Positions 1-34,921 of a stretch of DNA of 34,921 nt are shown here, piece by piece. Under the pieces are notes generated by a model. The model had not been told where the DNA came from, did not search any database, and saw only the letters and a list, made by a program, of their open reading frames with translations. Every line of letters starts with the position of its first letter. Positions within the stretch are counted from its first letter, which is position 1. The position numbers and the translations under genes were made by a program. Where the stretch lies: positions 60,402 to 95,322 of the forward strand of contig JAHDBZ010000001.1 in assembly GCA_020630245.1 (NCBI GenBank), in the 5' to 3' direction. Origin of the DNA: Candidatus Altimarinota bacterium (GTDB taxonomy: Bacteria; Patescibacteriota; Gracilibacteria; UBA4473).

Positions 1-1132
1 CAGTGCTGGCAGCCCATTGCCAGTTTCCGTTGTTTACACATGGATCGTAATCGATTAATTTCTGTGCGAAATAACGTTCGCCTTTACGCCAGTCGATCTG
101 TAAATTTTTTACTAAAAAACTGGCGGTGATCATGCGCACACGATTGTGCATGTAACCCGTGGTATTGAGCTCTCGCATGCCAGCGTCAACAATAGGAAAT
201 CCGGTGCGACCTTGGCACCACGCTGCAAAAATTTCTTCATCTTCGGACCATGACAGATCGTTAAATTTCTCTTGGAAGGCGTCGCCAAATACCCTCGGAA
301 AATGATGGGCGATATGGGTGAAGAAATCTCGCCAATAAAGTTCACTGAGTACGGTGTGATCCGGACCATAAAATTTTTTAAGCTGGTTATAACTTTCTCG
401 AACCGAGATCGTACCAAATTTATGATGTGCCGACAGCAGCGTCGTTGATGACTGTGCCGGAAAATCACGACCTTCGTTGTACTGTGGGTCGAGTGATTTG
501 AGGATCTGGATGGCCTCAGATCGCCCGCCTTTGAGACGCAGCTTTGAATTGTGTTCATACTTAATTTCATCCAGTGTGATAGTTCCCTGAAGTGAATCAG
601 TATGCAGATTTTTGTGCGAAAATTTTATCGGATCTGGTACCGGTAATTGGCGGGAGTTTTTATAGAACGGCGTAAAAACGAGATAAGGAGAACCATCTTT
701 TTTGAGTGCAGTGTCCGGTTCTTGCAATAAATAATCTGCATAAGTTTTAAAATCCACATCATGCTTTGTACAGATATCTTCAATAGCTTGGTCTCGTTGC
801 TGCGCAAAAGGGGTGTAATCATGATTTACAAAAACTGCCTCGACGTCTTCTGCTTTGATGAGACTTTCAATAGATTCATCACTTTTACCAGAGAAAATAT
901 AAAGTCGGGACCCCAACTTTTGCAGACTTTCATCTACTTCACGAAGACTCTGAATCATAAATTCAAAGGCGTTAGCTGAAAAGTAATCATTAGTCTCCGT
1001 CTGTCTCGGATCAAAAATAAACACGGGAATCACTTCATCCGAAGCCTTGCACGCAGCGATGAGAGCTGTGTTGTCCTCGAGACGCAGGTCTCGACGGAAG
1101 CAATAGAGGGATTTCTTAAATTTAGCTGACAT
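1..1132 (-). CDS. phr: Deoxyribodipyrimidine photolyase / cryptochrome family protein (3' end runs off the window; not in the ORF track)
   Basis: My own minus-strand translation from ATG at 1132-1130 stays open to base 1 (MSAKFKKSLYCFRRDLRLEDNTALIAA...). The distal part reads TGYMHNRVRMITASFLVKNLQIDWRKGERYFAQKLIDYDPCVNNGNWQWAAS, the FAD-binding signature of class I photolyases. Track ORFs 130-570, 625-822 and 761-979 are off-frame shadows. Confidence 0.85.
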   Translation of the reverse strand, partial: MSAKFKKSLYCFRRDLRLEDNTALIAACKASDEVIPVFIFDPRQTETNDYFSANAFEFMIQSLREVDESLQKLGSRLYIFSGKSDESIESLIKAEDVEAVFVNHDYTPFAQQRDQAIEDICTKHDVDFKTYADYLLQEPDTALKKDGSPYLVFTPFYKNSRQLPVPDPIKFSHKNLHTDSLQGTITLDEIKYEHNSKLRLKGGRSEAIQILKSLDPQYNEGRDFPAQSSTTLLSAHHKFGTISVRESYNQLKKFYGPDHTVLSELYWRDFFTHIAHHFPRVFGDAFQEKFNDLSWSEDEEIFAAWCQGRTGFPIVDAGMRELNTTGYMHNRVRMITASFLVKNLQIDWRKGERYFAQKLIDYDPCVNNGNWQWAAST

Positions 1133-1168
1133 TTTTTTGTGCCTGATTAGATTACTCTAGTTCGATAG

Positions 1169-1924
1169 ATGAATACAGATATTTTGATTGCGGTTTTAGG
1201 AGTCTTTATTGGCGAGTTTTACGGAAACTTTGTTGGAGGCGGTAGTTTGGTAACCCAGATCGCTTTACAAAACATTATCGGTATGGATATTAAACCAGCC
1301 ATCGCTCTCGACAACGCAGCGGTTCTTGGCTCCAATGTTGGGATGATTTTGGCCCTTTGGCGTAAGTATAAAGTGCAGTGGTGGTTTGCCGTATTTACTG
1401 TGTTTCAGATTGTCGGAGCTTTGCTCGGGGCTTGGTTATTGGTGGCTATCGATGCAACATTGCTTAAATGGATTTTTATTGCAACGGTAATCGGTTTAGT
1501 GGTTAAAAATTTGTTTTTTCCCGATGGAGAACACAGAGAAAAAGGCTTTGATCCGACTCAGCGGCGAATTGCTTGGTTAGCGGTCGCCGCTATTTTAATC
1601 GGAGCGTACAATGCCGCCTTTGTGATCGGGGACTGGATTATTGCTTTGTTGATACTGACTAGTTGCTTTGCTATTAAATATCAGCAAGCTATTTTCTTGC
1701 TTGTTTTCTCTATGCTGTTTAGTCAGTCAGCTGCAGTCTATCAGTATTGGGCTCATGGTTTGATCGATTGGTCCTTCTTGGGGCCGATGCTCGTAGTAAC
1801 TTTATTTGGCGGTATGCTGGCTGGCACGTTGATTGAAAAAATTCATTCTGAAAAACTCGAAACTTTTCTCAAATATCTCAGTCTAGGTTTGGTGGTGTAT
1901 CTGGTATGGGGGTTGATTGGTTAA
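1169..1924 (+). CDS. TSUP family (TauE/SafE, DUF81) anion exporter-like membrane protein
   Basis: 251-aa polytopic membrane protein with the glycine motif GNFVGGGSLVTQ near the N-terminus and hydrophobic helices throughout, typical of TauE/SafE permeases. Confidence 0.65.
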   Translation: MNTDILIAVLGVFIGEFYGNFVGGGSLVTQIALQNIIGMDIKPAIALDNAAVLGSNVGMILALWRKYKVQWWFAVFTVFQIVGALLGAWLLVAIDATLLKWIFIATVIGLVVKNLFFPDGEHREKGFDPTQRRIAWLAVAAILIGAYNAAFVIGDWIIALLILTSCFAIKYQQAIFLLVFSMLFSQSAAVYQYWAHGLIDWSFLGPMLVVTLFGGMLAGTLIEKIHSEKLETFLKYLSLGLVVYLVWGLIG

Positions 1925-3411
1925 GCTTTCCCTCGATACCCAAACAGCCGTCGGACAATCTTTCTCACTTTCGGATTAAATAGTTTCGGAGCGAGATATT
2001 GACCCGCTAGCCATTTGCTGGCTTCGCCATACGTTGGGTAGATATAGGTTGAGCGGGCGATTTTAGAAATATCAAGCCCTTGGGCGATGGCCAGTTGCCA
2101 TTCGCGGATCATTTCACCGGCCCGTGGTGCGACAATTTGGACGCCAAGGACTTTATTTTTTTTGCCGATTAGGACTTTGATGAAACCTTCACTGCCCGAT
2201 TCTGTTAAAGCACGATCGTTACCACTGAGATTAAATTTCTGCACGTGGTATTTAAGCTTGGCTTTATCCGCGCTAGCTTCGTCATGACCGATATGGGCAA
2301 TCTCTGGGTCGGTGTAGATCGTCCAGCCGATCGAATCGTAACTGGCTTTGCTTGGAACTTTGAGGAATTCATTGGTAAAAACAATGCCGGCTTCGTAGTT
2401 GGCTGCGTGCGTAAAAGGTGTGTGCCCATTGATATCACCGATCGCCGTAATGTGCGGAACATTGGTGCGACAGTTTGGTTTGGTTGCTATACCACGTGGT
2501 CCGTATTTGACGCCGGCAGCTTCGAGATTTAGCTCCGTGTTTGGAATTCGGCCGGCTGCGAGCAAGATCTCATCGGTCGTAAATTCAATCGTTTTATTTT
2601 TTACTTTGAGGGTGAGGCATTTTTTGGTCTGACGCCCTATCTTTACAGTTTTTACTTCTAGTGGTTCGACATCCGTATAGATTTGTACGCCTTCAGACTT
2701 TAGTTTTTTTGTCATTACATCACGTGTGTCGGCGTCAAAGTGACCCAGGTAGGTTTTGTGTCGTTCTAAGATCGTTACTTGCGTGCCGAGACGCTGCATG
2801 GCTTGCGCCAATTCGGTTGCGATGACGCCCCCGCCAATGATAGTGAGTGATTTTGGTTGTACTTTTGAACTAAAAATTTGTTCATTAGTGATAAATCCTG
2901 CTTCTTTCAAACCTTTAATTTCAGGAATTCGCGGTCGAGAGCCAGTAGCAATACAGATTTTTTTACCCGTAATGGTCGTCGTTTTTTGAGTTTTATATTT
3001 TCTTTGTTGCAGGCGTGAGAGTTTGGGGTTGAGCTCGATTTTGATCGTGTGAGGATCTTTAAATTCAGCTCGGCCGAATATGACATCCGCGCCATAACTA
3101 CGAAAACGATCCGGGTCGTCATGTTTTTGGATCTTGCTCTGGATCTTGGCAATGCGACCCGTAACGTCTGACCAGGTAATCTTTGGCTCAGCTGCTTTGA
3201 TTCCATATTTATCCGCGTGTCGTATGTGATGAGCGACTTTTCCAGATTTGATCAAAGCTTTACTGGGAACACAGCCGTAGTGGAGACAGTCACCGCCGAG
3301 CTTGTCTTTATCAATCAGGCAAACTTTGACACCAAGTTGAGCTGCGGCAGAGCAGAGAGATAGACCGGCTGAGCCGCCACCGATGATGATGAGATCGTAG
3401 GTATATTGCAT
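1921..3411 (-). CDS. Class I pyridine nucleotide-disulfide oxidoreductase (dihydrolipoamide dehydrogenase / mercuric-reductase-like)
   Basis: 496 aa with an FAD Rossmann motif (IIIGGGSAGL), a redox-active CxxxxC (GGDCLHYGCVPSK) and a second dinucleotide fold (IIGGGVIATE). There is no C-terminal Cys pair or metal-binding domain, so it is not a bona fide MerA. Its stop overlaps the convergent TSUP stop by 4 nt. Confidence 0.8.
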   Translation of the reverse strand: MQYTYDLIIIGGGSAGLSLCSAAAQLGVKVCLIDKDKLGGDCLHYGCVPSKALIKSGKVAHHIRHADKYGIKAAEPKITWSDVTGRIAKIQSKIQKHDDPDRFRSYGADVIFGRAEFKDPHTIKIELNPKLSRLQQRKYKTQKTTTITGKKICIATGSRPRIPEIKGLKEAGFITNEQIFSSKVQPKSLTIIGGGVIATELAQAMQRLGTQVTILERHKTYLGHFDADTRDVMTKKLKSEGVQIYTDVEPLEVKTVKIGRQTKKCLTLKVKNKTIEFTTDEILLAAGRIPNTELNLEAAGVKYGPRGIATKPNCRTNVPHITAIGDINGHTPFTHAANYEAGIVFTNEFLKVPSKASYDSIGWTIYTDPEIAHIGHDEASADKAKLKYHVQKFNLSGNDRALTESGSEGFIKVLIGKKNKVLGVQIVAPRAGEMIREWQLAIAQGLDISKIARSTYIYPTYGEASKWLAGQYLAPKLFNPKVRKIVRRLFGYRGKA

Positions 3412-3435
3412 AGTTTGCTAGTTTGCTAATTTGCT
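3412..3435. repeat. Tandem octamer AGTTTGCT x3 (third copy AATTTGCT) at a gene junction
   Basis: The sequence AGTTTGCT AGTTTGCT AATTTGCT AG read directly. It covers the last codons and stop of the TVP38 gene and the 6-nt spacer before the oxidoreductase ATG. Each unit junction forms CTAG. Confidence 0.9.
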
Positions 3436-4089
3436 AGATTGGAAATGTTTTACGATTCGTGGCACGCAGAGTACTAAGCCAATCATGATTGCTGGAATGA
3501 TAAGGGCTTTAGGTCCCTGTAGAAGTGATTCTCCGAGATACACGAAAGCTGGTACAAATACGATATTGGTCAAAAGTGTTCCTAGAAAAAAATCTCTTCC
3601 CCTCAATGTGGGGATCGTACCGGCGGCGTAGCTGAGTGCAATATACGGTAAAAACAGTGCTCGTAGTACGATGATGCTGAGGACACCATTTTTATCAGAT
3701 TTTTCTTCGATGGTTTTAATGAGTTTGCCGATACCTTTTTTATTTTTAAGAGTTTCGATTCGGTCACCGCTTAATTTTCGACCGACGATGAACGCTACCT
3801 GTGCTGCGACGGTAGCCGCAAAGATAACATAAATAGAGCCCCACAGTTTACCGAACAATAAACCGCCTAAGATCGTGAAAACAGTCGAAGACACGAAGGC
3901 CATCACGACCACAAAATAAATAACCATAAACACCAGTGGCCCAAAAATTCCGAAGGCTTCAATCTGAGCTTTCAGATTGTCTGGGTTTAGATAATTTTGT
4001 ATTTGTGTACCGATGTCAGTCTGTGTCCACAGCAAAACTCCGATCGCAATGATGAGCAGTAGCCAGCCGTACTTCTTCAGCCATTTCAT
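3418..4089 (-). CDS. TVP38/TMEM64 family (SNARE-associated, DedA superfamily) membrane protein
   Basis: 223 aa with multiple TM helices and the core LGGLLFGKLWGSIYV...AQVAFIVGRKLSG, typical of the family. It lies 6 nt upstream of the oxidoreductase gene on the same strand. Confidence 0.7.
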   Translation of the reverse strand: MKWLKKYGWLLLIIAIGVLLWTQTDIGTQIQNYLNPDNLKAQIEAFGIFGPLVFMVIYFVVVMAFVSSTVFTILGGLLFGKLWGSIYVIFAATVAAQVAFIVGRKLSGDRIETLKNKKGIGKLIKTIEEKSDKNGVLSIIVLRALFLPYIALSYAAGTIPTLRGRDFFLGTLLTNIVFVPAFVYLGESLLQGPKALIIPAIMIGLVLCVPRIVKHFQSSKLAN

Positions 4090-4101
4090 GCGAATTGCGG
4101 C

Positions 4102-5010
4102 TTAGAGTTTGAAGATCGGCTTGTCTGAGATTCTGATATCATCGATGTAGAGTGTTTGTTGGTTGTGCGGGTCTTCATGATTGAGGATTCCGAGCTCGAG
4201 GATAGAATATTTAGTCTGTTCCTGTGGGAGTGTTTGCCCTGGAAAGTAGAGAATTTTTTTGTTGTCTTGCCAGACTTCGACCAAGCCTTTGCGGTTGTCA
4301 GTCGAAAACTTGATGTGAAAACGGAGATTGACCCATTGATTAAACGGCAGGTTTACTTCGTCTAGTACGGTCTGCTTGTAGGCCTCTGGTTTAGGGAGCC
4401 AGTAAAACAGGTCTGAGGCAATATAATTGTTTCGATCAAAGAAGAAAAACCGGCCCGGCTCTTTACGGTAGCGCCAGCTACTGTTTTCGGCTCGGATACC
4501 CCAGAACATTAAATTTTTAGTAAATGGTTTTTGTTCGCCTTCTAAATAAAACCATCCAGAAAAATATAGGTCTTCTCCCTCATCAAAATCAAATAAGTGT
4601 CGACGAATCCCCGCAGCCGTTTTGCGACCGAAGCTAAGTTGGGTTGGGGGGACGGTAAACTTTAGCGACTGCTGACCGCGTTTTCTCTGCTCGGTAGAGA
4701 TTTCGATCTTGCTTTTTCCCGGAGCCATAAAACACTCTGAGGGAACAACAAAACAGCTCTTAGTAGGATTTTTCAGTAGTCTGACTTCGTTGTTTTGTAG
4801 CGTCAGCTGGTGCCAGCGAGAGAAATCTGGTGGAAAGAGATCTTCTACGCGATCAATTTCCTCAAAACCTTCCGAAAATTTATTTTCACTGGGCTGAGAC
4901 AATTTGAGCGTGTTGAATTCCTGGATCGTGGCTGGAGTCGAAAATGTGTAATAGATCAACCCTCCCAAGAGGGCGAAAAATAGTAACTTGAAAAATTTTT
5001 TACCAGACAT
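4102..5010 (-). CDS. Membrane-anchored hypothetical protein, possibly ConA-like jelly-roll / polysaccharide-lyase-like
   Basis: 302 aa with an N-terminal anchor (FFKLLFFALLGGLIYY) followed by an aromatic-rich, beta-looking domain ending in QTLYIDDIRISD. The family assignment is weak pattern recognition only. It lies 12 nt upstream of the TVP38 gene, which suggests an operon. Confidence 0.45.
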   Translation of the reverse strand: MSGKKFFKLLFFALLGGLIYYTFSTPATIQEFNTLKLSQPSENKFSEGFEEIDRVEDLFPPDFSRWHQLTLQNNEVRLLKNPTKSCFVVPSECFMAPGKSKIEISTEQRKRGQQSLKFTVPPTQLSFGRKTAAGIRRHLFDFDEGEDLYFSGWFYLEGEQKPFTKNLMFWGIRAENSSWRYRKEPGRFFFFDRNNYIASDLFYWLPKPEAYKQTVLDEVNLPFNQWVNLRFHIKFSTDNRKGLVEVWQDNKKILYFPGQTLPQEQTKYSILELGILNHEDPHNQQTLYIDDIRISDKPIFKL

Positions 5011-5093
5011 TTCGGTTCCTATTTTAGCGCGATCATTGGATTGTTCTTGGGGATTTTGTCGACAAAGCTGGTGAGTGATGTATTTTTTATGTC

Positions 5094-5627
5094 ATGAAGC
5101 CAACGAGCGTTTTGTTAGCCCTAATGCTTTTGTGCACGGGTTGCTGGTTTGGGTCTCGTGGCCCCACGACGATCACACTGATGAATGTGGATGGTCAGGT
5201 GATAGGGCAGGCTTTTGCGATGGAAGATGCATTTTGGACGGCAGATCATATCTATCGAACCCACGAGAATCTTTTCTTTGAGGGAACACCGATCGAAGTG
5301 CTAGAGCGCTCTGTGCGCCGTGATGTTTTGCGTTTTTCTCTGCCGTTTCGAGGTGTTAAAGACAAGCAATCAGGATCTTTGTCCGCCGATTTCTTGCGGC
5401 CAGGGATTCGCCTCAGTTGGTCCGGCGGACAAGGAACACTGGAGCGAATAGAGACCAAATTTGTGATAGGCGATCGTGAGTATCATCGTATTGGAATCGT
5501 GTCTGGGAAAATACTCCCCGGGATGTCAGGTCTTCCTGTATTGGACGATGCCCATAATGTGAGAGGAATGATCATCGGAGGAGATAATGATTCGGTTTTT
5601 ATTTCGGAGCTTTATGCTACTGAGTAG
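5094..5627 (+). CDS. Small secreted chymotrypsin-fold serine protease-like protein
   Basis: 177 aa with a signal-like N-terminus containing Cys14 and Cys17 (not a canonical lipobox). His52 (TADHIY), Asp77 (RRDVLRF) and Ser145 (PGMSGLPVLDD, a GxSGxP motif) occur in the order expected for a catalytic triad. Confidence 0.5.
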   Translation: MKPTSVLLALMLLCTGCWFGSRGPTTITLMNVDGQVIGQAFAMEDAFWTADHIYRTHENLFFEGTPIEVLERSVRRDVLRFSLPFRGVKDKQSGSLSADFLRPGIRLSWSGGQGTLERIETKFVIGDREYHRIGIVSGKILPGMSGLPVLDDAHNVRGMIIGGDNDSVFISELYATE

Positions 5628-5643
5628 AACGCGTAATTTGGAC

Positions 5644-5671
5644 TTGACGCCAATTGGTGTGCTCCTAGAAT
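5644..5671 (+). promoter_or_regulatory. Sigma70-type promoter of rpsO (TTGACG-16-TAGAAT)
   Basis: TTGACG at 5644-5649 and TAGAAT at 5666-5671 with a 16-nt spacer, about 30 nt upstream of the rpsO ATG. Confidence 0.6.
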
Positions 5672-5702
5672 CGTCGAGCAATAATTTATTTTTTTAAATC
5701 AC

Positions 5703-6011
5703 ATGCCTGCAAAAGCTAAGAAAGACGAAGCTAAGGCGGCTCCCAAAGCCACTAAAAGCGACAAAAAAGCCGTAATCGCGGCTCATCAACAACACAAAAA
5801 AGATACCGGTTCTGCCCCGGTTCAGATTGCGATCCTTACTGACAAGATTAACAAACTTACAGAGCACCTTAAAGCGCACAAAAAGGACAAACATTCTCGC
5901 CGAGGACTTATCGGCATGGTTGGTCGACGCACCAAACTCATGCGATACCTCAAAATGCACAAACCTGAGGAAGCTCGACAGCTTGCAAAGGAACTCGGAC
6001 TACGGTCTTAA
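5703..6011 (+). CDS. rpsO: 30S ribosomal protein S15 with a Lys/Ala-rich N-terminal extension
   Basis: The C-terminal ~75 aa ([49 protein letters not shown]) are canonical S15. The gene sits directly upstream of pnp, as in most bacteria. Confidence 0.95.
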
Positions 6012-6025
6012 TCGCTCAAATGATA

Positions 6026-6057
6026 AACGCTCGGGATAAAGTCGGGCGTTTTTCTTT
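6026..6057 (+). terminator. Intrinsic terminator / attenuator hairpin between rpsO and pnp
   Basis: AACGCTCG at 6026-6033 pairs with CGGGCGTT at 6043-6050 (one G-U), followed by a T-run. Confidence 0.6.
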
Positions 6058-6143
6058 CTCAAGAAAAATTCCTCATCGTTATCCTGCAGCGATTGTCAGA
6101 GAGCTAGCAATAGATATCTCTAATTTTTAAAAATCATTTCACA

Positions 6144-8252
6144 ATGAACGTTGTAAAAAAGGAACTCCCGTTGGGAGAAAACGTATTCAGCTTTGAAGCT
6201 GGAAAATTTGCCCATCAAGCTGATGGTGCCGTTATGGTCTCGAATGGAGATTGTAAAATTTTGGTTACCGCCCAAATGGGAGGTGCCCGAGACGGGATGG
6301 ATTTCTTTCCTCTCGTGGTTGAATTCGAGCCTCGTTATTACTCAGCGGGTCGACTCAAACATTCAAAAGTCAATAAACGAGAAGGACGAAAAAGTGATCC
6401 AGATGTCCTTACTTGCCGAGTGACGGATCGTCCGTTGCGACCTATGTTCCCAAAAGGAATGCGTAATGAAGTCCAAATCATTGCCACTCAATTTCAAACC
6501 GATGGTGACCATGCTTCAGCGCCACTCTGTATTACCGGCGCTAGTCTCGCTATCCAAATGGCGGGAATGCCGTTTGAGCGATCGGTTTCAGCCGTGCAGG
6601 TTGGAATGGACGCCCAAGGAAACTTTATCACGAATCCATCCGGCACGCAGATTGCCGAATCAGGGCTAGATTTTGTGGTTGCTGGGACGGAGGACTCGAT
6701 CATGATGGTCGAAGCCGGGGCCAACCTAATTTCAAACGAAAAAGCCGTCGAGGTTCTCGAGTACGCGCATGCAGAGATCAAAAAGCTTTGTAAGTTACAG
6801 GATGAATTTTTGGCTGGAATGACCATCGAGGTCAAAGAATACGAGGTCGCGTCAGAATCTGATACCTATGCCCGCGCAGCGGAACTCGTCGATCAGCACA
6901 TTACCGAAGACGAATTTACTACCATTGCGGGGACGACTAAAAAAGAAGTTAAGAAGAAAATGCACGTTCTTGAAGAAAAACTCTTTGCAGCTTGTGCAGC
7001 GGAACTCGAAACTGAAGAAGTTTCAAAAGGAGACTTAGTCGGAGCCTTTGAAAAACGTTTTGCGAAAAATATGCGAGCGCGGGTCTTCACCACTGGAAAA
7101 CGAGTCGATGGTCGTGGTATTGACGATGTTCGAGATCTCTATGTAGAGACAGGGCTTTTCGATCGAGTCCATGGTTCAGGTCTTTTCCAGCGTGGTGAAA
7201 CGCAAGCGCTCACGATGCTTACCCTTGGAGGACCAGATGATGAAAAATACGTAGACACGACGGATGGTGGTGAGCGACGTGCTCGCTACATCCATCATTA
7301 TAACTTCCCGCCTTACTCAGTGGGGGAGACACGAATGTTGCGCGGACCGGGTCGTCGAGAGATTGGACACGGAGCTTTAGCAGAGCGAGCTCTGAGCTAT
7401 GTCATGCCAAAAGAAGAAGATGGTTGGCAGTACACAGTTCGTTGTGTGTCAGAGATCCTGAGCTGTAATGGTTCGAGTTCAATGGCTTCAGTTTGTGGAT
7501 CGACACTGGCTCTGATGGACGCCGGAGTACCGATCAAAACACCAATTGCGGGGATCGCTATGGGACTGCTAATGCAGGACGACGGGGATTTCCGAATTCT
7601 TACTGATATTCAAGGTCTCGAAGATTTCGATGGAGATATGGATTTCAAAGTAACGGGAGACGAAGAAGGTATCACAGCTCTACAGCTAGATATCAAACTC
7701 AAAGGGCTCGATCTATCACTGCTGAAAGATGCCTTGGAACGAGCGAAAGTCGCTCGAACACATATCCTAGGCGCTATGAAAGCTGAAATCGCGGTGCCAA
7801 ACCCAGAGATGAATGCACACGCACCACTGATCGAAACGATGAAGATCGACCCGGATCAGATCCGAGATATTATTGGTAAAGGCGGCGCTGTAATCCAAGG
7901 AATGTGTGCCGATTACGATGTAAAAATTAGCGTCGAAGATGACGGAACGGTTATCATCGCCGGTCTTAAGGAAGGTATCAATGGTGCGCGTAATCAAATC
8001 GAAATGATTACCTACACGCCCGAAGTCGGAGATGAGTTCCAGGATTGTGAAGTCAAAACGATCGTTGATTTCGGAGCTTTTGTTCAGTACGCACCAGGCA
8101 AGGATGGGCTGGTTCACATCTCTCAGATTGCAGAGGAACGTGTCGAAAAAGTTGAGGACTACCTCAAAGTTGGTCAAAAGGTGAATGTAAAACTTACCGA
8201 AATTGATCGACAAGGACGGGTTAAGCTGTCGATGAAAGGAATGAATAACTAG
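6144..8252 (+). CDS. pnp: Polyribonucleotide nucleotidyltransferase (PNPase)
   Basis: 702 aa with two RNase PH domains, then KH (IGKGGAVIQ) and S1 ([19 protein letters not shown]) domains. Conserved rpsO-pnp synteny. Confidence 0.97.
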
Positions 8253-8279
8253 TTAACAGATAACGGTTAACAGTGAACA
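8252..8279 (+). repeat. Heptamer array GTTAACA GATAACG GTTAACA GTGAACA just after the pnp stop
   Basis: Read directly. The TAA triplets at 8254, 8261 and 8268 fall in three different reading frames. Confidence 0.85.
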
Positions 8280-8280
8280 G

Positions 8281-8308
8281 AAAGGGGTCGATGATTATCG
8301 GCCCTTTT
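8281..8308. terminator. Bidirectional intrinsic terminator between convergent pnp and the DtxR-family gene
   Basis: In AAAGGGGTCGATGATTATCGGCCCTTTT, the 8-bp stem 8285-8292/8297-8304 (one G-U) has a GATT loop, with an A-tract upstream and a T-tract downstream. Confidence 0.7.
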
Positions 8309-8349
8309 GTTGTTTATAAGAGATCTAAGTGTAAAGATGTTTTTTTTGT

Positions 8350-8790
8350 TTAGCTTAGGACTGGCAACCCACCGGCTTTTTTTTCACTTCTCATCTGTTT
8401 CAGCCAGGCCTCTAGAGCTTCGCCCGTCTCTGGGCTGAGCAGGTGCTCGATCTTACAGGAGTCTGCGTCTGCGATGGCTTTGTCGACTCCTAGAAAGTTT
8501 ACGAAGAAGTCCATCATCATGGCTTTGTTTTTGATGATTTGTTGGGCCACTTGAGTGGCGTTTTCAGTGAGGGTGAAGTGTTTGTCTGGGTGTTGGGTGA
8601 TCCAGCCTTTTTTTACCAGTGTTTTGAGTGCTTGAGAGACGGTTGGGGCTGATACATCTAAGGCTTTTACCAGATCGCTGGCGTGAGCGTTTTCGGTTTC
8701 ATAGATCGTCATTAGGTAATGCGCTTCACTGTGAGAGAGCGGATTCTCGTGAAAGTGTTTCCAGACGTGATTGGTAGTAGTGCAAAGCAT
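8350..8790 (-). CDS. DtxR/MntR family metal-dependent transcriptional repressor
   Basis: 146 aa with a wHTH (LSHSEAHYLMTIYETENAHASDLVKALDVSAPTVSQALKTLVKKGWI) and a dimerisation/metal-binding helix region (FFVNFLGVDKAIADADSCKIEHLLSPE). Confidence 0.8.
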   Translation of the reverse strand: MLCTTTNHVWKHFHENPLSHSEAHYLMTIYETENAHASDLVKALDVSAPTVSQALKTLVKKGWITQHPDKHFTLTENATQVAQQIIKNKAMMMDFFVNFLGVDKAIADADSCKIEHLLSPETGEALEAWLKQMRSEKKAGGLPVLS

Positions 8791-8797
8791 GGAGCCA

Positions 8798-8830
8798 GTA
8801 TGAAGTATGAAGTCAGAAGTAAGAAGTAAT
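8798..8830. repeat. Heptamer array GTATGAA GTATGAA GTCAGAA GTAAGAA GTAAT
   Basis: Read directly in the divergent region. On the minus strand it forms the (N)TACTTC-repeat 5' UTR of the DtxR-family gene. Confidence 0.85.
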
Positions 8831-8852
8831 TTTTTGATAATTTTATTTGCAT

Positions 8853-8866
8853 TTAGGTATACCTAA
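8853..8866. promoter_or_regulatory. Perfect 14-bp palindrome TTAGGTATACCTAA, candidate DtxR/IdeR-type operator
   Basis: The TTAGGTA/TACCTAA half-sites resemble the TTAGGT..ACCTAA arms of DtxR/IdeR boxes. The palindrome lies between a -35-like TTGCAT (8847-8852) and a -10-like TATAAG (8868-8873) upstream of the FTR1 gene. Confidence 0.55.
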
Positions 8867-8906
8867 GTATAAGCTCCGTGTCACGTATTTTAGTACTAAT
8901 TTTTCT

Positions 8907-9701
8907 ATGAACGCAGCGTTCCTGATTACATTCCGCGAAGGTCTTGAAGCCGCTCTTATTGTAGGGATTCTATTTGCCGCCATGCGTGCGTTAGGTGCGC
9001 AAAAGCAGAACTTTGTGGTTTGGGCTGGAGTTGTGATGGGTTTGCTGCTGAGCTTTTTATTTGCCTGGGCGTTTGCGACTTTTACCAGTGGGTTTGAGGG
9101 AACGAGTGAGAAACTTTACGAAGGCATCTTGATGTTAGTGGCCTGTGGGATTATTACCCATCTCATCTTTTGGATGCGAAAAGAAGGTAAAAATATTGCC
9201 AGACGTCTCAAAGAACAGGTGAAGACTCACGTCGACAAAGGTTCTCTTTGGATGATCGGAGCCCTGGCGACGATCGCGGTAGCACGAGAGGGGATTGAGA
9301 CTGTGATCTTTTTTCAGGCACTGTTTGTCCAATCAGGCGAACAAGTTTCGATAATGAGTGGATTGCTTGGCGTGGCTTCGGCGGTTTTGTTGGCTTGTGT
9401 GATCTTCTTCTCAACCCGCAAAGTACCAGTCGGTAAGCTCTTCGAATGGCTGTCATATTTCTTGATCTTGATTGCCGCTGGGTTGCTGGCGCACGGTATC
9501 GTTGAACTGCAAGCCGCTGGCTGGCTGCCAACCATCATCAAGCCACTCTATGATCTCTCAGCGATTCTTTCCGAAAAAGAAGGCCTGGGAGCCTTCCTCA
9601 AAGCAGGCTTTGGTTATGACGCCAATCCGTCGCTGATAGCGGTGGTTGGTTATGTGCTGTATCTGGGAATTGTAGGGCGAATGTATCTGAAAAAGAATTA
9701 A
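8907..9701 (+). CDS. FTR1/EfeU family high-affinity iron permease
   Basis: Contains two REGxE motifs (FREGLEAAL and AREGIETVI) in TM helices. The track start at TTG 8847 would include the operator and promoter, so ATG 8907 (MNAAFLITFREGLE) is preferred. Confidence 0.8.
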   Translation: MNAAFLITFREGLEAALIVGILFAAMRALGAQKQNFVVWAGVVMGLLLSFLFAWAFATFTSGFEGTSEKLYEGILMLVACGIITHLIFWMRKEGKNIARRLKEQVKTHVDKGSLWMIGALATIAVAREGIETVIFFQALFVQSGEQVSIMSGLLGVASAVLLACVIFFSTRKVPVGKLFEWLSYFLILIAAGLLAHGIVELQAAGWLPTIIKPLYDLSAILSEKEGLGAFLKAGFGYDANPSLIAVVGYVLYLGIVGRMYLKKN

Positions 9702-9727
9702 GAGCTTAGAATTAAGAACTTAGATTT
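9693..9727 (+). repeat. Heptamer array AAGAATT AAGAGCT TAGAATT AAGAACT TAGATTT spanning the FTR1 stop
   Basis: Read directly. The true stop TAA at 9699 and the TAGs at 9707 and 9721 occupy three different frames. Confidence 0.8.
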
Positions 9728-9772
9728 TTTAGGCTATAAGTAGTTGGGAGAGCAGACTAGTGCTCTTGCAAA

Positions 9773-11179
9773 TTATCTAACGCCTAAATCTTTCTTGAGC
9801 GCATGAATATGCCGAGCGGTAGCACTGTCAGTGCGGGCCAAGTCCTTAACTTTGCGGACTCCGTGCATGATCGTGGTGTGGTTTTTACCACCGAAGGCTT
9901 CGCCGATGCCTTCGAAACTCATTTTGAGGACATCTTTGCACAGTAGCCAGCTGATCTGACGCGGAAAGACGATCTCTTGTTTGCGAGAGGTACCGATGAG
10001 GTCGGTTGCTGGGATCTGAAAGTAATCAGAAATCAGCGTAATGATATCATCTGGGTTGCGAGCCAGGCTGCGGTGTTCACGACCGGTAATGAGGTCTTCG
10101 TTAGGCTGCAGCTGTCGGAATATTTTTCCGACACTCTGGATCGTAGGAGAGACTTGACTGAGCTCGAGCTCAGCGTGAATCATGTTGAGTACGTTTTCGA
10201 CTTCGCGTAGATTCTTTCGAACATTAGTGGCGATGAATTGTTGTACGTCTTCGGGAAGAATAAGGCCCAAAGCTTGAGCCTTGGCTCGGATGATAGCCAT
10301 CTTGGTTTCGTAGCTCGGCATGGTGACGTCTACCACTAGACCCCAACCGAAACGAGAACTAAGACGGTCAGCCATTTTTTCCAGCTGAGCCGGTGGACGG
10401 TCAGCGGAGAAGATCATTTGTTTGTTGAGATCTCTTAGATCGTTAAACGTATTAAAGACTTCGACCTGGGTTTTTTCTTTGCCGGCAAAAAATTGTACGT
10501 CGTCGATTAGTAGTACATCAACCCGGCGGTATTTTTTTCGAAGGGCTTCTGTCTTGCCCTCACGAATGGCTTTGATCGCTTCATTCGTAAATCGTTCAGC
10601 GGTGGTGTAGATGACAACCGCCTCAGGGTTTTGTTGACGGATTGCATTGGCCGTTCCTTGGAGGAGGTGTGTTTTCCCAAGTCCCACGCCGCCATAAAGA
10701 TAGAGAGGGTTGTAGGCTTTAGCTTCTTGACCGGCAGTTTGAGCGACCGCCAGACAAGCGGCGTGTGCCAGTCGATTTTTTTCTCCAACGATGAAGTTGT
10801 CGAGTGTGAACTTGTTTTGCACCAGTCGAGATTCAAGTCCCGAAGCGTGTTTTTCGGTTGGTTGTTTTGGAAGTTTTCGAGGCGCTTTTGGTTTTGCAAA
10901 AGCCGGAGCGATAACGGCTGGTTTGTCAGCCAGCGTTAGATCTACGTTGAAATAGATACGGTCAATCTCTGGTAGAGTTTTTTGTACGTTGTTGAGTAGA
11001 ATGGTCTGATATTTGTTTTCCAACCAGTTTTTATTCATCTCAGTTGGACAGCTAATGAGGACCGCTGATCCAGAGATTTCTTTGAGATGTACTTTTTTAA
11101 ACCAGGTATGAAATTCCATGCGTGAAATCTTCTGAGAAAGATTTTCTAGCACTTGGTTCCAGACTTGGGTTTTGTCCAT
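9773..11179 (-). CDS. dnaA: Chromosomal replication initiator protein DnaA
   Basis: AAA+ Walker A (GGVGLGKTHLL), Walker B (LLIDDVQF) and the C-terminal DNA-binding domain (NHTTIMHGVRKV). ATG at 11179 (MDKTQVWNQV) is preferred over the track's TTG at 11185. Confidence 0.95.
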   Translation of the reverse strand: MDKTQVWNQVLENLSQKISRMEFHTWFKKVHLKEISGSAVLISCPTEMNKNWLENKYQTILLNNVQKTLPEIDRIYFNVDLTLADKPAVIAPAFAKPKAPRKLPKQPTEKHASGLESRLVQNKFTLDNFIVGEKNRLAHAACLAVAQTAGQEAKAYNPLYLYGGVGLGKTHLLQGTANAIRQQNPEAVVIYTTAERFTNEAIKAIREGKTEALRKKYRRVDVLLIDDVQFFAGKEKTQVEVFNTFNDLRDLNKQMIFSADRPPAQLEKMADRLSSRFGWGLVVDVTMPSYETKMAIIRAKAQALGLILPEDVQQFIATNVRKNLREVENVLNMIHAELELSQVSPTIQSVGKIFRQLQPNEDLITGREHRSLARNPDDIITLISDYFQIPATDLIGTSRKQEIVFPRQISWLLCKDVLKMSFEGIGEAFGGKNHTTIMHGVRKVKDLARTDSATARHIHALKKDLGVR

Positions 11180-11229
11180 GATCAATAAATATTTTGAGGG
11201 GGTTTTTTGTTTTTTGTCACATTGAGAAA

Positions 11230-12519
11230 TTAATCTCTGAAGATGAGATCTTGTCGATCCATGCCGACGCCGATGGCGCGGATTGGACAGCGGATGAGTT
11301 TTTCTAATGTGGTAACATAACTTCTAGCATTTTCAGGGAGATCGGTAAAGTCTTTTATGCCACTTAGGTCTTCTTCCCAGCCTGGAAGCGTGATGTATTC
11401 AACTTCGAGTTTTTGATTGGCCTTGCGTGTAGTTGGAACGGTGCGAATTTCTTGGCCATCGAGCAGATACTTGGTAGCGACTTTGAGCTCTGGAATCCCA
11501 GAGAGTACATCAAGTTTTGTGAGATTAATACAATCAAGTCCGTTGAACTCAACAGAGTTGCGCACTACTACGGCGTCAAACCAACCACAGCGACGTGGTC
11601 GTCCGGTTACCGCTCCAAATTCACCGCCAGCCGCTCGCAAGTCTTCTCCAAGTTGATCGTTGAGTTCTGTTGGGAATGGTCCAGAGCCGACCCGAGTAGT
11701 GTAGGCTTTTGCAATTCCTATTAAGCCTGTGATTTTTCGGGCAGGAAAACCGAGTCCGGTCGCAATGCCTCCCGACGAAACGTTGCTCGAAGTTACGAAT
11801 GGATAGGTGCCGTGGTCAATATCAAGATGATGCGCTTGAGCGCCTTCAAAGAGGATTCGTTTTCCGTCGCGGAGTGCTTCTTGGAGTAGTATACGAGTGT
11901 CAGTCAGAAGTGGTTTGATCTCATCGCGTACTGACATGATTTTTTGAAATTCTTCTTCTGCGTCGACATTAAGTCCGAGTGTCTCGTTGTGAAATTTTAC
12001 ATTCGCAAAGACTTTTTCTTTGAGGAGTTCTTTGTCGAGTAAATCTTCGCATCGGATTCCGCGGCGAGAAATTTTATCATTATAAGTCGGTCCGATGCCG
12101 CGACAGGTAGTGCCAATCTTTTTGTCACCTTTGCGTCTTTCGAGCTCGGCATCAATTGTCTTATGGTATTCAAATACTAAATGGGCGTGTAGCGATATCT
12201 TGACTCGCGGTCGAATGTTTTCGATGCCTGTTTCTTCGAGACTTTTGATTTCAAAGATGAGGTCAATTGGGTCGACGACGGTTCCATTTCCGATAACGCC
12301 AATGGTATCTGGATGTAATAATCCAGAGGGGAAGAGACGGAATACATATTTTTTGCCCTCATTGTAGATAGTGTGTCCCGCATTCGCGCCACCAGTGCTG
12401 CGGCAGATATAGTCAAAGTGTGCAGACATAGCGTCTACGAGTTTTCCTTTTCCTTCATCTCCCCATTGTGTACCAATTACGCCCACATTTAAACCGAGAG
12501 GTTGAAGGAAGTTTTGCAT
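11230..12519 (-). CDS. purA: Adenylosuccinate synthetase
   Basis: 429 aa with the P-loop GTQWGDEGKGKLVD, plus GGANAGHT and TTCRGIGPTY motifs. Confidence 0.95.
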   Translation of the reverse strand: MQNFLQPLGLNVGVIGTQWGDEGKGKLVDAMSAHFDYICRSTGGANAGHTIYNEGKKYVFRLFPSGLLHPDTIGVIGNGTVVDPIDLIFEIKSLEETGIENIRPRVKISLHAHLVFEYHKTIDAELERRKGDKKIGTTCRGIGPTYNDKISRRGIRCEDLLDKELLKEKVFANVKFHNETLGLNVDAEEEFQKIMSVRDEIKPLLTDTRILLQEALRDGKRILFEGAQAHHLDIDHGTYPFVTSSNVSSGGIATGLGFPARKITGLIGIAKAYTTRVGSGPFPTELNDQLGEDLRAAGGEFGAVTGRPRRCGWFDAVVVRNSVEFNGLDCINLTKLDVLSGIPELKVATKYLLDGQEIRTVPTTRKANQKLEVEYITLPGWEEDLSGIKDFTDLPENARSYVTTLEKLIRCPIRAIGVGMDRQDLIFRD

Positions 12520-12569
12520 GTTTATTGAGTTGTGATTCGGATTAAATTGAGGGATCGAACCGCCGGGGG

Positions 12570-12598
12570 AACCTACTAAAATCTGCGAGGCTCGTCAA
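12570..12598 (-). promoter_or_regulatory. Candidate purA promoter (TTGACG-17-TAGGTT on the minus strand)
   Basis: On the minus strand, TTGACG lies at 12598-12593 and TAGGTT at 12575-12570. This is the same -35 hexamer as at rpsO, rpmE, rpsT and ssrA. Confidence 0.45.
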
Positions 12599-12762
12599 AG
12601 CAAAAACCTTAATTTCGCTCTGGGATTGGCTCGTTTTTTGGGAAATATATAAAAAAAATATGTACACACAAAGACTATTGGAAAAAGAATAAAAAAATTG
12701 CACAAGTATAAAAAAATTAACTAGACTCTCCTTGATCACATTTTGTGAACTCGCACAAAAAA

Positions 12763-14145
12763 ATGAAACTACAAAACTCTTTGGCTTTGGGATTTGGATT
12801 GATGCTTGCCGTGTCAGCGCATTCTTATGCAGCTTCGACGGTTGCCAATCCTATTAATGAAGATCTATTCTTCTCTAATGGTGTACAGATCGAAGATGTC
12901 ACCGAAACGGCGCAGGGGGTGGCTTCGGTCACACTGCAGGGTTCGGGTAGTCTGACGGTTGGAAGTCAGGCCAGTGGAGGATTTCCGCGAGTGGCCGTTT
13001 CAGCTGGTACAACTATTACTAGTAACCGCTATTGGCCCGCAGAAACAGTGCCAAAAACTAGCTGGGACGGACAGTTTACAGCGCCTGGTTCAGGTCGACT
13101 GCCATCTAGTGACGAAATTACTTTCCAATACGCTGCAAATCTCGGCAATAACTATCAAGCGGTTGGAGCCTTTGTATGGGGGTTGAGTAACGAAGTTTTC
13201 TCTTTTAGTGTCCCGGCTCGATTTATGTTGCCGGTTGATGAAGCTGATGGGCAACGACTTTGGGTGGCGCCAGCTTCTGGGTCTGGTTGGGCGGTCACCG
13301 ACGCTAATAACTATTGTGTCGTCGAATCAGGTCTTTGTTATCTCGAGTTAACATCGTTTGGAGGATTAGCTTTAGTTAAACAAACCTACGCTGATTGTCC
13401 GAAATCAACGGTTAATAATGGTACCGTCGGTTCGGCACCAAATTGTATAGTGACCTGTAATAGTGGATACTATATTGATAACGAAGGAAATGAATGTCTT
13501 TCAGATAACTTCGACAGCTCGGCGCCAGTTGGTGGTGGAGATGTTTCAGATGGAGATGAAAGCGTAGAGTCACAGTGGACAGAAGAAGATCTAAAAGCTT
13601 TTGATGATTTCTCTGAACCAGAGCAAGAGACTATTTATGATTTTGCCTCAGAATATGGTTATGATCCATTGGAGCTGATTCGGGCAACACCAGGGGGCGT
13701 GAGAGAGCGTGGGTCAGCAGCTTCGATTCGTTACTACCTGGAAGAATACACAGATATGACTGATGAAGAGCTGGCTAAAGTACGACACATCAATACTGGA
13801 TACATGGCTCGAAATCCGCGTTCTGCTGAAGAACAAATTGCGGCTTACAGTCGAGATAAGGACCCGGCTGAGAAACGAGCTGAAGATGATAGTTTTGCCA
13901 GCTACTTACTCGCTATGCGAAATCGCTTCGCAAGCCAGCAAGGTGGCGAAGCTGTGGTGGCTGGTCAGACTGATGCAGTTGCTCAAGGTGCTCTCGCTGA
14001 CGCAGAAGGTGCCGCCTCGGGAGCCGCTTCAGATCAGTTCCATTCAGCAGGGGGGTTGCTCCCAAGTACGGGACCAGGATTATTCATTGCTATCGCTATT
14101 ATTGGCTTCATGCTCATGCTGTTCGGCGGCATACGTCGGAATTAA
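12763..14145 (+). CDS. LPXTG-anchored cell-surface protein (sortase substrate)
   Basis: Signal peptide MKLQNSLALGFGLMLAVSAHSYA. The C-terminus is LPSTG followed by a hydrophobic stretch (PGLFIAIAIIGFMLMLFGG) and a basic tail (IRRN). An acidic, low-complexity linker lies in the middle. GTG 12745 is an alternative start. Confidence 0.8.
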   Translation: MKLQNSLALGFGLMLAVSAHSYAASTVANPINEDLFFSNGVQIEDVTETAQGVASVTLQGSGSLTVGSQASGGFPRVAVSAGTTITSNRYWPAETVPKTSWDGQFTAPGSGRLPSSDEITFQYAANLGNNYQAVGAFVWGLSNEVFSFSVPARFMLPVDEADGQRLWVAPASGSGWAVTDANNYCVVESGLCYLELTSFGGLALVKQTYADCPKSTVNNGTVGSAPNCIVTCNSGYYIDNEGNECLSDNFDSSAPVGGGDVSDGDESVESQWTEEDLKAFDDFSEPEQETIYDFASEYGYDPLELIRATPGGVRERGSAASIRYYLEEYTDMTDEELAKVRHINTGYMARNPRSAEEQIAAYSRDKDPAEKRAEDDSFASYLLAMRNRFASQQGGEAVVAGQTDAVAQGALADAEGAASGAASDQFHSAGGLLPSTGPGLFIAIAIIGFMLMLFGGIRRN

Positions 14146-14188
14146 CAACGCTACACTAAGTTTCTGGATATTTTGTGGGTCCAAGAAG

Positions 14189-14210
14189 CCCTGCCTCGGC
14201 AGGGTTTTTT
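14189..14210 (+). terminator. Intrinsic terminator after the LPXTG gene
   Basis: CCCTGC (14189-14194), loop CTCG, GCAGGG (14199-14204), then TTTTTT. Confidence 0.75.
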
Positions 14211-14238
14211 GGTAACTTGAAAATGCCGGATAATTGCC

Positions 14239-14266
14239 TTGACGATGACCCCTAAAAACCTATATT
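14239..14266 (+). promoter_or_regulatory. Promoter of rpmE (TTGACG-16-TATATT)
   Basis: TTGACG at 14239-14244 and TATATT at 14261-14266. Confidence 0.6.
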
Positions 14267-14315
14267 CCATCGGCTTTGCTGGTACTTGGCCACAAAGATG
14301 TAATCCATACTAAAC

Positions 14316-14576
14316 ATGCAAACTGGTATCCATCCTACTCTTCATCCTGTGATCTTTCGGGATGCAAACGCAAAAAAAGATTTTGTTATTTACTCGACGA
14401 TGACTTCTGAAGAAACAGAAGAAATCGGCGGTGTAAAGCACTACGTAGTGCGGGTTGATGTCTCATCAGCCTCACATCCTTTCTATACAGGAAAACAAAA
14501 CCTCGTCGATACTTCAGGGCGAGTTGATAAATTCCGTGCTAAGATGGAACGTGCGAAAGCCGCGCAAGCTAAATAA
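14316..14576 (+). CDS. rpmE: 50S ribosomal protein L31, type B (no zinc-binding cysteines)
   Basis: MQTGIHP...[23 protein letters not shown] is canonical L31. The CxxC motifs of type A are absent. Confidence 0.9.
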
Positions 14577-14584
14577 TTATTACC

Positions 14585-15748
14585 ATGGCCGAAGAAAAGA
14601 AAAAAACCACTCGAAGCACTGCTAGTACCGCTAAGAAAGTAACCAAAAAAGTTACGAAAAAAGCCACTACTAAGGCAAAGTCTACGACTAAAAAAGTAGC
14701 TTCAACCGCGAAATCAACGACGAAAAAAGCCACTACAAAAGCCAAGTCAACGGCTAAGAAGGCAACTTCAACGGCGAAAAAGCCAGTAAAGGTCGCTAAA
14801 TCAGTGATTCGACCTGGAAAGGTTGTCACGATGACTGACTGGAAAAAGACTGCTACAGGGGCTTTTGGAGCCTGGAAAAGTGTTGGTTGGCGGATTTTTG
14901 TACTGTTCTTGTCGTTCTTTGCGGCTATGATGCCTATTTTAGCCCTGATTGGAGGAGGTTACACGCTCTTGGCCGGAGGTTTTCAAGGGCTCGAAAATCA
15001 ATTTGTGAATCTGCAGTTTGGTAATCCAGACCTTGCGTTCCTTTGGGGGGCGGGGCTTGGGTTTATTTTGTTACTTACCGCGATTTTTGTACTTTCATTT
15101 CTCGTCAATATCGCCACCTGGTTAACCCTTAAAAATTACGCACACGGGAAACCCAACAATCCACTCATAGTTTTCTTTCGTGATAGTTGGGCTTATCTAG
15201 GTCGCTATACGTGGCTCTCGGTGAAAATTTTCCTTTACCTTTTAGTCCCAATCCTAGGGCTCGTGCTTTTCGGTGCTTTGATGAGTACTCTCTTTGGAGC
15301 CGCGGCTAATTTTATAGGAGATCCTACGATGTCTATGGCATTGATGGTAGCGCTCGGTATTTTATCAGTGATTGTTCTGTTTTTCTTACTGCGGATGCTC
15401 TTCCGTCGATGGACCGAAGCTATTATGATGCCAATTGTACTGATGGAATCAGACGATTCCGTAACGAACGTCTGGTCAAAATCACTCAGCCTGGCGCAAA
15501 AAAATTGGGGAGCGATCCTTGGAGCCATCCTACTCTTTGCCTTTCCTTTTTGGATCGTACAGGTGATCTCCGATCCAGAGCTGATGCAGTTGTACGCACC
15601 AGAAGCTTTTCTAAATAATGATTGGCTCTTTGGTGGCGCTATTGCCTTCAACGTGCTTTTCTCTCTCCTGATTATGACGCCGATTACGACGGCTTTCCTG
15701 TACGGAATTACTCGACACCTTGGTAACGTCAAAAACATTAAACTCTAA
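14585..15748 (+). CDS. Polytopic membrane protein with a histone-H1-like Lys/Thr/Ala-rich N-terminal tail
   Basis: Residues ~5-70 are degenerate KKxT/AK repeats (KKVTKKVTKKATTKAKSTTKKVASTAKSTTKKATTKAKSTAKKATSTAKKPVKVAK). Roughly 6-7 hydrophobic helices follow. No family was recognised with confidence. Confidence 0.6.
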   Translation: MAEEKKKTTRSTASTAKKVTKKVTKKATTKAKSTTKKVASTAKSTTKKATTKAKSTAKKATSTAKKPVKVAKSVIRPGKVVTMTDWKKTATGAFGAWKSVGWRIFVLFLSFFAAMMPILALIGGGYTLLAGGFQGLENQFVNLQFGNPDLAFLWGAGLGFILLLTAIFVLSFLVNIATWLTLKNYAHGKPNNPLIVFFRDSWAYLGRYTWLSVKIFLYLLVPILGLVLFGALMSTLFGAAANFIGDPTMSMALMVALGILSVIVLFFLLRMLFRRWTEAIMMPIVLMESDDSVTNVWSKSLSLAQKNWGAILGAILLFAFPFWIVQVISDPELMQLYAPEAFLNNDWLFGGAIAFNVLFSLLIMTPITTAFLYGITRHLGNVKNIKL

Positions 15749-15760
15749 ACCTTTTATCTC

Positions 15761-16006
15761 ATGTCTAAGAAACCAGTACCCAAGAAACAACAGGCTAAAT
15801 CGCAAAGTCGTTCACGACACAGCAAATATGTAGCCGAACAACGAAAACGTCTTTCACAAGGTGTGCAACTTACGGAATGTACTCACTGTGGAGCCAAGCG
15901 ACGTGTACACTATGCTTGTGAAGCCTGTGGTTACTACCGTGGTCGACAAGTCCTTAATGTAGACAGCTCGACTGGTAGCGGTAAAGTTACCGAGATTTCA
16001 GCCTAA
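15761..16006 (+). CDS. rpmF: 50S ribosomal protein L32 (zinc-ribbon type, extended C-terminus)
   Basis: N-terminus KKPVPKKQQAKSQSRSRHSKY and a CTHCG...CEACG zinc ribbon. Confidence 0.9.
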   Translation: MSKKPVPKKQQAKSQSRSRHSKYVAEQRKRLSQGVQLTECTHCGAKRRVHYACEACGYYRGRQVLNVDSSTGSGKVTEISA

Positions 16007-16021
16007 ACGAAGCGAGAAGTA

Positions 16022-16083
16022 AGTGAGACTTGTCGAGTCTACGAGACATCAGTCGAACTTATCCTGAGCCTGCGAAGGATCTT
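16022..16083 (+). repeat. Intergenic repeat family, copy A (short 62-nt variant)
   Basis: Shares the boxes AGTGAGACT, AGTCGAACTTATCCTGAGC and CGAAGGATCTT with copies at 33527-33608 (+) and 27813-27894 (-). Lies between rpmF and nusB in sense orientation. Confidence 0.85.
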
Positions 16084-16145
16084 ATGTCATAAGTAAGCAG
16101 TGAGAAGTGCTTTAAACCGAAGGCTTCATATTTCATACTTCCACT

Positions 16146-16580
16146 ATGAGTGAAAAACAACAACAGCGTCGAGAAGCCCGAGGTTTGGCAATCCAAACGC
16201 TGTTTGCCTATCTGGAGCGTGATGAGAAAATTCCTCTCGTTGAAACCTTTGAAATGGTTTCAGAAGGCTCAGAAGACCTATTTGTAACCGGTTTTGCTTG
16301 GCAGATTGTTCAGACAGCAGTCGAGCATCTCAAAAAAATTAGAGTTATTATTCGCGCCTTTGCGCCAGAGTTCGCCTTTGAAAAAATTGCTCCGATCAAT
16401 CGTTCCCTATTGATATTGGGAATTACAGAAATGAAATTCATGGATACGCCCCCAGTGGTAGTCATTAATGAATACATTGAATTGGCCAAAGACTATGGAG
16501 AGGACAAGTCTCCGAGTTTTGTGAACGGAGTTTTGGATAATTATCGTAAGAGTTTGGGATTAGAAAGAAGTAAAAAGTAA
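16146..16580 (+). CDS. nusB: Transcription antitermination factor NusB
   Basis: 144 aa with AREAAIQ-like RREARGLAIQTLF at the N-terminus and VVINEYIELAKDYGEDKSPSFVNGVLD at the C-terminus. Confidence 0.88.
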   Translation: MSEKQQQRREARGLAIQTLFAYLERDEKIPLVETFEMVSEGSEDLFVTGFAWQIVQTAVEHLKKIRVIIRAFAPEFAFEKIAPINRSLLILGITEMKFMDTPPVVVINEYIELAKDYGEDKSPSFVNGVLDNYRKSLGLERSKK

Positions 16581-16698
16581 GAAGGTAGAAGTAAGAAGTA
16601 ATGAGTTATTGCTGAGAAGAATCTTCTCATCTTCTCATCTTCAATCTACACTACTTTTCACTTCACATTTCCTACTGCATATTTCATACTTACCCCAC
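16566..16698 (+). repeat. Inverted heptamer arrays forming a long imperfect hairpin upstream of rnc
   Basis: The left arm is six AGAAGTA-like heptamers (16566-16607). The centre is GAGAAG-aat-CTTCTC (16614-16628). The right arm is (N)NNACTT/CTTC heptamers up to the rnc ATG. I hand-paired about 32 bp in 7 segments between 16567 and 16664. Confidence 0.75.
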
Positions 16699-17406
16699 AT
16701 GAGTGAGATAGAAGATTTATTTTCCCGTATTGACGTTGATTTTGTGGTTTATACTCAAGCAGCAGACCTTTTTAAAGAAGCCTTTACGCATCGTTCAGTG
16801 ACCTATGATGGTGGACAGGAGAATGATAATGAACGTCTGGAATTTCTCGGAGATGCAGTGCTAGAGCTTGTGACAACCGAATGGCTCTTTCGTCATTTTC
16901 CAGATCTGAGTGAAGGAAAGCTCACCAGCTATCGTTCCGCACTCGTAAAACGCGAAAATTTGGCCCAGGTGGCCCGTAAGATTGATTTAGGGTATTGGCT
17001 CAAGCTGTCACGTGGCGAAGACCGATCAGGCGGTCGTAATAAAGACTATCTCCTGGCGAATCTCGTCGAAGCGTTTATCGGCGCTTTATACCTCGCGGCT
17101 GGAAATGAAGTTACCAGAGAATTTATTCACCGCTTTATCATGGTAGAGCTGGATCAGATCCTTCAACAAGGACATCACATCGATGCTAAATCTGAACTAC
17201 AAGAGATCACGCAGGGAGAACTGGGAATCACGCCTCACTATCAAGTCCTCAATGAGAAAGGAAAGGACCACGAGAAAGAATTTGAGATCGGCGTCTACCT
17301 AGGAGATCGACTCATTGGTCAGGGAGGAGGCCGTTCAAAAAAAGAAGCGCAGATGTCGGCGGCACTAAAAGCGATAGAAAACCAAGATGACTGGTTCAAT
17401 GCTTGA
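16699..17406 (+). CDS. rnc: Ribonuclease III
   Basis: RNase III signature ERLEFLGDAVLELV and a C-terminal dsRBD (GKDHEKEFEIGVYLGDRLIGQGGGRSKKEAQMSAA). ATG 16699 (MSEIEDLF) is preferred because the track start 16609 reads through the repeat array. Confidence 0.92.
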   Translation: MSEIEDLFSRIDVDFVVYTQAADLFKEAFTHRSVTYDGGQENDNERLEFLGDAVLELVTTEWLFRHFPDLSEGKLTSYRSALVKRENLAQVARKIDLGYWLKLSRGEDRSGGRNKDYLLANLVEAFIGALYLAAGNEVTREFIHRFIMVELDQILQQGHHIDAKSELQEITQGELGITPHYQVLNEKGKDHEKEFEIGVYLGDRLIGQGGGRSKKEAQMSAALKAIENQDDWFNA

Positions 17407-18487
17407 AAATACTCTAACGGCATTTCGTCACTTTGCCACGGCCGTAGAGGCCGGTGATTCGGGTATCTTCTTTAGCGACTTTTCACCGCGGGAGCAGGCA
17501 GAGTTTTGTTACGGGATTGGGGATTACGAGTTGGTTGATTTTGAGGCGGAGCTATTTCCCAAGTTTTCGATCTTTGATTGGAAAGGGGAGACAGATCATC
17601 ACTATTACTTTCAAGACTGGCGTAGTGACAAGTCAGAAGTGAGAAGTGAGAAGTGTGAATGGCTCGAATTACCTGTTGATTCTGAATTGTTTTCTTTTTC
17701 GGATCGCCCAGGAAAAGCCTGGCAGGAAAAAGTTGCCCAAGTTATCAAATATCAAGAGCGGGGCGACGCTTGGGTGGTAAATCTAGCGCACGATTATGTG
17801 TCAGGACCATTTACAGATATGGCGTCATTTAAACGAGAATTACTCAGGCTGTTTTATCGGTTTCTGCAGCTTCCAAACTCACATTCCGCCGGCATTGTTT
17901 TTACCAGTGAACAAATATTTTGTTCTTTTTCTCCAGAGTTATTTGTCCGCCAGAGTGATGGCCAGATTTTGACTTCGCCGATCAAAGGAACTGGTACCGT
18001 GGAGTATCTTAATACCTCACAAAAAGAACGTTCAGAGCTCGATATGATTACCGATCTTTTGCGTAATGACCTGGGTCAGATCTGTGATACGGTGAGTGTG
18101 CTCAATGAACGTTTTCTGGTGGCGGAAAAAAACTTTTACAGTGCTCGTTCACTGATTCGGGGCCAGTTTGATGGCGCTTTGACGCCAGCAGATTATCAGC
18201 GTTTGTTGCCAGCGGGCTCGATCTCTGGAGCGCCGAAGGCGCGGGTGGTGGAGATTATCGAGTCGTTGGAAGATTTTAGTCGTGAATTTTATACTGGAAC
18301 GATGGGCGTGCAGCTGTCACCGACTGATTCGGTGTGGAATATTTTGATTCGGACGATTTTCGTTGATGCCACCTCTAAGCATTGGAGCTTTCCGGTCGGA
18401 GTCGGCATCACTGCTGAATCTGATCCAGCGGCAGAGTGGCAAGAAACTTGGCAAAAGGCCCAACTCCTGACAGACTTAGCACGATGA
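17387..18487 (+). CDS. Chorismate-binding enzyme, short PabB/TrpE-like (aminodeoxychorismate synthase component I-like)
   Basis: Motifs GDAWVVNLAH, SPELFVR, PIKGT, DLLRNDLG, GSISGAPKARVVEIIESLE and FYTGTMG match the chorismate-utilising enzyme fold. At 366 aa the N-terminal domain is shortened. It overlaps the rnc end by 20 nt and the lspA start by 4 nt (ATGA). Confidence 0.7.
   Translation: MTGSMLENTLTAFRHFATAVEAGDSGIFFSDFSPREQAEFCYGIGDYELVDFEAELFPKFSIFDWKGETDHHYYFQDWRSDKSEVRSEKCEWLELPVDSELFSFSDRPGKAWQEKVAQVIKYQERGDAWVVNLAHDYVSGPFTDMASFKRELLRLFYRFLQLPNSHSAGIVFTSEQIFCSFSPELFVRQSDGQILTSPIKGTGTVEYLNTSQKERSELDMITDLLRNDLGQICDTVSVLNERFLVAEKNFYSARSLIRGQFDGALTPADYQRLLPAGSISGAPKARVVEIIESLEDFSREFYTGTMGVQLSPTDSVWNILIRTIFVDATSKHWSFPVGVGITAESDPAAEWQETWQKAQLLTDLAR
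17632..17659 (+). repeat. Heptamer array GTCAGAA GTGAGAA GTGAGAA GTGTGAA inside the PabB-like CDS
   Basis: Read directly. It belongs to the same GTNNGAA family as 8798-8830 and is translated as KSEVRSEKCE in a linker region. Confidence 0.85.
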
Positions 18488-18900
18488 AAATTTTAATGTT
18501 TGTCTTGGCTTTGGTTGGAGCTGATCAGGTTAGTAAATGGTGGTTTCAGAGCGAGTTTGAAGGGCCTTGGGAACTTTGGTCGGGTGTTGGCTTTAAGGTT
18601 TCTGAGAATGCTGGGATTGCCTTTTCGCTCCCCGTACCGACTTGGGTTACGATCCCACTGACACTGCTGGTGGCACTTTATCTCGGATATCTCATCTGGA
18701 AGACGCCACAACGAGCACTGACACGATTTGCGCTGGCCCTCGTCTTGGCGGGAGCTCTGGGGAATCTGATCGATCGAGTGTTTCTGGGAGCGGTGACCGA
18801 TTTTATAAGCGTTTACAATTTTCCAGTCTTTAACCTCGCGGATAGCTTTATCAGCGTTGGTGTGGTGTGCTATGTGTGGCAAGAGGTGTTTGCGGGTTAG
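18484..18900 (+). CDS. lspA: Lipoprotein signal peptidase (signal peptidase II)
   Basis: Contains GNLIDR and FNLADSFISVG motifs and four TM helices. ATG 18484 (MKILMFVLAL) overlaps the upstream stop. Confidence 0.88.
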   Translation: MKILMFVLALVGADQVSKWWFQSEFEGPWELWSGVGFKVSENAGIAFSLPVPTWVTIPLTLLVALYLGYLIWKTPQRALTRFALALVLAGALGNLIDRVFLGAVTDFISVYNFPVFNLADSFISVGVVCYVWQEVFAG

Positions 18901-18942
18901 GGCAGTGAATAGTGAGCAGAGAGCAGTGAGCAGAAATCAGAA
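18901..18942 (+). repeat. Heptamer array GGCAGTG AATAGTG AGCAGAG AGCAGTG AGCAGAA ATCAGAA after the lspA stop
   Basis: Read directly. It starts at the base after the TAG at 18898-18900. Confidence 0.8.
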
Positions 18943-18984
18943 TTTAAATATAGATCTTTTCCCCCTTGAAAGGGAGGCTTTAAT

Positions 18985-19010
18985 AAAAAACTCCGCGCTG
19001 CGGAGTTTTT
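18985..19010. terminator. Bidirectional intrinsic terminator between lspA and rpsT
   Basis: AAAAAA CTCCGC gct GCGGAG TTTTT. Confidence 0.8.
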
Positions 19011-19038
19011 CATATAAATTTTGAGGGAGTTGTTTCCT

Positions 19039-19347
19039 TTATTCAGATTTTTTGGCTGGAGCTTTCTTAGCCGCTGGTTTTTTCGCTGGAGCACCTCCGA
19101 CCATCTTGGCAAGACTCGATTTTTTTCGAGCCGCGGTATTTTTGTGCATGAGGTTTTTCTTTACTGCCATATCGATGGCTTTCTGTGTGGCTGGAAGCAA
19201 TTTAACTGCTTCGGCCATTTTTTTTGCTTCTACGAGCTCCGTCATTTCTTTGATAAGAGATTTATAACGGTTTTTAGTGACCGTATTTCGTTGAGTGCGA
19301 CGAGCTTCTTGTCGTACGCGTTTGATAGCTGATTTGATAATTGGCAT
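19039..19347 (-). CDS. rpsT: 30S ribosomal protein S20 with a Lys/Ala/Pro-rich C-terminal extension
   Basis: MPIIKSAIKRVRQEARRTQRN is canonical S20. The tail is GGAPAKKPAAKKAPAKKSE. Confidence 0.9.
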   Translation of the reverse strand: MPIIKSAIKRVRQEARRTQRNTVTKNRYKSLIKEMTELVEAKKMAEAVKLLPATQKAIDMAVKKNLMHKNTAARKKSSLAKMVGGAPAKKPAAKKAPAKKSE

Positions 19348-19372
19348 TGCAAATGTGCGTTATAGCTGGAGG

Positions 19373-19400
19373 AATATAGGTAAAGGTGGGGGAGCGTCAA
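19373..19400 (-). promoter_or_regulatory. Promoter of rpsT (TTGACG-16-TATATT on the minus strand)
   Basis: On the minus strand, TTGACG lies at 19400-19395 and TATATT at 19378-19373. The architecture is identical to the rpmE promoter. Confidence 0.6.
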
Positions 19401-19412
19401 GGGGAAAAATAG

Positions 19413-19452
19413 TCAACTGATCAGCTGACCAACCGATCAACAGAACAACAGA
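19413..19452 (+). repeat. Octamer array TCAACTGA TCAGCTGA CCAACCGA TCAACAGA ACAACAGA
   Basis: Read directly between the rpsT promoter and the ssrA promoter. Confidence 0.8.
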
Positions 19453-19502
19453 AAGGGAAAGCCGGACATCTGTGAATCAACAGGATTTAGATCTGTCACA
19501 GA

Positions 19503-19531
19503 TTGACGAATCAGGCGTTCTATGATACGCT
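19503..19531 (+). promoter_or_regulatory. Candidate ssrA promoter (TTGACG-17-TACGCT)
   Basis: TTGACG at 19503-19508 and TACGCT at 19526-19531, with the mature 5' G at 19541. The 13-nt palindrome ATCTGTCACAGAT (19491-19503) abuts the -35. Confidence 0.4.
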
Positions 19532-19540
19532 AGTCATCCA

Positions 19541-19980
19541 GGGGGTGATATGGCCTCGACGGAGTTCTTTGAAAGATCATAACTGGCGTTTCCGGGTTCG
19601 CATGGTGTACCGGTTATCCACTTCCATGTTACTTTTAAGTGCAAACTTTAAAGAATTCGCTCAAAAACGAATCCAAGGTGCTACTCGCTCTCTAGCTAAC
19701 GCTTTTGCAGCTCCAGTACCAGTAATGGCTTAGTTCCGAGCTTCATTAAATCCTAGTTGAGCTTAGGCTCCTAGGTGTCAGTGCACTCTACCGCGGTGTG
19801 CATTGTCTGTTTATGCGGAGTAGTCTAATCACCTCGTCTCAGTGATCGGATGAAGCTTTTGAGACAACTTCCCATTGTATTTGTTGGTTTTGTTGATGGG
19901 TCGTAACTAAATCAACTACAAACGTAGAAGGTTATCGTCTTTGACTTCGGACGCGGGTTCAATTCCCGCCACCTCCACCA
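19541..19980 (+). ncRNA. ssrA: tmRNA (SsrA), about 440 nt
   Basis: The 5' GGGGGTGATATGGCCTCGACGG pairs with the 3' CACCTCCACCA to give a 7-bp acceptor stem with a G3-U wobble. The T-arm is GCGGG-TTCAATT-CCCGC, CCA is encoded, and TTTTTT follows. The tag frame GCA AAC ... GTA ATG GCT TAG ends at 19733. Confidence 0.92.
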
Positions 19981-19984
19981 TTTT

Positions 19985-20305
19985 TTACAAATAATCCTGC
20001 AGGGCATCCACAGCGGCTTGATAAGCTGTGGTGATGCGTTCGCTTTCGCGCTTCAGGTAGTCAGTTAGCGTTTCACTGCCGGCAAAGGCGTAGGTGTCTT
20101 GGTCGGGGGTGTCGATTTTTTGGACTAAGCCGCGATCGACTAAGCTGCCCAGCATAACTTTGGTCAGGTTGTAGGTGATATTGAGTTCTCGACTGAGGCG
20201 TTTCGCGCTGGTTTTTTTGAGGCGAGCCAGGGCGAGGAGGCAGTCGGTTTCGTATTCGGCGAAGCCGAGTGTGGTGAGGGCAGAGTGGATAGAAAGGTTG
20301 GACAT
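19985..20305 (-). CDS. Small TrmB-type winged-helix transcriptional regulator
   Basis: 106 aa. LTTLGFAEYETDCLLALARLKKTSAKRLSRELNITYNLTKVMLGSLVDRGLVQKI matches the TrmB N-terminal HTH pattern, and it is paralogous to the N-terminus of 21265-22032. Confidence 0.65.
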   Translation of the reverse strand: MSNLSIHSALTTLGFAEYETDCLLALARLKKTSAKRLSRELNITYNLTKVMLGSLVDRGLVQKIDTPDQDTYAFAGSETLTDYLKRESERITTAYQAAVDALQDYL

Positions 20306-20370
20306 CTATTTTTTTTCTTTTTTTTATTTAATAATAAATTTGACTTTTTTGCAAATTTAAACAAGTTTTG

Positions 20371-21264
20371 ATGATGATGACAGGCCTTACTCCCCACACG
20401 CCTACTAAGATCGAAGGTTATGAACCCGCAGATGTTAATTTAACGCTGGGACATGAAATGGCTGATATTAGAGTTGGCTCTGCATCGGATAATATTCGAA
20501 GAATTTTGTTTTCACGTATCCAGCCAGATGGAGGAGATTTAGAAAAGATCACTAAACTCCAAGCCAATAACACTCGTGAGAAAGTTTTAGCTGCTGATAA
20601 TACGCTGGCAGGAGGTTTTTTGTCTCTGCAATCGTCGGTTGATTTTATGTCTGAACATTTAGACTTTGAACGCAGTACGGTTATCAATGAAGCGGTAGAT
20701 TCACCTCAAGGTTATGTAAAGGGGCGTGTTCTTGGTTATCTGATCGGTATGCCACTTAATAGAGCAACGATAGATAATCATTATTATACGAAATCCTATG
20801 CGAAAAAATGCTTAGCTCACGTTAATAGTCGTATTGTTAGCACTCGTTTCAAAATGAGCGAGGTACTCGTCGGACAAATATTTTTAGAACCAGAACTACG
20901 TGGTATGCGTGTGCATGGCGTGAAAAAGAATGAAGGAGGAGAAGAGCACCAGGTCTACGGAGAACTAGTACAAGAAAGAACCGATGGCGCTCATCGTCTA
21001 GCTTCCAAGCTTTATCGATCGGCTCATATACCTCAACAACAAAACAGAAAACTCTGGATGGCGCGAGTAAAAGGTGAAAATGTTCGTTCAATAAACTTTC
21101 ATTCTAAAGCTTTTCGACTACAAGGGGTTGTTCCTTATAGCAAAGCTGAGTGGGGTAAAATATACGGACAAACGCAACCCTATCCAGGAAAGGGGCATCA
21201 AGAAGGAGATTTCATTTTTACAAGAGATCTCACCAGAGAGTTTCCGAACGAAGATCAAAAGTAA
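20371..21264 (+). CDS. Hypothetical soluble protein, no recognisable family
   Basis: Long ORF (297 aa from ATG 20371; track start is TTG 20368) with no TM helices or signal peptide. It looks AT-richer by eye than its neighbours and is flanked by two TrmB-type regulator genes. Confidence 0.6.
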   Translation: MMMTGLTPHTPTKIEGYEPADVNLTLGHEMADIRVGSASDNIRRILFSRIQPDGGDLEKITKLQANNTREKVLAADNTLAGGFLSLQSSVDFMSEHLDFERSTVINEAVDSPQGYVKGRVLGYLIGMPLNRATIDNHYYTKSYAKKCLAHVNSRIVSTRFKMSEVLVGQIFLEPELRGMRVHGVKKNEGGEEHQVYGELVQERTDGAHRLASKLYRSAHIPQQQNRKLWMARVKGENVRSINFHSKAFRLQGVVPYSKAEWGKIYGQTQPYPGKGHQEGDFIFTRDLTREFPNEDQK

Positions 21265-22032
21265 TTATAGATTCTTCCACAATTGATCGAAGAATTGCTT
21301 CATCAGTTTCGCAATTGGTCCACCGGAGAAGACAAAGCCGACCGGTTTATCTCCATCAAGCGTTACCAGAGCTGATTTTTTGCCATACACCTTGATCTCT
21401 CCGTCGAGTTTTAGGTCTGAGATGACTTTGATCTCACGGAGCTCATTGGCCGCCATGCTTTCTTGTTTTGAAAATAGGTCATTGGTGCGTTTAGAACGAA
21501 TGGTGTAGAGTTTCATATTCTTCTCTTTGCGGGTTTGAATGAAATTCTCGATGTACTCCTCACTTAGGGCACCGATTAGCTTCTCCAGGTCCGTACACGT
21601 GTAAATGTCTTCACCAGTAGCCAGCATGTCATCATATATCTCTCGAATTCCATCTCGCCCCTCATAAAAAAGAACTTCCGGTTGCCAACTGTCGCCCTTG
21701 GCACTGTCAAAGAGCTGTGACATGTCTTTGCCGGCTTGAGCGTAGATGTCTTGGTGCTTGGATTGTTCTTCATTAAGCCAGCGGTCGAAGGCTTCTTGCC
21801 CGGCAAAGGTGTAGTGATCTTGGCCGTTTTGTTCCACGGTGACGAGACCTCGGCGTTCGAGGTTTGCCAAGGCTGATTGAGCCATCGTGAAGGGAATCGT
21901 CCCCTCACGGCTGAGTTGTTTGGCCGTGGCTTGTTTGACGCGTACCAGATATACCAACGCTTTGACTTCGTGGCGGGTGAAGCCGAGATTGCGAAGAGAT
22001 TGTTCTACCTGGAGAGAAAAGGCCGCGTTCAT
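21265..22032 (-). CDS. TrmB family transcriptional regulator (wHTH plus C-terminal effector-like domain)
   Basis: 255 aa. LRNLGFTRHEVKALVYLVRVKQATAKQLSREGTIPFTMAQSALANLERRGLV matches the TrmB HTH. It starts 9 nt downstream of the HD-hydrolase gene on the same strand. Confidence 0.7.
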   Translation of the reverse strand: MNAAFSLQVEQSLRNLGFTRHEVKALVYLVRVKQATAKQLSREGTIPFTMAQSALANLERRGLVTVEQNGQDHYTFAGQEAFDRWLNEEQSKHQDIYAQAGKDMSQLFDSAKGDSWQPEVLFYEGRDGIREIYDDMLATGEDIYTCTDLEKLIGALSEEYIENFIQTRKEKNMKLYTIRSKRTNDLFSKQESMAANELREIKVISDLKLDGEIKVYGKKSALVTLDGDKPVGFVFSGGPIAKLMKQFFDQLWKNL

Positions 22033-22041
22033 GCGTTAAAG

Positions 22042-22641
22042 TTAGATTTTTTGACTAGCGATATCTTCGAAGCGATCCATCAAGAAATGATACATCGGGT
22101 GATATCGGAAAGAGAGCCGGTGAAAGTAGTCAGAGAGTACCGGGAGGTAATCTTGCTGCAGTTCCCTTAACCATTTAGCCTTTTTTTCAGGTTTTAGCAA
22201 CTCAATCGACTCTAGATTGTGCAGGAGATCGGCCCATTTGATGAAGAAAACACTGACGTCCATCATGAAAGCGGCTTCTAGCTGCGAGATGAAAGCTCGG
22301 TGCCGAATAAGGCTATCGGTAATGGCCTGATTTTTACTGACGGCATCGACCATGAAAAATACGTGCGGTCCAAACTGATCTTCGATCTGTTGGCTGACTT
22401 CGGCCGGATGTTTGGCATCTTCGATGCAATCATGTAGGAGCGCCGCACAGATCATGTCCTCGTCAGCACCTGCTTGAGTGAGGAGCAAGGCGACGGCTAC
22501 TGGATGATGAATGTAAGCTTCACCAGAGAGCCGAGTTTGGTCTTGGTGGACCTCAGCTGCGAGTTGGTACGCGGCTTCGATCTTTTCCATGTCGAGGTGT
22601 GCATGTCGATTTACTTCGTCGGTGAGTGGGGTGATCGACAT
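22042..22641 (-). CDS. Stand-alone RelA/SpoT-type HD domain protein (small alarmone hydrolase-like)
   Basis: 199 aa. SGEAYIHHPVAVALLL...AALLHDCIEDA matches the HD(p)ppGpp-hydrolase motifs, and there is no synthetase domain. Its ATG overlaps the rel stop (TAATG). Confidence 0.7.
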   Translation of the reverse strand: MSITPLTDEVNRHAHLDMEKIEAAYQLAAEVHQDQTRLSGEAYIHHPVAVALLLTQAGADEDMICAALLHDCIEDAKHPAEVSQQIEDQFGPHVFFMVDAVSKNQAITDSLIRHRAFISQLEAAFMMDVSVFFIKWADLLHNLESIELLKPEKKAKWLRELQQDYLPVLSDYFHRLSFRYHPMYHFLMDRFEDIASQKI

Positions 22642-24659
22642 TATTTAACGAGATTTACATTTGGGATGGACTGCAGGGCTTTGACGGCTTTTTGGTAGTC
22701 ATCGAGAGAAGGACTTTCAACGGTGATGCGCCACTGGATCTCATTGCCGGCTGGACCGTCGGTGCGCAGTTTAGAGGCGATGATGTTTTGGTCATTGTGC
22801 TCCAGGGCGTCGAATATTTGTCGCATCATCCCCGTACGATCCGTGCCTTCGATTATAATCACCTTGGTGTGGATGAAGTTAGCTTCGAGTATTCGTTCTG
22901 GATCGAGACGATTGAGCGTCTTACAGTCTTGGCGGTGGACACTGAACTGATTGCCACGAGGTACATAAGCGACAATTATATCTTTGACCTTTGGCTTGCA
23001 GCACGAAGCCAGGTGAAAGTTGCCGGTTTTTTCCCCACCAATAAAGATCTCGGTCTTCTTTTTGGCTTTCTTGATCGGGGCTTTCTCACTGACGGTTTTA
23101 ATCTTCTTTTCTAGTGTTTTTTCACTGTGTAGGTTGGCTTCTTTGGGCACGGTTTTGATCTGATGTTTGTTTAGATAGCCACGGATGTGTCCTCGAGCAG
23201 ATGGAGATTTGGCGAAATTAAGCCATAGCGGATTAGGTCCGCGACCTTGTCGGGTGACGATCTCAACGACATCACCGTTTTTGAGTTCGTGACTGAGTGG
23301 CTTGATGGCACCATTGATCTTACCGGCGATACAGGTGTGGCCGAGATCAGAGTGGATCGCGTAGGCAAAATCAATGATGGTAGCCCCTTTAACCAAATTT
23401 TTAATGTCTCCCTTGGGGGTAAAGACGTGAATACGATCTTGTGACAAGGAGGCAGATATCCGGTTGAAAAACTGATTGGTCTTTTTGGTTTCTTGATCTT
23501 GGGCCTCGATGGTAGCTGGTAGCCAACTCATTTTTTCGAGGTACCCATCATCAAAGTTTGACGAGCGAGTTTGTTTGTAGGCCCAGTGAGCTGCCGGACC
23601 AAATTCGGCATCGAGGTGCATTTTTTCGGTACGGATCTGGATTTCAGTCGGACTGGTGCTTTTGGCGATTCCGAGGACGGTGGTATGCAGGCTTTGATAT
23701 CCATTGGGTTTAGGGACCGCAATGTAGTCTTTAAAACGGGCGGCGATCGGTTTCCAGGTTCCATGAATAGCCCCTAGACAACGATAACAGTCGCCGGTCT
23801 CCTGTAGAATGATGCGAATACCAACGAGATCGAATATCTCAGAGACATGGGAAAAATTTTTCCGCTTTAATTTTTCATAGATGGAATATAGATTTTTATA
23901 ACGACCCGAAATCTGACGATAGGGGATATTTTCTTTTTTGAGGACTTTAGCGATTTGGACTTTGGCCTCTTTGAGGAATTTTTCCTGCACGGCAAAAGAC
24001 TGCTCGGTTTGCTTGGCAATATCTTCGTAGATTTCTGGGTTAAGGTTTTTAAAACACAAATCTTCGATCTGGTGTTTAAACTCGTAGAGTCCGAGCTTTT
24101 CGGCGACCGAAGCGTAGATATTTATTGACTCATTGGCGATCCGTTTGCGCTTTTCTGGGCGAACGTGTTCAAGCGTTTGCAGATTGTGAATTCGATCCGC
24201 TAATTTGATGAAGATTACGCGGATGTCTTGGGCCATGGCCACGAATAATTTTCTCAGGCTTTCGTGTTCGCGCTCTTGACCACGCAGGCGAACTTTGGCG
24301 ACTTTCTCCACGCCCTCACACAAAAATCGTATGTCTTCACCAAATCGATCTTCCATCTCTTGTGCCGTTATGTCTGTATCTTCGATCACATCGTGCATAA
24401 GGCATGAACAAACGGTGTCGATATCGGGTTTGATCTGGAGAAGGATCTTGGTAGCGGCGATTGGATGTGTGAAATACGGTTCTCCAGAGAACCGGGTTTG
24501 GCCGTCATGAGCCACTGCAGCAAACCAAAAAGCGTTGCCGATTTTATTTCGACGACGCTGATTGAAATCTGGGTAGTATTCAGCGACCGCGTCCTGAATA
24601 AATTTCAGATCACTGGCAAATATTTTTTTGAGTTCGTCAGGTGGGGTGATGGTTTTCAT
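22641..24659 (-). CDS. rel: Long RSH: bifunctional (p)ppGpp synthetase/hydrolase (Rel/SpoT)
   Basis: 672 aa with HD (FTHPIAAT...LMHDVIEDT), synthetase (GRYKNLYSIYEKLKRK, DLVGIRIIL, GYQSLHTTV, EIQIRT, AAHWAYK), TGS (IHVFTPKGDIKNL...GDVVEIVT) and a C-terminal ACT-like domain. Confidence 0.93.
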   Translation of the reverse strand: MKTITPPDELKKIFASDLKFIQDAVAEYYPDFNQRRRNKIGNAFWFAAVAHDGQTRFSGEPYFTHPIAATKILLQIKPDIDTVCSCLMHDVIEDTDITAQEMEDRFGEDIRFLCEGVEKVAKVRLRGQEREHESLRKLFVAMAQDIRVIFIKLADRIHNLQTLEHVRPEKRKRIANESINIYASVAEKLGLYEFKHQIEDLCFKNLNPEIYEDIAKQTEQSFAVQEKFLKEAKVQIAKVLKKENIPYRQISGRYKNLYSIYEKLKRKNFSHVSEIFDLVGIRIILQETGDCYRCLGAIHGTWKPIAARFKDYIAVPKPNGYQSLHTTVLGIAKSTSPTEIQIRTEKMHLDAEFGPAAHWAYKQTRSSNFDDGYLEKMSWLPATIEAQDQETKKTNQFFNRISASLSQDRIHVFTPKGDIKNLVKGATIIDFAYAIHSDLGHTCIAGKINGAIKPLSHELKNGDVVEIVTRQGRGPNPLWLNFAKSPSARGHIRGYLNKHQIKTVPKEANLHSEKTLEKKIKTVSEKAPIKKAKKKTEIFIGGEKTGNFHLASCCKPKVKDIIVAYVPRGNQFSVHRQDCKTLNRLDPERILEANFIHTKVIIIEGTDRTGMMRQIFDALEHNDQNIIASKLRTDGPAGNEIQWRITVESPSLDDYQKAVKALQSIPNVNLVK

Positions 24660-24737
24660 CAGACTCTACTCGATTATGTGTGTAAGCGCCCTGTTTTGTC
24701 CAGCGTTTTAGTTCACATTTAGTACACAATTATTACC

Positions 24738-26942
24738 ATGAATGACGCAATGCGCAGTGAGTTTGGTGGTCGGATCCGGTTCGTAAAAGCTTTCCTTCTA
24801 ATGGTTGGATTGGTGTTTGCTTGGCGGCTCTTTGATCTGCAAGTTTTGCAATTCGAAAACTTTGAAATTCAGGCGAAGGCGCAGCACGAGAAGCGCTCAG
24901 TCTTGCCCGCTCGTCGAGGAAAAATCTTGGTGCGCAAGCATCGTAATTCAGAGGAGTATACGCCATTAGCGACCAACAATACGCTTAAAATGTTGTTTGT
25001 TGATCCGCTTATTTTGGCTTATCCGGAATATAATCCGAGGCTTACCATTGCGGAACAAAAAGGTGGAAATCCTGAGCTAGCGGCAGAGTTGTTGGCGCCG
25101 ATTTTGATCCATGCTCGCTGTGAAAGTATTGAAGGGTGTACAATTACCACAGATCCTGAACAATGGACTGAAACTGAGAGAGTTGCTATTCAGGCTTACA
25201 GAGAGGAACTCCGAGAACTCTTTACTCAGATTGAGCGTACTCGAGTACTTTTGGACGAAGACTTGTCATCGACTACGATTGCCCAAATTGAGCAGTTAAA
25301 CCTGCCGGGGATCTGGACGCAGGGAAATCAAGTCTGGGGAAATCCAACCGGGATCGGAAACTTAGAATCAGTTTCAGAGACGCTTTCAGCGGTCTTAGGT
25401 CTTGATCAAGAGCGCGTAGAGGCATTGTTGACGCGTCGACCACGTCGTTACGTAGAAGTAATTGATAAAATTGTTCCAGAGGTTTCTGATAAAATCCTCG
25501 AACTCAAGAAGAATCGACAGTATGCTTCTACTTTGCGGGGTATAGGACTCGTAGACGAAGAATGGCGTTACTATCCAGATCGTGAACTTGGTTCGCAGTT
25601 GCTTGGTTTTGTCGATTCCGGTGGAAATGGTCAGTACGGTATCGAGGGGAGATTTGATCTCGAACTCAAAGGAAAAGAAGGCTATATCTTTGGGGCCACT
25701 AATACGCGAGGGCAACGAATCCTCGGTAAAGGTGGAGGAATTAGTCGAGCTCAGAATGGCGCGGATGTCGTTTTGTCGATTGATCGTCGAATTCAGGGGA
25801 TGGTCGAAAAGATTTTGCTCGAGGATCTAGAACGTTTCCAGGCTGATTTTGGGCAAGTTGTAGTCGTTGAGCCTGATACAGGGAGAATCCTGGCGATGGC
25901 TAACGCTCCGACCTTTGATCCGAACGAATTTCGTAAGGTTTTCCTCAATTACGAGATACCGGTTGAGCAAGAGCAGGCGGATCGCGGTGACGAATTTTTT
26001 AATCAGAGAATTCCGACAGAGGCAATTGAAGGTAAGCTTTATCGTTATTTTAACGTCTGGGGGCCGCAGGTTTTTCGAAATCGAGCCGTAGCTGATAGTT
26101 ATGAACCCGGGTCTGTGATGAAGGCGGTCAGTATGGCAGCGGCTATTAACGCTGATGAAGTTACCCCTCAAACCACCTTCAACGATGATGGGCCAATCGA
26201 GGTTGATCAATTCCGGATTCGTAATTCGGACAAGGTTTATGCGGGTCCTACTTCAATGATTTCAGTACTTGATCGGTCGCTCAATACAGGAATCGCTTTC
26301 ATTACTCGTAAGATGGGAGCTAAGTTGACCTATGAGTATTTGCGTGATTTTGGGTTCGGTCAGTTTACTGATATTGAATTAGACGGAGAGGAGGAAGGTG
26401 AATTGGAATTTTGGCACGATTGGGCAGAGTCAGAGTTGATTACGAGAGGTTTTGGGCAGGGGATTTTGGCCAGCCCATTGCAAATGACTATGGCGTTCGC
26501 GGCGTTAGCTAATGGTGGGTATCTGATGAAGCCAATCCTGGTTGAGGAGATTCGTTATAATGACGAACGTGGCACTCGAACGTTTAAACCAGAACCAATC
26601 CGTCGGGTGATTTCGGATCAAACTTCTGCCACTATTAAGTCGATGCTGCTCAGTGGGGTAAACAAAGGCGTAGCCAATGAAGCACAGGTCTACGGTTACA
26701 CGGTCATGGGGAAAACGGGAACCTCACAGACCTATCGGAATGGATTCGCGCTGGAAGGGATAGGAACGACGATTGCCTCCTTTGCTGGCTTCGGTCCGAT
26801 AAAAGATCCAGCTTTTGTGGTGCTGGTAAAGTACGATTATCCGAAAACCTCACAGTGGGGTTCCAAGACCGCCGCAGTGACCTTTCAACGGGTCGCTGAT
26901 TTCTTATTTGAATACTTAGAGATTCCGCCAGACCGGAATTGA
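24738..26942 (+). CDS. Penicillin-binding protein 2 / FtsI-type peptidoglycan D,D-transpeptidase
   Basis: 734 aa with an N-terminal TM anchor, SxxK (GSVMK), SxN-like RNSD and KTG (GKTGTSQ) transpeptidase motifs, and a long inserted N-terminal module. Confidence 0.88.
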   Translation: MNDAMRSEFGGRIRFVKAFLLMVGLVFAWRLFDLQVLQFENFEIQAKAQHEKRSVLPARRGKILVRKHRNSEEYTPLATNNTLKMLFVDPLILAYPEYNPRLTIAEQKGGNPELAAELLAPILIHARCESIEGCTITTDPEQWTETERVAIQAYREELRELFTQIERTRVLLDEDLSSTTIAQIEQLNLPGIWTQGNQVWGNPTGIGNLESVSETLSAVLGLDQERVEALLTRRPRRYVEVIDKIVPEVSDKILELKKNRQYASTLRGIGLVDEEWRYYPDRELGSQLLGFVDSGGNGQYGIEGRFDLELKGKEGYIFGATNTRGQRILGKGGGISRAQNGADVVLSIDRRIQGMVEKILLEDLERFQADFGQVVVVEPDTGRILAMANAPTFDPNEFRKVFLNYEIPVEQEQADRGDEFFNQRIPTEAIEGKLYRYFNVWGPQVFRNRAVADSYEPGSVMKAVSMAAAINADEVTPQTTFNDDGPIEVDQFRIRNSDKVYAGPTSMISVLDRSLNTGIAFITRKMGAKLTYEYLRDFGFGQFTDIELDGEEEGELEFWHDWAESELITRGFGQGILASPLQMTMAFAALANGGYLMKPILVEEIRYNDERGTRTFKPEPIRRVISDQTSATIKSMLLSGVNKGVANEAQVYGYTVMGKTGTSQTYRNGFALEGIGTTIASFAGFGPIKDPAFVVLVKYDYPKTSQWGSKTAAVTFQRVADFLFEYLEIPPDRN

Positions 26943-27155
26943 GGAAAACCAGTTTTTCTCAAGGCTCCTTTCTGTATATGTATTCGTTTGCTCTGGGGCC
27001 GGTGAGACCCAGGAATCACTCATGATTTAATAATTGAGATCATGGAGAAAGTTTACTTTTTATGTATTTTTTAAGCTTTTAAAGTCGTTTTTTATTATTT
27101 TTGTTTGTTTAAGTTTTACTTTTTAGTAAATTTTTTACGTATTTTGCTTCAAGAA

Positions 27156-27515
27156 ATGTCTAAAATTTCCAAAAACACTGTCATCGAAGGAAAAGTTATT
27201 ACTGCCAATAGAATGATAGGAGGGAAAGACCTGGACGAATATGAAGAGCGCACGGATTTCTATCTTGAGGATGCATCAGGTGCTCAATTCGAGATCAAAG
27301 GTAAAGCTTTTGAGGCCGTAAGACCATTGGTAGGGCAGAAAGTGAGTATGATGATCTCTCGAGAGGTCGGACATAAGATTGAAAAGATAAAAGATGCGGC
27401 AGGAAAAGTGGTGTTTAGTGACGACAGTAACGTGATACCTCTAAATGCTGGTACTGAAGAAATACCAAAAATCGCTGGCGATGGCGCCAAATTTTCAGCC
27501 ACTTACCAACGGTAG
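27156..27515 (+). CDS. Hypothetical small soluble protein
   Basis: 119 aa from ATG 27156. The track's TTG 27105 extension reads through a T-rich promoter-like region. No family was recognised. It overlaps the convergent MGMT gene by 13 nt. Confidence 0.5.
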   Translation: MSKISKNTVIEGKVITANRMIGGKDLDEYEERTDFYLEDASGAQFEIKGKAFEAVRPLVGQKVSMMISREVGHKIEKIKDAAGKVVFSDDSNVIPLNAGTEEIPKIAGDGAKFSATYQR

Positions 27516-27805
27516 AGCTTCGTTTTAAAATCAATAATCTTGTCATCTATTACCTCAACGCCTTCTTCGGCCAGGCGGCGGATTTTTTCTTCTGGTTTGC
27601 CAGCGTAACCGCCGAGGCGACCATCGGTATTAACCACCCGGTGACAGGGGACGATGTCACGGGGGTACGGGTTTTGGTTCATGGCATTACCGACCGCCCG
27701 ATAAGCCCTGGTACCGAGTGCTTCGGCCAGGGCTTTGTAGGTGGTGACGCGTCCGGTAGGGACTTCACTTAGAAGTTTATAACAGCGTTCGTTAAAATTT
27801 TTCAT
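27503..27805 (-). CDS. ogt: Methylated-DNA-protein-cysteine methyltransferase, single-domain (MGMT/Ogt C-terminal domain)
   Basis: 100 aa with the active-site motif IVPCHRVV (Cys retained, so not an Atl-type) and RAVGNAMNQNP. Confidence 0.85.
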   Translation of the reverse strand: MKNFNERCYKLLSEVPTGRVTTYKALAEALGTRAYRAVGNAMNQNPYPRDIVPCHRVVNTDGRLGGYAGKPEEKIRRLAEEGVEVIDDKIIDFKTKLYRW

Positions 27806-27812
27806 GTTAGAT

Positions 27813-27894
27813 AAGATCCTTCCCTTCGACAGGCTCAGGGCAGGCTGCTCAGGATGAGTTCGACTAACAGCTCACAAGTTCGCTGAGTCTCACT
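27813..27894 (-). repeat. Intergenic repeat family, copy C (82 nt, minus strand)
   Basis: The reverse complement aligns to copy B at about 67/82 positions by hand count. Its AGTGAGACT box overlaps the mscS stop codon, and it ends 8 nt before the ogt ATG. Confidence 0.85.
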
Positions 27895-28762
27895 ACACCT
27901 CGACCTCATACTTTCCCGTTGGATCTTTGGTTTCGTAGTAGTGGTGAATGTCTTGTTGTGGATATGGGATACTGATGCCATTAGCATCGAATTCAGCTTT
28001 GGCCAGTTCAAAGAAATCTGCTGGCAGGCCAACATAGTGCTTGTCTTGACACCAGACTCGGAGATTTAGATCGACAGAACTTTCTCCAAGATTCCCGACA
28101 AAGACTTCTGGCTCGTGTCCTTTTTCTTTAAGGATTTTTTTGTTGTCTTTGGCTAGATTTAAGAGGATGTCTTTGGCTTTCTTGATGTCGTCTTCGTAAC
28201 CAATACCAAAGATGATGTCGTGACGACGCGTGCCAAGGGAAGTGTAGTTTTCGATGGCATCGTTAGAAATAGCACCATTTGGGATGATGATTTTTTTGTG
28301 ATCTGGTGTGTGGAGAACGGTGTTGAAGATTTGGATCTGTTTTACAACCCCGTCGTATCCTTGGGCCAGGATATGGTCACCGACTTTGTACGGCTTGAAA
28401 AGTAGGATCAAGACACCACCGGCAAAATTTGCGAGTGATCCTTGCAGCGCTAAACCAACGGCCAAACCGGCGGCCCCGACTAAGGCTACGAAAGATGAAG
28501 TCTGCACACCAAGCATGCCGGCAACCGCGATAAAGAGCACGATCTTAAGTGTGATGGCAATCAGGCTCTCGAGAAAACCAGCAACCGAAGGATCAAGGTG
28601 CTGTTTTGCAAAAATCTTGTCGAGAATTTTGTTGAGGAGTTTAATAGCCTTGAGTCCAACAAATAAAACAACCAGGGCCAACAGGAGTTTGGGTGCGTAG
28701 CTCGCAACCATTTCGACTCCTAGATCAATGTACTTTTGTACATCTAGATTAGAAAAATCCAT
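27893..28762 (-). CDS. mscS: Small-conductance mechanosensitive channel (MscS family)
   Basis: 289 aa with the pore helix GVQTSSFVALVGAAGLAVGLALQGSLANFAGGVLILLFKPYKVGD. Confidence 0.9.
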   Translation of the reverse strand: MDFSNLDVQKYIDLGVEMVASYAPKLLLALVVLFVGLKAIKLLNKILDKIFAKQHLDPSVAGFLESLIAITLKIVLFIAVAGMLGVQTSSFVALVGAAGLAVGLALQGSLANFAGGVLILLFKPYKVGDHILAQGYDGVVKQIQIFNTVLHTPDHKKIIIPNGAISNDAIENYTSLGTRRHDIIFGIGYEDDIKKAKDILLNLAKDNKKILKEKGHEPEVFVGNLGESSVDLNLRVWCQDKHYVGLPADFFELAKAEFDANGISIPYPQQDIHHYYETKDPTGKYEVEV

Positions 28763-28819
28763 GATATAGTGGGTTAAAGTAACTTCAGTTTAGCAGGGAA
28801 AACCAGAAGCTGTAAAGGA

Positions 28820-29638
28820 CTAGTTTTGCGGGAAGGCGAAGACGTCACGGAGTTCGATTTTTTCCTGACGGAAAGCTTCCTGGATCACTTCTAGCATGCC
28901 GTAGTACACATCCCAGTAGTCTTTGGTCTTTACCCAGCCACGAAGGCTGATCTCCACGCCGCGCTCTGTCAGGTCCTTAACCACGATTTCAGGGGTTGGC
29001 TTGTCGAGGAAACGTTTTTCCTTTTTGGCCAAGGCGAGGAGATTTTTACGTACTTTTTTGAGGTCTTCGTCATAGTGCAGATGGAGCGTTAGGTCGACGC
29101 GACGGGTGCGTTTTGCGGTGTAGTTTCGGATACAATCATTGGAAAGTTTTCCATTTGGGATGACGATGGCTTGGTTGTCGGTGGTTTTGAGGGTGGTGTT
29201 GAAGATCTGAATGCTTTCCACCGTGCCTACAAATCCTTGGGCTTCGATGTAGTCACCGATCTTAAACGGTTTAAAGATCAAAATTAGCACCCCGCCGGCA
29301 AAGTTGGCCAACGAGCCCTGCAATGCTAGACCAATGGCGAGACCGGCCGCCCCCACGAGCGCTACCAATGAGCTGGTCTGCACACCGAGCATCGAGGCTA
29401 CGATGATGAGTAGTACTATTTTGAGGCCAATACTGATAAGGCTACCAAGAAAACTGCGGACGGCTTGATCGAGTCGGGCATGCTTAAGAGCGCGTAATGC
29501 GACGTGATTGATCCACTTGATGATGATCCAGCCGATAAGCAAGGTCAGGATGGCGAAGATCAGCCGTGGTGCTAATCCTTCGATCAATTTGAGTGTGTAT
29601 TCGATGGCGTGAAGGACGATGTCGGTATTGAATTCCAT
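28820..29638 (-). CDS. mscS: Small-conductance mechanosensitive channel (MscS family), tandem paralog
   Basis: 272 aa with a near-identical pore region, GVQTSSLVALVGAAGLAIGLALQGSLANFAGGVLILIFKPFKIGD. Confidence 0.9.
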   Translation of the reverse strand: MEFNTDIVLHAIEYTLKLIEGLAPRLIFAILTLLIGWIIIKWINHVALRALKHARLDQAVRSFLGSLISIGLKIVLLIIVASMLGVQTSSLVALVGAAGLAIGLALQGSLANFAGGVLILIFKPFKIGDYIEAQGFVGTVESIQIFNTTLKTTDNQAIVIPNGKLSNDCIRNYTAKRTRRVDLTLHLHYDEDLKKVRKNLLALAKKEKRFLDKPTPEIVVKDLTERGVEISLRGWVKTKDYWDVYYGMLEVIQEAFRQEKIELRDVFAFPQN

Positions 29639-29719
29639 GTTGTTTAGATATTAAGCTGTTTGGAGGGTGGGTTCAAAAAAGTTTGACTATAAATCAAAAA
29701 CATTTAACTTGGTGGTTAG

Positions 29720-29782
29720 ATGTTTCAGACCATGATCACAATTACGACAAAGAAAACGGGGCGCCGCCTCGGAGTGTCGTAG
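29720..29782 (+). CDS. Candidate leader peptide MFQTMITITTKKTGRRLGVS (attenuation-type)
   Basis: A 20-codon ORF in the 206-nt gap upstream of the aspartokinase-like gene. Residues 4-13 (TMITITTKKT) are all Thr, Met, Ile or Lys. An intrinsic terminator follows, with alternative pairings. Confidence 0.55.
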   Translation: MFQTMITITTKKTGRRLGVS

Positions 29783-29811
29783 TGAGTAGATCCAAGATCT
29801 GAGATGCTATG

Positions 29812-29837
29812 CCGCTCCACATGGAAGCGGTTTTTTT
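29812..29837 (+). terminator. Intrinsic terminator (attenuator segments 3:4) upstream of the aspartokinase-like gene
   Basis: CCGCTCC (29812-29818) pairs with GG(A)AGCGG (29823-29830) for 7 bp with one bulge. The loop is ACAT and TTTTTTT follows at 29831-29837. Confidence 0.65.
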
Positions 29838-29844
29838 AAAATTT

Positions 29845-31500
29845 ATGAATCAAACAATGAACGCTGTACCAGAAACAAACAACTTAGAGTTATTAAATTC
29901 AGCAGAAGTTTTAGTCAGTAAGATTGGCGGAGATAATGCACCGTTGTTAGCTCAGAATTATACGAATGTTCGTAAAAGGTTAGAACGAGGGCAAAAAACT
30001 ATTTTGGTAGTATCTGCCATGCGTAGCTCTGATGCAAAGTATTCAGAATTAAGACATCCAGAGGTAATAGACCGAGACTCTTCGGGAGAAATAAAGCCGG
30101 GGTTTAATACAACTTCTCACCTGAAAAAGATCGGAGAGTTCTTAAATGCCAAAAATATTGTCGAAGCCAAAAATATTTATGCTTCTGTTTCTGATTTTTT
30201 GGTGAACCTAATTATGGAGGCACTACAAGATGAGTCTGCGACTATTTCATCCAAAGTCTTAGCGAGCTTAAAGGATTGTTTATCGGCTTTTGGTGCGGAA
30301 CTGGAAGCCTTTGATCCGGAGCAAGATAAAATTCTTATGCTAGATAAAGATAATTTAATCCAAAAATCAGATGGCAAATTGATTTCTCTTACTGGTTTTG
30401 GAGAAACGGTTTCGAAAATAGTTTATGAGCGTTACTTCAGCTTAAAAGAGCTTGATACCGCTACATCTAATGTAGATGGAGCGTTTGAGGCAGTCTTCCA
30501 GGGAAACGATCCAGTACAAATCTTGGCCGATGTTGGAGAGAATTCAGCAGCGCAAGAAAGACTCAGAGCTCAAATTTCATCGGACATTTCAGATGTAATA
30601 GATGACAACGAGGTTATTGTGCTAGGTGGTTATGCGCCACTGATTGCAAGTGAGAGAGGTTACACTGAAAAAATGGGTGCCCGCACGACAGTTGTGGTCA
30701 AAGAAATTGGTAAAAAGGTGGCTTATCTGATTGAAAAAGTATTCCCGATCATGAGCGCTGATCCACGAAAGTTGGGAACCGACAGAACTCAGGTAGTTCA
30801 GCACATGGGTTGGGATTTGGCGAAGGAAACTTTTGGTGTTAATTTTGGAGCTGATGGTGGGGCCGTGCAGGCAGAAGCTTTGGATATTTTAGAAGATGGA
30901 GGCGTAGAAGCTTTTGTTTGTGACCCAGAATACATAACTTCAGATCGCATTACTCGAATCTTTGATCATCAACCAGGTCCCAATGGTATTGAAATGGTGC
31001 AGGCTCGTCAGGCAGCGTCTGTGATCCAGATCAAGTCTAGTGCTATGAATACGCCTGGCTTTACAGCGCGTATCGGAAGCTGGTTCCAAGAGCGTAATAT
31101 ATCATATGACCATTCAGCCACCAGTGAGACGACAATGACTTTTGCTTTTGGTAAATATGAGTTTACGGAGGAAGACGAAGCCGCACTTAAAGAAGAAATG
31201 GGAGAAGGATTTGATACTCGCGTTGAAAAAGATATTACTTTGCTTTTTTGTCTCGGAAATAACATGGGACATGTTGGGCCCATGCATCGAGCGACGACGG
31301 GACTTAAGATGGCTGGGGTTAGTACTCGCCTGGTAACGCAGGGGATTAATGAACGTGTGATGATATTTGGAATTGATCATGACCAGTTAGATGCAGCATT
31401 AGACAGAGTGCATTGGTGGGGGGTGGAGCTTTCCGATGATCGTTATGCGGATTACCTAAACCTGACAAAAGATTTTGAAAAAAGGCAAAAAGTGGTTTAA
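29845..31500 (+). CDS. Aspartokinase-like amino-acid-kinase family protein with a C-terminal ACT-like region
   Basis: LVSKIGG, ILVVSAM, GFGETVS, VIVLGGY and MSADPRKL line up with aspartate kinase motifs, and the C-terminus looks ACT-like (ITLLFCLGNNMGHVG...). ATG 29845 or 29857 is preferred because the track start 29809 contains the terminator hairpin. Confidence 0.6.
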   Translation: MNQTMNAVPETNNLELLNSAEVLVSKIGGDNAPLLAQNYTNVRKRLERGQKTILVVSAMRSSDAKYSELRHPEVIDRDSSGEIKPGFNTTSHLKKIGEFLNAKNIVEAKNIYASVSDFLVNLIMEALQDESATISSKVLASLKDCLSAFGAELEAFDPEQDKILMLDKDNLIQKSDGKLISLTGFGETVSKIVYERYFSLKELDTATSNVDGAFEAVFQGNDPVQILADVGENSAAQERLRAQISSDISDVIDDNEVIVLGGYAPLIASERGYTEKMGARTTVVVKEIGKKVAYLIEKVFPIMSADPRKLGTDRTQVVQHMGWDLAKETFGVNFGADGGAVQAEALDILEDGGVEAFVCDPEYITSDRITRIFDHQPGPNGIEMVQARQAASVIQIKSSAMNTPGFTARIGSWFQERNISYDHSATSETTMTFAFGKYEFTEEDEAALKEEMGEGFDTRVEKDITLLFCLGNNMGHVGPMHRATTGLKMAGVSTRLVTQGINERVMIFGIDHDQLDAALDRVHWWGVELSDDRYADYLNLTKDFEKRQKVV

Positions 31501-31556
31501 TTTTTCCGAATAAAAAACTTGTTCACAGGAGGAAGTCTATTTATTATTTAAACGAC

Positions 31557-31865
31557 ATGCTTGAAGCTTCTCTCTCCGATATCGAATCCGCCGCGGCAAA
31601 TCTTGAAGATACTTCTGAGGCAGTTTCTCATGTGATTGTACCGAGCCCAAAAGAGGCTCGAAGCATAGATCAAGTCTTAGCAGATACCAGTAGTATGGCG
31701 TACTTAGCTTGGCATGCTGATGTAGCGCATGAAGCCATCAAAAAATCCGGCACAGTACCGGTGGTAGGAGCCTTTGCTCAAGAAAGGTTTGAGGCGCGGA
31801 TGGAGGCTACCAGAAAAAAAGTACAAAAAGTAGACCATAGACCGCCGATGGATTGCGCTCTCTAG
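31557..31865 (+). CDS. Hypothetical small acidic protein
   Basis: 102-aa ORF with no recognisable motif. Its stop overlaps the convergent SufD-like gene by 4 nt. Confidence 0.4.
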   Translation: MLEASLSDIESAAANLEDTSEAVSHVIVPSPKEARSIDQVLADTSSMAYLAWHADVAHEAIKKSGTVPVVGAFAQERFEARMEATRKKVQKVDHRPPMDCAL

Positions 31866-32386
31866 CTCAAAAATCCAGTTTTCAGCATATCGTGGGCTTC
31901 ATCAGAAGCAATACCGCGTGATTGGAGGTAGAGGATCTGCTCTCGATCAACTGGGGCGATAGAGGCACCATGTGAGGCGGATTTTACTTTGTCCGTTTCG
32001 ACACGCAGAACTGGAAGGGAGCGGCCTTTGGCATCATCAAAAAGGATGATGCGTTCTTCGATGTTGGCGTCGGCGTCGACAGATGTTTGAGCCAGCGTAG
32101 CGGCACCATCAAACTCGAGAAAACTTTGGTCTTCTGCCGTGCCACGTAGGTCTATGGAACCGATTTGTTCGGTGCCCTGAAAAATTTGCTTTACCTGCCA
32201 TGATTTACGGTCGCTACCGTGCGTTTGAGCGCGCCCATGGATGTGGCATTCGGCCTGGTCGCCGAGGAGTTCAACGGTGAGCTGGAAATCACGACTGCCT
32301 GGCTCGAAGTCTTGGAGCGTAATATTGAGCGATTGGTTGTCTGCAACCTTTATTACTTTTTGCCCTTCGGGATTGATTAGTTCCAT
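31862..32386 (-). CDS. SufB/SufD family protein, truncated (C-terminal beta-helix part only)
   Basis: The C-terminus KSASHGASIAPVDREQILYLQSRGIASDEAHDMLKTGFL matches the conserved SufBD C-terminal motif. ATG 32386 (MELINPEG) is preferred over the track's TTG 32422. Confidence 0.6.
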   Translation of the reverse strand: MELINPEGQKVIKVADNQSLNITLQDFEPGSRDFQLTVELLGDQAECHIHGRAQTHGSDRKSWQVKQIFQGTEQIGSIDLRGTAEDQSFLEFDGAATLAQTSVDADANIEERIILFDDAKGRSLPVLRVETDKVKSASHGASIAPVDREQILYLQSRGIASDEAHDMLKTGFLS

Positions 32387-32425
32387 CGGTTGGAAAGATA
32401 ATCGTTTTCCTCTACAATTCAACTA

Positions 32426-33502
32426 ATGCAATGGTTTAAAAATAAATGGTTAAAACTCCGTCATCGCCTCGGCCTAGGAGCTATTGAGTGGGATATGACA
32501 CTTGATAAAGTGTTTGATCGACTCGCGATCATGAAGCAGGAACCAGAACAAAAACAAACCATTTCGATTCGAGTAGTAGAAGACGCCAAGATCGGTTGGC
32601 TCTACTGGATGGAGCTGACACTATCGGTGCTGATTGCGACCTTCGGTTTGCTCCAAAACTCGGTAGCGGTGATCATCGGAGCGATGCTGATCGCCCCGTT
32701 TTTGCGACCGATTCAGGGAGTGGCCTTTGCGATCGCCAATGGCCGACGGAAGCTCCTCTGGAACACGCTACAGACACTGACGATTAGTACGTTGTACTCG
32801 ATTTTTTTGGCTTGGTTAGTGCTCGGACTGGTGCCCTACGCGGAGGTGACACCAGAGATACTGAGTCGAACGGCTCCCAACACTTTTGACCTTTTCATCG
32901 CGATCTTCTCGGCGATGGTAGCGAGTCTCGCTCATGCCTATCAACGATTATATGAAAGTGTGGCTGGGGTGGCGATGGCGACCGCAATTGTCCCGCCGCT
33001 GGCGGTGATCGGGATCATGATTTTCTTTGGAGACTTTACGTTGGCGTGGGGTAGTTTTGTGCTCTACCTAACTAACCTCGTGGCGATTCTCTTGATCGGA
33101 GTAGTGATGTTTATCTTCTATGGCTTTAACCCGCACAAACAAGAATCAGAGTCCTCTCTCAAACGAATTGGGATTTTGTTTTTAGTTACGTTTGTGTTGT
33201 GGTTTGTGCTGAGTTCTGGTCTGCAAAAGATCGAAGAAAATCGTACCTTGCAAAAGAGTACGTATCAAACGCTGCTGCAGACTTTGGACAAAGATCTTCC
33301 AGGAGCTAAGGTCAAAGACTTCGAAATCATTGAGACCAAGGAAGGTCACACCATCAATGGACAACTGTTTGTCGATGATCAAACGCGGATCACGCATGGG
33401 AAGCTTAAGGACATCAAATCTGGACTCTCTGAAAAACTCGGTCGAGACTTTGAGCTCGAGCTCGATATCGTGCGGACGGTGAGTATCGAAGGAGAAGAGT
33501 AA
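32426..33502 (+). CDS. DUF389 family (TIGR00341-like) integral membrane protein
   Basis: 358 aa. LIATFGLLQNSVAVIIGAMLIAPFLRPI and repeated hydrophobic helices are typical of DUF389. Confidence 0.55.
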   Translation: MQWFKNKWLKLRHRLGLGAIEWDMTLDKVFDRLAIMKQEPEQKQTISIRVVEDAKIGWLYWMELTLSVLIATFGLLQNSVAVIIGAMLIAPFLRPIQGVAFAIANGRRKLLWNTLQTLTISTLYSIFLAWLVLGLVPYAEVTPEILSRTAPNTFDLFIAIFSAMVASLAHAYQRLYESVAGVAMATAIVPPLAVIGIMIFFGDFTLAWGSFVLYLTNLVAILLIGVVMFIFYGFNPHKQESESSLKRIGILFLVTFVLWFVLSSGLQKIEENRTLQKSTYQTLLQTLDKDLPGAKVKDFEIIETKEGHTINGQLFVDDQTRITHGKLKDIKSGLSEKLGRDFELELDIVRTVSIEGEE

Positions 33503-33526
33503 GTATGAAGAGAGAAGTGTGAAGTA

Positions 33527-33608
33527 AGTGAGACTCAGCGAGTTTGCGAGTTGTTAGTCGAACTTATCCTGAGCAAACGATCTTGAGTTTGTCGAAGCGA
33601 AGGATCTT
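33527..33608 (+). repeat. Intergenic repeat family, copy B (82 nt)
   Basis: AGTGAGACTCAGCGAGTTTGCGAGTTGTTAGTCGAACTTATCCTGAGCAAACGATCTTGAGTTTGTCGAAGCGAAGGATCTT. It is preceded by NNNGAAG heptamers at 33504-33524, downstream of the DUF389 stop. Confidence 0.85.
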
Positions 33609-33623
33609 CAAAAAGACCTTAAC

Positions 33624-33652
33624 TTGACTTGCGCGTCCATCTGTGAATAATG
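33624..33652 (+). promoter_or_regulatory. Strong-looking promoter TTGACT-17-(TGa)ATAATG
   Basis: TTGACT at 33624-33629, extended -10 TG at 33644-33645 and ATAATG at 33647-33652. Confidence 0.55.
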
Positions 33653-33661
33653 AGTCTCGGT

Positions 33662-33712
33662 ATGCACAACGCAATTTCTTTCATTATTGAAATTATTATC
33701 GACCGCTCCTAG
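33662..33712 (+). CDS. Candidate Ile-rich leader peptide MHNAISFIIEIIIDRS (or 20 aa from ATG 33650)
   Basis: A mini-ORF with 6 Ile in 9 consecutive codons (33674-33700), lying between the promoter and a strong terminator. It could instead be the non-coding part of a small RNA. Confidence 0.3.
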   Translation: MHNAISFIIEIIIDRS

Positions 33713-33748
33713 AGCAATCGAGTGCCTTGTGTAAATCAAAGTTTCCTC

Positions 33749-33778
33749 TCGATCTGCTCCAACAGGTCGATTTTTTTT
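33749..33778 (+). terminator. Intrinsic terminator immediately upstream of the 120-aa ORF
   Basis: TCGATCTG (33749-33756) pairs with CAGGTCGA (33763-33770) for 8 bp with one G-U. The loop is 6 nt and T8 follows at 33771-33778. Confidence 0.75.
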
Positions 33779-33789
33779 AACTAAATATT

Positions 33790-34152
33790 ATGACAACACC
33801 AGATGACTTACCGGTTAATGTGAGCGATTACTTAGAAGCCGCTCATGAATCAACATTAGCACTGCCTGAACAACTTGCAGATATGATTAGCTTTGAGATG
33901 AACTTCTTGGGTAAGCACATAGGTAAGATGCCAGACCGCACTGAGTATGATTTGGCGCCAGAGTGTAAATGTACTGTGCGGCGGATTGATAGGGTGATCG
34001 TGGTTCGTCCCTACAAGGATCTTCCGCCGATGCCTGATCAATTTGATTTTGCTACCGGGAGAGATCTTGCGTCAGACGTTCGCAATGAAATAGTTGGGGG
34101 ATTGGAGCACGTTATAGCGTATCCGCATCAAGTATTACCAAGGCAGGGATAG
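33790..34152 (+). CDS. Hypothetical protein
   Basis: 120-aa ORF with no recognisable motif, starting 12 nt after the terminator T-run. Confidence 0.45.
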   Translation: MTTPDDLPVNVSDYLEAAHESTLALPEQLADMISFEMNFLGKHIGKMPDRTEYDLAPECKCTVRRIDRVIVVRPYKDLPPMPDQFDFATGRDLASDVRNEIVGGLEHVIAYPHQVLPRQG

Positions 34153-34170
34153 CCTTTTTGCCAGACTTTT

Positions 34171-34216
34171 AAAACCGGGTTTGGACAGGTTGCGTTTGAT
34201 CTCAAAACCCGGTTTT
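34171..34216. terminator. Bidirectional hairpin between convergent genes
   Basis: A perfect 12-bp inverted repeat, AAAACCGGGTTT (34171-34182) and AAACCCGGTTTT (34205-34216), with a 22-nt loop. Confidence 0.6.
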
Positions 34217-34228
34217 GGTTTAGCTAAT

Positions 34229-34474
34229 TTAACCTTGCCGCTTGATCCACCACGCCTTCAGTGGTTTTAGGGTGAGAGTTGAGAAAAGATAGCCTACGGT
34301 TGGTACGAGTGCCGCCAGCCAATAATTAGGAGCATCTATGGTGTAGAGAAACAGGACTGCAAAACCATAGGTAATAGCAGCGATGCTGGCTTTCCGTACC
34401 CAGCTGGTCTCCCAAGCTTTGTCGAGCTCAACTTTACGGTTTCTCTTAGTTATTTGATCAATATTTGTGTTCAT
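34229..34474 (-). CDS. Small two-TM membrane protein, hypothetical
   Basis: 81 aa with two hydrophobic helices. It starts 1 nt after the stop of the upstream TSUP gene on the same strand. Confidence 0.5.
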   Translation of the reverse strand: MNTNIDQITKRNRKVELDKAWETSWVRKASIAAITYGFAVLFLYTIDAPNYWLAALVPTVGYLFSTLTLKPLKAWWIKRQG

Positions 34475-34475
34475 G

Positions 34476-34921
34476 TTATTTGAAGATCATCCAAGCACTT
34501 GTCAGTATACCGATTATGAAGGAGGCACGCATGATTGATTTTTGGATGTGCGGCGGGAATTTCTTCATCTTGGAGAGGAATCGACCAGCGATGATCCCAC
34601 CAAATACACTTCCAATGATCAATGGTACGACAATGGTCCAAATCAGGTTTCCGTGGAAGTAATGAGCGATGACGGCGGCCAGACTACTAAAGAAAGTAAT
34701 GGTTTGAATTTGGATCTTGAGATAGCCAATTTGATCGTCTGTATCAGCTTTTATCCGCAGGAGTGATAGGAGCATGATTTTGCTTGAGGCGCCGATGAGT
34801 CCGGTGTAGATACCGTAGAAAATCTCAAGGAAGTAAAAATTTCGTTCAGAAACAAATCGTTTTATCAGACTCGCGGATTCAGCAATGGCAAAGGCTAGTA
34901 TCAGTAGCGGCAATATCCAGA
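34476..34921 (-). CDS. TSUP family (TauE/SafE) membrane protein, 5' end beyond the window
   Basis: The track's start at 34913 is a TTG inside an ORF that stays open to the window edge. The C-terminal GSVFGGIIAGRFLSK motif and hydrophobic helices resemble the protein at 1169-1924. Confidence 0.55.
   Translation of the reverse strand, partial: WILPLLILAFAIAESASLIKRFVSERNFYFLEIFYGIYTGLIGASSKIMLLSLLRIKADTDDQIGYLKIQIQTITFFSSLAAVIAHYFHGNLIWTIVVPLIIGSVFGGIIAGRFLSKMKKFPPHIQKSIMRASFIIGILTSAWMIFK

What the first reader, a model, noticed from the sequence alone, without database searches (positions are those of the whole stretch)
8252..8279. 7-8 nt tandem repeat arrays sit at many gene boundaries
Short tandem arrays with a period of 7 (sometimes 8) nt occur at 3412-3435 (AGTTTGCT x3), 8252-8279, 8798-8830, 9693-9727, 16009-16030, 16566-16698, 17632-17659, 18901-18942, 19413-19452 (8-mer) and 33504-33531. 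Unit sequences differ between sites (GTTAACA, GAAGTAA, NNCAGTG, TCAACNGA and others). The period and the position are what recur, with arrays starting at or within a few nt of a stop codon or running up to a start codon. Many units contain TAA, TAG or TGA. Because 7 and 8 are not multiples of 3, the arrays spread stops across frames: all three frames after pnp and FTR1, but only two after nusB and lspA. Possible explanations are a lineage-specific slippage or duplication process, multi-frame stop buffers in a very compact genome, or reiterated sites for an oligomeric RNA-binding protein. HutP-type antiterminators read triplets spaced 7 nt apart, which is a precedent for the last idea.
Basis: seen in the sequence. 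Interest (0 to 1): 0.6.

Follow-up and report, generated by a model that had tools for sequence, protein, structure and literature searches.

The report
Heptamer repeat arrays at gene ends
Short runs of 7-base (sometimes 8-base) repeats really do sit against the stop and start codons of this small candidate-phyla-radiation bacterium. They belong to a known but unexplained class of bacterial heptamer repeats, and here they follow a strict orientation rule that also holds in many unrelated bacteria.

Summary
All ten listed tracts exist, and three independent assemblies of the source sample reproduce those I laid reads on. Only periods 7 and 8 (and 14) give arrays. Against dinucleotide shuffles of the spacers, period 7 gives 3 arrays where 0.03 are expected, and period 8 gives 3 where 0.02 are expected.

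Three corrections:
- 17632-17659 lies in frame inside the pabB-like gene.
- 16009-16030 and 33504-33531 are degenerate.
- The units are not mostly different. Seven tracts share GAAGTRA, and three more are its complement.

The window follows a grammar. Purine arrays lie on the sense strand flush with stop codons. Complementary arrays end 5-8 nt before start codons. Where both occur they fold into a hairpin, as in nusB-rnc (z = -3.8).

The same grammar holds in more than 120 unrelated metagenome contigs (30-72% GC). There, 40 of 72 downstream sense-oriented gene flanks are within -21..+6 nt of the stop, and partners lie downstream in 29 cases and upstream in 4.

I file the arrays as STRR/LSSR-type dispersed heptamer repeats, new for a CPR lineage. 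The function is unproven. The HutP idea is not supported. The stop-buffer idea is a by-product at best, because the AG core is conserved and the stop triplet is not.

The parts
3406..3441 (-). 8-mer array (AGCAAAYT, about 4 copies on the minus strand). It encodes the last codons and the TAG stop of the DedA/VTT gene and runs up to the ATG of the flavoprotein reductase gene.
   Evidence: The stop is at 3418-3420 and the next ATG at 3411-3409.
8250..8280 (+). Period-7 array (NNNTAAC / TAACAGT, about 5 copies) starting at the pnp stop codon. Its last unit forms the base of the terminator stem.
8273..8317 (.). Intrinsic terminator hairpin between the convergent genes pnp and mntR.
   Evidence: z = -6.2; strain SNPs preserve or strengthen pairing.
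8797..8830 (+). GAAGTRA array (about 4.7 copies) in the mntR/efeU divergent spacer. Read on the mntR sense strand it is the pyrimidine form (TYACTTC) and ends 6 nt before the mntR ATG.
9693..9727 (+). 14-nt (2 x 7) array overlapping the efeU/FTR1 stop codon. A hairpin follows.
16009..16029 (+). Degenerate GAAGTRA array (3 units), 2 nt after the rpmF stop. It merges into the 82-nt dispersed element.
   Evidence: Not detected by TRF.
16090..16110 (+). GAAGTRA-type array (3 units) in the rpmF-nusB spacer.
   Evidence: (family D3).
16124..16140 (+). Complement-type tract (CTTCATATTTCATACTT) ending 5 nt before the nusB ATG.
   Evidence: (family D9).
16567..16608 (+). GAAGTRA array (6 units) that encodes the last residues and the TAA stop of nusB. 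It is the 5' arm of the long hairpin.
16621..16691 (+). Complement-type arrays: ATCTTCTC x2.8, then degenerate CTTCACA / TTCATAC heptamers. They form the 3' arm of the hairpin and end 7 nt before the rnc ATG (16699).
   Evidence: MFE -32.9 kcal/mol, z = -3.78; independent gene calls start rnc at this ATG.
17629..17656 (+). GAAGTGA array (4 units) in frame inside the PabB-like gene. It encodes ...KSEVRSEKC... in a variable loop.
18902..18943 (+). GCAGTGA-type array (6 units) starting 1 nt after the lspA stop. Terminator hairpins follow.
19413..19453 (+). 8-mer array (TCAACNGA x5) between the divergent rpsT gene and the tmRNA gene.
33500..33534 (+). Degenerate GAAGTRA array (5 units) whose first unit contains the TAA stop of the TIGR00341-family gene. 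It merges into a copy of the 82-nt element.

Best explanation
The tracts are dispersed tandem heptamer repeats of the STRR/LSSR class. In this Peregrinibacteria/Gracilibacteria-like CPR genome, one family dominates: (GAAGTRA)n and its complement (TYACTTC)n.

DNA level (inferred). Arrays arise and expand in 7-nt steps by slipped-strand events. They survive only where a 7-nt step does not break a reading frame. That means the few unconstrained bases between a stop codon and the next functional element, or occasionally an in-frame 21-nt multiple in a variable protein loop.

Orientation (shown, here and in unrelated contigs). The purine form lies on the sense strand flush with or overlapping the stop codon. 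This is the only orientation that supplies stops in other frames, so it costs at most a few extra residues. The pyrimidine form lies 5-8 nt in front of start codons.

RNA level (the fold is shown; its function is inferred). Where both forms occupy one spacer they pair into a long, imperfect hairpin with the purine arm first. In this way they punctuate operon transcripts as terminator stems, RNase III-type processing sites or translation-coupling structures. The clearest case is the roughly 120-nt hairpin between nusB and rnc.
For: - Period and enrichment.
- Real DNA.
- One family at many sites: seven GAAGTRA tracts and three complementary tracts. 33-nt unitigs of the repeat stand at 50-85x against about 7x for the genome.
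- Window grammar: six sense-strand arrays start within 3 nt of, or overlap, the stops of pnp, efeU, rpmF, nusB, lspA and the TIGR00341 gene. TTCATACT-type tracts end 5-8 nt before the ATGs of nusB, rnc and mntR.
- Hairpin: nusB-rnc spacer z = -3.78.
- Relatives: the lag-7 signal reaches z >= 3 in 7 of 24 related loci tested and is absent from non-CPR controls. A period-7 tract follows the pnp stop in about 9 of 25 lineages, with at least 7 different units. 9 of 35 arrays have a complementary partner within 150 nt.
- Independent sample: (GAAGTRA)3 occurs in more than 120 metagenome contigs of 30-72% GC. 40 of 72 flanks where the array lies downstream of a gene in sense orientation are within -21..+6 nt of that gene's stop (median 4.5 nt). 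The median is 68 nt, with none within 6 nt, in the antisense orientation. The stop falls in the first or zeroth unit in 26 cases, against 3 and 2 in the second and third units. A complementary partner lies downstream in 29 of 96 arrays and upstream in 4 of 96.
- Class precedent: heptamers are the commonest long simple repeats in prokaryotes, and STRR, TAACTGA and GGGAATC repeats have been described (PMC4679880; PMC4692102; bioRxiv 10.1101/2022.06.06.494920).
Against: - No transcript ends, cleavage sites or binding data exist for this organism. RNA runs hold only 5-8% of the sampled words.
- Most arrays (26 of 35 in the CPR set, about two thirds in the metagenome set) have no detectable partner, so the hairpin role cannot be general.
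- The rpmF-nusB and 33503-33640 spacers do not fold better than shuffles.
- Orthologous junctions in relatives are short and array-free, or carry other units. This fits evolutionarily labile, possibly neutral DNA.
- Local slippage alone does not explain the same unit at ten sites here and across phyla.
- Two co-occurring strains show no copy-number change, so high instability is not demonstrated.
Confidence: 0.5

Rival explanations
1. The arrays are neutral simple-sequence debris. They arise by replication slippage in the only DNA free to vary, are pinned against coding sequence by purifying selection, and have no function at the DNA or RNA level.
For: - Arrays fill exactly the stop-to-terminator or stop-to-start gaps that are short and non-repetitive in array-free relatives.
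- Units differ between lineages, and the trait is patchy, being absent from the three loci with the closest pnp.
- Only one array lies in 31 kb of coding DNA, and it spans about 21-28 nt (3-4 units) without breaking the frame.
- Heptamer excess is a general property of prokaryotic long simple repeats (PMC4679880).
Against: - One unit family occupies ten sites in 35 kb and stands at 7-12 times genome depth.
- The identical unit occurs in genomes of 30-72% GC, where it is a compositional outlier.
- Purine-first polarity of pairs is 29 to 4.
- The stop codon is in register with the first unit in 26 of 31 cases.
- Arrays recur behind pnp in about 9 lineages.
Confidence: 0.25
2. The arrays are arms or footprints of a mobile, self-folding insertion: a heptamer-armed hairpin cassette that sometimes carries a small four-helix-bundle (23S-IVS-protein / Avd-like, PF05635/TIGR02436) gene. 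It lands at gene ends and is looped out of, or cut from, the host transcript.
For: - The same unit appears across phyla and at many loci per genome.
- Arms bracket inserts: the 82-nt element at 16022-16083 and 33527-33608 sits between purine and pyrimidine tracts.
- Loops of 6-214 nt occur in metagenome pairs.
- Earlier notes of this scan report such a gene bracketed by inverted heptamer tracts in another piece of this genome and in other phyla. I did not verify this.
Against: - Pfam reported 35 families for the 150 small ORFs next to GAAGTRA arrays. The 25 listed do not include PF05635, and the neighbours are ordinary housekeeping genes.
- No such gene is in the window.
- No target-site duplications or transposase were seen.
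- Most arrays are solitary.
Confidence: 0.12
3. The arrays are multi-frame stop buffers. They are selected to terminate ribosomes that read through or frameshift at the gene end.
For: - All three frames are closed after pnp, efeU, rpmF, the TIGR00341 gene and dedA.
- Only the stop-bearing orientation faces gene ends.
- TGA is rare as a stop here, at 3 of 37.
Against: - The stop triplet is intact in only 15 of 31 units, while the AG core is kept in 29 of 31.
- Two frames, not three, are closed after nusB and lspA.
- The complementary arrays before start codons have no stops.
- Any period not divisible by 3 would serve equally well.
- The benefit of stopping a ribosome that errs in the last codon is tiny (inference).
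Confidence: 0.06
4. The arrays are reiterated binding sites for an oligomeric or cooperatively binding nucleic-acid-binding protein. Candidates are HutP-like proteins, cold-shock-domain proteins with a footprint of about 7 nt, or S1.
For: - A conserved core (A3, G4, T5) recurs every 7 nt with variable neighbours.
- One family dominates per genome, which suggests a shared trans factor.
- MacGregor 2015 proposes S1, Csp or CsrA for TAACTGA repeats.
- Canonical Shine-Dalgarno motifs are rare upstream of the starts here.
Against: - No candidate gene is linked to the arrays.
- There is no UAG-N4 register as HutP requires.
- The same unit in very distant phyla would need a universally conserved reader.
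- No binding data exist.
Confidence: 0.07

Closest known systems
Heptamer-dominated long simple sequence repeats (LSSR) of prokaryotes (Mrazek et al. 2007, as summarised in MacGregor 2015, PMC4679880)
   Same: Tandem units of 5-11 nt with 7 nt the commonest, longer than chance, mostly non-coding, and phylogenetically scattered.
   Different: That survey did not cover CPR bacteria. As far as the summaries read here go, it did not report sense-strand, stop-flush placement or purine-arm-first pairing.
STRR (short tandemly repeated repetitive) heptamers of heterocystous cyanobacteria (Calothrix PCC 7601; cited in PMC4692102)
   Same: Several heptamer families per genome, each at many intergenic loci, with function unknown.
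   Different: The units differ: here GAAGTRA, while the STRR units recalled from memory are CCCCAGT, TTGGTCA and CAACAGT. The arrays here are short (3-6 units), the phylum is different, and the genome is far smaller.
TAACTGA direct repeats of marine Beggiatoaceae, some Cyanobacteria and Bacteroidetes (MacGregor 2015, PMC4679880)
   Same: Intergenic heptamer arrays of 2-6 copies pressed against gene boundaries. The unit contains stop triplets, Shine-Dalgarno sites are scarce, and the distribution crosses phyla.
   Different: TAACTGA arrays lie mostly just upstream of start codons in forward orientation. Here the dominant family lies just downstream of stop codons, and its complement lies upstream of starts. 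No TAACTGA tandem is present.
GGGAATC / GGGGAYT heptamer repeats of Xanthomonas and Nostoc (Rehm et al. 2015, PMC4692102)
   Same: About 180 heterogeneous heptamer arrays per genome, typically 4 units, with conserved core positions. Some occur as convergent inverted pairs that can form stem-loops.
   Different: Those units are G-tract repeats that fold into G-quadruplexes. GAAGTRA has no G-tracts.
REP/BIME and similar extragenic palindromes of enterobacteria (from general knowledge)
   Same: Dispersed hairpin-forming elements placed after stop codons within operons. They are thought to shape mRNA stability and termination.
   Different: REPs are single imperfect palindromes mobilised by RAYT transposases, not tandem heptamers. 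No RAYT gene was seen here.
HutP binding sites of Bacillus subtilis
   Same: A 7-nt spacing of a short RNA motif.
   Different: HutP needs two sets of three UAG triplets in a hut leader and a HutP hexamer. None of these is present here.

Membership tests
Prokaryotic heptamer-dominated LSSR (Mrazek 2007) | Head-to-tail repeats of a 5-11 nt unit, longer than expected by chance for the genome's composition | tested here: met
   Period 7: 3 observed against 0.03 expected. Period 8: 3 against 0.02. TRF scores 31-55.
Prokaryotic heptamer-dominated LSSR (Mrazek 2007) | Period 7 predominates over other unit lengths | tested here: met
   Only periods 7, 8 and 14 are found among periods 2-15. Lag 7 is the only non-trivial autocorrelation peak.
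Prokaryotic heptamer-dominated LSSR (Mrazek 2007) | Units that are not a multiple of three are largely excluded from coding sequence | tested here: met
   One array in 31 kb of CDS, in frame, against 6 or more in 3.5 kb of spacer.
Cyanobacterial STRR | Several heptamer families, each repeated at many loci of one genome | tested here: inconclusive
   One family occupies ten sites in the window, with unitig depth 7-12 times the genome.
Cyanobacterial STRR | The specific STRR1-3 unit sequences, in a cyanobacterial host | tested here: not met
   The units here are GAAGTRA, TAACAGT, AGCAAAYT and TCAACNGA. The host is a CPR bacterium.
TAACTGA direct repeats (MacGregor 2015) | The unit is TAACTGA in tandem | tested here: not met
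   No TAACTGA tandem appears in TRF or my scans.
TAACTGA direct repeats (MacGregor 2015) | Placed within a few nt upstream of start codons, in forward orientation | tested here: not met
   The dominant arrays follow stop codons. Only the complement form precedes starts.
HutP-type antiterminator sites | Two sets of three UAG triplets, each separated by 4 nt | tested here: not met
   The conserved core is A3-G4-T5 of GAAGTRA, with no UAG register.
HutP-type antiterminator sites | A hutP gene, and a position in a terminator/antiterminator leader | tested here: inconclusive
   No hutP-like gene was found among the window's 38 genes. The arrays follow stops. The rest of the genome could not be searched.
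Phase-variation (contingency) simple sequence repeats | Copy number differs between close strains and switches a gene on or off | tested here: not met
   Two co-occurring strains differ by SNPs beside the pnp array, but no contig shows an indel in any array. The arrays lie after stops, so copy number cannot shift a frame. Contigs can miss rare variants.
IVS-like cassette with a four-helix-bundle gene (PF05635/TIGR02436) | A small four-helix-bundle ORF enclosed by complementary repeat arms | tested here: not met
   None in the window. PF05635 is not among the 25 listed of 35 families reported for 150 small ORFs beside GAAGTRA arrays. A copy reported elsewhere in this genome could not be checked.

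The most novel reading that the evidence does not exclude
(GAAGURA)n directly behind stop codons and (UYACUUC)n directly before start codons would be the two halves of a pan-bacterial, orientation-locked 'cistron punctuation' element. Conserved machinery, namely the terminating ribosome and RNase III or the termination apparatus, would read it through the purine-arm-first hairpin the two halves form. That would explain why the same unit and the same grammar recur from 30% to 72% GC and in CPR bacteria.
Probability: 0.2. Interest if true: 0.8.

Novelty: new variant of a known kind. Interest (0 to 1): 0.5.

Why it matters
Bacterial heptamer repeats have been known since 1990 (STRR), and no function has been established for them. 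This window shows them in a minimal CPR genome, where almost every base is under constraint.

The metagenome comparison turns a vague 'intergenic' description into a testable rule with three parts. The purine form lies on the sense strand flush with the stop codon. The complement form lies just before the start codon. Hairpins always have the purine arm first.

If that rule reflects function, it points to a widespread, unannotated layer of operon punctuation. If it reflects only selection on which insertions are tolerated, it explains why these repeats look positioned without being functional.

There is also a practical consequence for annotation. Gene callers will extend or truncate C-termini (nusB, dedA) and may miss that an in-frame array sits inside a gene (the pabB-like gene).

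Tried and rejected
No genome-wide statistics, 16S 3'-end check or search for PF05635/hutP was possible.
- Close strains for copy-number comparison: exact-protein look-up of NusB found only the three runs of the source sample. The nearest genomes share at most 67% PNPase identity.
- RNA evidence for this organism: the only RNA runs hold 5-8% of the tmRNA words, meaning relatives.
- RNA evidence from another array-rich organism: RNA contigs of an unrelated freshwater organism (L096) contain the arrays, so arrays there are transcribed or present as contaminating DNA. The contigs break at the repeats, so they say nothing about RNA ends.
- Rfam: only tmRNA is found in the window.
- Genetic code 25 (UGA = Gly), as in related Gracilibacteria: rejected. 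Conserved genes are intact under table 11, and homologues end at the TGA stops.
- Shine-Dalgarno mimicry by GAAGUGA (6/7 match to GAGGUGA): considered. The chance of such a match over all rotations and windows is about 7%, and the conserved core is GAAG, not GGAG. I did not pursue it.
- Local seeding of the array from the gene's own last codon plus stop: the unit overlapping the natural stop matches the array unit at only 2-6 of 7 positions by my reading of the sequences. Seeding does not explain most cases.
- Assembly artefact: rejected.
- Literature search for the literal repeat strings found nothing relevant.
Full report
**What the window is.** PNPase (6144-8252) is at most 67% identical to proteins of Candidatus Altimarinota, Gracilibacteria and Peribacteria MAGs. 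Earlier notes on the same genome call it Peregrinibacteria. Table 11 gives intact conserved genes at 92% coding density. Stop usage is TAA 24, TAG 10 and TGA 3.

- A strict self-match scan over periods 2-15 returns only periods 7, 8 and 14.
- In spacers padded by 15 nt, period 7 gives 3 arrays where 300 dinucleotide shuffles give a mean of 0.03, and period 8 gives 3 against 0.02. Periods 4-6, 9, 10 and 12 give none. The 31 kb of coding DNA contain a single period-7 array.
- Intergenic autocorrelation peaks at lag 7 (z = 4.3) and lag 14 (z = 2.4). Coding DNA shows only the period-3 pattern.
- Logan contigs from three runs of the source sample (an algae metagenome, about 7x depth) cross the arrays in the two stretches laid, without indels. 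33-nt unitigs of the GAAGTGA repeat stand at 50-85x, which indicates many further copies.

**Corrections to the finding.**
1. 17632-17659 is inside the 366-aa PabB-like gene. Homologues in L020, L009 and L034 align from residue 1-8 to the end. The array encodes KSEVRSEKC in a variable loop.
2. The units are not mostly different. Seven tracts with 31 units share G24-A21-A29-G29-T23-R27-A23 (counts out of 31), that is GAAGTRA. The tracts 16124-16140 and 16621-16691, and 8797-8830 read on the mntR strand, are its complement.
3. About 9 of about 26 spacers of at least 20 nt carry arrays. That is many, not most.

**A grammar in the window.**
- Sense-strand, purine-rich arrays start at or overlap the stop codons of pnp, efeU, rpmF, nusB, lspA and the TIGR00341 gene. 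An A-rich 8-mer array does the same for dedA on the other strand.
- TTCATACT-type complement tracts end 5-8 nt before the ATGs of nusB, rnc and mntR, where no Shine-Dalgarno motif is visible.
- In the nusB-rnc spacer the two types pair into a hairpin of about 120 nt (MFE -32.9 kcal/mol; shuffles -20.3 ± 3.3; z = -3.78).
- After pnp, the last array unit forms the foot of the intrinsic terminator.
- The rpmF-nusB and 33503-33640 spacers do not fold better than shuffles.

**Relatives.**
- Among 24 related loci tested singly, the intergenic lag-7 signal reaches z >= 3 in L004, L005, L006, L008, L020, L021 and L034. It is absent from L001-L003, which have the closest PNPase. The CPR loci pooled give z = 5.7, and 32 non-CPR loci pooled give z = 1.6.
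- In the CPR loci plus the window, roughly two thirds of about 50 arrays are non-coding or overlap gene ends, although only about 9% of that DNA is non-coding.
- The sequence right after the pnp stop is a period-7 tract in the window and in L004, L005, L008, L009, L013, L018, L020 and L021. At least seven different units occur (TAAGTAT, TAGAACT, AATGAAG, ATCAATN, AATTACG, AATTGAA, TGAATAA) and a terminator usually follows.
- At other orthologous junctions the picture is one of turnover. The rpmF-nusB spacer is 37-50 nt and array-free in L009, L010 and L020, filled by AATTTTC x3.7 in L034, and 139 nt with arrays plus an 82-nt element here. The nusB-rnc hairpin is unique to the window.
- Nine of 35 arrays have a significantly complementary partner within 150 nt. 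L013 has a GAAGTAA/CTTCC hairpin like the one here.

- Of 137 arrays, 37 lie inside called ORFs and the rest lie in spacers.
- Of the 72 gene flanks where the array lies downstream of a gene in that gene's sense orientation, 40 are within -21..+6 nt of the stop (median 4.5 nt). In the antisense orientation the median is 68 nt and none is closer than 6 nt.
- The flush genes are mostly long, with normal codon-position GC patterns.
- The stop sits in the first or zeroth unit in 26 cases, against 3 and 2 in the second and third units. This is not what an ORF merely running into a stop-rich tract would give.
- A complementary partner lies within 200 nt downstream of the purine array in 29 of 96 cases and upstream in 4 of 96. 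Hairpins are therefore purine-arm-first whichever strand is read. Loops are mostly 6-76 nt.
- L135 shows the full grammar over three consecutive genes of a conjugation-type cluster.
- The listed Pfam matches among 150 small neighbouring ORFs are ordinary housekeeping families, and PF05635 is not among the 25 listed of 35 families.
- RNA-derived contigs of one such organism contain the arrays but break at them.

**What it most likely is.** The class is known. Heptamers dominate long simple repeats in prokaryotes, and slippage was proposed as their source (Mrazek 2007, summarised in PMC4679880). Named cases are the cyanobacterial STRR, TAACTGA repeats, GGGAATC/GGGGAYT repeats including convergent inverted pairs (PMC4692102) and Nostoc TTTTGAA/GACYAAT repeats near starts. 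None has a proven function.

The window adds a CPR example and a clear orientation rule. My best reading has three steps:
- Arrays are generated at the DNA level in 7-nt steps.
- Selection filters them, so that only the stop-bearing purine orientation is tolerated against a gene's 3' end and out-of-frame arrays are purged from genes.
- In the subset with both arms, they are used as hairpins that punctuate transcripts.

Only the sequence facts and the folds are shown. Generation, filtering and RNA function are inferred.

- Stop buffer: the TAA/TGA triplet is intact in only 15 of 31 units while the AG core is kept in 29 of 31, and the start-proximal complement arrays have no stops.
- HutP: there is no UAG-N4 register, no hutP in the window, and the position relative to genes is wrong.

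**What remains unexplained.**
- Why the unit is seven bases long.
- Why the same unit occurs at ten sites here and across phyla, which is hard to reconcile with purely local slippage.
- Why the pnp 3' end is so often occupied.
- Whether the four-helix-bundle cassette reported by earlier notes in another piece of this genome is the source of the arms.

Noticed in passing
16022-16083 (+), 33527-33608 (+), 27813-27894 (-): A dispersed element of about 82 nt occurs in three copies (83% between two of them). The invariant boxes are AGTGAGACT and GTCGAACTYATCCTGAGC. Each copy sits just after a stop codon in the sense orientation, and two copies continue directly from a GAAGTRA array. It does not fold better than shuffles and has no Rfam match.
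   Followed up: partly
8281, 8288, 8317, 8324: Two co-occurring strains differ at four positions in and beside the pnp/mntR terminator. T8288C and T8317C turn G-U pairs into G-C, and A8281G turns A-U into G-U. The stem is therefore kept or strengthened (-27.3 to -29.4 kcal/mol), while the adjacent array is unchanged.
   Followed up: yes
16560-16700: The long heptamer-armed hairpin lies directly upstream of the RNase III gene (rnc, 16699-17406). It resembles the RNase III-cleaved leader that autoregulates rnc in E. coli (general knowledge). The hairpin is absent at the same junction in L009, L010, L020 and L034.
   Followed up: partly
whole window (upstream 30 nt of 38 starts): GGAGG-like Shine-Dalgarno motifs are almost absent. 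The one clear case is AGGAGGAAGT, about 20 nt before 31557. TGA is used as a stop only 3 times in 37, always next to or overlapping a downstream gene.
   Followed up: partly
1-34921: GC skew is positive (0.07-0.18) in all but one 2-kb bin (14001-16000, about 0), whichever strand the genes are on. It does not change sign at dnaA (9773-11185, minus strand), so the replication origin is probably not next to dnaA here.
   Followed up: no
14654-14779: A 33-nt (11-codon) tandem repeat of about 3.5 copies encodes a Lys/Thr/Ala-rich N-terminal tail of the 387-aa protein between rpmE and rpmF.
   Followed up: no
L135:5990-7090: In an unrelated 37%-GC metagenome contig with a VirB4-like gene, three successive genes show the complete grammar. 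The GAAGTAA array supplies ...LSKK-stop of gene 1, a second array follows the stop of gene 2, and two (TTACTTC)4 arrays end 5-6 nt before ATG codons.
   Followed up: partly
L096:8241-8302 and L096:8542-8573: A perfect (GAAGTGA)3 / (TCACTTC)3 hairpin lies between convergent genes, one of them infA-like, in a freshwater organism. Metatranscriptome contigs carry these repeat words at 80-240x summed depth, so many array-bearing loci are transcribed or abundant there.
   Followed up: partly

Follow-up and report, generated by a model that had tools for sequence, protein, structure and literature searches.

A leader that is, in all likelihood, a ribosome-mediated (leader-peptide) transcription attenuator precedes a monocistronic gene for a divergent aspartokinase in the 34,921-nt stretch of DNA analysed here (the window), which comes from a Peregrinibacteria (CPR) genome. 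A leader ORF, a cluster of cognate codons, an intrinsic terminator and mutually exclusive RNA pairings were all found there in silico, and comparison with related loci strongly supports reading them as parts of one attenuator. Since the same layout recurs in about 20 distant relatives, these CPR bacteria with reduced genomes probably tune their aspartokinase pathway by ribosome stalling, as E. coli does.

In the mechanism that we propose, transcription would start from a promoter (at about 29683-29710) a few nucleotides before the ATG of the leader ORF, so that the ribosome would probably load on a leaderless or near-leaderless 5' end. With plentiful charged Thr-, Ile-, Lys- and Met-tRNAs, this ribosome would reach the UAG at 29780 and cover segment 2 (29771-83), allowing the hairpin at 29812-30 and its U7 tract to form and RNA polymerase to terminate about 10-20 nt before the gene. 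With no translating ribosome, segment 1 (29741-49) would hold segment 2 and the terminator would form again. If any of the four tRNAs were poorly charged, the ribosome would stall in codons 4-13 and mask segment 1, whereupon segment 2 would pair with 29806-18, sequestering the 5' arm of the terminator and permitting read-through into the aspartokinase gene. Because the aspartate pathway ends in Thr, Ile, Lys and Met, the device would be a multivalent feedback sensor, a transcriptional counterpart of the concerted feedback inhibition of aspartokinases.

Leader, predicted RNA switch and downstream gene in the window

Re-reading of the DNA bears out every coordinate and sequence given in a first-pass annotation of the locus. 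The 20-codon mini-ORF does lie upstream of the gene at 29720-29782 (Table 1), in a gap whose size of 206 nt, from the mscS start at 29638 (minus strand) to an ATG at 29845, is confirmed, and residues 4-13 of its peptide are indeed Thr, Met, Ile or Lys without a break (n = 10). This run, TMITITTKKT, has no equal in the 34.9-kb window, where six-frame translation gives no other T/M/I/K run of at least seven residues, and runs of at least ten residues occurred in none of 200 shuffled windows. The proposed regulatory set of Thr, Met, Ile and Lys is right for the window but not family-wide, where the codons are those for Lys, Thr and Met; Ile as a regulatory codon is thus a peculiarity of the window leader. 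A second, independent assembly of the same strain (L042, SRR14415274) shows 100% identity across 29600-29900, which rules out an assembly artefact.

Table 1. Features of the predicted attenuator and of its downstream gene (window positions)
Feature	Position	Strand	Remarks
Predicted -35 box, TTGACT	29683-29688	+	best sigma-70-like match upstream of the mini-ORF; inferred
Predicted -10 box, TAACTT	29705-29710	+	16-nt spacer; ends 9 nt before the mini-ORF ATG; inferred
Leader mini-ORF	29720-29782	+	ATG at 29720, 20 codons and TAG at 29780-82; encodes MFQTMITITTKKTGRRLGVS
5' strand of the outer helix, off-state fold	29722-29730	+	partner 29796-29805; from MFE structures
Putative regulatory codon run, Thr4 Met5 Ile6 Thr7 Ile8 Thr9 Thr10 Lys11 Lys12 Thr13	29729-29758	+	
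Segment 1, AUUACGACA (DNA ATTACGACA), codons Ile8-Thr10	29741-29749	+	predicted anti-antiterminator; partner 29775-29783
Small G+C hairpin within the 1:2 helix (GGGGCG / CCUCGG region)	29757-29771	+	from the MFE structure
Segment 2, GGAGUGUCGUAGU	29771-29783	+	includes the leader stop UAG (29780-82); partner segment 1 or segment 3
Segment 3, GCUAUGCCGCUCC	29806-29818	+	predicted antiterminator 3' strand, also terminator 5' arm
Predicted terminator hairpin, 3:4	29812-29830	+	7 bp, bulged A29825, 4-nt loop ACAU, -9.2 kcal/mol
U7 tract of the intrinsic terminator (T7 in DNA)	29831-29837	+	
Putative regulated gene, aspartokinase-like protein	29857-31500	+	547 aa; alternative in-frame starts 29845, 29821, 29809

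The pairings on which the switch would depend were found with one adjustment. Segment 1 (ATTACGACA, 29741-49) and TGTCGTAGT (29775-83) form 9 bp, one of them G-U, and segment 2 holds the TAG, as had been described; the terminator stem of segments 3 and 4, with its arms at 29812-18 and 29823-30, and the T7 that follows it are also present as stated. For 2:3, the complementarity of GGAGTG (29771-76) to CGCTCC (29813-18) is real, but the six base pairs first proposed fall short of the real antiterminator, in which 29771-83 and 29806-18 form 12 bp with one 1x1 mismatch (-17.6 kcal/mol). The outer helix 29722-29730:29796-29805 is analogous to the AUGCAGC:GCUGC helix that closes the Peribacteria leaders discussed below.

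The leader is strongly structured: 29712-29840 folds to -45 kcal/mol against -30.2 +/- 3.2 kcal/mol for dinucleotide shuffles (z = -4.58), none of 200 shuffles being as good. The comparison of conformer energies that had been proposed as a check favours the off-state, the unconstrained MFE of the window leader (1:2 plus terminator) being -40.8 kcal/mol versus -32.6 kcal/mol when the antiterminator is enforced. In footprint-masking models, which are equilibrium foldings with an assumed ribosome footprint, placing the A site at any codon from Ile6 to Thr13 makes the antiterminator the MFE, 0.5-6.4 kcal/mol better than the terminator fold, and with the A site at Gly14 or any later codon up to the stop, the terminator fold is the MFE again. 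The partition function of the window leader gives the same picture, with a terminator probability of 0.92 for no ribosome, 0.24-0.38 for a ribosome at Ile6-Ile8, 0.00-0.01 at Thr9-Thr13 and 0.92 from codon 15 to the stop. The logic put forward in the first-pass annotation, in which stalling frees segment 2 for the antiterminator and a ribosome at the stop codon gives the 3:4 terminator, therefore holds in an explicit thermodynamic model. Taken alone, the 2:3 duplex of the window is unexceptional, since 22% of shuffles are equally good and it comes 4th of 10 when set against non-cognate partners, and the case for the window antiterminator thus rests on the model together with the analogy with relatives. 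In a prefix-folding model, the terminator arm of the window is predicted to be paired even when a ribosome sits at the stop (free probability 0.15), in a pairing that would have to reach across that ribosome.

As for transcription and ribosome loading, the window promoter is a weak match, with 8/12 positions in total and only 3/6 in the -10 box TAACTT. A TTGACA-like -35 box is found at an equal relative position in 21/21 leaders of the family (with two manual corrections applied), and the gap between the -10 box and the start codon is 6-10 nt in 19/21 leaders as scanned, the remaining two being fitted by eye (L031 via an in-frame upstream ATG and L006 via an alternative promoter). Such a short distance suggests that initiation on the mini-ORF is probably leaderless or near-leaderless. 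GGTGG (29711-15) is unlikely to act as a Shine-Dalgarno sequence: it sits between the -10 box and the ATG, has nothing comparable in homologues, and would be at odds with a conserved promoter that puts the transcription start a few nucleotides from the ATG and with the genes of the window, 0/20 of which have a Shine-Dalgarno motif. A generic promoter/terminator scanner flagged neither the proposed promoter nor the proposed terminator of the window leader, a miss attributable to the bulged terminator stem and the weak -10 box and hence not counted against either element.

The downstream protein, judged by its sequence, is a very divergent aspartokinase with a predicted rather than an assigned substrate, and its earlier description as aspartokinase-like can be kept in this sense. 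In Pfam it has an ACT domain only (ACT_9), and its matches to NCBIfam aspartate-kinase models are weak (17-47 bits against cut-offs of 209-802) and lie below the curated equivalog cut-offs for aspartokinase, which is why it is treated as a divergent member of the superfamily. The family profile matches the solved aspartokinases 2cdq, 2j0w and 3c1m (E 5e-23 to 7e-19), PF00696 (AA_kinase) is present in homologues, and the SKIGGDNA motif (an N-terminal K-x-G-G) is invariant across the family. The ATG at 29845, first taken as the gene start, gives the correct gap but is not the favoured start, which is 29857 according to both homologue alignment and the NCBI gene call; homologue N-termini align to 29845-29857, which rules out the longer model of the gene, whose start at 29809 would fall within the hairpin. 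Homologues were found almost only in Candidatus Peregrinibacteria/Peribacteria, and three of the four that are named at NCBI are called 'hypothetical protein'. The nearest other protein relative in the homologous-protein search has 38% identity and the only other contig with the window locus is that of L042, from the same strain and 100% identical, which makes covariation unreadable for the window's own stems.

A family of leaders in Peregrinibacteria and Peribacteria

The search of orthologous loci for a conserved mini-ORF, also proposed as a check in the first-pass annotation, was productive and shows the mini-ORF to be conserved. A Lys/Thr/Met-rich mini-ORF and a hairpin were found at 20 other loci, whose orthologous aspartokinase-like genes have only 30-38% protein identity, which brings the number of distinct leaders to 21 with the window (from 14 of the 18 genome loci whose upstream DNA could be read, and from additional metagenome loci). 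In every leader a start codon is followed by an in-frame stop, 6-9 residues out of a 7-9-residue stretch are K/T/M(/I), and a G+C hairpin is present. Start and stop codons stay in frame in 21/21 leaders despite length changes, and stops are present in the other two frames. The hairpins of the homologous leaders were defined by hand, their U tails being too weak for automatic terminator finding, and the U-rich tail is weak in four loci (L012, L013, L014 and L029). Three further loci (L016, L017 and L019) have neither a recognisable leader nor an Rfam element. At one locus (L010/L039), a K/T/M leader is found upstream of a pair formed by dapA (PF00701) and the aspartokinase gene; upstream of dapA in L010, the K/T/M ORF is present and the fold is no better than shuffles (z = -0.78). 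The window leader has the codon content and layout of the Peribacteria leaders but next to none of their sequence, and a covariance model of 16 Peribacteria leaders matches it at the right place with 16.2 bits and E = 0.32, which is not significant. The C-terminal ends of the leader peptides are alike in the window and in L014 (GRRLGVS and GGRLSV, respectively, each directly followed by the stop), and a candidate Leu leader was seen at locus L040.

It is composition, and not order, that is kept in these peptides. Family-wide, K+T+M+I make up 42% of leader residues versus 19% in the aspartokinase proteins, and the order of the codons is permuted between lineages. All four Thr codons are used in the 21 leaders (ACC 40, ACG 23, ACA 10 and ACT 6), and AGG (Arg), which is one base from AAG, ACG and ATG, occurs 8 times versus 83 for AAG, inspection of the peptides placing those AGG codons outside the best K/T/M windows. 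This bears on an alternative that we consider unlikely, in which the mini-ORF does control the terminator but responds to a signal other than aspartate-family supply, either as a translation-capacity sensor or through nascent-peptide- or drug-dependent arrest. The same anatomy would serve any stall inside the run, and many family members have K-T-K or K-M-K triplets, in which Lys-X-Lys resembles '+X+' arrest motifs, arrest at Arg/Lys-X-Arg/Lys with macrolides having been described (PMC12583479). However, the window run has no K-X-K, motif order is not what the family conserves, and the putatively regulated enzyme opens the very pathway that yields Thr, Lys, Met and Ile, the target being a biosynthetic kinase, or dapA and the kinase, and no resistance gene.

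The RNA structures were compared across leaders in several ways. Since the register that MAFFT and CM alignments give to the terminator arms differs from one sub-lineage to another, cognate and permuted duplexes were compared in a test that needs no alignment. Summed over 10 lineage representatives, the energy of the cognate segment-2/segment-3 duplexes is -195.7 kcal/mol versus -152.8 +/- 9.8 kcal/mol for permuted partners (permutation p about 1e-5): the antiterminator pairing is lineage-specific, and its complementarity co-varies with the terminator sequence. In the off-state structure of the 16 Peribacteria leaders, 92% of cells are paired versus 27-55% in slid controls, and there are 11 compensatory cells versus 3.8 in shuffles, with 0/500 as high. 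The search for covarying stems that had been suggested with the original proposal thus finds an excess of compensatory cells in the off-state, a result that covers these 16 leaders. When the 21 leaders are analysed by prefix-folding, the 5' arm of the terminator is free with a mean probability of 0.21 for a ribosome stalled in the run and of 0.76 for a ribosome at the stop. In many Peribacteria leaders without a ribosome the equilibrium fold is the antiterminator and not the terminator, so super-attenuation may not hold there and kinetics matter.

The same comparisons make it quite improbable that mini-ORF, hairpin and U7 are an independent small gene (for a small protein or an sRNA) with a constitutive terminator, the aspartokinase gene being served by another promoter and the pairings being incidental. 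Promoter, ORF and terminator would form a formally complete unit, and the lack of distinction of the window 2:3 duplex when taken alone is what this alternative would have it be, but U7 and the start codon of the aspartokinase gene are no more than 7-19 nt apart, too close for a second promoter to fit between them, and the generic scanner mentioned above found nothing promoter-like near that gene in 28800-32500. Nor would a small gene account for peptides conserved in composition and not in sequence, for antiterminators whose complementarity follows the terminator, or for a unit that stays with aspartokinase, or with dapA and aspartokinase, where flanking genes differ. The upstream neighbour is a different gene in each of three annotated loci, and downstream of the aspartokinase gene no gene is conserved across loci, which also rules out an operon in that direction. 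With flanking genes that vary on both sides, the leader travels with the aspartokinase gene.

Known regulators of aspartate-family genes and other attenuators

The usual RNA regulators of aspartate-family genes are the lysine riboswitch, the T-box and SAM riboswitches. All three are ruled out here for lack of a covariance-model match: an Rfam search at gathering score, covering the window in full and 10 related loci, shows no leader, riboswitch or T-box family, and one of 29600-29900 at E <= 10 gives no Thr_leader (RF00506) and only a spurious RUF2, the full set of matches obtained being tmRNA, one tRNA and this RUF2. That the leader is instead a ligand- or protein-binding RNA (a riboswitch or a regulator site), with an ORF that is a by-product of a purine-rich conserved sequence (AAGAAGACC...), is hardly credible: its structure is strong, the GAAGACCUCC and GGAAGGACGGCUGC stretches are conserved at the nucleotide level within Peribacteria and lysC is usually under lysine riboswitches in other phyla, but no Rfam family (Lysine, T-box, SAM and Thr_leader included) is found, the 1:2 and 2:3 pairings explain the conserved nucleotides outside the codon run, order varies within that run with amino-acid composition kept and Thr codons exchanged for synonymous ones, the reading frame from start to stop is preserved in all leaders, and the window leader keeps codon content and layout when almost nothing else of the Peribacteria sequence is left.

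An attenuator remains the preferred reading, and its designation as 'thrL-like' in the first-pass annotation is apt as an analogy but not as homology, there being no match to Thr_leader in Rfam at E <= 10. As in E. coli thrL, an aspartokinase gene (thrA in E. coli) has upstream of it a short leader peptide in which Thr and Ile abound, four RNA segments can engage in mutually exclusive pairings (1:2, 2:3 and 3:4), the gene is directly preceded by an intrinsic terminator, and several amino acids would be sensed by one leader. Unlike in E. coli, Lys and Met belong to the codon set (the relatives having Lys/Thr/Met without Ile), the gene is a monocistronic divergent aspartokinase rather than thrABC, and the host is a CPR bacterium in which the leader has no Shine-Dalgarno sequence and its start is probably leaderless. 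The L-box riboswitch (RF00168), which controls lysC in Firmicutes/Gammaproteobacteria, has the same target enzyme and likewise answers to an end product of the pathway by ending transcription prematurely, but it binds the metabolite directly, needs no translation and is absent here. The lysine (alpha-aminoadipate) cluster of Thermus thermophilus is said to have a Lys-codon leader-peptide attenuator, reportedly described by Tsubouchi and co-workers (2005, in J Biol Chem); regulatory Lys codons would be common to both, but that system concerns the aminoadipate pathway, senses a single amino acid and belongs to another phylum.

Two other systems are close in particular respects. The leaderless leader peptides of Deinococcus deserti are likewise rich in the cognate amino acid and precede biosynthesis or tRNA synthetase genes (PMC4007540). 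Their start codons coincide with transcription starts mapped by dRNA-seq or lie no more than 1 nt away (PMC4007540), whereas the start is placed here from a -10 box 6-10 nt upstream, and the phylum, genes and codon sets are different. In the attenuators of ilvGMEDA (enterobacteria) and ilvBNC (Corynebacterium), one leader codes for all end products of a branched pathway, as proposed here, and shortage of any one of them relieves termination (PMC11857589, PMC10272879); the pathway is however that of Ile/Leu/Val instead of Lys/Thr/Met/Ile, and there is no sequence relationship. The first-pass annotation was aware of no such attenuator in such a genome, which agrees with the open-access papers, where no published description was found. 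The leaders would represent a new family of a classical mechanism, in CPR bacteria, that is analogous and not homologous to thrL.

Amino-acid biosynthesis and its regulation in CPR bacteria

To our knowledge, almost nothing is known about RNA regulation in CPR bacteria, which are uncultured and have reduced genomes. A conserved attenuator, as predicted here, would mean that transcription-translation coupling and tRNA-charging feedback operate in these bacteria, and would bring into the range of classical attenuation a codon set of Lys+Thr+Met and, probably, leaderless initiation as well. The codon content of the leader also provides independent evidence that the unnamed protein opens the Lys/Thr/Met/Ile pathway. 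This leader-based assignment sits uneasily with the view that Peribacteria make very few amino acids, the reconstruction of Ca. Peribacter riflensis having few amino-acid biosynthesis genes (PMC4736985).

A wider claim, taken as a whole, seems to us evenly balanced: that Peregrinibacteria, usually described as amino-acid auxotrophs, have lineage-wide leaderless, Shine-Dalgarno-independent attenuators, with Lys/Thr/Met(/Ile) codons on aspartokinase or on dapA and aspartokinase, and with Leu codons in at least one case, on a leuA-like gene. Were this true, aspartate-family and leucine biosynthesis would be retained in the lineage and regulated through tRNA charging, and the codon content of attenuators could be used to assign a function to unannotated CPR genes. 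On a more practical note, one public gene call, which starts inside the terminator hairpin, needs correction.

A leader mini-ORF and the gene that follows it

Sequence comparison and modelled folds make it quite probable that the leader of the aspartokinase-like gene is a classical ribosome-mediated attenuator controlling this gene. Such an attenuator would act on the first enzyme of the aspartate pathway and would sense tRNA charging for every end product of that pathway. As the first-pass annotation had stated, residues 4-13 of the mini-ORF are Thr, Met, Ile or Lys throughout. Apart from this stretch (TMITITTKKT), none of the six frames of the 34.9-kb window holds a T/M/I/K run of at least seven residues, and a run of 10 appeared in 0/200 shuffled windows. 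The whole leader region is identical in an independent assembly of the same strain (SRR14415274). The nearer of the two MscS genes is divergent, and therefore the 206-218-nt spacer is a divergent intergenic region whose hairpin cannot terminate a neighbouring gene.

Positions of features in the window
Feature	Position	Strand	Remark
dnaA	9773-11185	-	adjoins purA
tmRNA gene	19541-19980	+	Rfam 113.7 bits
MscS-type channel paralogues, tandem	27893-28762 and 28820-29638	-	directly 5' of attenuator region, divergent
-35 TTGACT	29683-88	+	predicted
-10 TAACTT	29705-10	+	predicted; 9 nt 5' of mini-ORF ATG
Leader mini-ORF MFQTMITITTKKTGRRLGVS	29720-29782	+	ORF translation
Unannotated 102-aa ORF	31557-31865		between Suf-like ORF and aspartokinase gene
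SufB/SufD-core ORF, 186 aa	31862-32422	-	C-terminal part matched, profile positions 76-232

The downstream ORF has four in-frame ATGs (29809, 29821, 29845 and 29857). Alignment of homologue N-termini points to 29845-29857, and 29857 is the start in the NCBI model (P0001, 547 aa); this places the terminator hairpin 5' of the coding region. The start of a public gene call at 29809, inside the hairpin (P0014, 563 aa, Logan), was rejected as over-extended, the homologue alignment backing the shorter model. In the window protein, Pfam recognises an ACT domain alone and NCBIfam aspartate-kinase models score far under their cut-offs; PF00696 (AA_kinase) is present in its homologues, and a profile of 13 family members matches the solved aspartokinases 2cdq, 2j0w and 3c1m (E = 5e-23 to 7e-19). 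The named relatives are all Candidatus Peregrinibacteria/Peribacteria MAGs, plus one 'Altimarinota'; the nearest non-identical relative shows 38% identity, and of the four homologues named at NCBI, three bear the label 'hypothetical protein'.

Leaders and promoters in related loci

Scanning a protein alignment against GTDB genomes and JGI metagenomes yielded 38 loci. A conserved mini-ORF, which the first-pass annotation had suggested looking for, was indeed found: a Lys/Thr/Met-rich (K/T/M) mini-ORF followed by a G+C hairpin occupies the spacer at 14 of the 18 genome loci whose upstream sequence is readable and at further metagenome loci, giving 21 distinct leaders with the window counted (e.g. 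MQLVSSMKKTTKTSRSGKDGC, MQLLGHTKTMKTKKTSSYRKGDC, MQLLCFSSATKKTMKKTTSSRGELRA, MIHCCYTTTKTTKTTSSGGRLSV and MTVPFSSAGTKTKKTKTAPVRGYAFVQ). The U-rich tail of the hairpin is weak at four leader loci, and no recognisable leader was found at three (L016, L017 and L019). Of 463 non-initiator leader residues, 42% are K, T, M or I; for the aspartokinase proteins the figure is 19%. Lineages differ in how their K, T and M codons are ordered, all four Thr codons are used (40/23/10/6), AGG (Arg), a neighbour of AAG, ACG and AUG, occurs just 8 times and outside the best K/T/M windows in the peptides inspected, and the other two frames contain 31 and 6 stops. As judged from these sequences, the codon run is constrained at the level of amino-acid identity, not nucleotide sequence.

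In one Peregrinibacteria lineage (L010 and L039), the aspartokinase gene lies directly 3' of dapA (PF00701) and the K/T/M mini-ORF (MSLSTLLKTAKMTKLPLSRGGMAA; 1775-1849 within L010 1735-1960) is upstream of dapA at the usual promoter spacing; the L010 leader fold is no better than shuffles (z = -0.78). The 5' neighbour of the leader is different in each of three annotated loci and no conserved genes were found 3' of aspartokinase. Since flanking genes vary while the leader stays, the leader travels with aspartokinase.

Each of the 21 leaders has a TTGACA-like -35 and a -10 hexamer in front of it, with a gap of 6-10 nt between -10 and start codon in 19/21 as scanned; the remaining two fit by eye, L031 via an in-frame upstream ATG and L006 via an alternative promoter. 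From this proximity we infer a transcription start 0-4 nt from the mini-ORF start codon, so that the mini-ORF is probably leaderless, for which the predicted leader peptides encoded by mapped leaderless transcripts in Deinococcus deserti are a precedent (PMC4007540). No Shine-Dalgarno-like motif was found within 30 nt upstream of the starts of 20 window genes (0/20), these regions being A/T-rich or neutral. At Peribacteria loci, the sequence 5' of the aspartokinase start is C-rich (CCUCC-like) and resembles the anti-SD, not its complement.

Alternative folds of the leader

The pairings proposed in the first-pass annotation were all found in the sequence: ATTACGACA (segment 1, 29741-49) is complementary to TGTCGTAGT (29775-83, in segment 2) over 9 bp including one G-U, GGAGTG (29771-76) to CGCTCC (29813-18, in segment 3), and a 7-bp hairpin with one bulged A and loop ACAU (29812-30) precedes T7 (29831-37). 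A generic scanner listed neither this terminator, whose stem is bulged, nor the window promoter. The leader (29712-29840) folds at -45 kcal/mol vs -30.2 +/- 3.2 for dinucleotide shuffles (z = -4.58). Without constraint, the MFE structure (-40.8 kcal/mol) consists of the terminator and an irregular long hairpin that spans the whole ORF, 1:2 included, and the comparison of conformers suggested earlier put the enforced antiterminator 8.2 kcal/mol above it. Although the proposed 2:3 pairing is real, the best antiterminator is longer, GGAGUG-U-CGUAGU (29771-83) pairing with GCUAUG-C-CGCUCC (29806-18) at -17.6 kcal/mol, a duplex equalled by 22% of shuffles and ranking 4th of 10 against foreign partners. 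When a modelled ribosome has its A site anywhere from Ile6 to Thr13, its footprint makes the antiterminator the MFE fold; once the A site is at Gly14 or further on, up to the stop codon, the terminator fold is regained. In a partition-function model, terminator probability is 0.92 without ribosome, 0.24-0.38 at Ile6-Ile8, 0.00-0.01 at Thr9-Thr13 and again 0.92 from codon 15 as far as the stop.

In the family as a whole, segment 2 (e.g. GGGAAGGACGGCUGC) shows complementarity to the terminator 5' arm and preceding bases (e.g. CAGCCCCCUUCCC), and this complementarity co-changes between lineages: GAGGGGAGCUGC:GCAGCCCCCUC in L006, CUGGAGG:CCUCCAG in L012 and GGAGG..GAUGG:CCAUC..CCUCC in L008. Summed duplex energy is -195.7 for cognate vs -152.8 +/- 9.8 kcal/mol for permuted partners (p about 1e-5). 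For 16 Peribacteria leaders, the consensus of the off state combines the terminator and the 1:2 hairpin with a helix between AUGCAGC and GCUGC at the stop codon; it is 92% paired vs 27-55% in slid controls and has more compensatory changes than shuffles. In most Peribacteria leaders (among L001-L037), the start-codon AUGCAGC pairs with GCUGC shortly 5' of the stop (92.5% of cells paired), a pairing that would explain the conserved Gln2 and C-terminal Gly-Cys. Because GGCUGC is also part of the antiterminator, the 5' end of the probably leaderless mRNA would act as an anti-antiterminator strand. With transcripts folded as far as the terminator loop (prefix model), the mean probability of a free terminator arm is 0.21 for a ribosome stalled in the run vs 0.76 at the stop. 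For many homologues the antiterminator is predicted at equilibrium without ribosome, and the untranslated state may thus differ from the textbook case. A covariance model from Peribacteria leaders matched the non-training loci L012 (9e-7), L031 (0.006) and L029 (0.045), and aligned with the window at exactly 29732-29837, though below significance (16.2 bits, E = 0.32); no close relatives were found for reading covariation in the window's own stems.

Known attenuators, other leaders and neighbouring features

The description 'thrL-like' in the first-pass annotation holds for the proposed mechanism, the way of working being that of E. coli thrL-thrA, but not for family membership, as Rfam Thr_leader does not match; no Rfam model, Lysine, T-box and SAM included, matches the window or related loci. 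No description of an attenuator or leader peptide on aspartokinase in CPR/Patescibacteria was found in the open-access literature. As a variant of a known mechanism, it stands out in that its codon set is Lys/Thr/Met(/Ile), its initiation is probably leaderless, its host belongs to the CPR and its sequence family is unrelated. The reconstruction of Ca. Peribacter riflensis has few amino-acid biosynthesis genes (PMC4736985). The codon content of the leaders speaks for the presence of the aspartate-family pathway, if only of its entry step, and for control by the end products. A textbook mechanism in an unexpected, poorly understood bacterial branch has implications for the metabolism of the CPR and for the annotation of its genes.

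Another type of leader peptide, with Leu at 10 of its 31 residues (MHQRQLSLGLSLLALSLIEGLLLTAEGRPRA), was seen in a Ca. Peribacteria contig (L040, ANAN16-1 scaffold_22, 7800-8030), with a TTGACA/TAAAAT promoter ending 12 nt 5' and a hairpin and U-run 3'. It precedes an HMGL-like/HCS_D2 (leuA-like) gene lying directly 5' of the aspartokinase leader, to which its own 3' end (GGAAGGACGGCCGCGUGCGUAG) is similar. This suggests that leader-peptide attenuation could be a general device of the Peribacteria lineage.

Elsewhere in the window, GC skew is positive over the entire 34.9 kb with zero sign changes, hence there is no skew-defined origin within it. ARAGORN predicts a 30-residue tag peptide for the tmRNA (ANFKEFAQKRIQGATRSLANAFAAPVPVMA). 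The SufB/SufD-core ORF may encode a truncated or fragmentary Suf protein, and the order of aspartokinase gene, 102-aa ORF and Suf-like ORF is the same in L042, the locus from the same strain.

Follow-up and report, generated by a model that had tools for sequence, protein, structure and literature searches.

Does the short repeat that occurs three times between genes in this DNA act in its host, or is it a mobile sequence that spreads for its own sake? The window, namely, the whole stretch of 34,921 nucleotides analyzed, corresponds to C41:60402-95322 of a source genome of 1.008 Mb in 50 contigs. The earlier note regarded the repeat as a three-copy family with a function at the RNA level, such as a 3'-UTR element, rather than a randomly inserted MITE. 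The orientation of the copies, the covariation, and the strand-specific fold described below support a function at the RNA level, whereas a burst of copies in one relative (G053) revealed that the family also has a mobile side.

Copies in the window and extent of the family

The three copies (A, B, and C) are real, occupy the positions and strands reported previously, and contain the sequence boxes quoted for them. Each is co-oriented with the gene upstream, which Pfam identified as L32 (rpmF) for A, DUF389 for B, and MscS for C. The genes downstream are nusB, an unknown 120-aa ORF, and an MGMT-type gene with a DNA-binding domain, respectively.

Copy A is a short form at 16017..16084 (+) and consists of AA and model positions 1-67 (model start, 16019; 79 bits with the covariance model). 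The TAA stop of rpmF (16004..16006, +) ends 13 nt before model position 1, and the heptamer-like filler GAAGCGA GAAGTAA lies between them (16007-16018). Hairpin 1 (16020..16061, +) reads UAAGU-GA-GACU-UGUC-GAG-loop-CGAG-ACA-UC-AGUC-GA-ACUUA and contains two tandem G.A motifs. Hairpin 2 (16061..16080, +) reads AUCCU-GA-G-loop-C-GA-AGGAU, and its initial A has an alternative partner in the U of UAA. Copy B is a long form at 33522..33609 (+; model span 33524-33609; 80.6 bits), 3' of the DUF389 gene. The TAA stop of this gene (33500..33502, +) ends 22 nt before model position 1 and is followed by approximately three heptamer-like units (33503-33524, +) and then by the AAG-UAA of the element itself. 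Hairpin 1 spans 33525..33566 (+), and hairpin 2 (33566..33605, +) has a loop with an extra inner helix, CAAAC/GUUUG.

Copy C, also a long form, is located between mscS and the MGMT-type gene (27812..27897, -; 73.9 bits). In this copy, the stop lies within the element: the TAG of mscS (27893..27895, -) forms part of the 5' strand of hairpin 1 (27855..27895, -) at model positions 3-5. Hairpin 2 (27816..27855, -) contains its own 5' half duplicated in nested form (CCUGAGC twice). This insert recurs in the copies at C45:10032 and C33:8462 of the source genome, which shows copy-and-paste spread. The ATG of the MGMT-type gene (27803..27805, -) is 6 nt past the element. GGAAGGA (27817-27823, -), on the 3' strand of hairpin 2 and 11 nt upstream of this ATG, is the only Shine-Dalgarno-like candidate for the gene and would be sequestered in the hairpin. 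Copies B and C, for which a hand count had given approximately 67 matches over 82 positions, match at 68/82 in a gapless alignment. With BLAST in the source genome, the E-values were 2e-10 or better.

The family is considerably larger than the three copies initially described. BLAST, iterated nhmmer, and an Infernal covariance model identified 17-19 copies in the source genome, all intergenic. The three copies in the window are young paralogues. Contig C12 is bounded by copies, one at C12:98-165 (+) and one full plus two partial tandem copies at C12:9768-9942 (-). Since this contig begins and ends in copies, the assembly probably breaks at the repeat, and the copy number is likely underestimated.

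A second covariance model detected approximately 100 copies across the order: 23 of its 43 genomes and 14 of its 25 genera have the element, and the number per genome ranges from 0 to 25. Copy numbers are uneven within genera (25, 1, and 0 in one; 8, 2, 1, 0, and 0 in another), and some genomes retain one intact copy only. The first covariance model matched 12 of 25 genomes of the same family, each a separate genus, and none of the 16 other families of the class. Among 401 sampled genomes of the class, the extra matches were single copies in four genomes of one other family (f22), in which hairpin 1 is conserved and hairpin 2 is different. The single f22 copies L115 and L116 place hairpin 1 on the stop of small proteins ending in ...NGFSVRC(I/V)KD, and L115 has a second, partial hairpin-1-like unit immediately downstream.

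A strict sequence pattern, which recovers 26 of the 101 known copies, was scanned on one genome per species across 185,579 species. It found 23 stretches, only in MAGs labelled Candidatus Peribacteria, Gracilibacteria, or Altimarinota, several of which are genomes of the order already counted. No match was obtained at E<=0.01 in 241 kb of unrelated metagenome DNA used as a control. In the whole window, Rfam 15 at the gathering threshold matched only tmRNA (19541-19980, +; RF00023, 113.7 bits) and no family for the element; at E<=1, eight copies yielded one chance-level match, which was in flanking DNA. A literature search found no account of Peregrinibacteria/Peribacteria repeats or of the motif of the element. 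We conclude that this is an uncatalogued family of two-hairpin elements of approximately 65-85 bases that is restricted to one lineage, the Peribacteria of the candidate phyla radiation.

RNA fold and stop-codon register

The unit comprises two hairpins that directly adjoin each other. In hairpin 1, three short helices form a rod that is broken up by two nearly invariant tandem G.A/A.G motifs and a YU bulge. P1 (UAAGU/ACUUA) is followed by a symmetric GA/GA loop, P2 (4 bp), and the YU bulge on the 3' side; beyond the bulge are P3 (4 bp), a second GA/GA loop, one closing pair, and a loop of 4-6 nt. Hairpin 2 has a conserved foot (AUCC.../...GGAU), which is followed by CU, and a variable top, where the long forms (B and C) carry their inserts.

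The alignments were examined for covariation, as the earlier note had proposed, and it was extensive. Among 12 copies of the source genome, pairing is intact in 96.4% of cells, and both sides have changed in 10 of 19 pairs. In all 101 copies, in an alignment that was fitted to the covariance model, 96.0% of cells pair, versus 28-43% with slid partners, and 18 of 19 pairs have changed on both sides. When 18 diverse copies were aligned independently with MAFFT, RNAalifold recovered the same fold, with compensatory changes in 12 of its 18 pairs. Covariation also links model position 3 to its partner. It was not seen for a helix that would close the element between the upstream AA(G) and the downstream CU(N).

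The G.A motifs are nearly invariant while the stems covary. Among 101 copies, the tandem columns are G90 A98 / G94 A99 and G85 A100 / G95 A98, and on the opposite strand they would become C.U mismatches. In 61 of 75 copies, the sense strand folds more stably (p=5e-10; means, -25.3 kcal/mol for sense versus -21.9 kcal/mol for the opposite strand). Wobble pairs, counted as a further test of the strand, gave 55 G.U versus 40 A.C, which did not decide between the strands. We infer an RNA-level function of the family from its evolution.

Known G.A-containing structures were also considered. A kink-turn has tandem G.A pairs next to a 3-nt bulge, and a bacterial SECIS is a hairpin just past the in-frame UGA of a selenoprotein gene. 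The former was rejected because the G.A pairs are in symmetric 2x2 loops and the sole bulge (YU) is four pairs away, with no adjoining 3-nt bulge. The latter was rejected because the host genes are ordinary housekeeping genes and their stop is mostly UAA. When hammerhead, sarcin-ricin, kink-turn, and SECIS readings were compared by eye, core sequences or bulges were missing, and position 5 covaries as a Watson-Crick pair, which also argues against special readings of these motifs.

The first paired bases of hairpin 1 are the stop codon of the upstream gene, in the consensus AAR-UAA-R-UGA. Model positions 2-4 are UAA in 79% of copies and UGA in 12%, and a second frame stops at positions 6-8. 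In 21 genomes other than the source genome and G053 (62 copies), the stop was at positions 2-4 in 50 copies, elsewhere inside the element in 4, and 30 nt or less upstream in 3, while 5 had no such co-oriented ORF. The corresponding numbers for 14 copies of the source genome were 7, 2, 3, and 2; approximately half coincide exactly with the stop, and the others lie 12-22 nt further downstream or after a terminator-like hairpin. Across the 22 genomes without G053, the stop was exactly at positions 2-4 in 57 copies, and 69 of 76 copies were located on the stop of a co-oriented gene or no more than 30 nt past it. Random insertion followed by selection would be expected to place the stop in the UAA frame about as often as in the UGA frame (positions 6-8), whereas the 21-genome set showed 50 stops in the former and at most 4 in the latter.

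The base A is found at positions -2 and -1, counted from model position 1, in 65 and 59 of 75 copies, respectively, and, thus, the last sense codon is usually AAR or AAY. Only 16% of the genes of the source genome have AAN as the last codon. The C-termini have their native length, as in GroEL (...GGMGGMM) and GlmS (...SVTVK). DnaA with the element ends in ...LGVK, and the element-free DnaA of the source genome ends in ...LGVR. For annotation, the element explains many Peribacteria proteins that end in Lys or Asn before UAA.

Host genes, transcript ends, and proposed function

The upstream genes encode EF-Tu, GroEL, GAPDH, DnaA, HU, IF-2, GlmS, YchF, a ClpB-type protein, topoisomerase I, L32, L33, S18, MscL, MscS, and KhpB/Jag, and are largely core and strongly expressed genes. 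The element is present at orthologous ends of dnaA in five genomes of four genera, three of which have a rare UGA...UCA variant in common, and at those of tuf (four genera), gap (three genera), and glmS, hup, jag, mscL, and rpmG (two genera each). Among 135 differing stem pairs in orthologous copies, 88 were double compensatory changes, 22 were one-sided and still paired, and 25 were broken. The same gene ends, compensatory changes, and lone intact copies are hard to explain without selection on the structure at its resident locus. Orthologous occupancy could partly reflect repeated targeted insertion rather than descent. In the source genome, dnaA (window 9773-11185, -) and tuf (C36:14231-15442) are without the element, unlike their orthologues in other genera; dnaA is followed by heptamer-like repeats instead, and tuf by four TTAACAG-type heptamers and a canonical terminator.

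The downstream gene is convergent in 30 of 60 stop-anchored copies versus 22% expected from the gene ends of the source genome (p=2e-6), and in the remaining 30 the next start codon is mostly distant. Convergent neighbors and distant starts indicate that the element marks the ends of transcription units. Its distance to the next gene is 6-850 nt.

This position raises the possibility of an unusual transcription terminator, in which hairpin 2, or both hairpins together, ends transcription of the upstream gene. The element always follows a gene and is overrepresented where genes converge, most genera have a G+C-rich hairpin 2, and 21 of 75 copies have at least 5 T in the 8 nt past hairpin 2. In addition, copies A, B, and C have no other terminator-like site downstream. 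However, the other 54 copies do not have such a T-rich tail, and a separate canonical hairpin-plus-T-run terminator occurs within 90 nt downstream of 24 of the 76 copies outside G053 (upstream of 3), including those of hup and rpmG in the source genome and of tuf and gap in several genera. The source genome has ordinary terminators of this type, e.g., behind tuf and rpmG. Some copies are 7-35 nt before a co-oriented start codon, which leaves no space for a promoter. Since a separate terminator follows about a third of the copies, most have no T-rich tail, and some are close to the next start, we regard the element as 3'-UTR or intercistronic RNA and consider a role as a terminator to be very improbable.

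We consider it an even call that the copies are lineage-restricted, transcribed, cis-acting RNA structures that make up the initial portion of the 3' UTR of the upstream gene, provide a stable, insulated mRNA end and occasionally spread by copy-and-paste; the element probably acts on the 3' end of the messenger. A fold that extends from the stop codon onward would give endonucleases no single-stranded entry in the untranslated tail, and the two hairpins may form a double barrier to 3'-to-5' exonucleases. Since the stop codon is inside the protected stem, we propose that trimming cannot make stop-less messages. The element may also supply a uniform termination context. Hairpin 1 would be melted by each terminating ribosome and then refold. 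The net result would be a stable and insulated mRNA end for strongly expressed or unit-final genes, while copy-and-paste spread would account for the moderate expansion in the source genome and the burst in G053.

Some features fit this proposal less readily. A generic nuclease barrier needs neither invariant G.A motifs nor a conserved junction, which suggest a specific, putative partner. A second protective structure seems redundant when a terminator hairpin is present downstream, two copies of the source genome (on C43 and C45) come after a terminator-like hairpin, and the burst in G053 demonstrates that the sequence is able to occur at sites other than stop codons. The first of these points leads to a different explanation, in which hairpin 1, with its G.A motifs and YU bulge, is not a passive barrier but a site bound by a general protein or by the ribosome. 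Its role may then lie in the termination of translation or in recycling, in regulated decay, or in forming the body of a small RNA derived from the 3' UTR. Sequence motifs that are invariant in covarying stems, the exact stop-codon register with its conserved AAR-UAA-R context, the conservation of hairpin 1 alone in the second family of the class, and the copy behind the gene of the RNA-binding protein KhpB/Jag in two genera are consistent with specific binding. However, the binding partner and discrete small transcripts remain putative, and the motif is a symmetric 2x2 G.A loop, not a kink-turn. Moreover, single-copy genomes make a dedicated factor unlikely; therefore, the partner would have to belong to the general machinery. 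We consider specific recognition, the main alternative, to be unlikely.

It is more speculative, and in our opinion doubtful, that the element is a portable 'stop cassette', an RNA module that holds the stop codon and works with the terminating ribosome. To decode the stop, the ribosome would need to open hairpin 1, after which the G.A rod would form again in its wake. Refolding may set the efficiency of termination or recycling or trigger 3'-end processing, and spread would be tied to the ends of transcription or translation rather than to a classical DNA transposase. If true, this would account for the exact codon register, the strictness of the sense orientation, and the bias toward highly expressed genes.

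Mobility and comparison with known repeats

Random orientation and copies inside genes, which the earlier note held to be signs of a MITE, were both found in G053. This genome has 25 near-identical copies in random orientation, all of which are preceded by AAAATCCCGCGAAA, often followed by another small hairpin. They are antisense between tandem genes or located between divergent genes, and a weaker subfamily is found within long ORFs. The tuf copy is the only one in this genome with the usual placement on the stop codon. Such bursts are present in G053, partly present in the source genome (the subfamily with the shared insert), and absent in the other 21 genomes.

The G053 loci (L045-L102; e.g., L054, L061, L066, and L071) are mosaic repeats with AAAATCCCGCGAAA always 5' of the element. 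AAAATCCCGCGAAA also occurs alone in this genome and, with its complement, forms terminator-like palindromes. A CCCCYTGATAAGGGG hairpin frequently comes next after the element, and tandem arrangements of long and short forms have a spacing of 22 nt. The weaker subfamily (TTCAATGACTTCCCGCGAGG...) inside long predicted ORFs is found on either strand (L096, L097, L099, and L101).

These findings bear on the view that the family is a selfish miniature mobile element, similar to REP, MITE, or PATE sequences, with no host function. The hairpins would then be needed for mobilization only, e.g., as single-stranded DNA for a Y1/HUH transposase, and the stop position would represent harmless or targeted insertion. 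Besides the G053 burst and its copies inside ORFs, this view is in accord with the very uneven copy numbers within genera (0 to 25), the source-genome subfamily marked by a common nested duplication, the tandem partial copies and the copies at both C12 ends, and the presence of Y1-transposase-like genes in the source genome. MIRU provides a precedent for insertion at start codons (PMC12548453, PMC3184786).

In contrast, lone intact copies persist at the same gene ends across genera with compensatory changes, and the unequal use of the two stop frames differs from the approximately equal use expected of random insertion followed by selection. A dependence on Y1 enzymes also finds little agreement with their distribution, with Y1-transposase-like genes in 18 of the 23 genomes with the element and in 13 of the 20 without it. 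The RAYT-like Y1 gene of the source genome (C40:16541-17011; 156 aa) is flanked by ACACCGGGTGTC palindromes and not by the element. These ACACCGGGTGTC(G/C)AT palindromes occur at C40:16523-17067 and singly on C9, C31, C41:34039-34066, C43:9181, and C6, with approximately 13 genome-wide; together with the RAYT-like gene, they constitute a small, separate REP-RAYT-like system.

IS200/IS605-type single-strand transposition is expected to leave a replication-strand bias, with the orientation tied to the lagging-strand template (reportedly, Ton-Hoang et al. 2010). GC skew in the source genome is strong and uniform over tens of kb, and the G-rich strand has 8 copies, the C-rich strand 9. The + strand of the window is uniformly G-rich; it carries A and B, whereas C has the opposite orientation. 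Since there is no replication-strand bias and the copies follow genes, this type of transposition is not favored. We rejected RAYT/IS200-type mobilization because the occurrence of Y1 genes does not follow that of the element, different palindromes flank the RAYT-like gene, and the strand bias is absent.

The absence of terminal inverted repeats and of a clear target duplication, as noted earlier for the window, also applies to the larger family: the 5' end (AAGTAAGTGAG) and the 3' end (AAGGATCT) are not mutual inverted copies, and no common direct repeat was found in the flanks of young copies, although the A-rich flanks in G053 would mask a duplication of 2-3 nt. At mscS, the nearest metagenome relatives have no element, but are only 53% identical and thus too distant to serve as empty sites. 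On this balance, we regard a purely selfish element as rather improbable. As judged from sequence comparisons, it seems well supported that the family is a stop-anchored 3'-UTR element with a selected sense-strand structure that occasionally proliferates.

AAGTNAG/GAAGTNA-type heptamers flank many copies of the source genome and resemble the 5' end of the element (GUAAGUGAG). Such units are located at 33503-33524, 16007-16018, and 16085-16110 of the window, and at C45:10118-10150 and C33:8425-8461. Slippage or recombination in heptamer arrays might move or seed copies, and homology with arrays at stop codons may be one route of spread in the source genome.

The host role of dispersed structured repeats, such as REPs, has been debated for decades. 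The present family is an unusually clean case, combining a small defined unit, strong covariation, a fixed stop register, core-gene conservation, and lineage-specific bursts. The conservation spans genera with very reduced genomes, including those with a single copy, and "selected structure" and "selfish spread" are separable within one family. To our knowledge, the non-coding repertoire of candidate-phyla-radiation bacteria is almost unknown, and the family adds an RNA element to it.

Liang, Rudd and Deutscher (2015) reportedly found that REPs within approximately 15 nt of a stop codon affect translation and trans-translation. REP/BIME sequences are biased toward convergent gene ends and affect mRNA stability (PMC3184786). 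Similar to the element, those of Enterobacteria and Pseudomonas, which are associated with RAYT, are short, structured, dispersed repeats in transcribed 3' or intercistronic regions, with copy numbers that vary between relatives and a bias to convergent ends. However, REPs are single palindromes of approximately 35 nt that occur in both orientations and hundreds of copies and flank a RAYT gene, whereas the element is a two-hairpin unit with G.A motifs on the sense strand only and few copies, is phase-locked to the stop, always sense except in G053, and kept at orthologous loci.

The ends of MIRU overlap the stop and start codons of neighboring genes with codon precision, which was read as harmless insertion (PMC12548453, PMC3184786). 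MIRU resembles the element in being a repeat of 40-100 bp within operons that is co-oriented with the flanking genes. It differs in forming tandem arrays and in carrying a small ORF that couples translation into the downstream start codon; the element is non-coding, begins at the stop of the upstream gene, exhibits RNA-type covariation, and has no fixed relation to the downstream gene (6-850 nt; half convergent).

The TAACTGA heptamers of Beggiatoaceae and cyanobacteria have a locked orientation and can extend over the stop codon of the upstream gene (PMC4679880). At its 5' end, the element likewise has a TAA-N-TGA sequence (UAAGUGA / UAACUGA), with stops in two frames. However, heptamer repeats and cyanobacterial STRR are unstructured tandem 7-mers that are mostly ahead of start codons, whereas the element is structured, occurs as a single unit of 65-85 nt, and follows stop codons. 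Other hairpin-forming dispersed repeats that may be co-transcribed with genes are Rickettsia palindromic elements, ERIC/IRU, and Correia elements, which are MITE-like; copies of the present family lie inside ORFs in G053. Unlike the element, these repeats carry terminal inverted repeats and/or target duplications, and neither their orientation nor their codon phase is fixed. To judge from sequence and placement, REP/BIME and MIRU are the closest described analogues, and the element fails the defining features of both.
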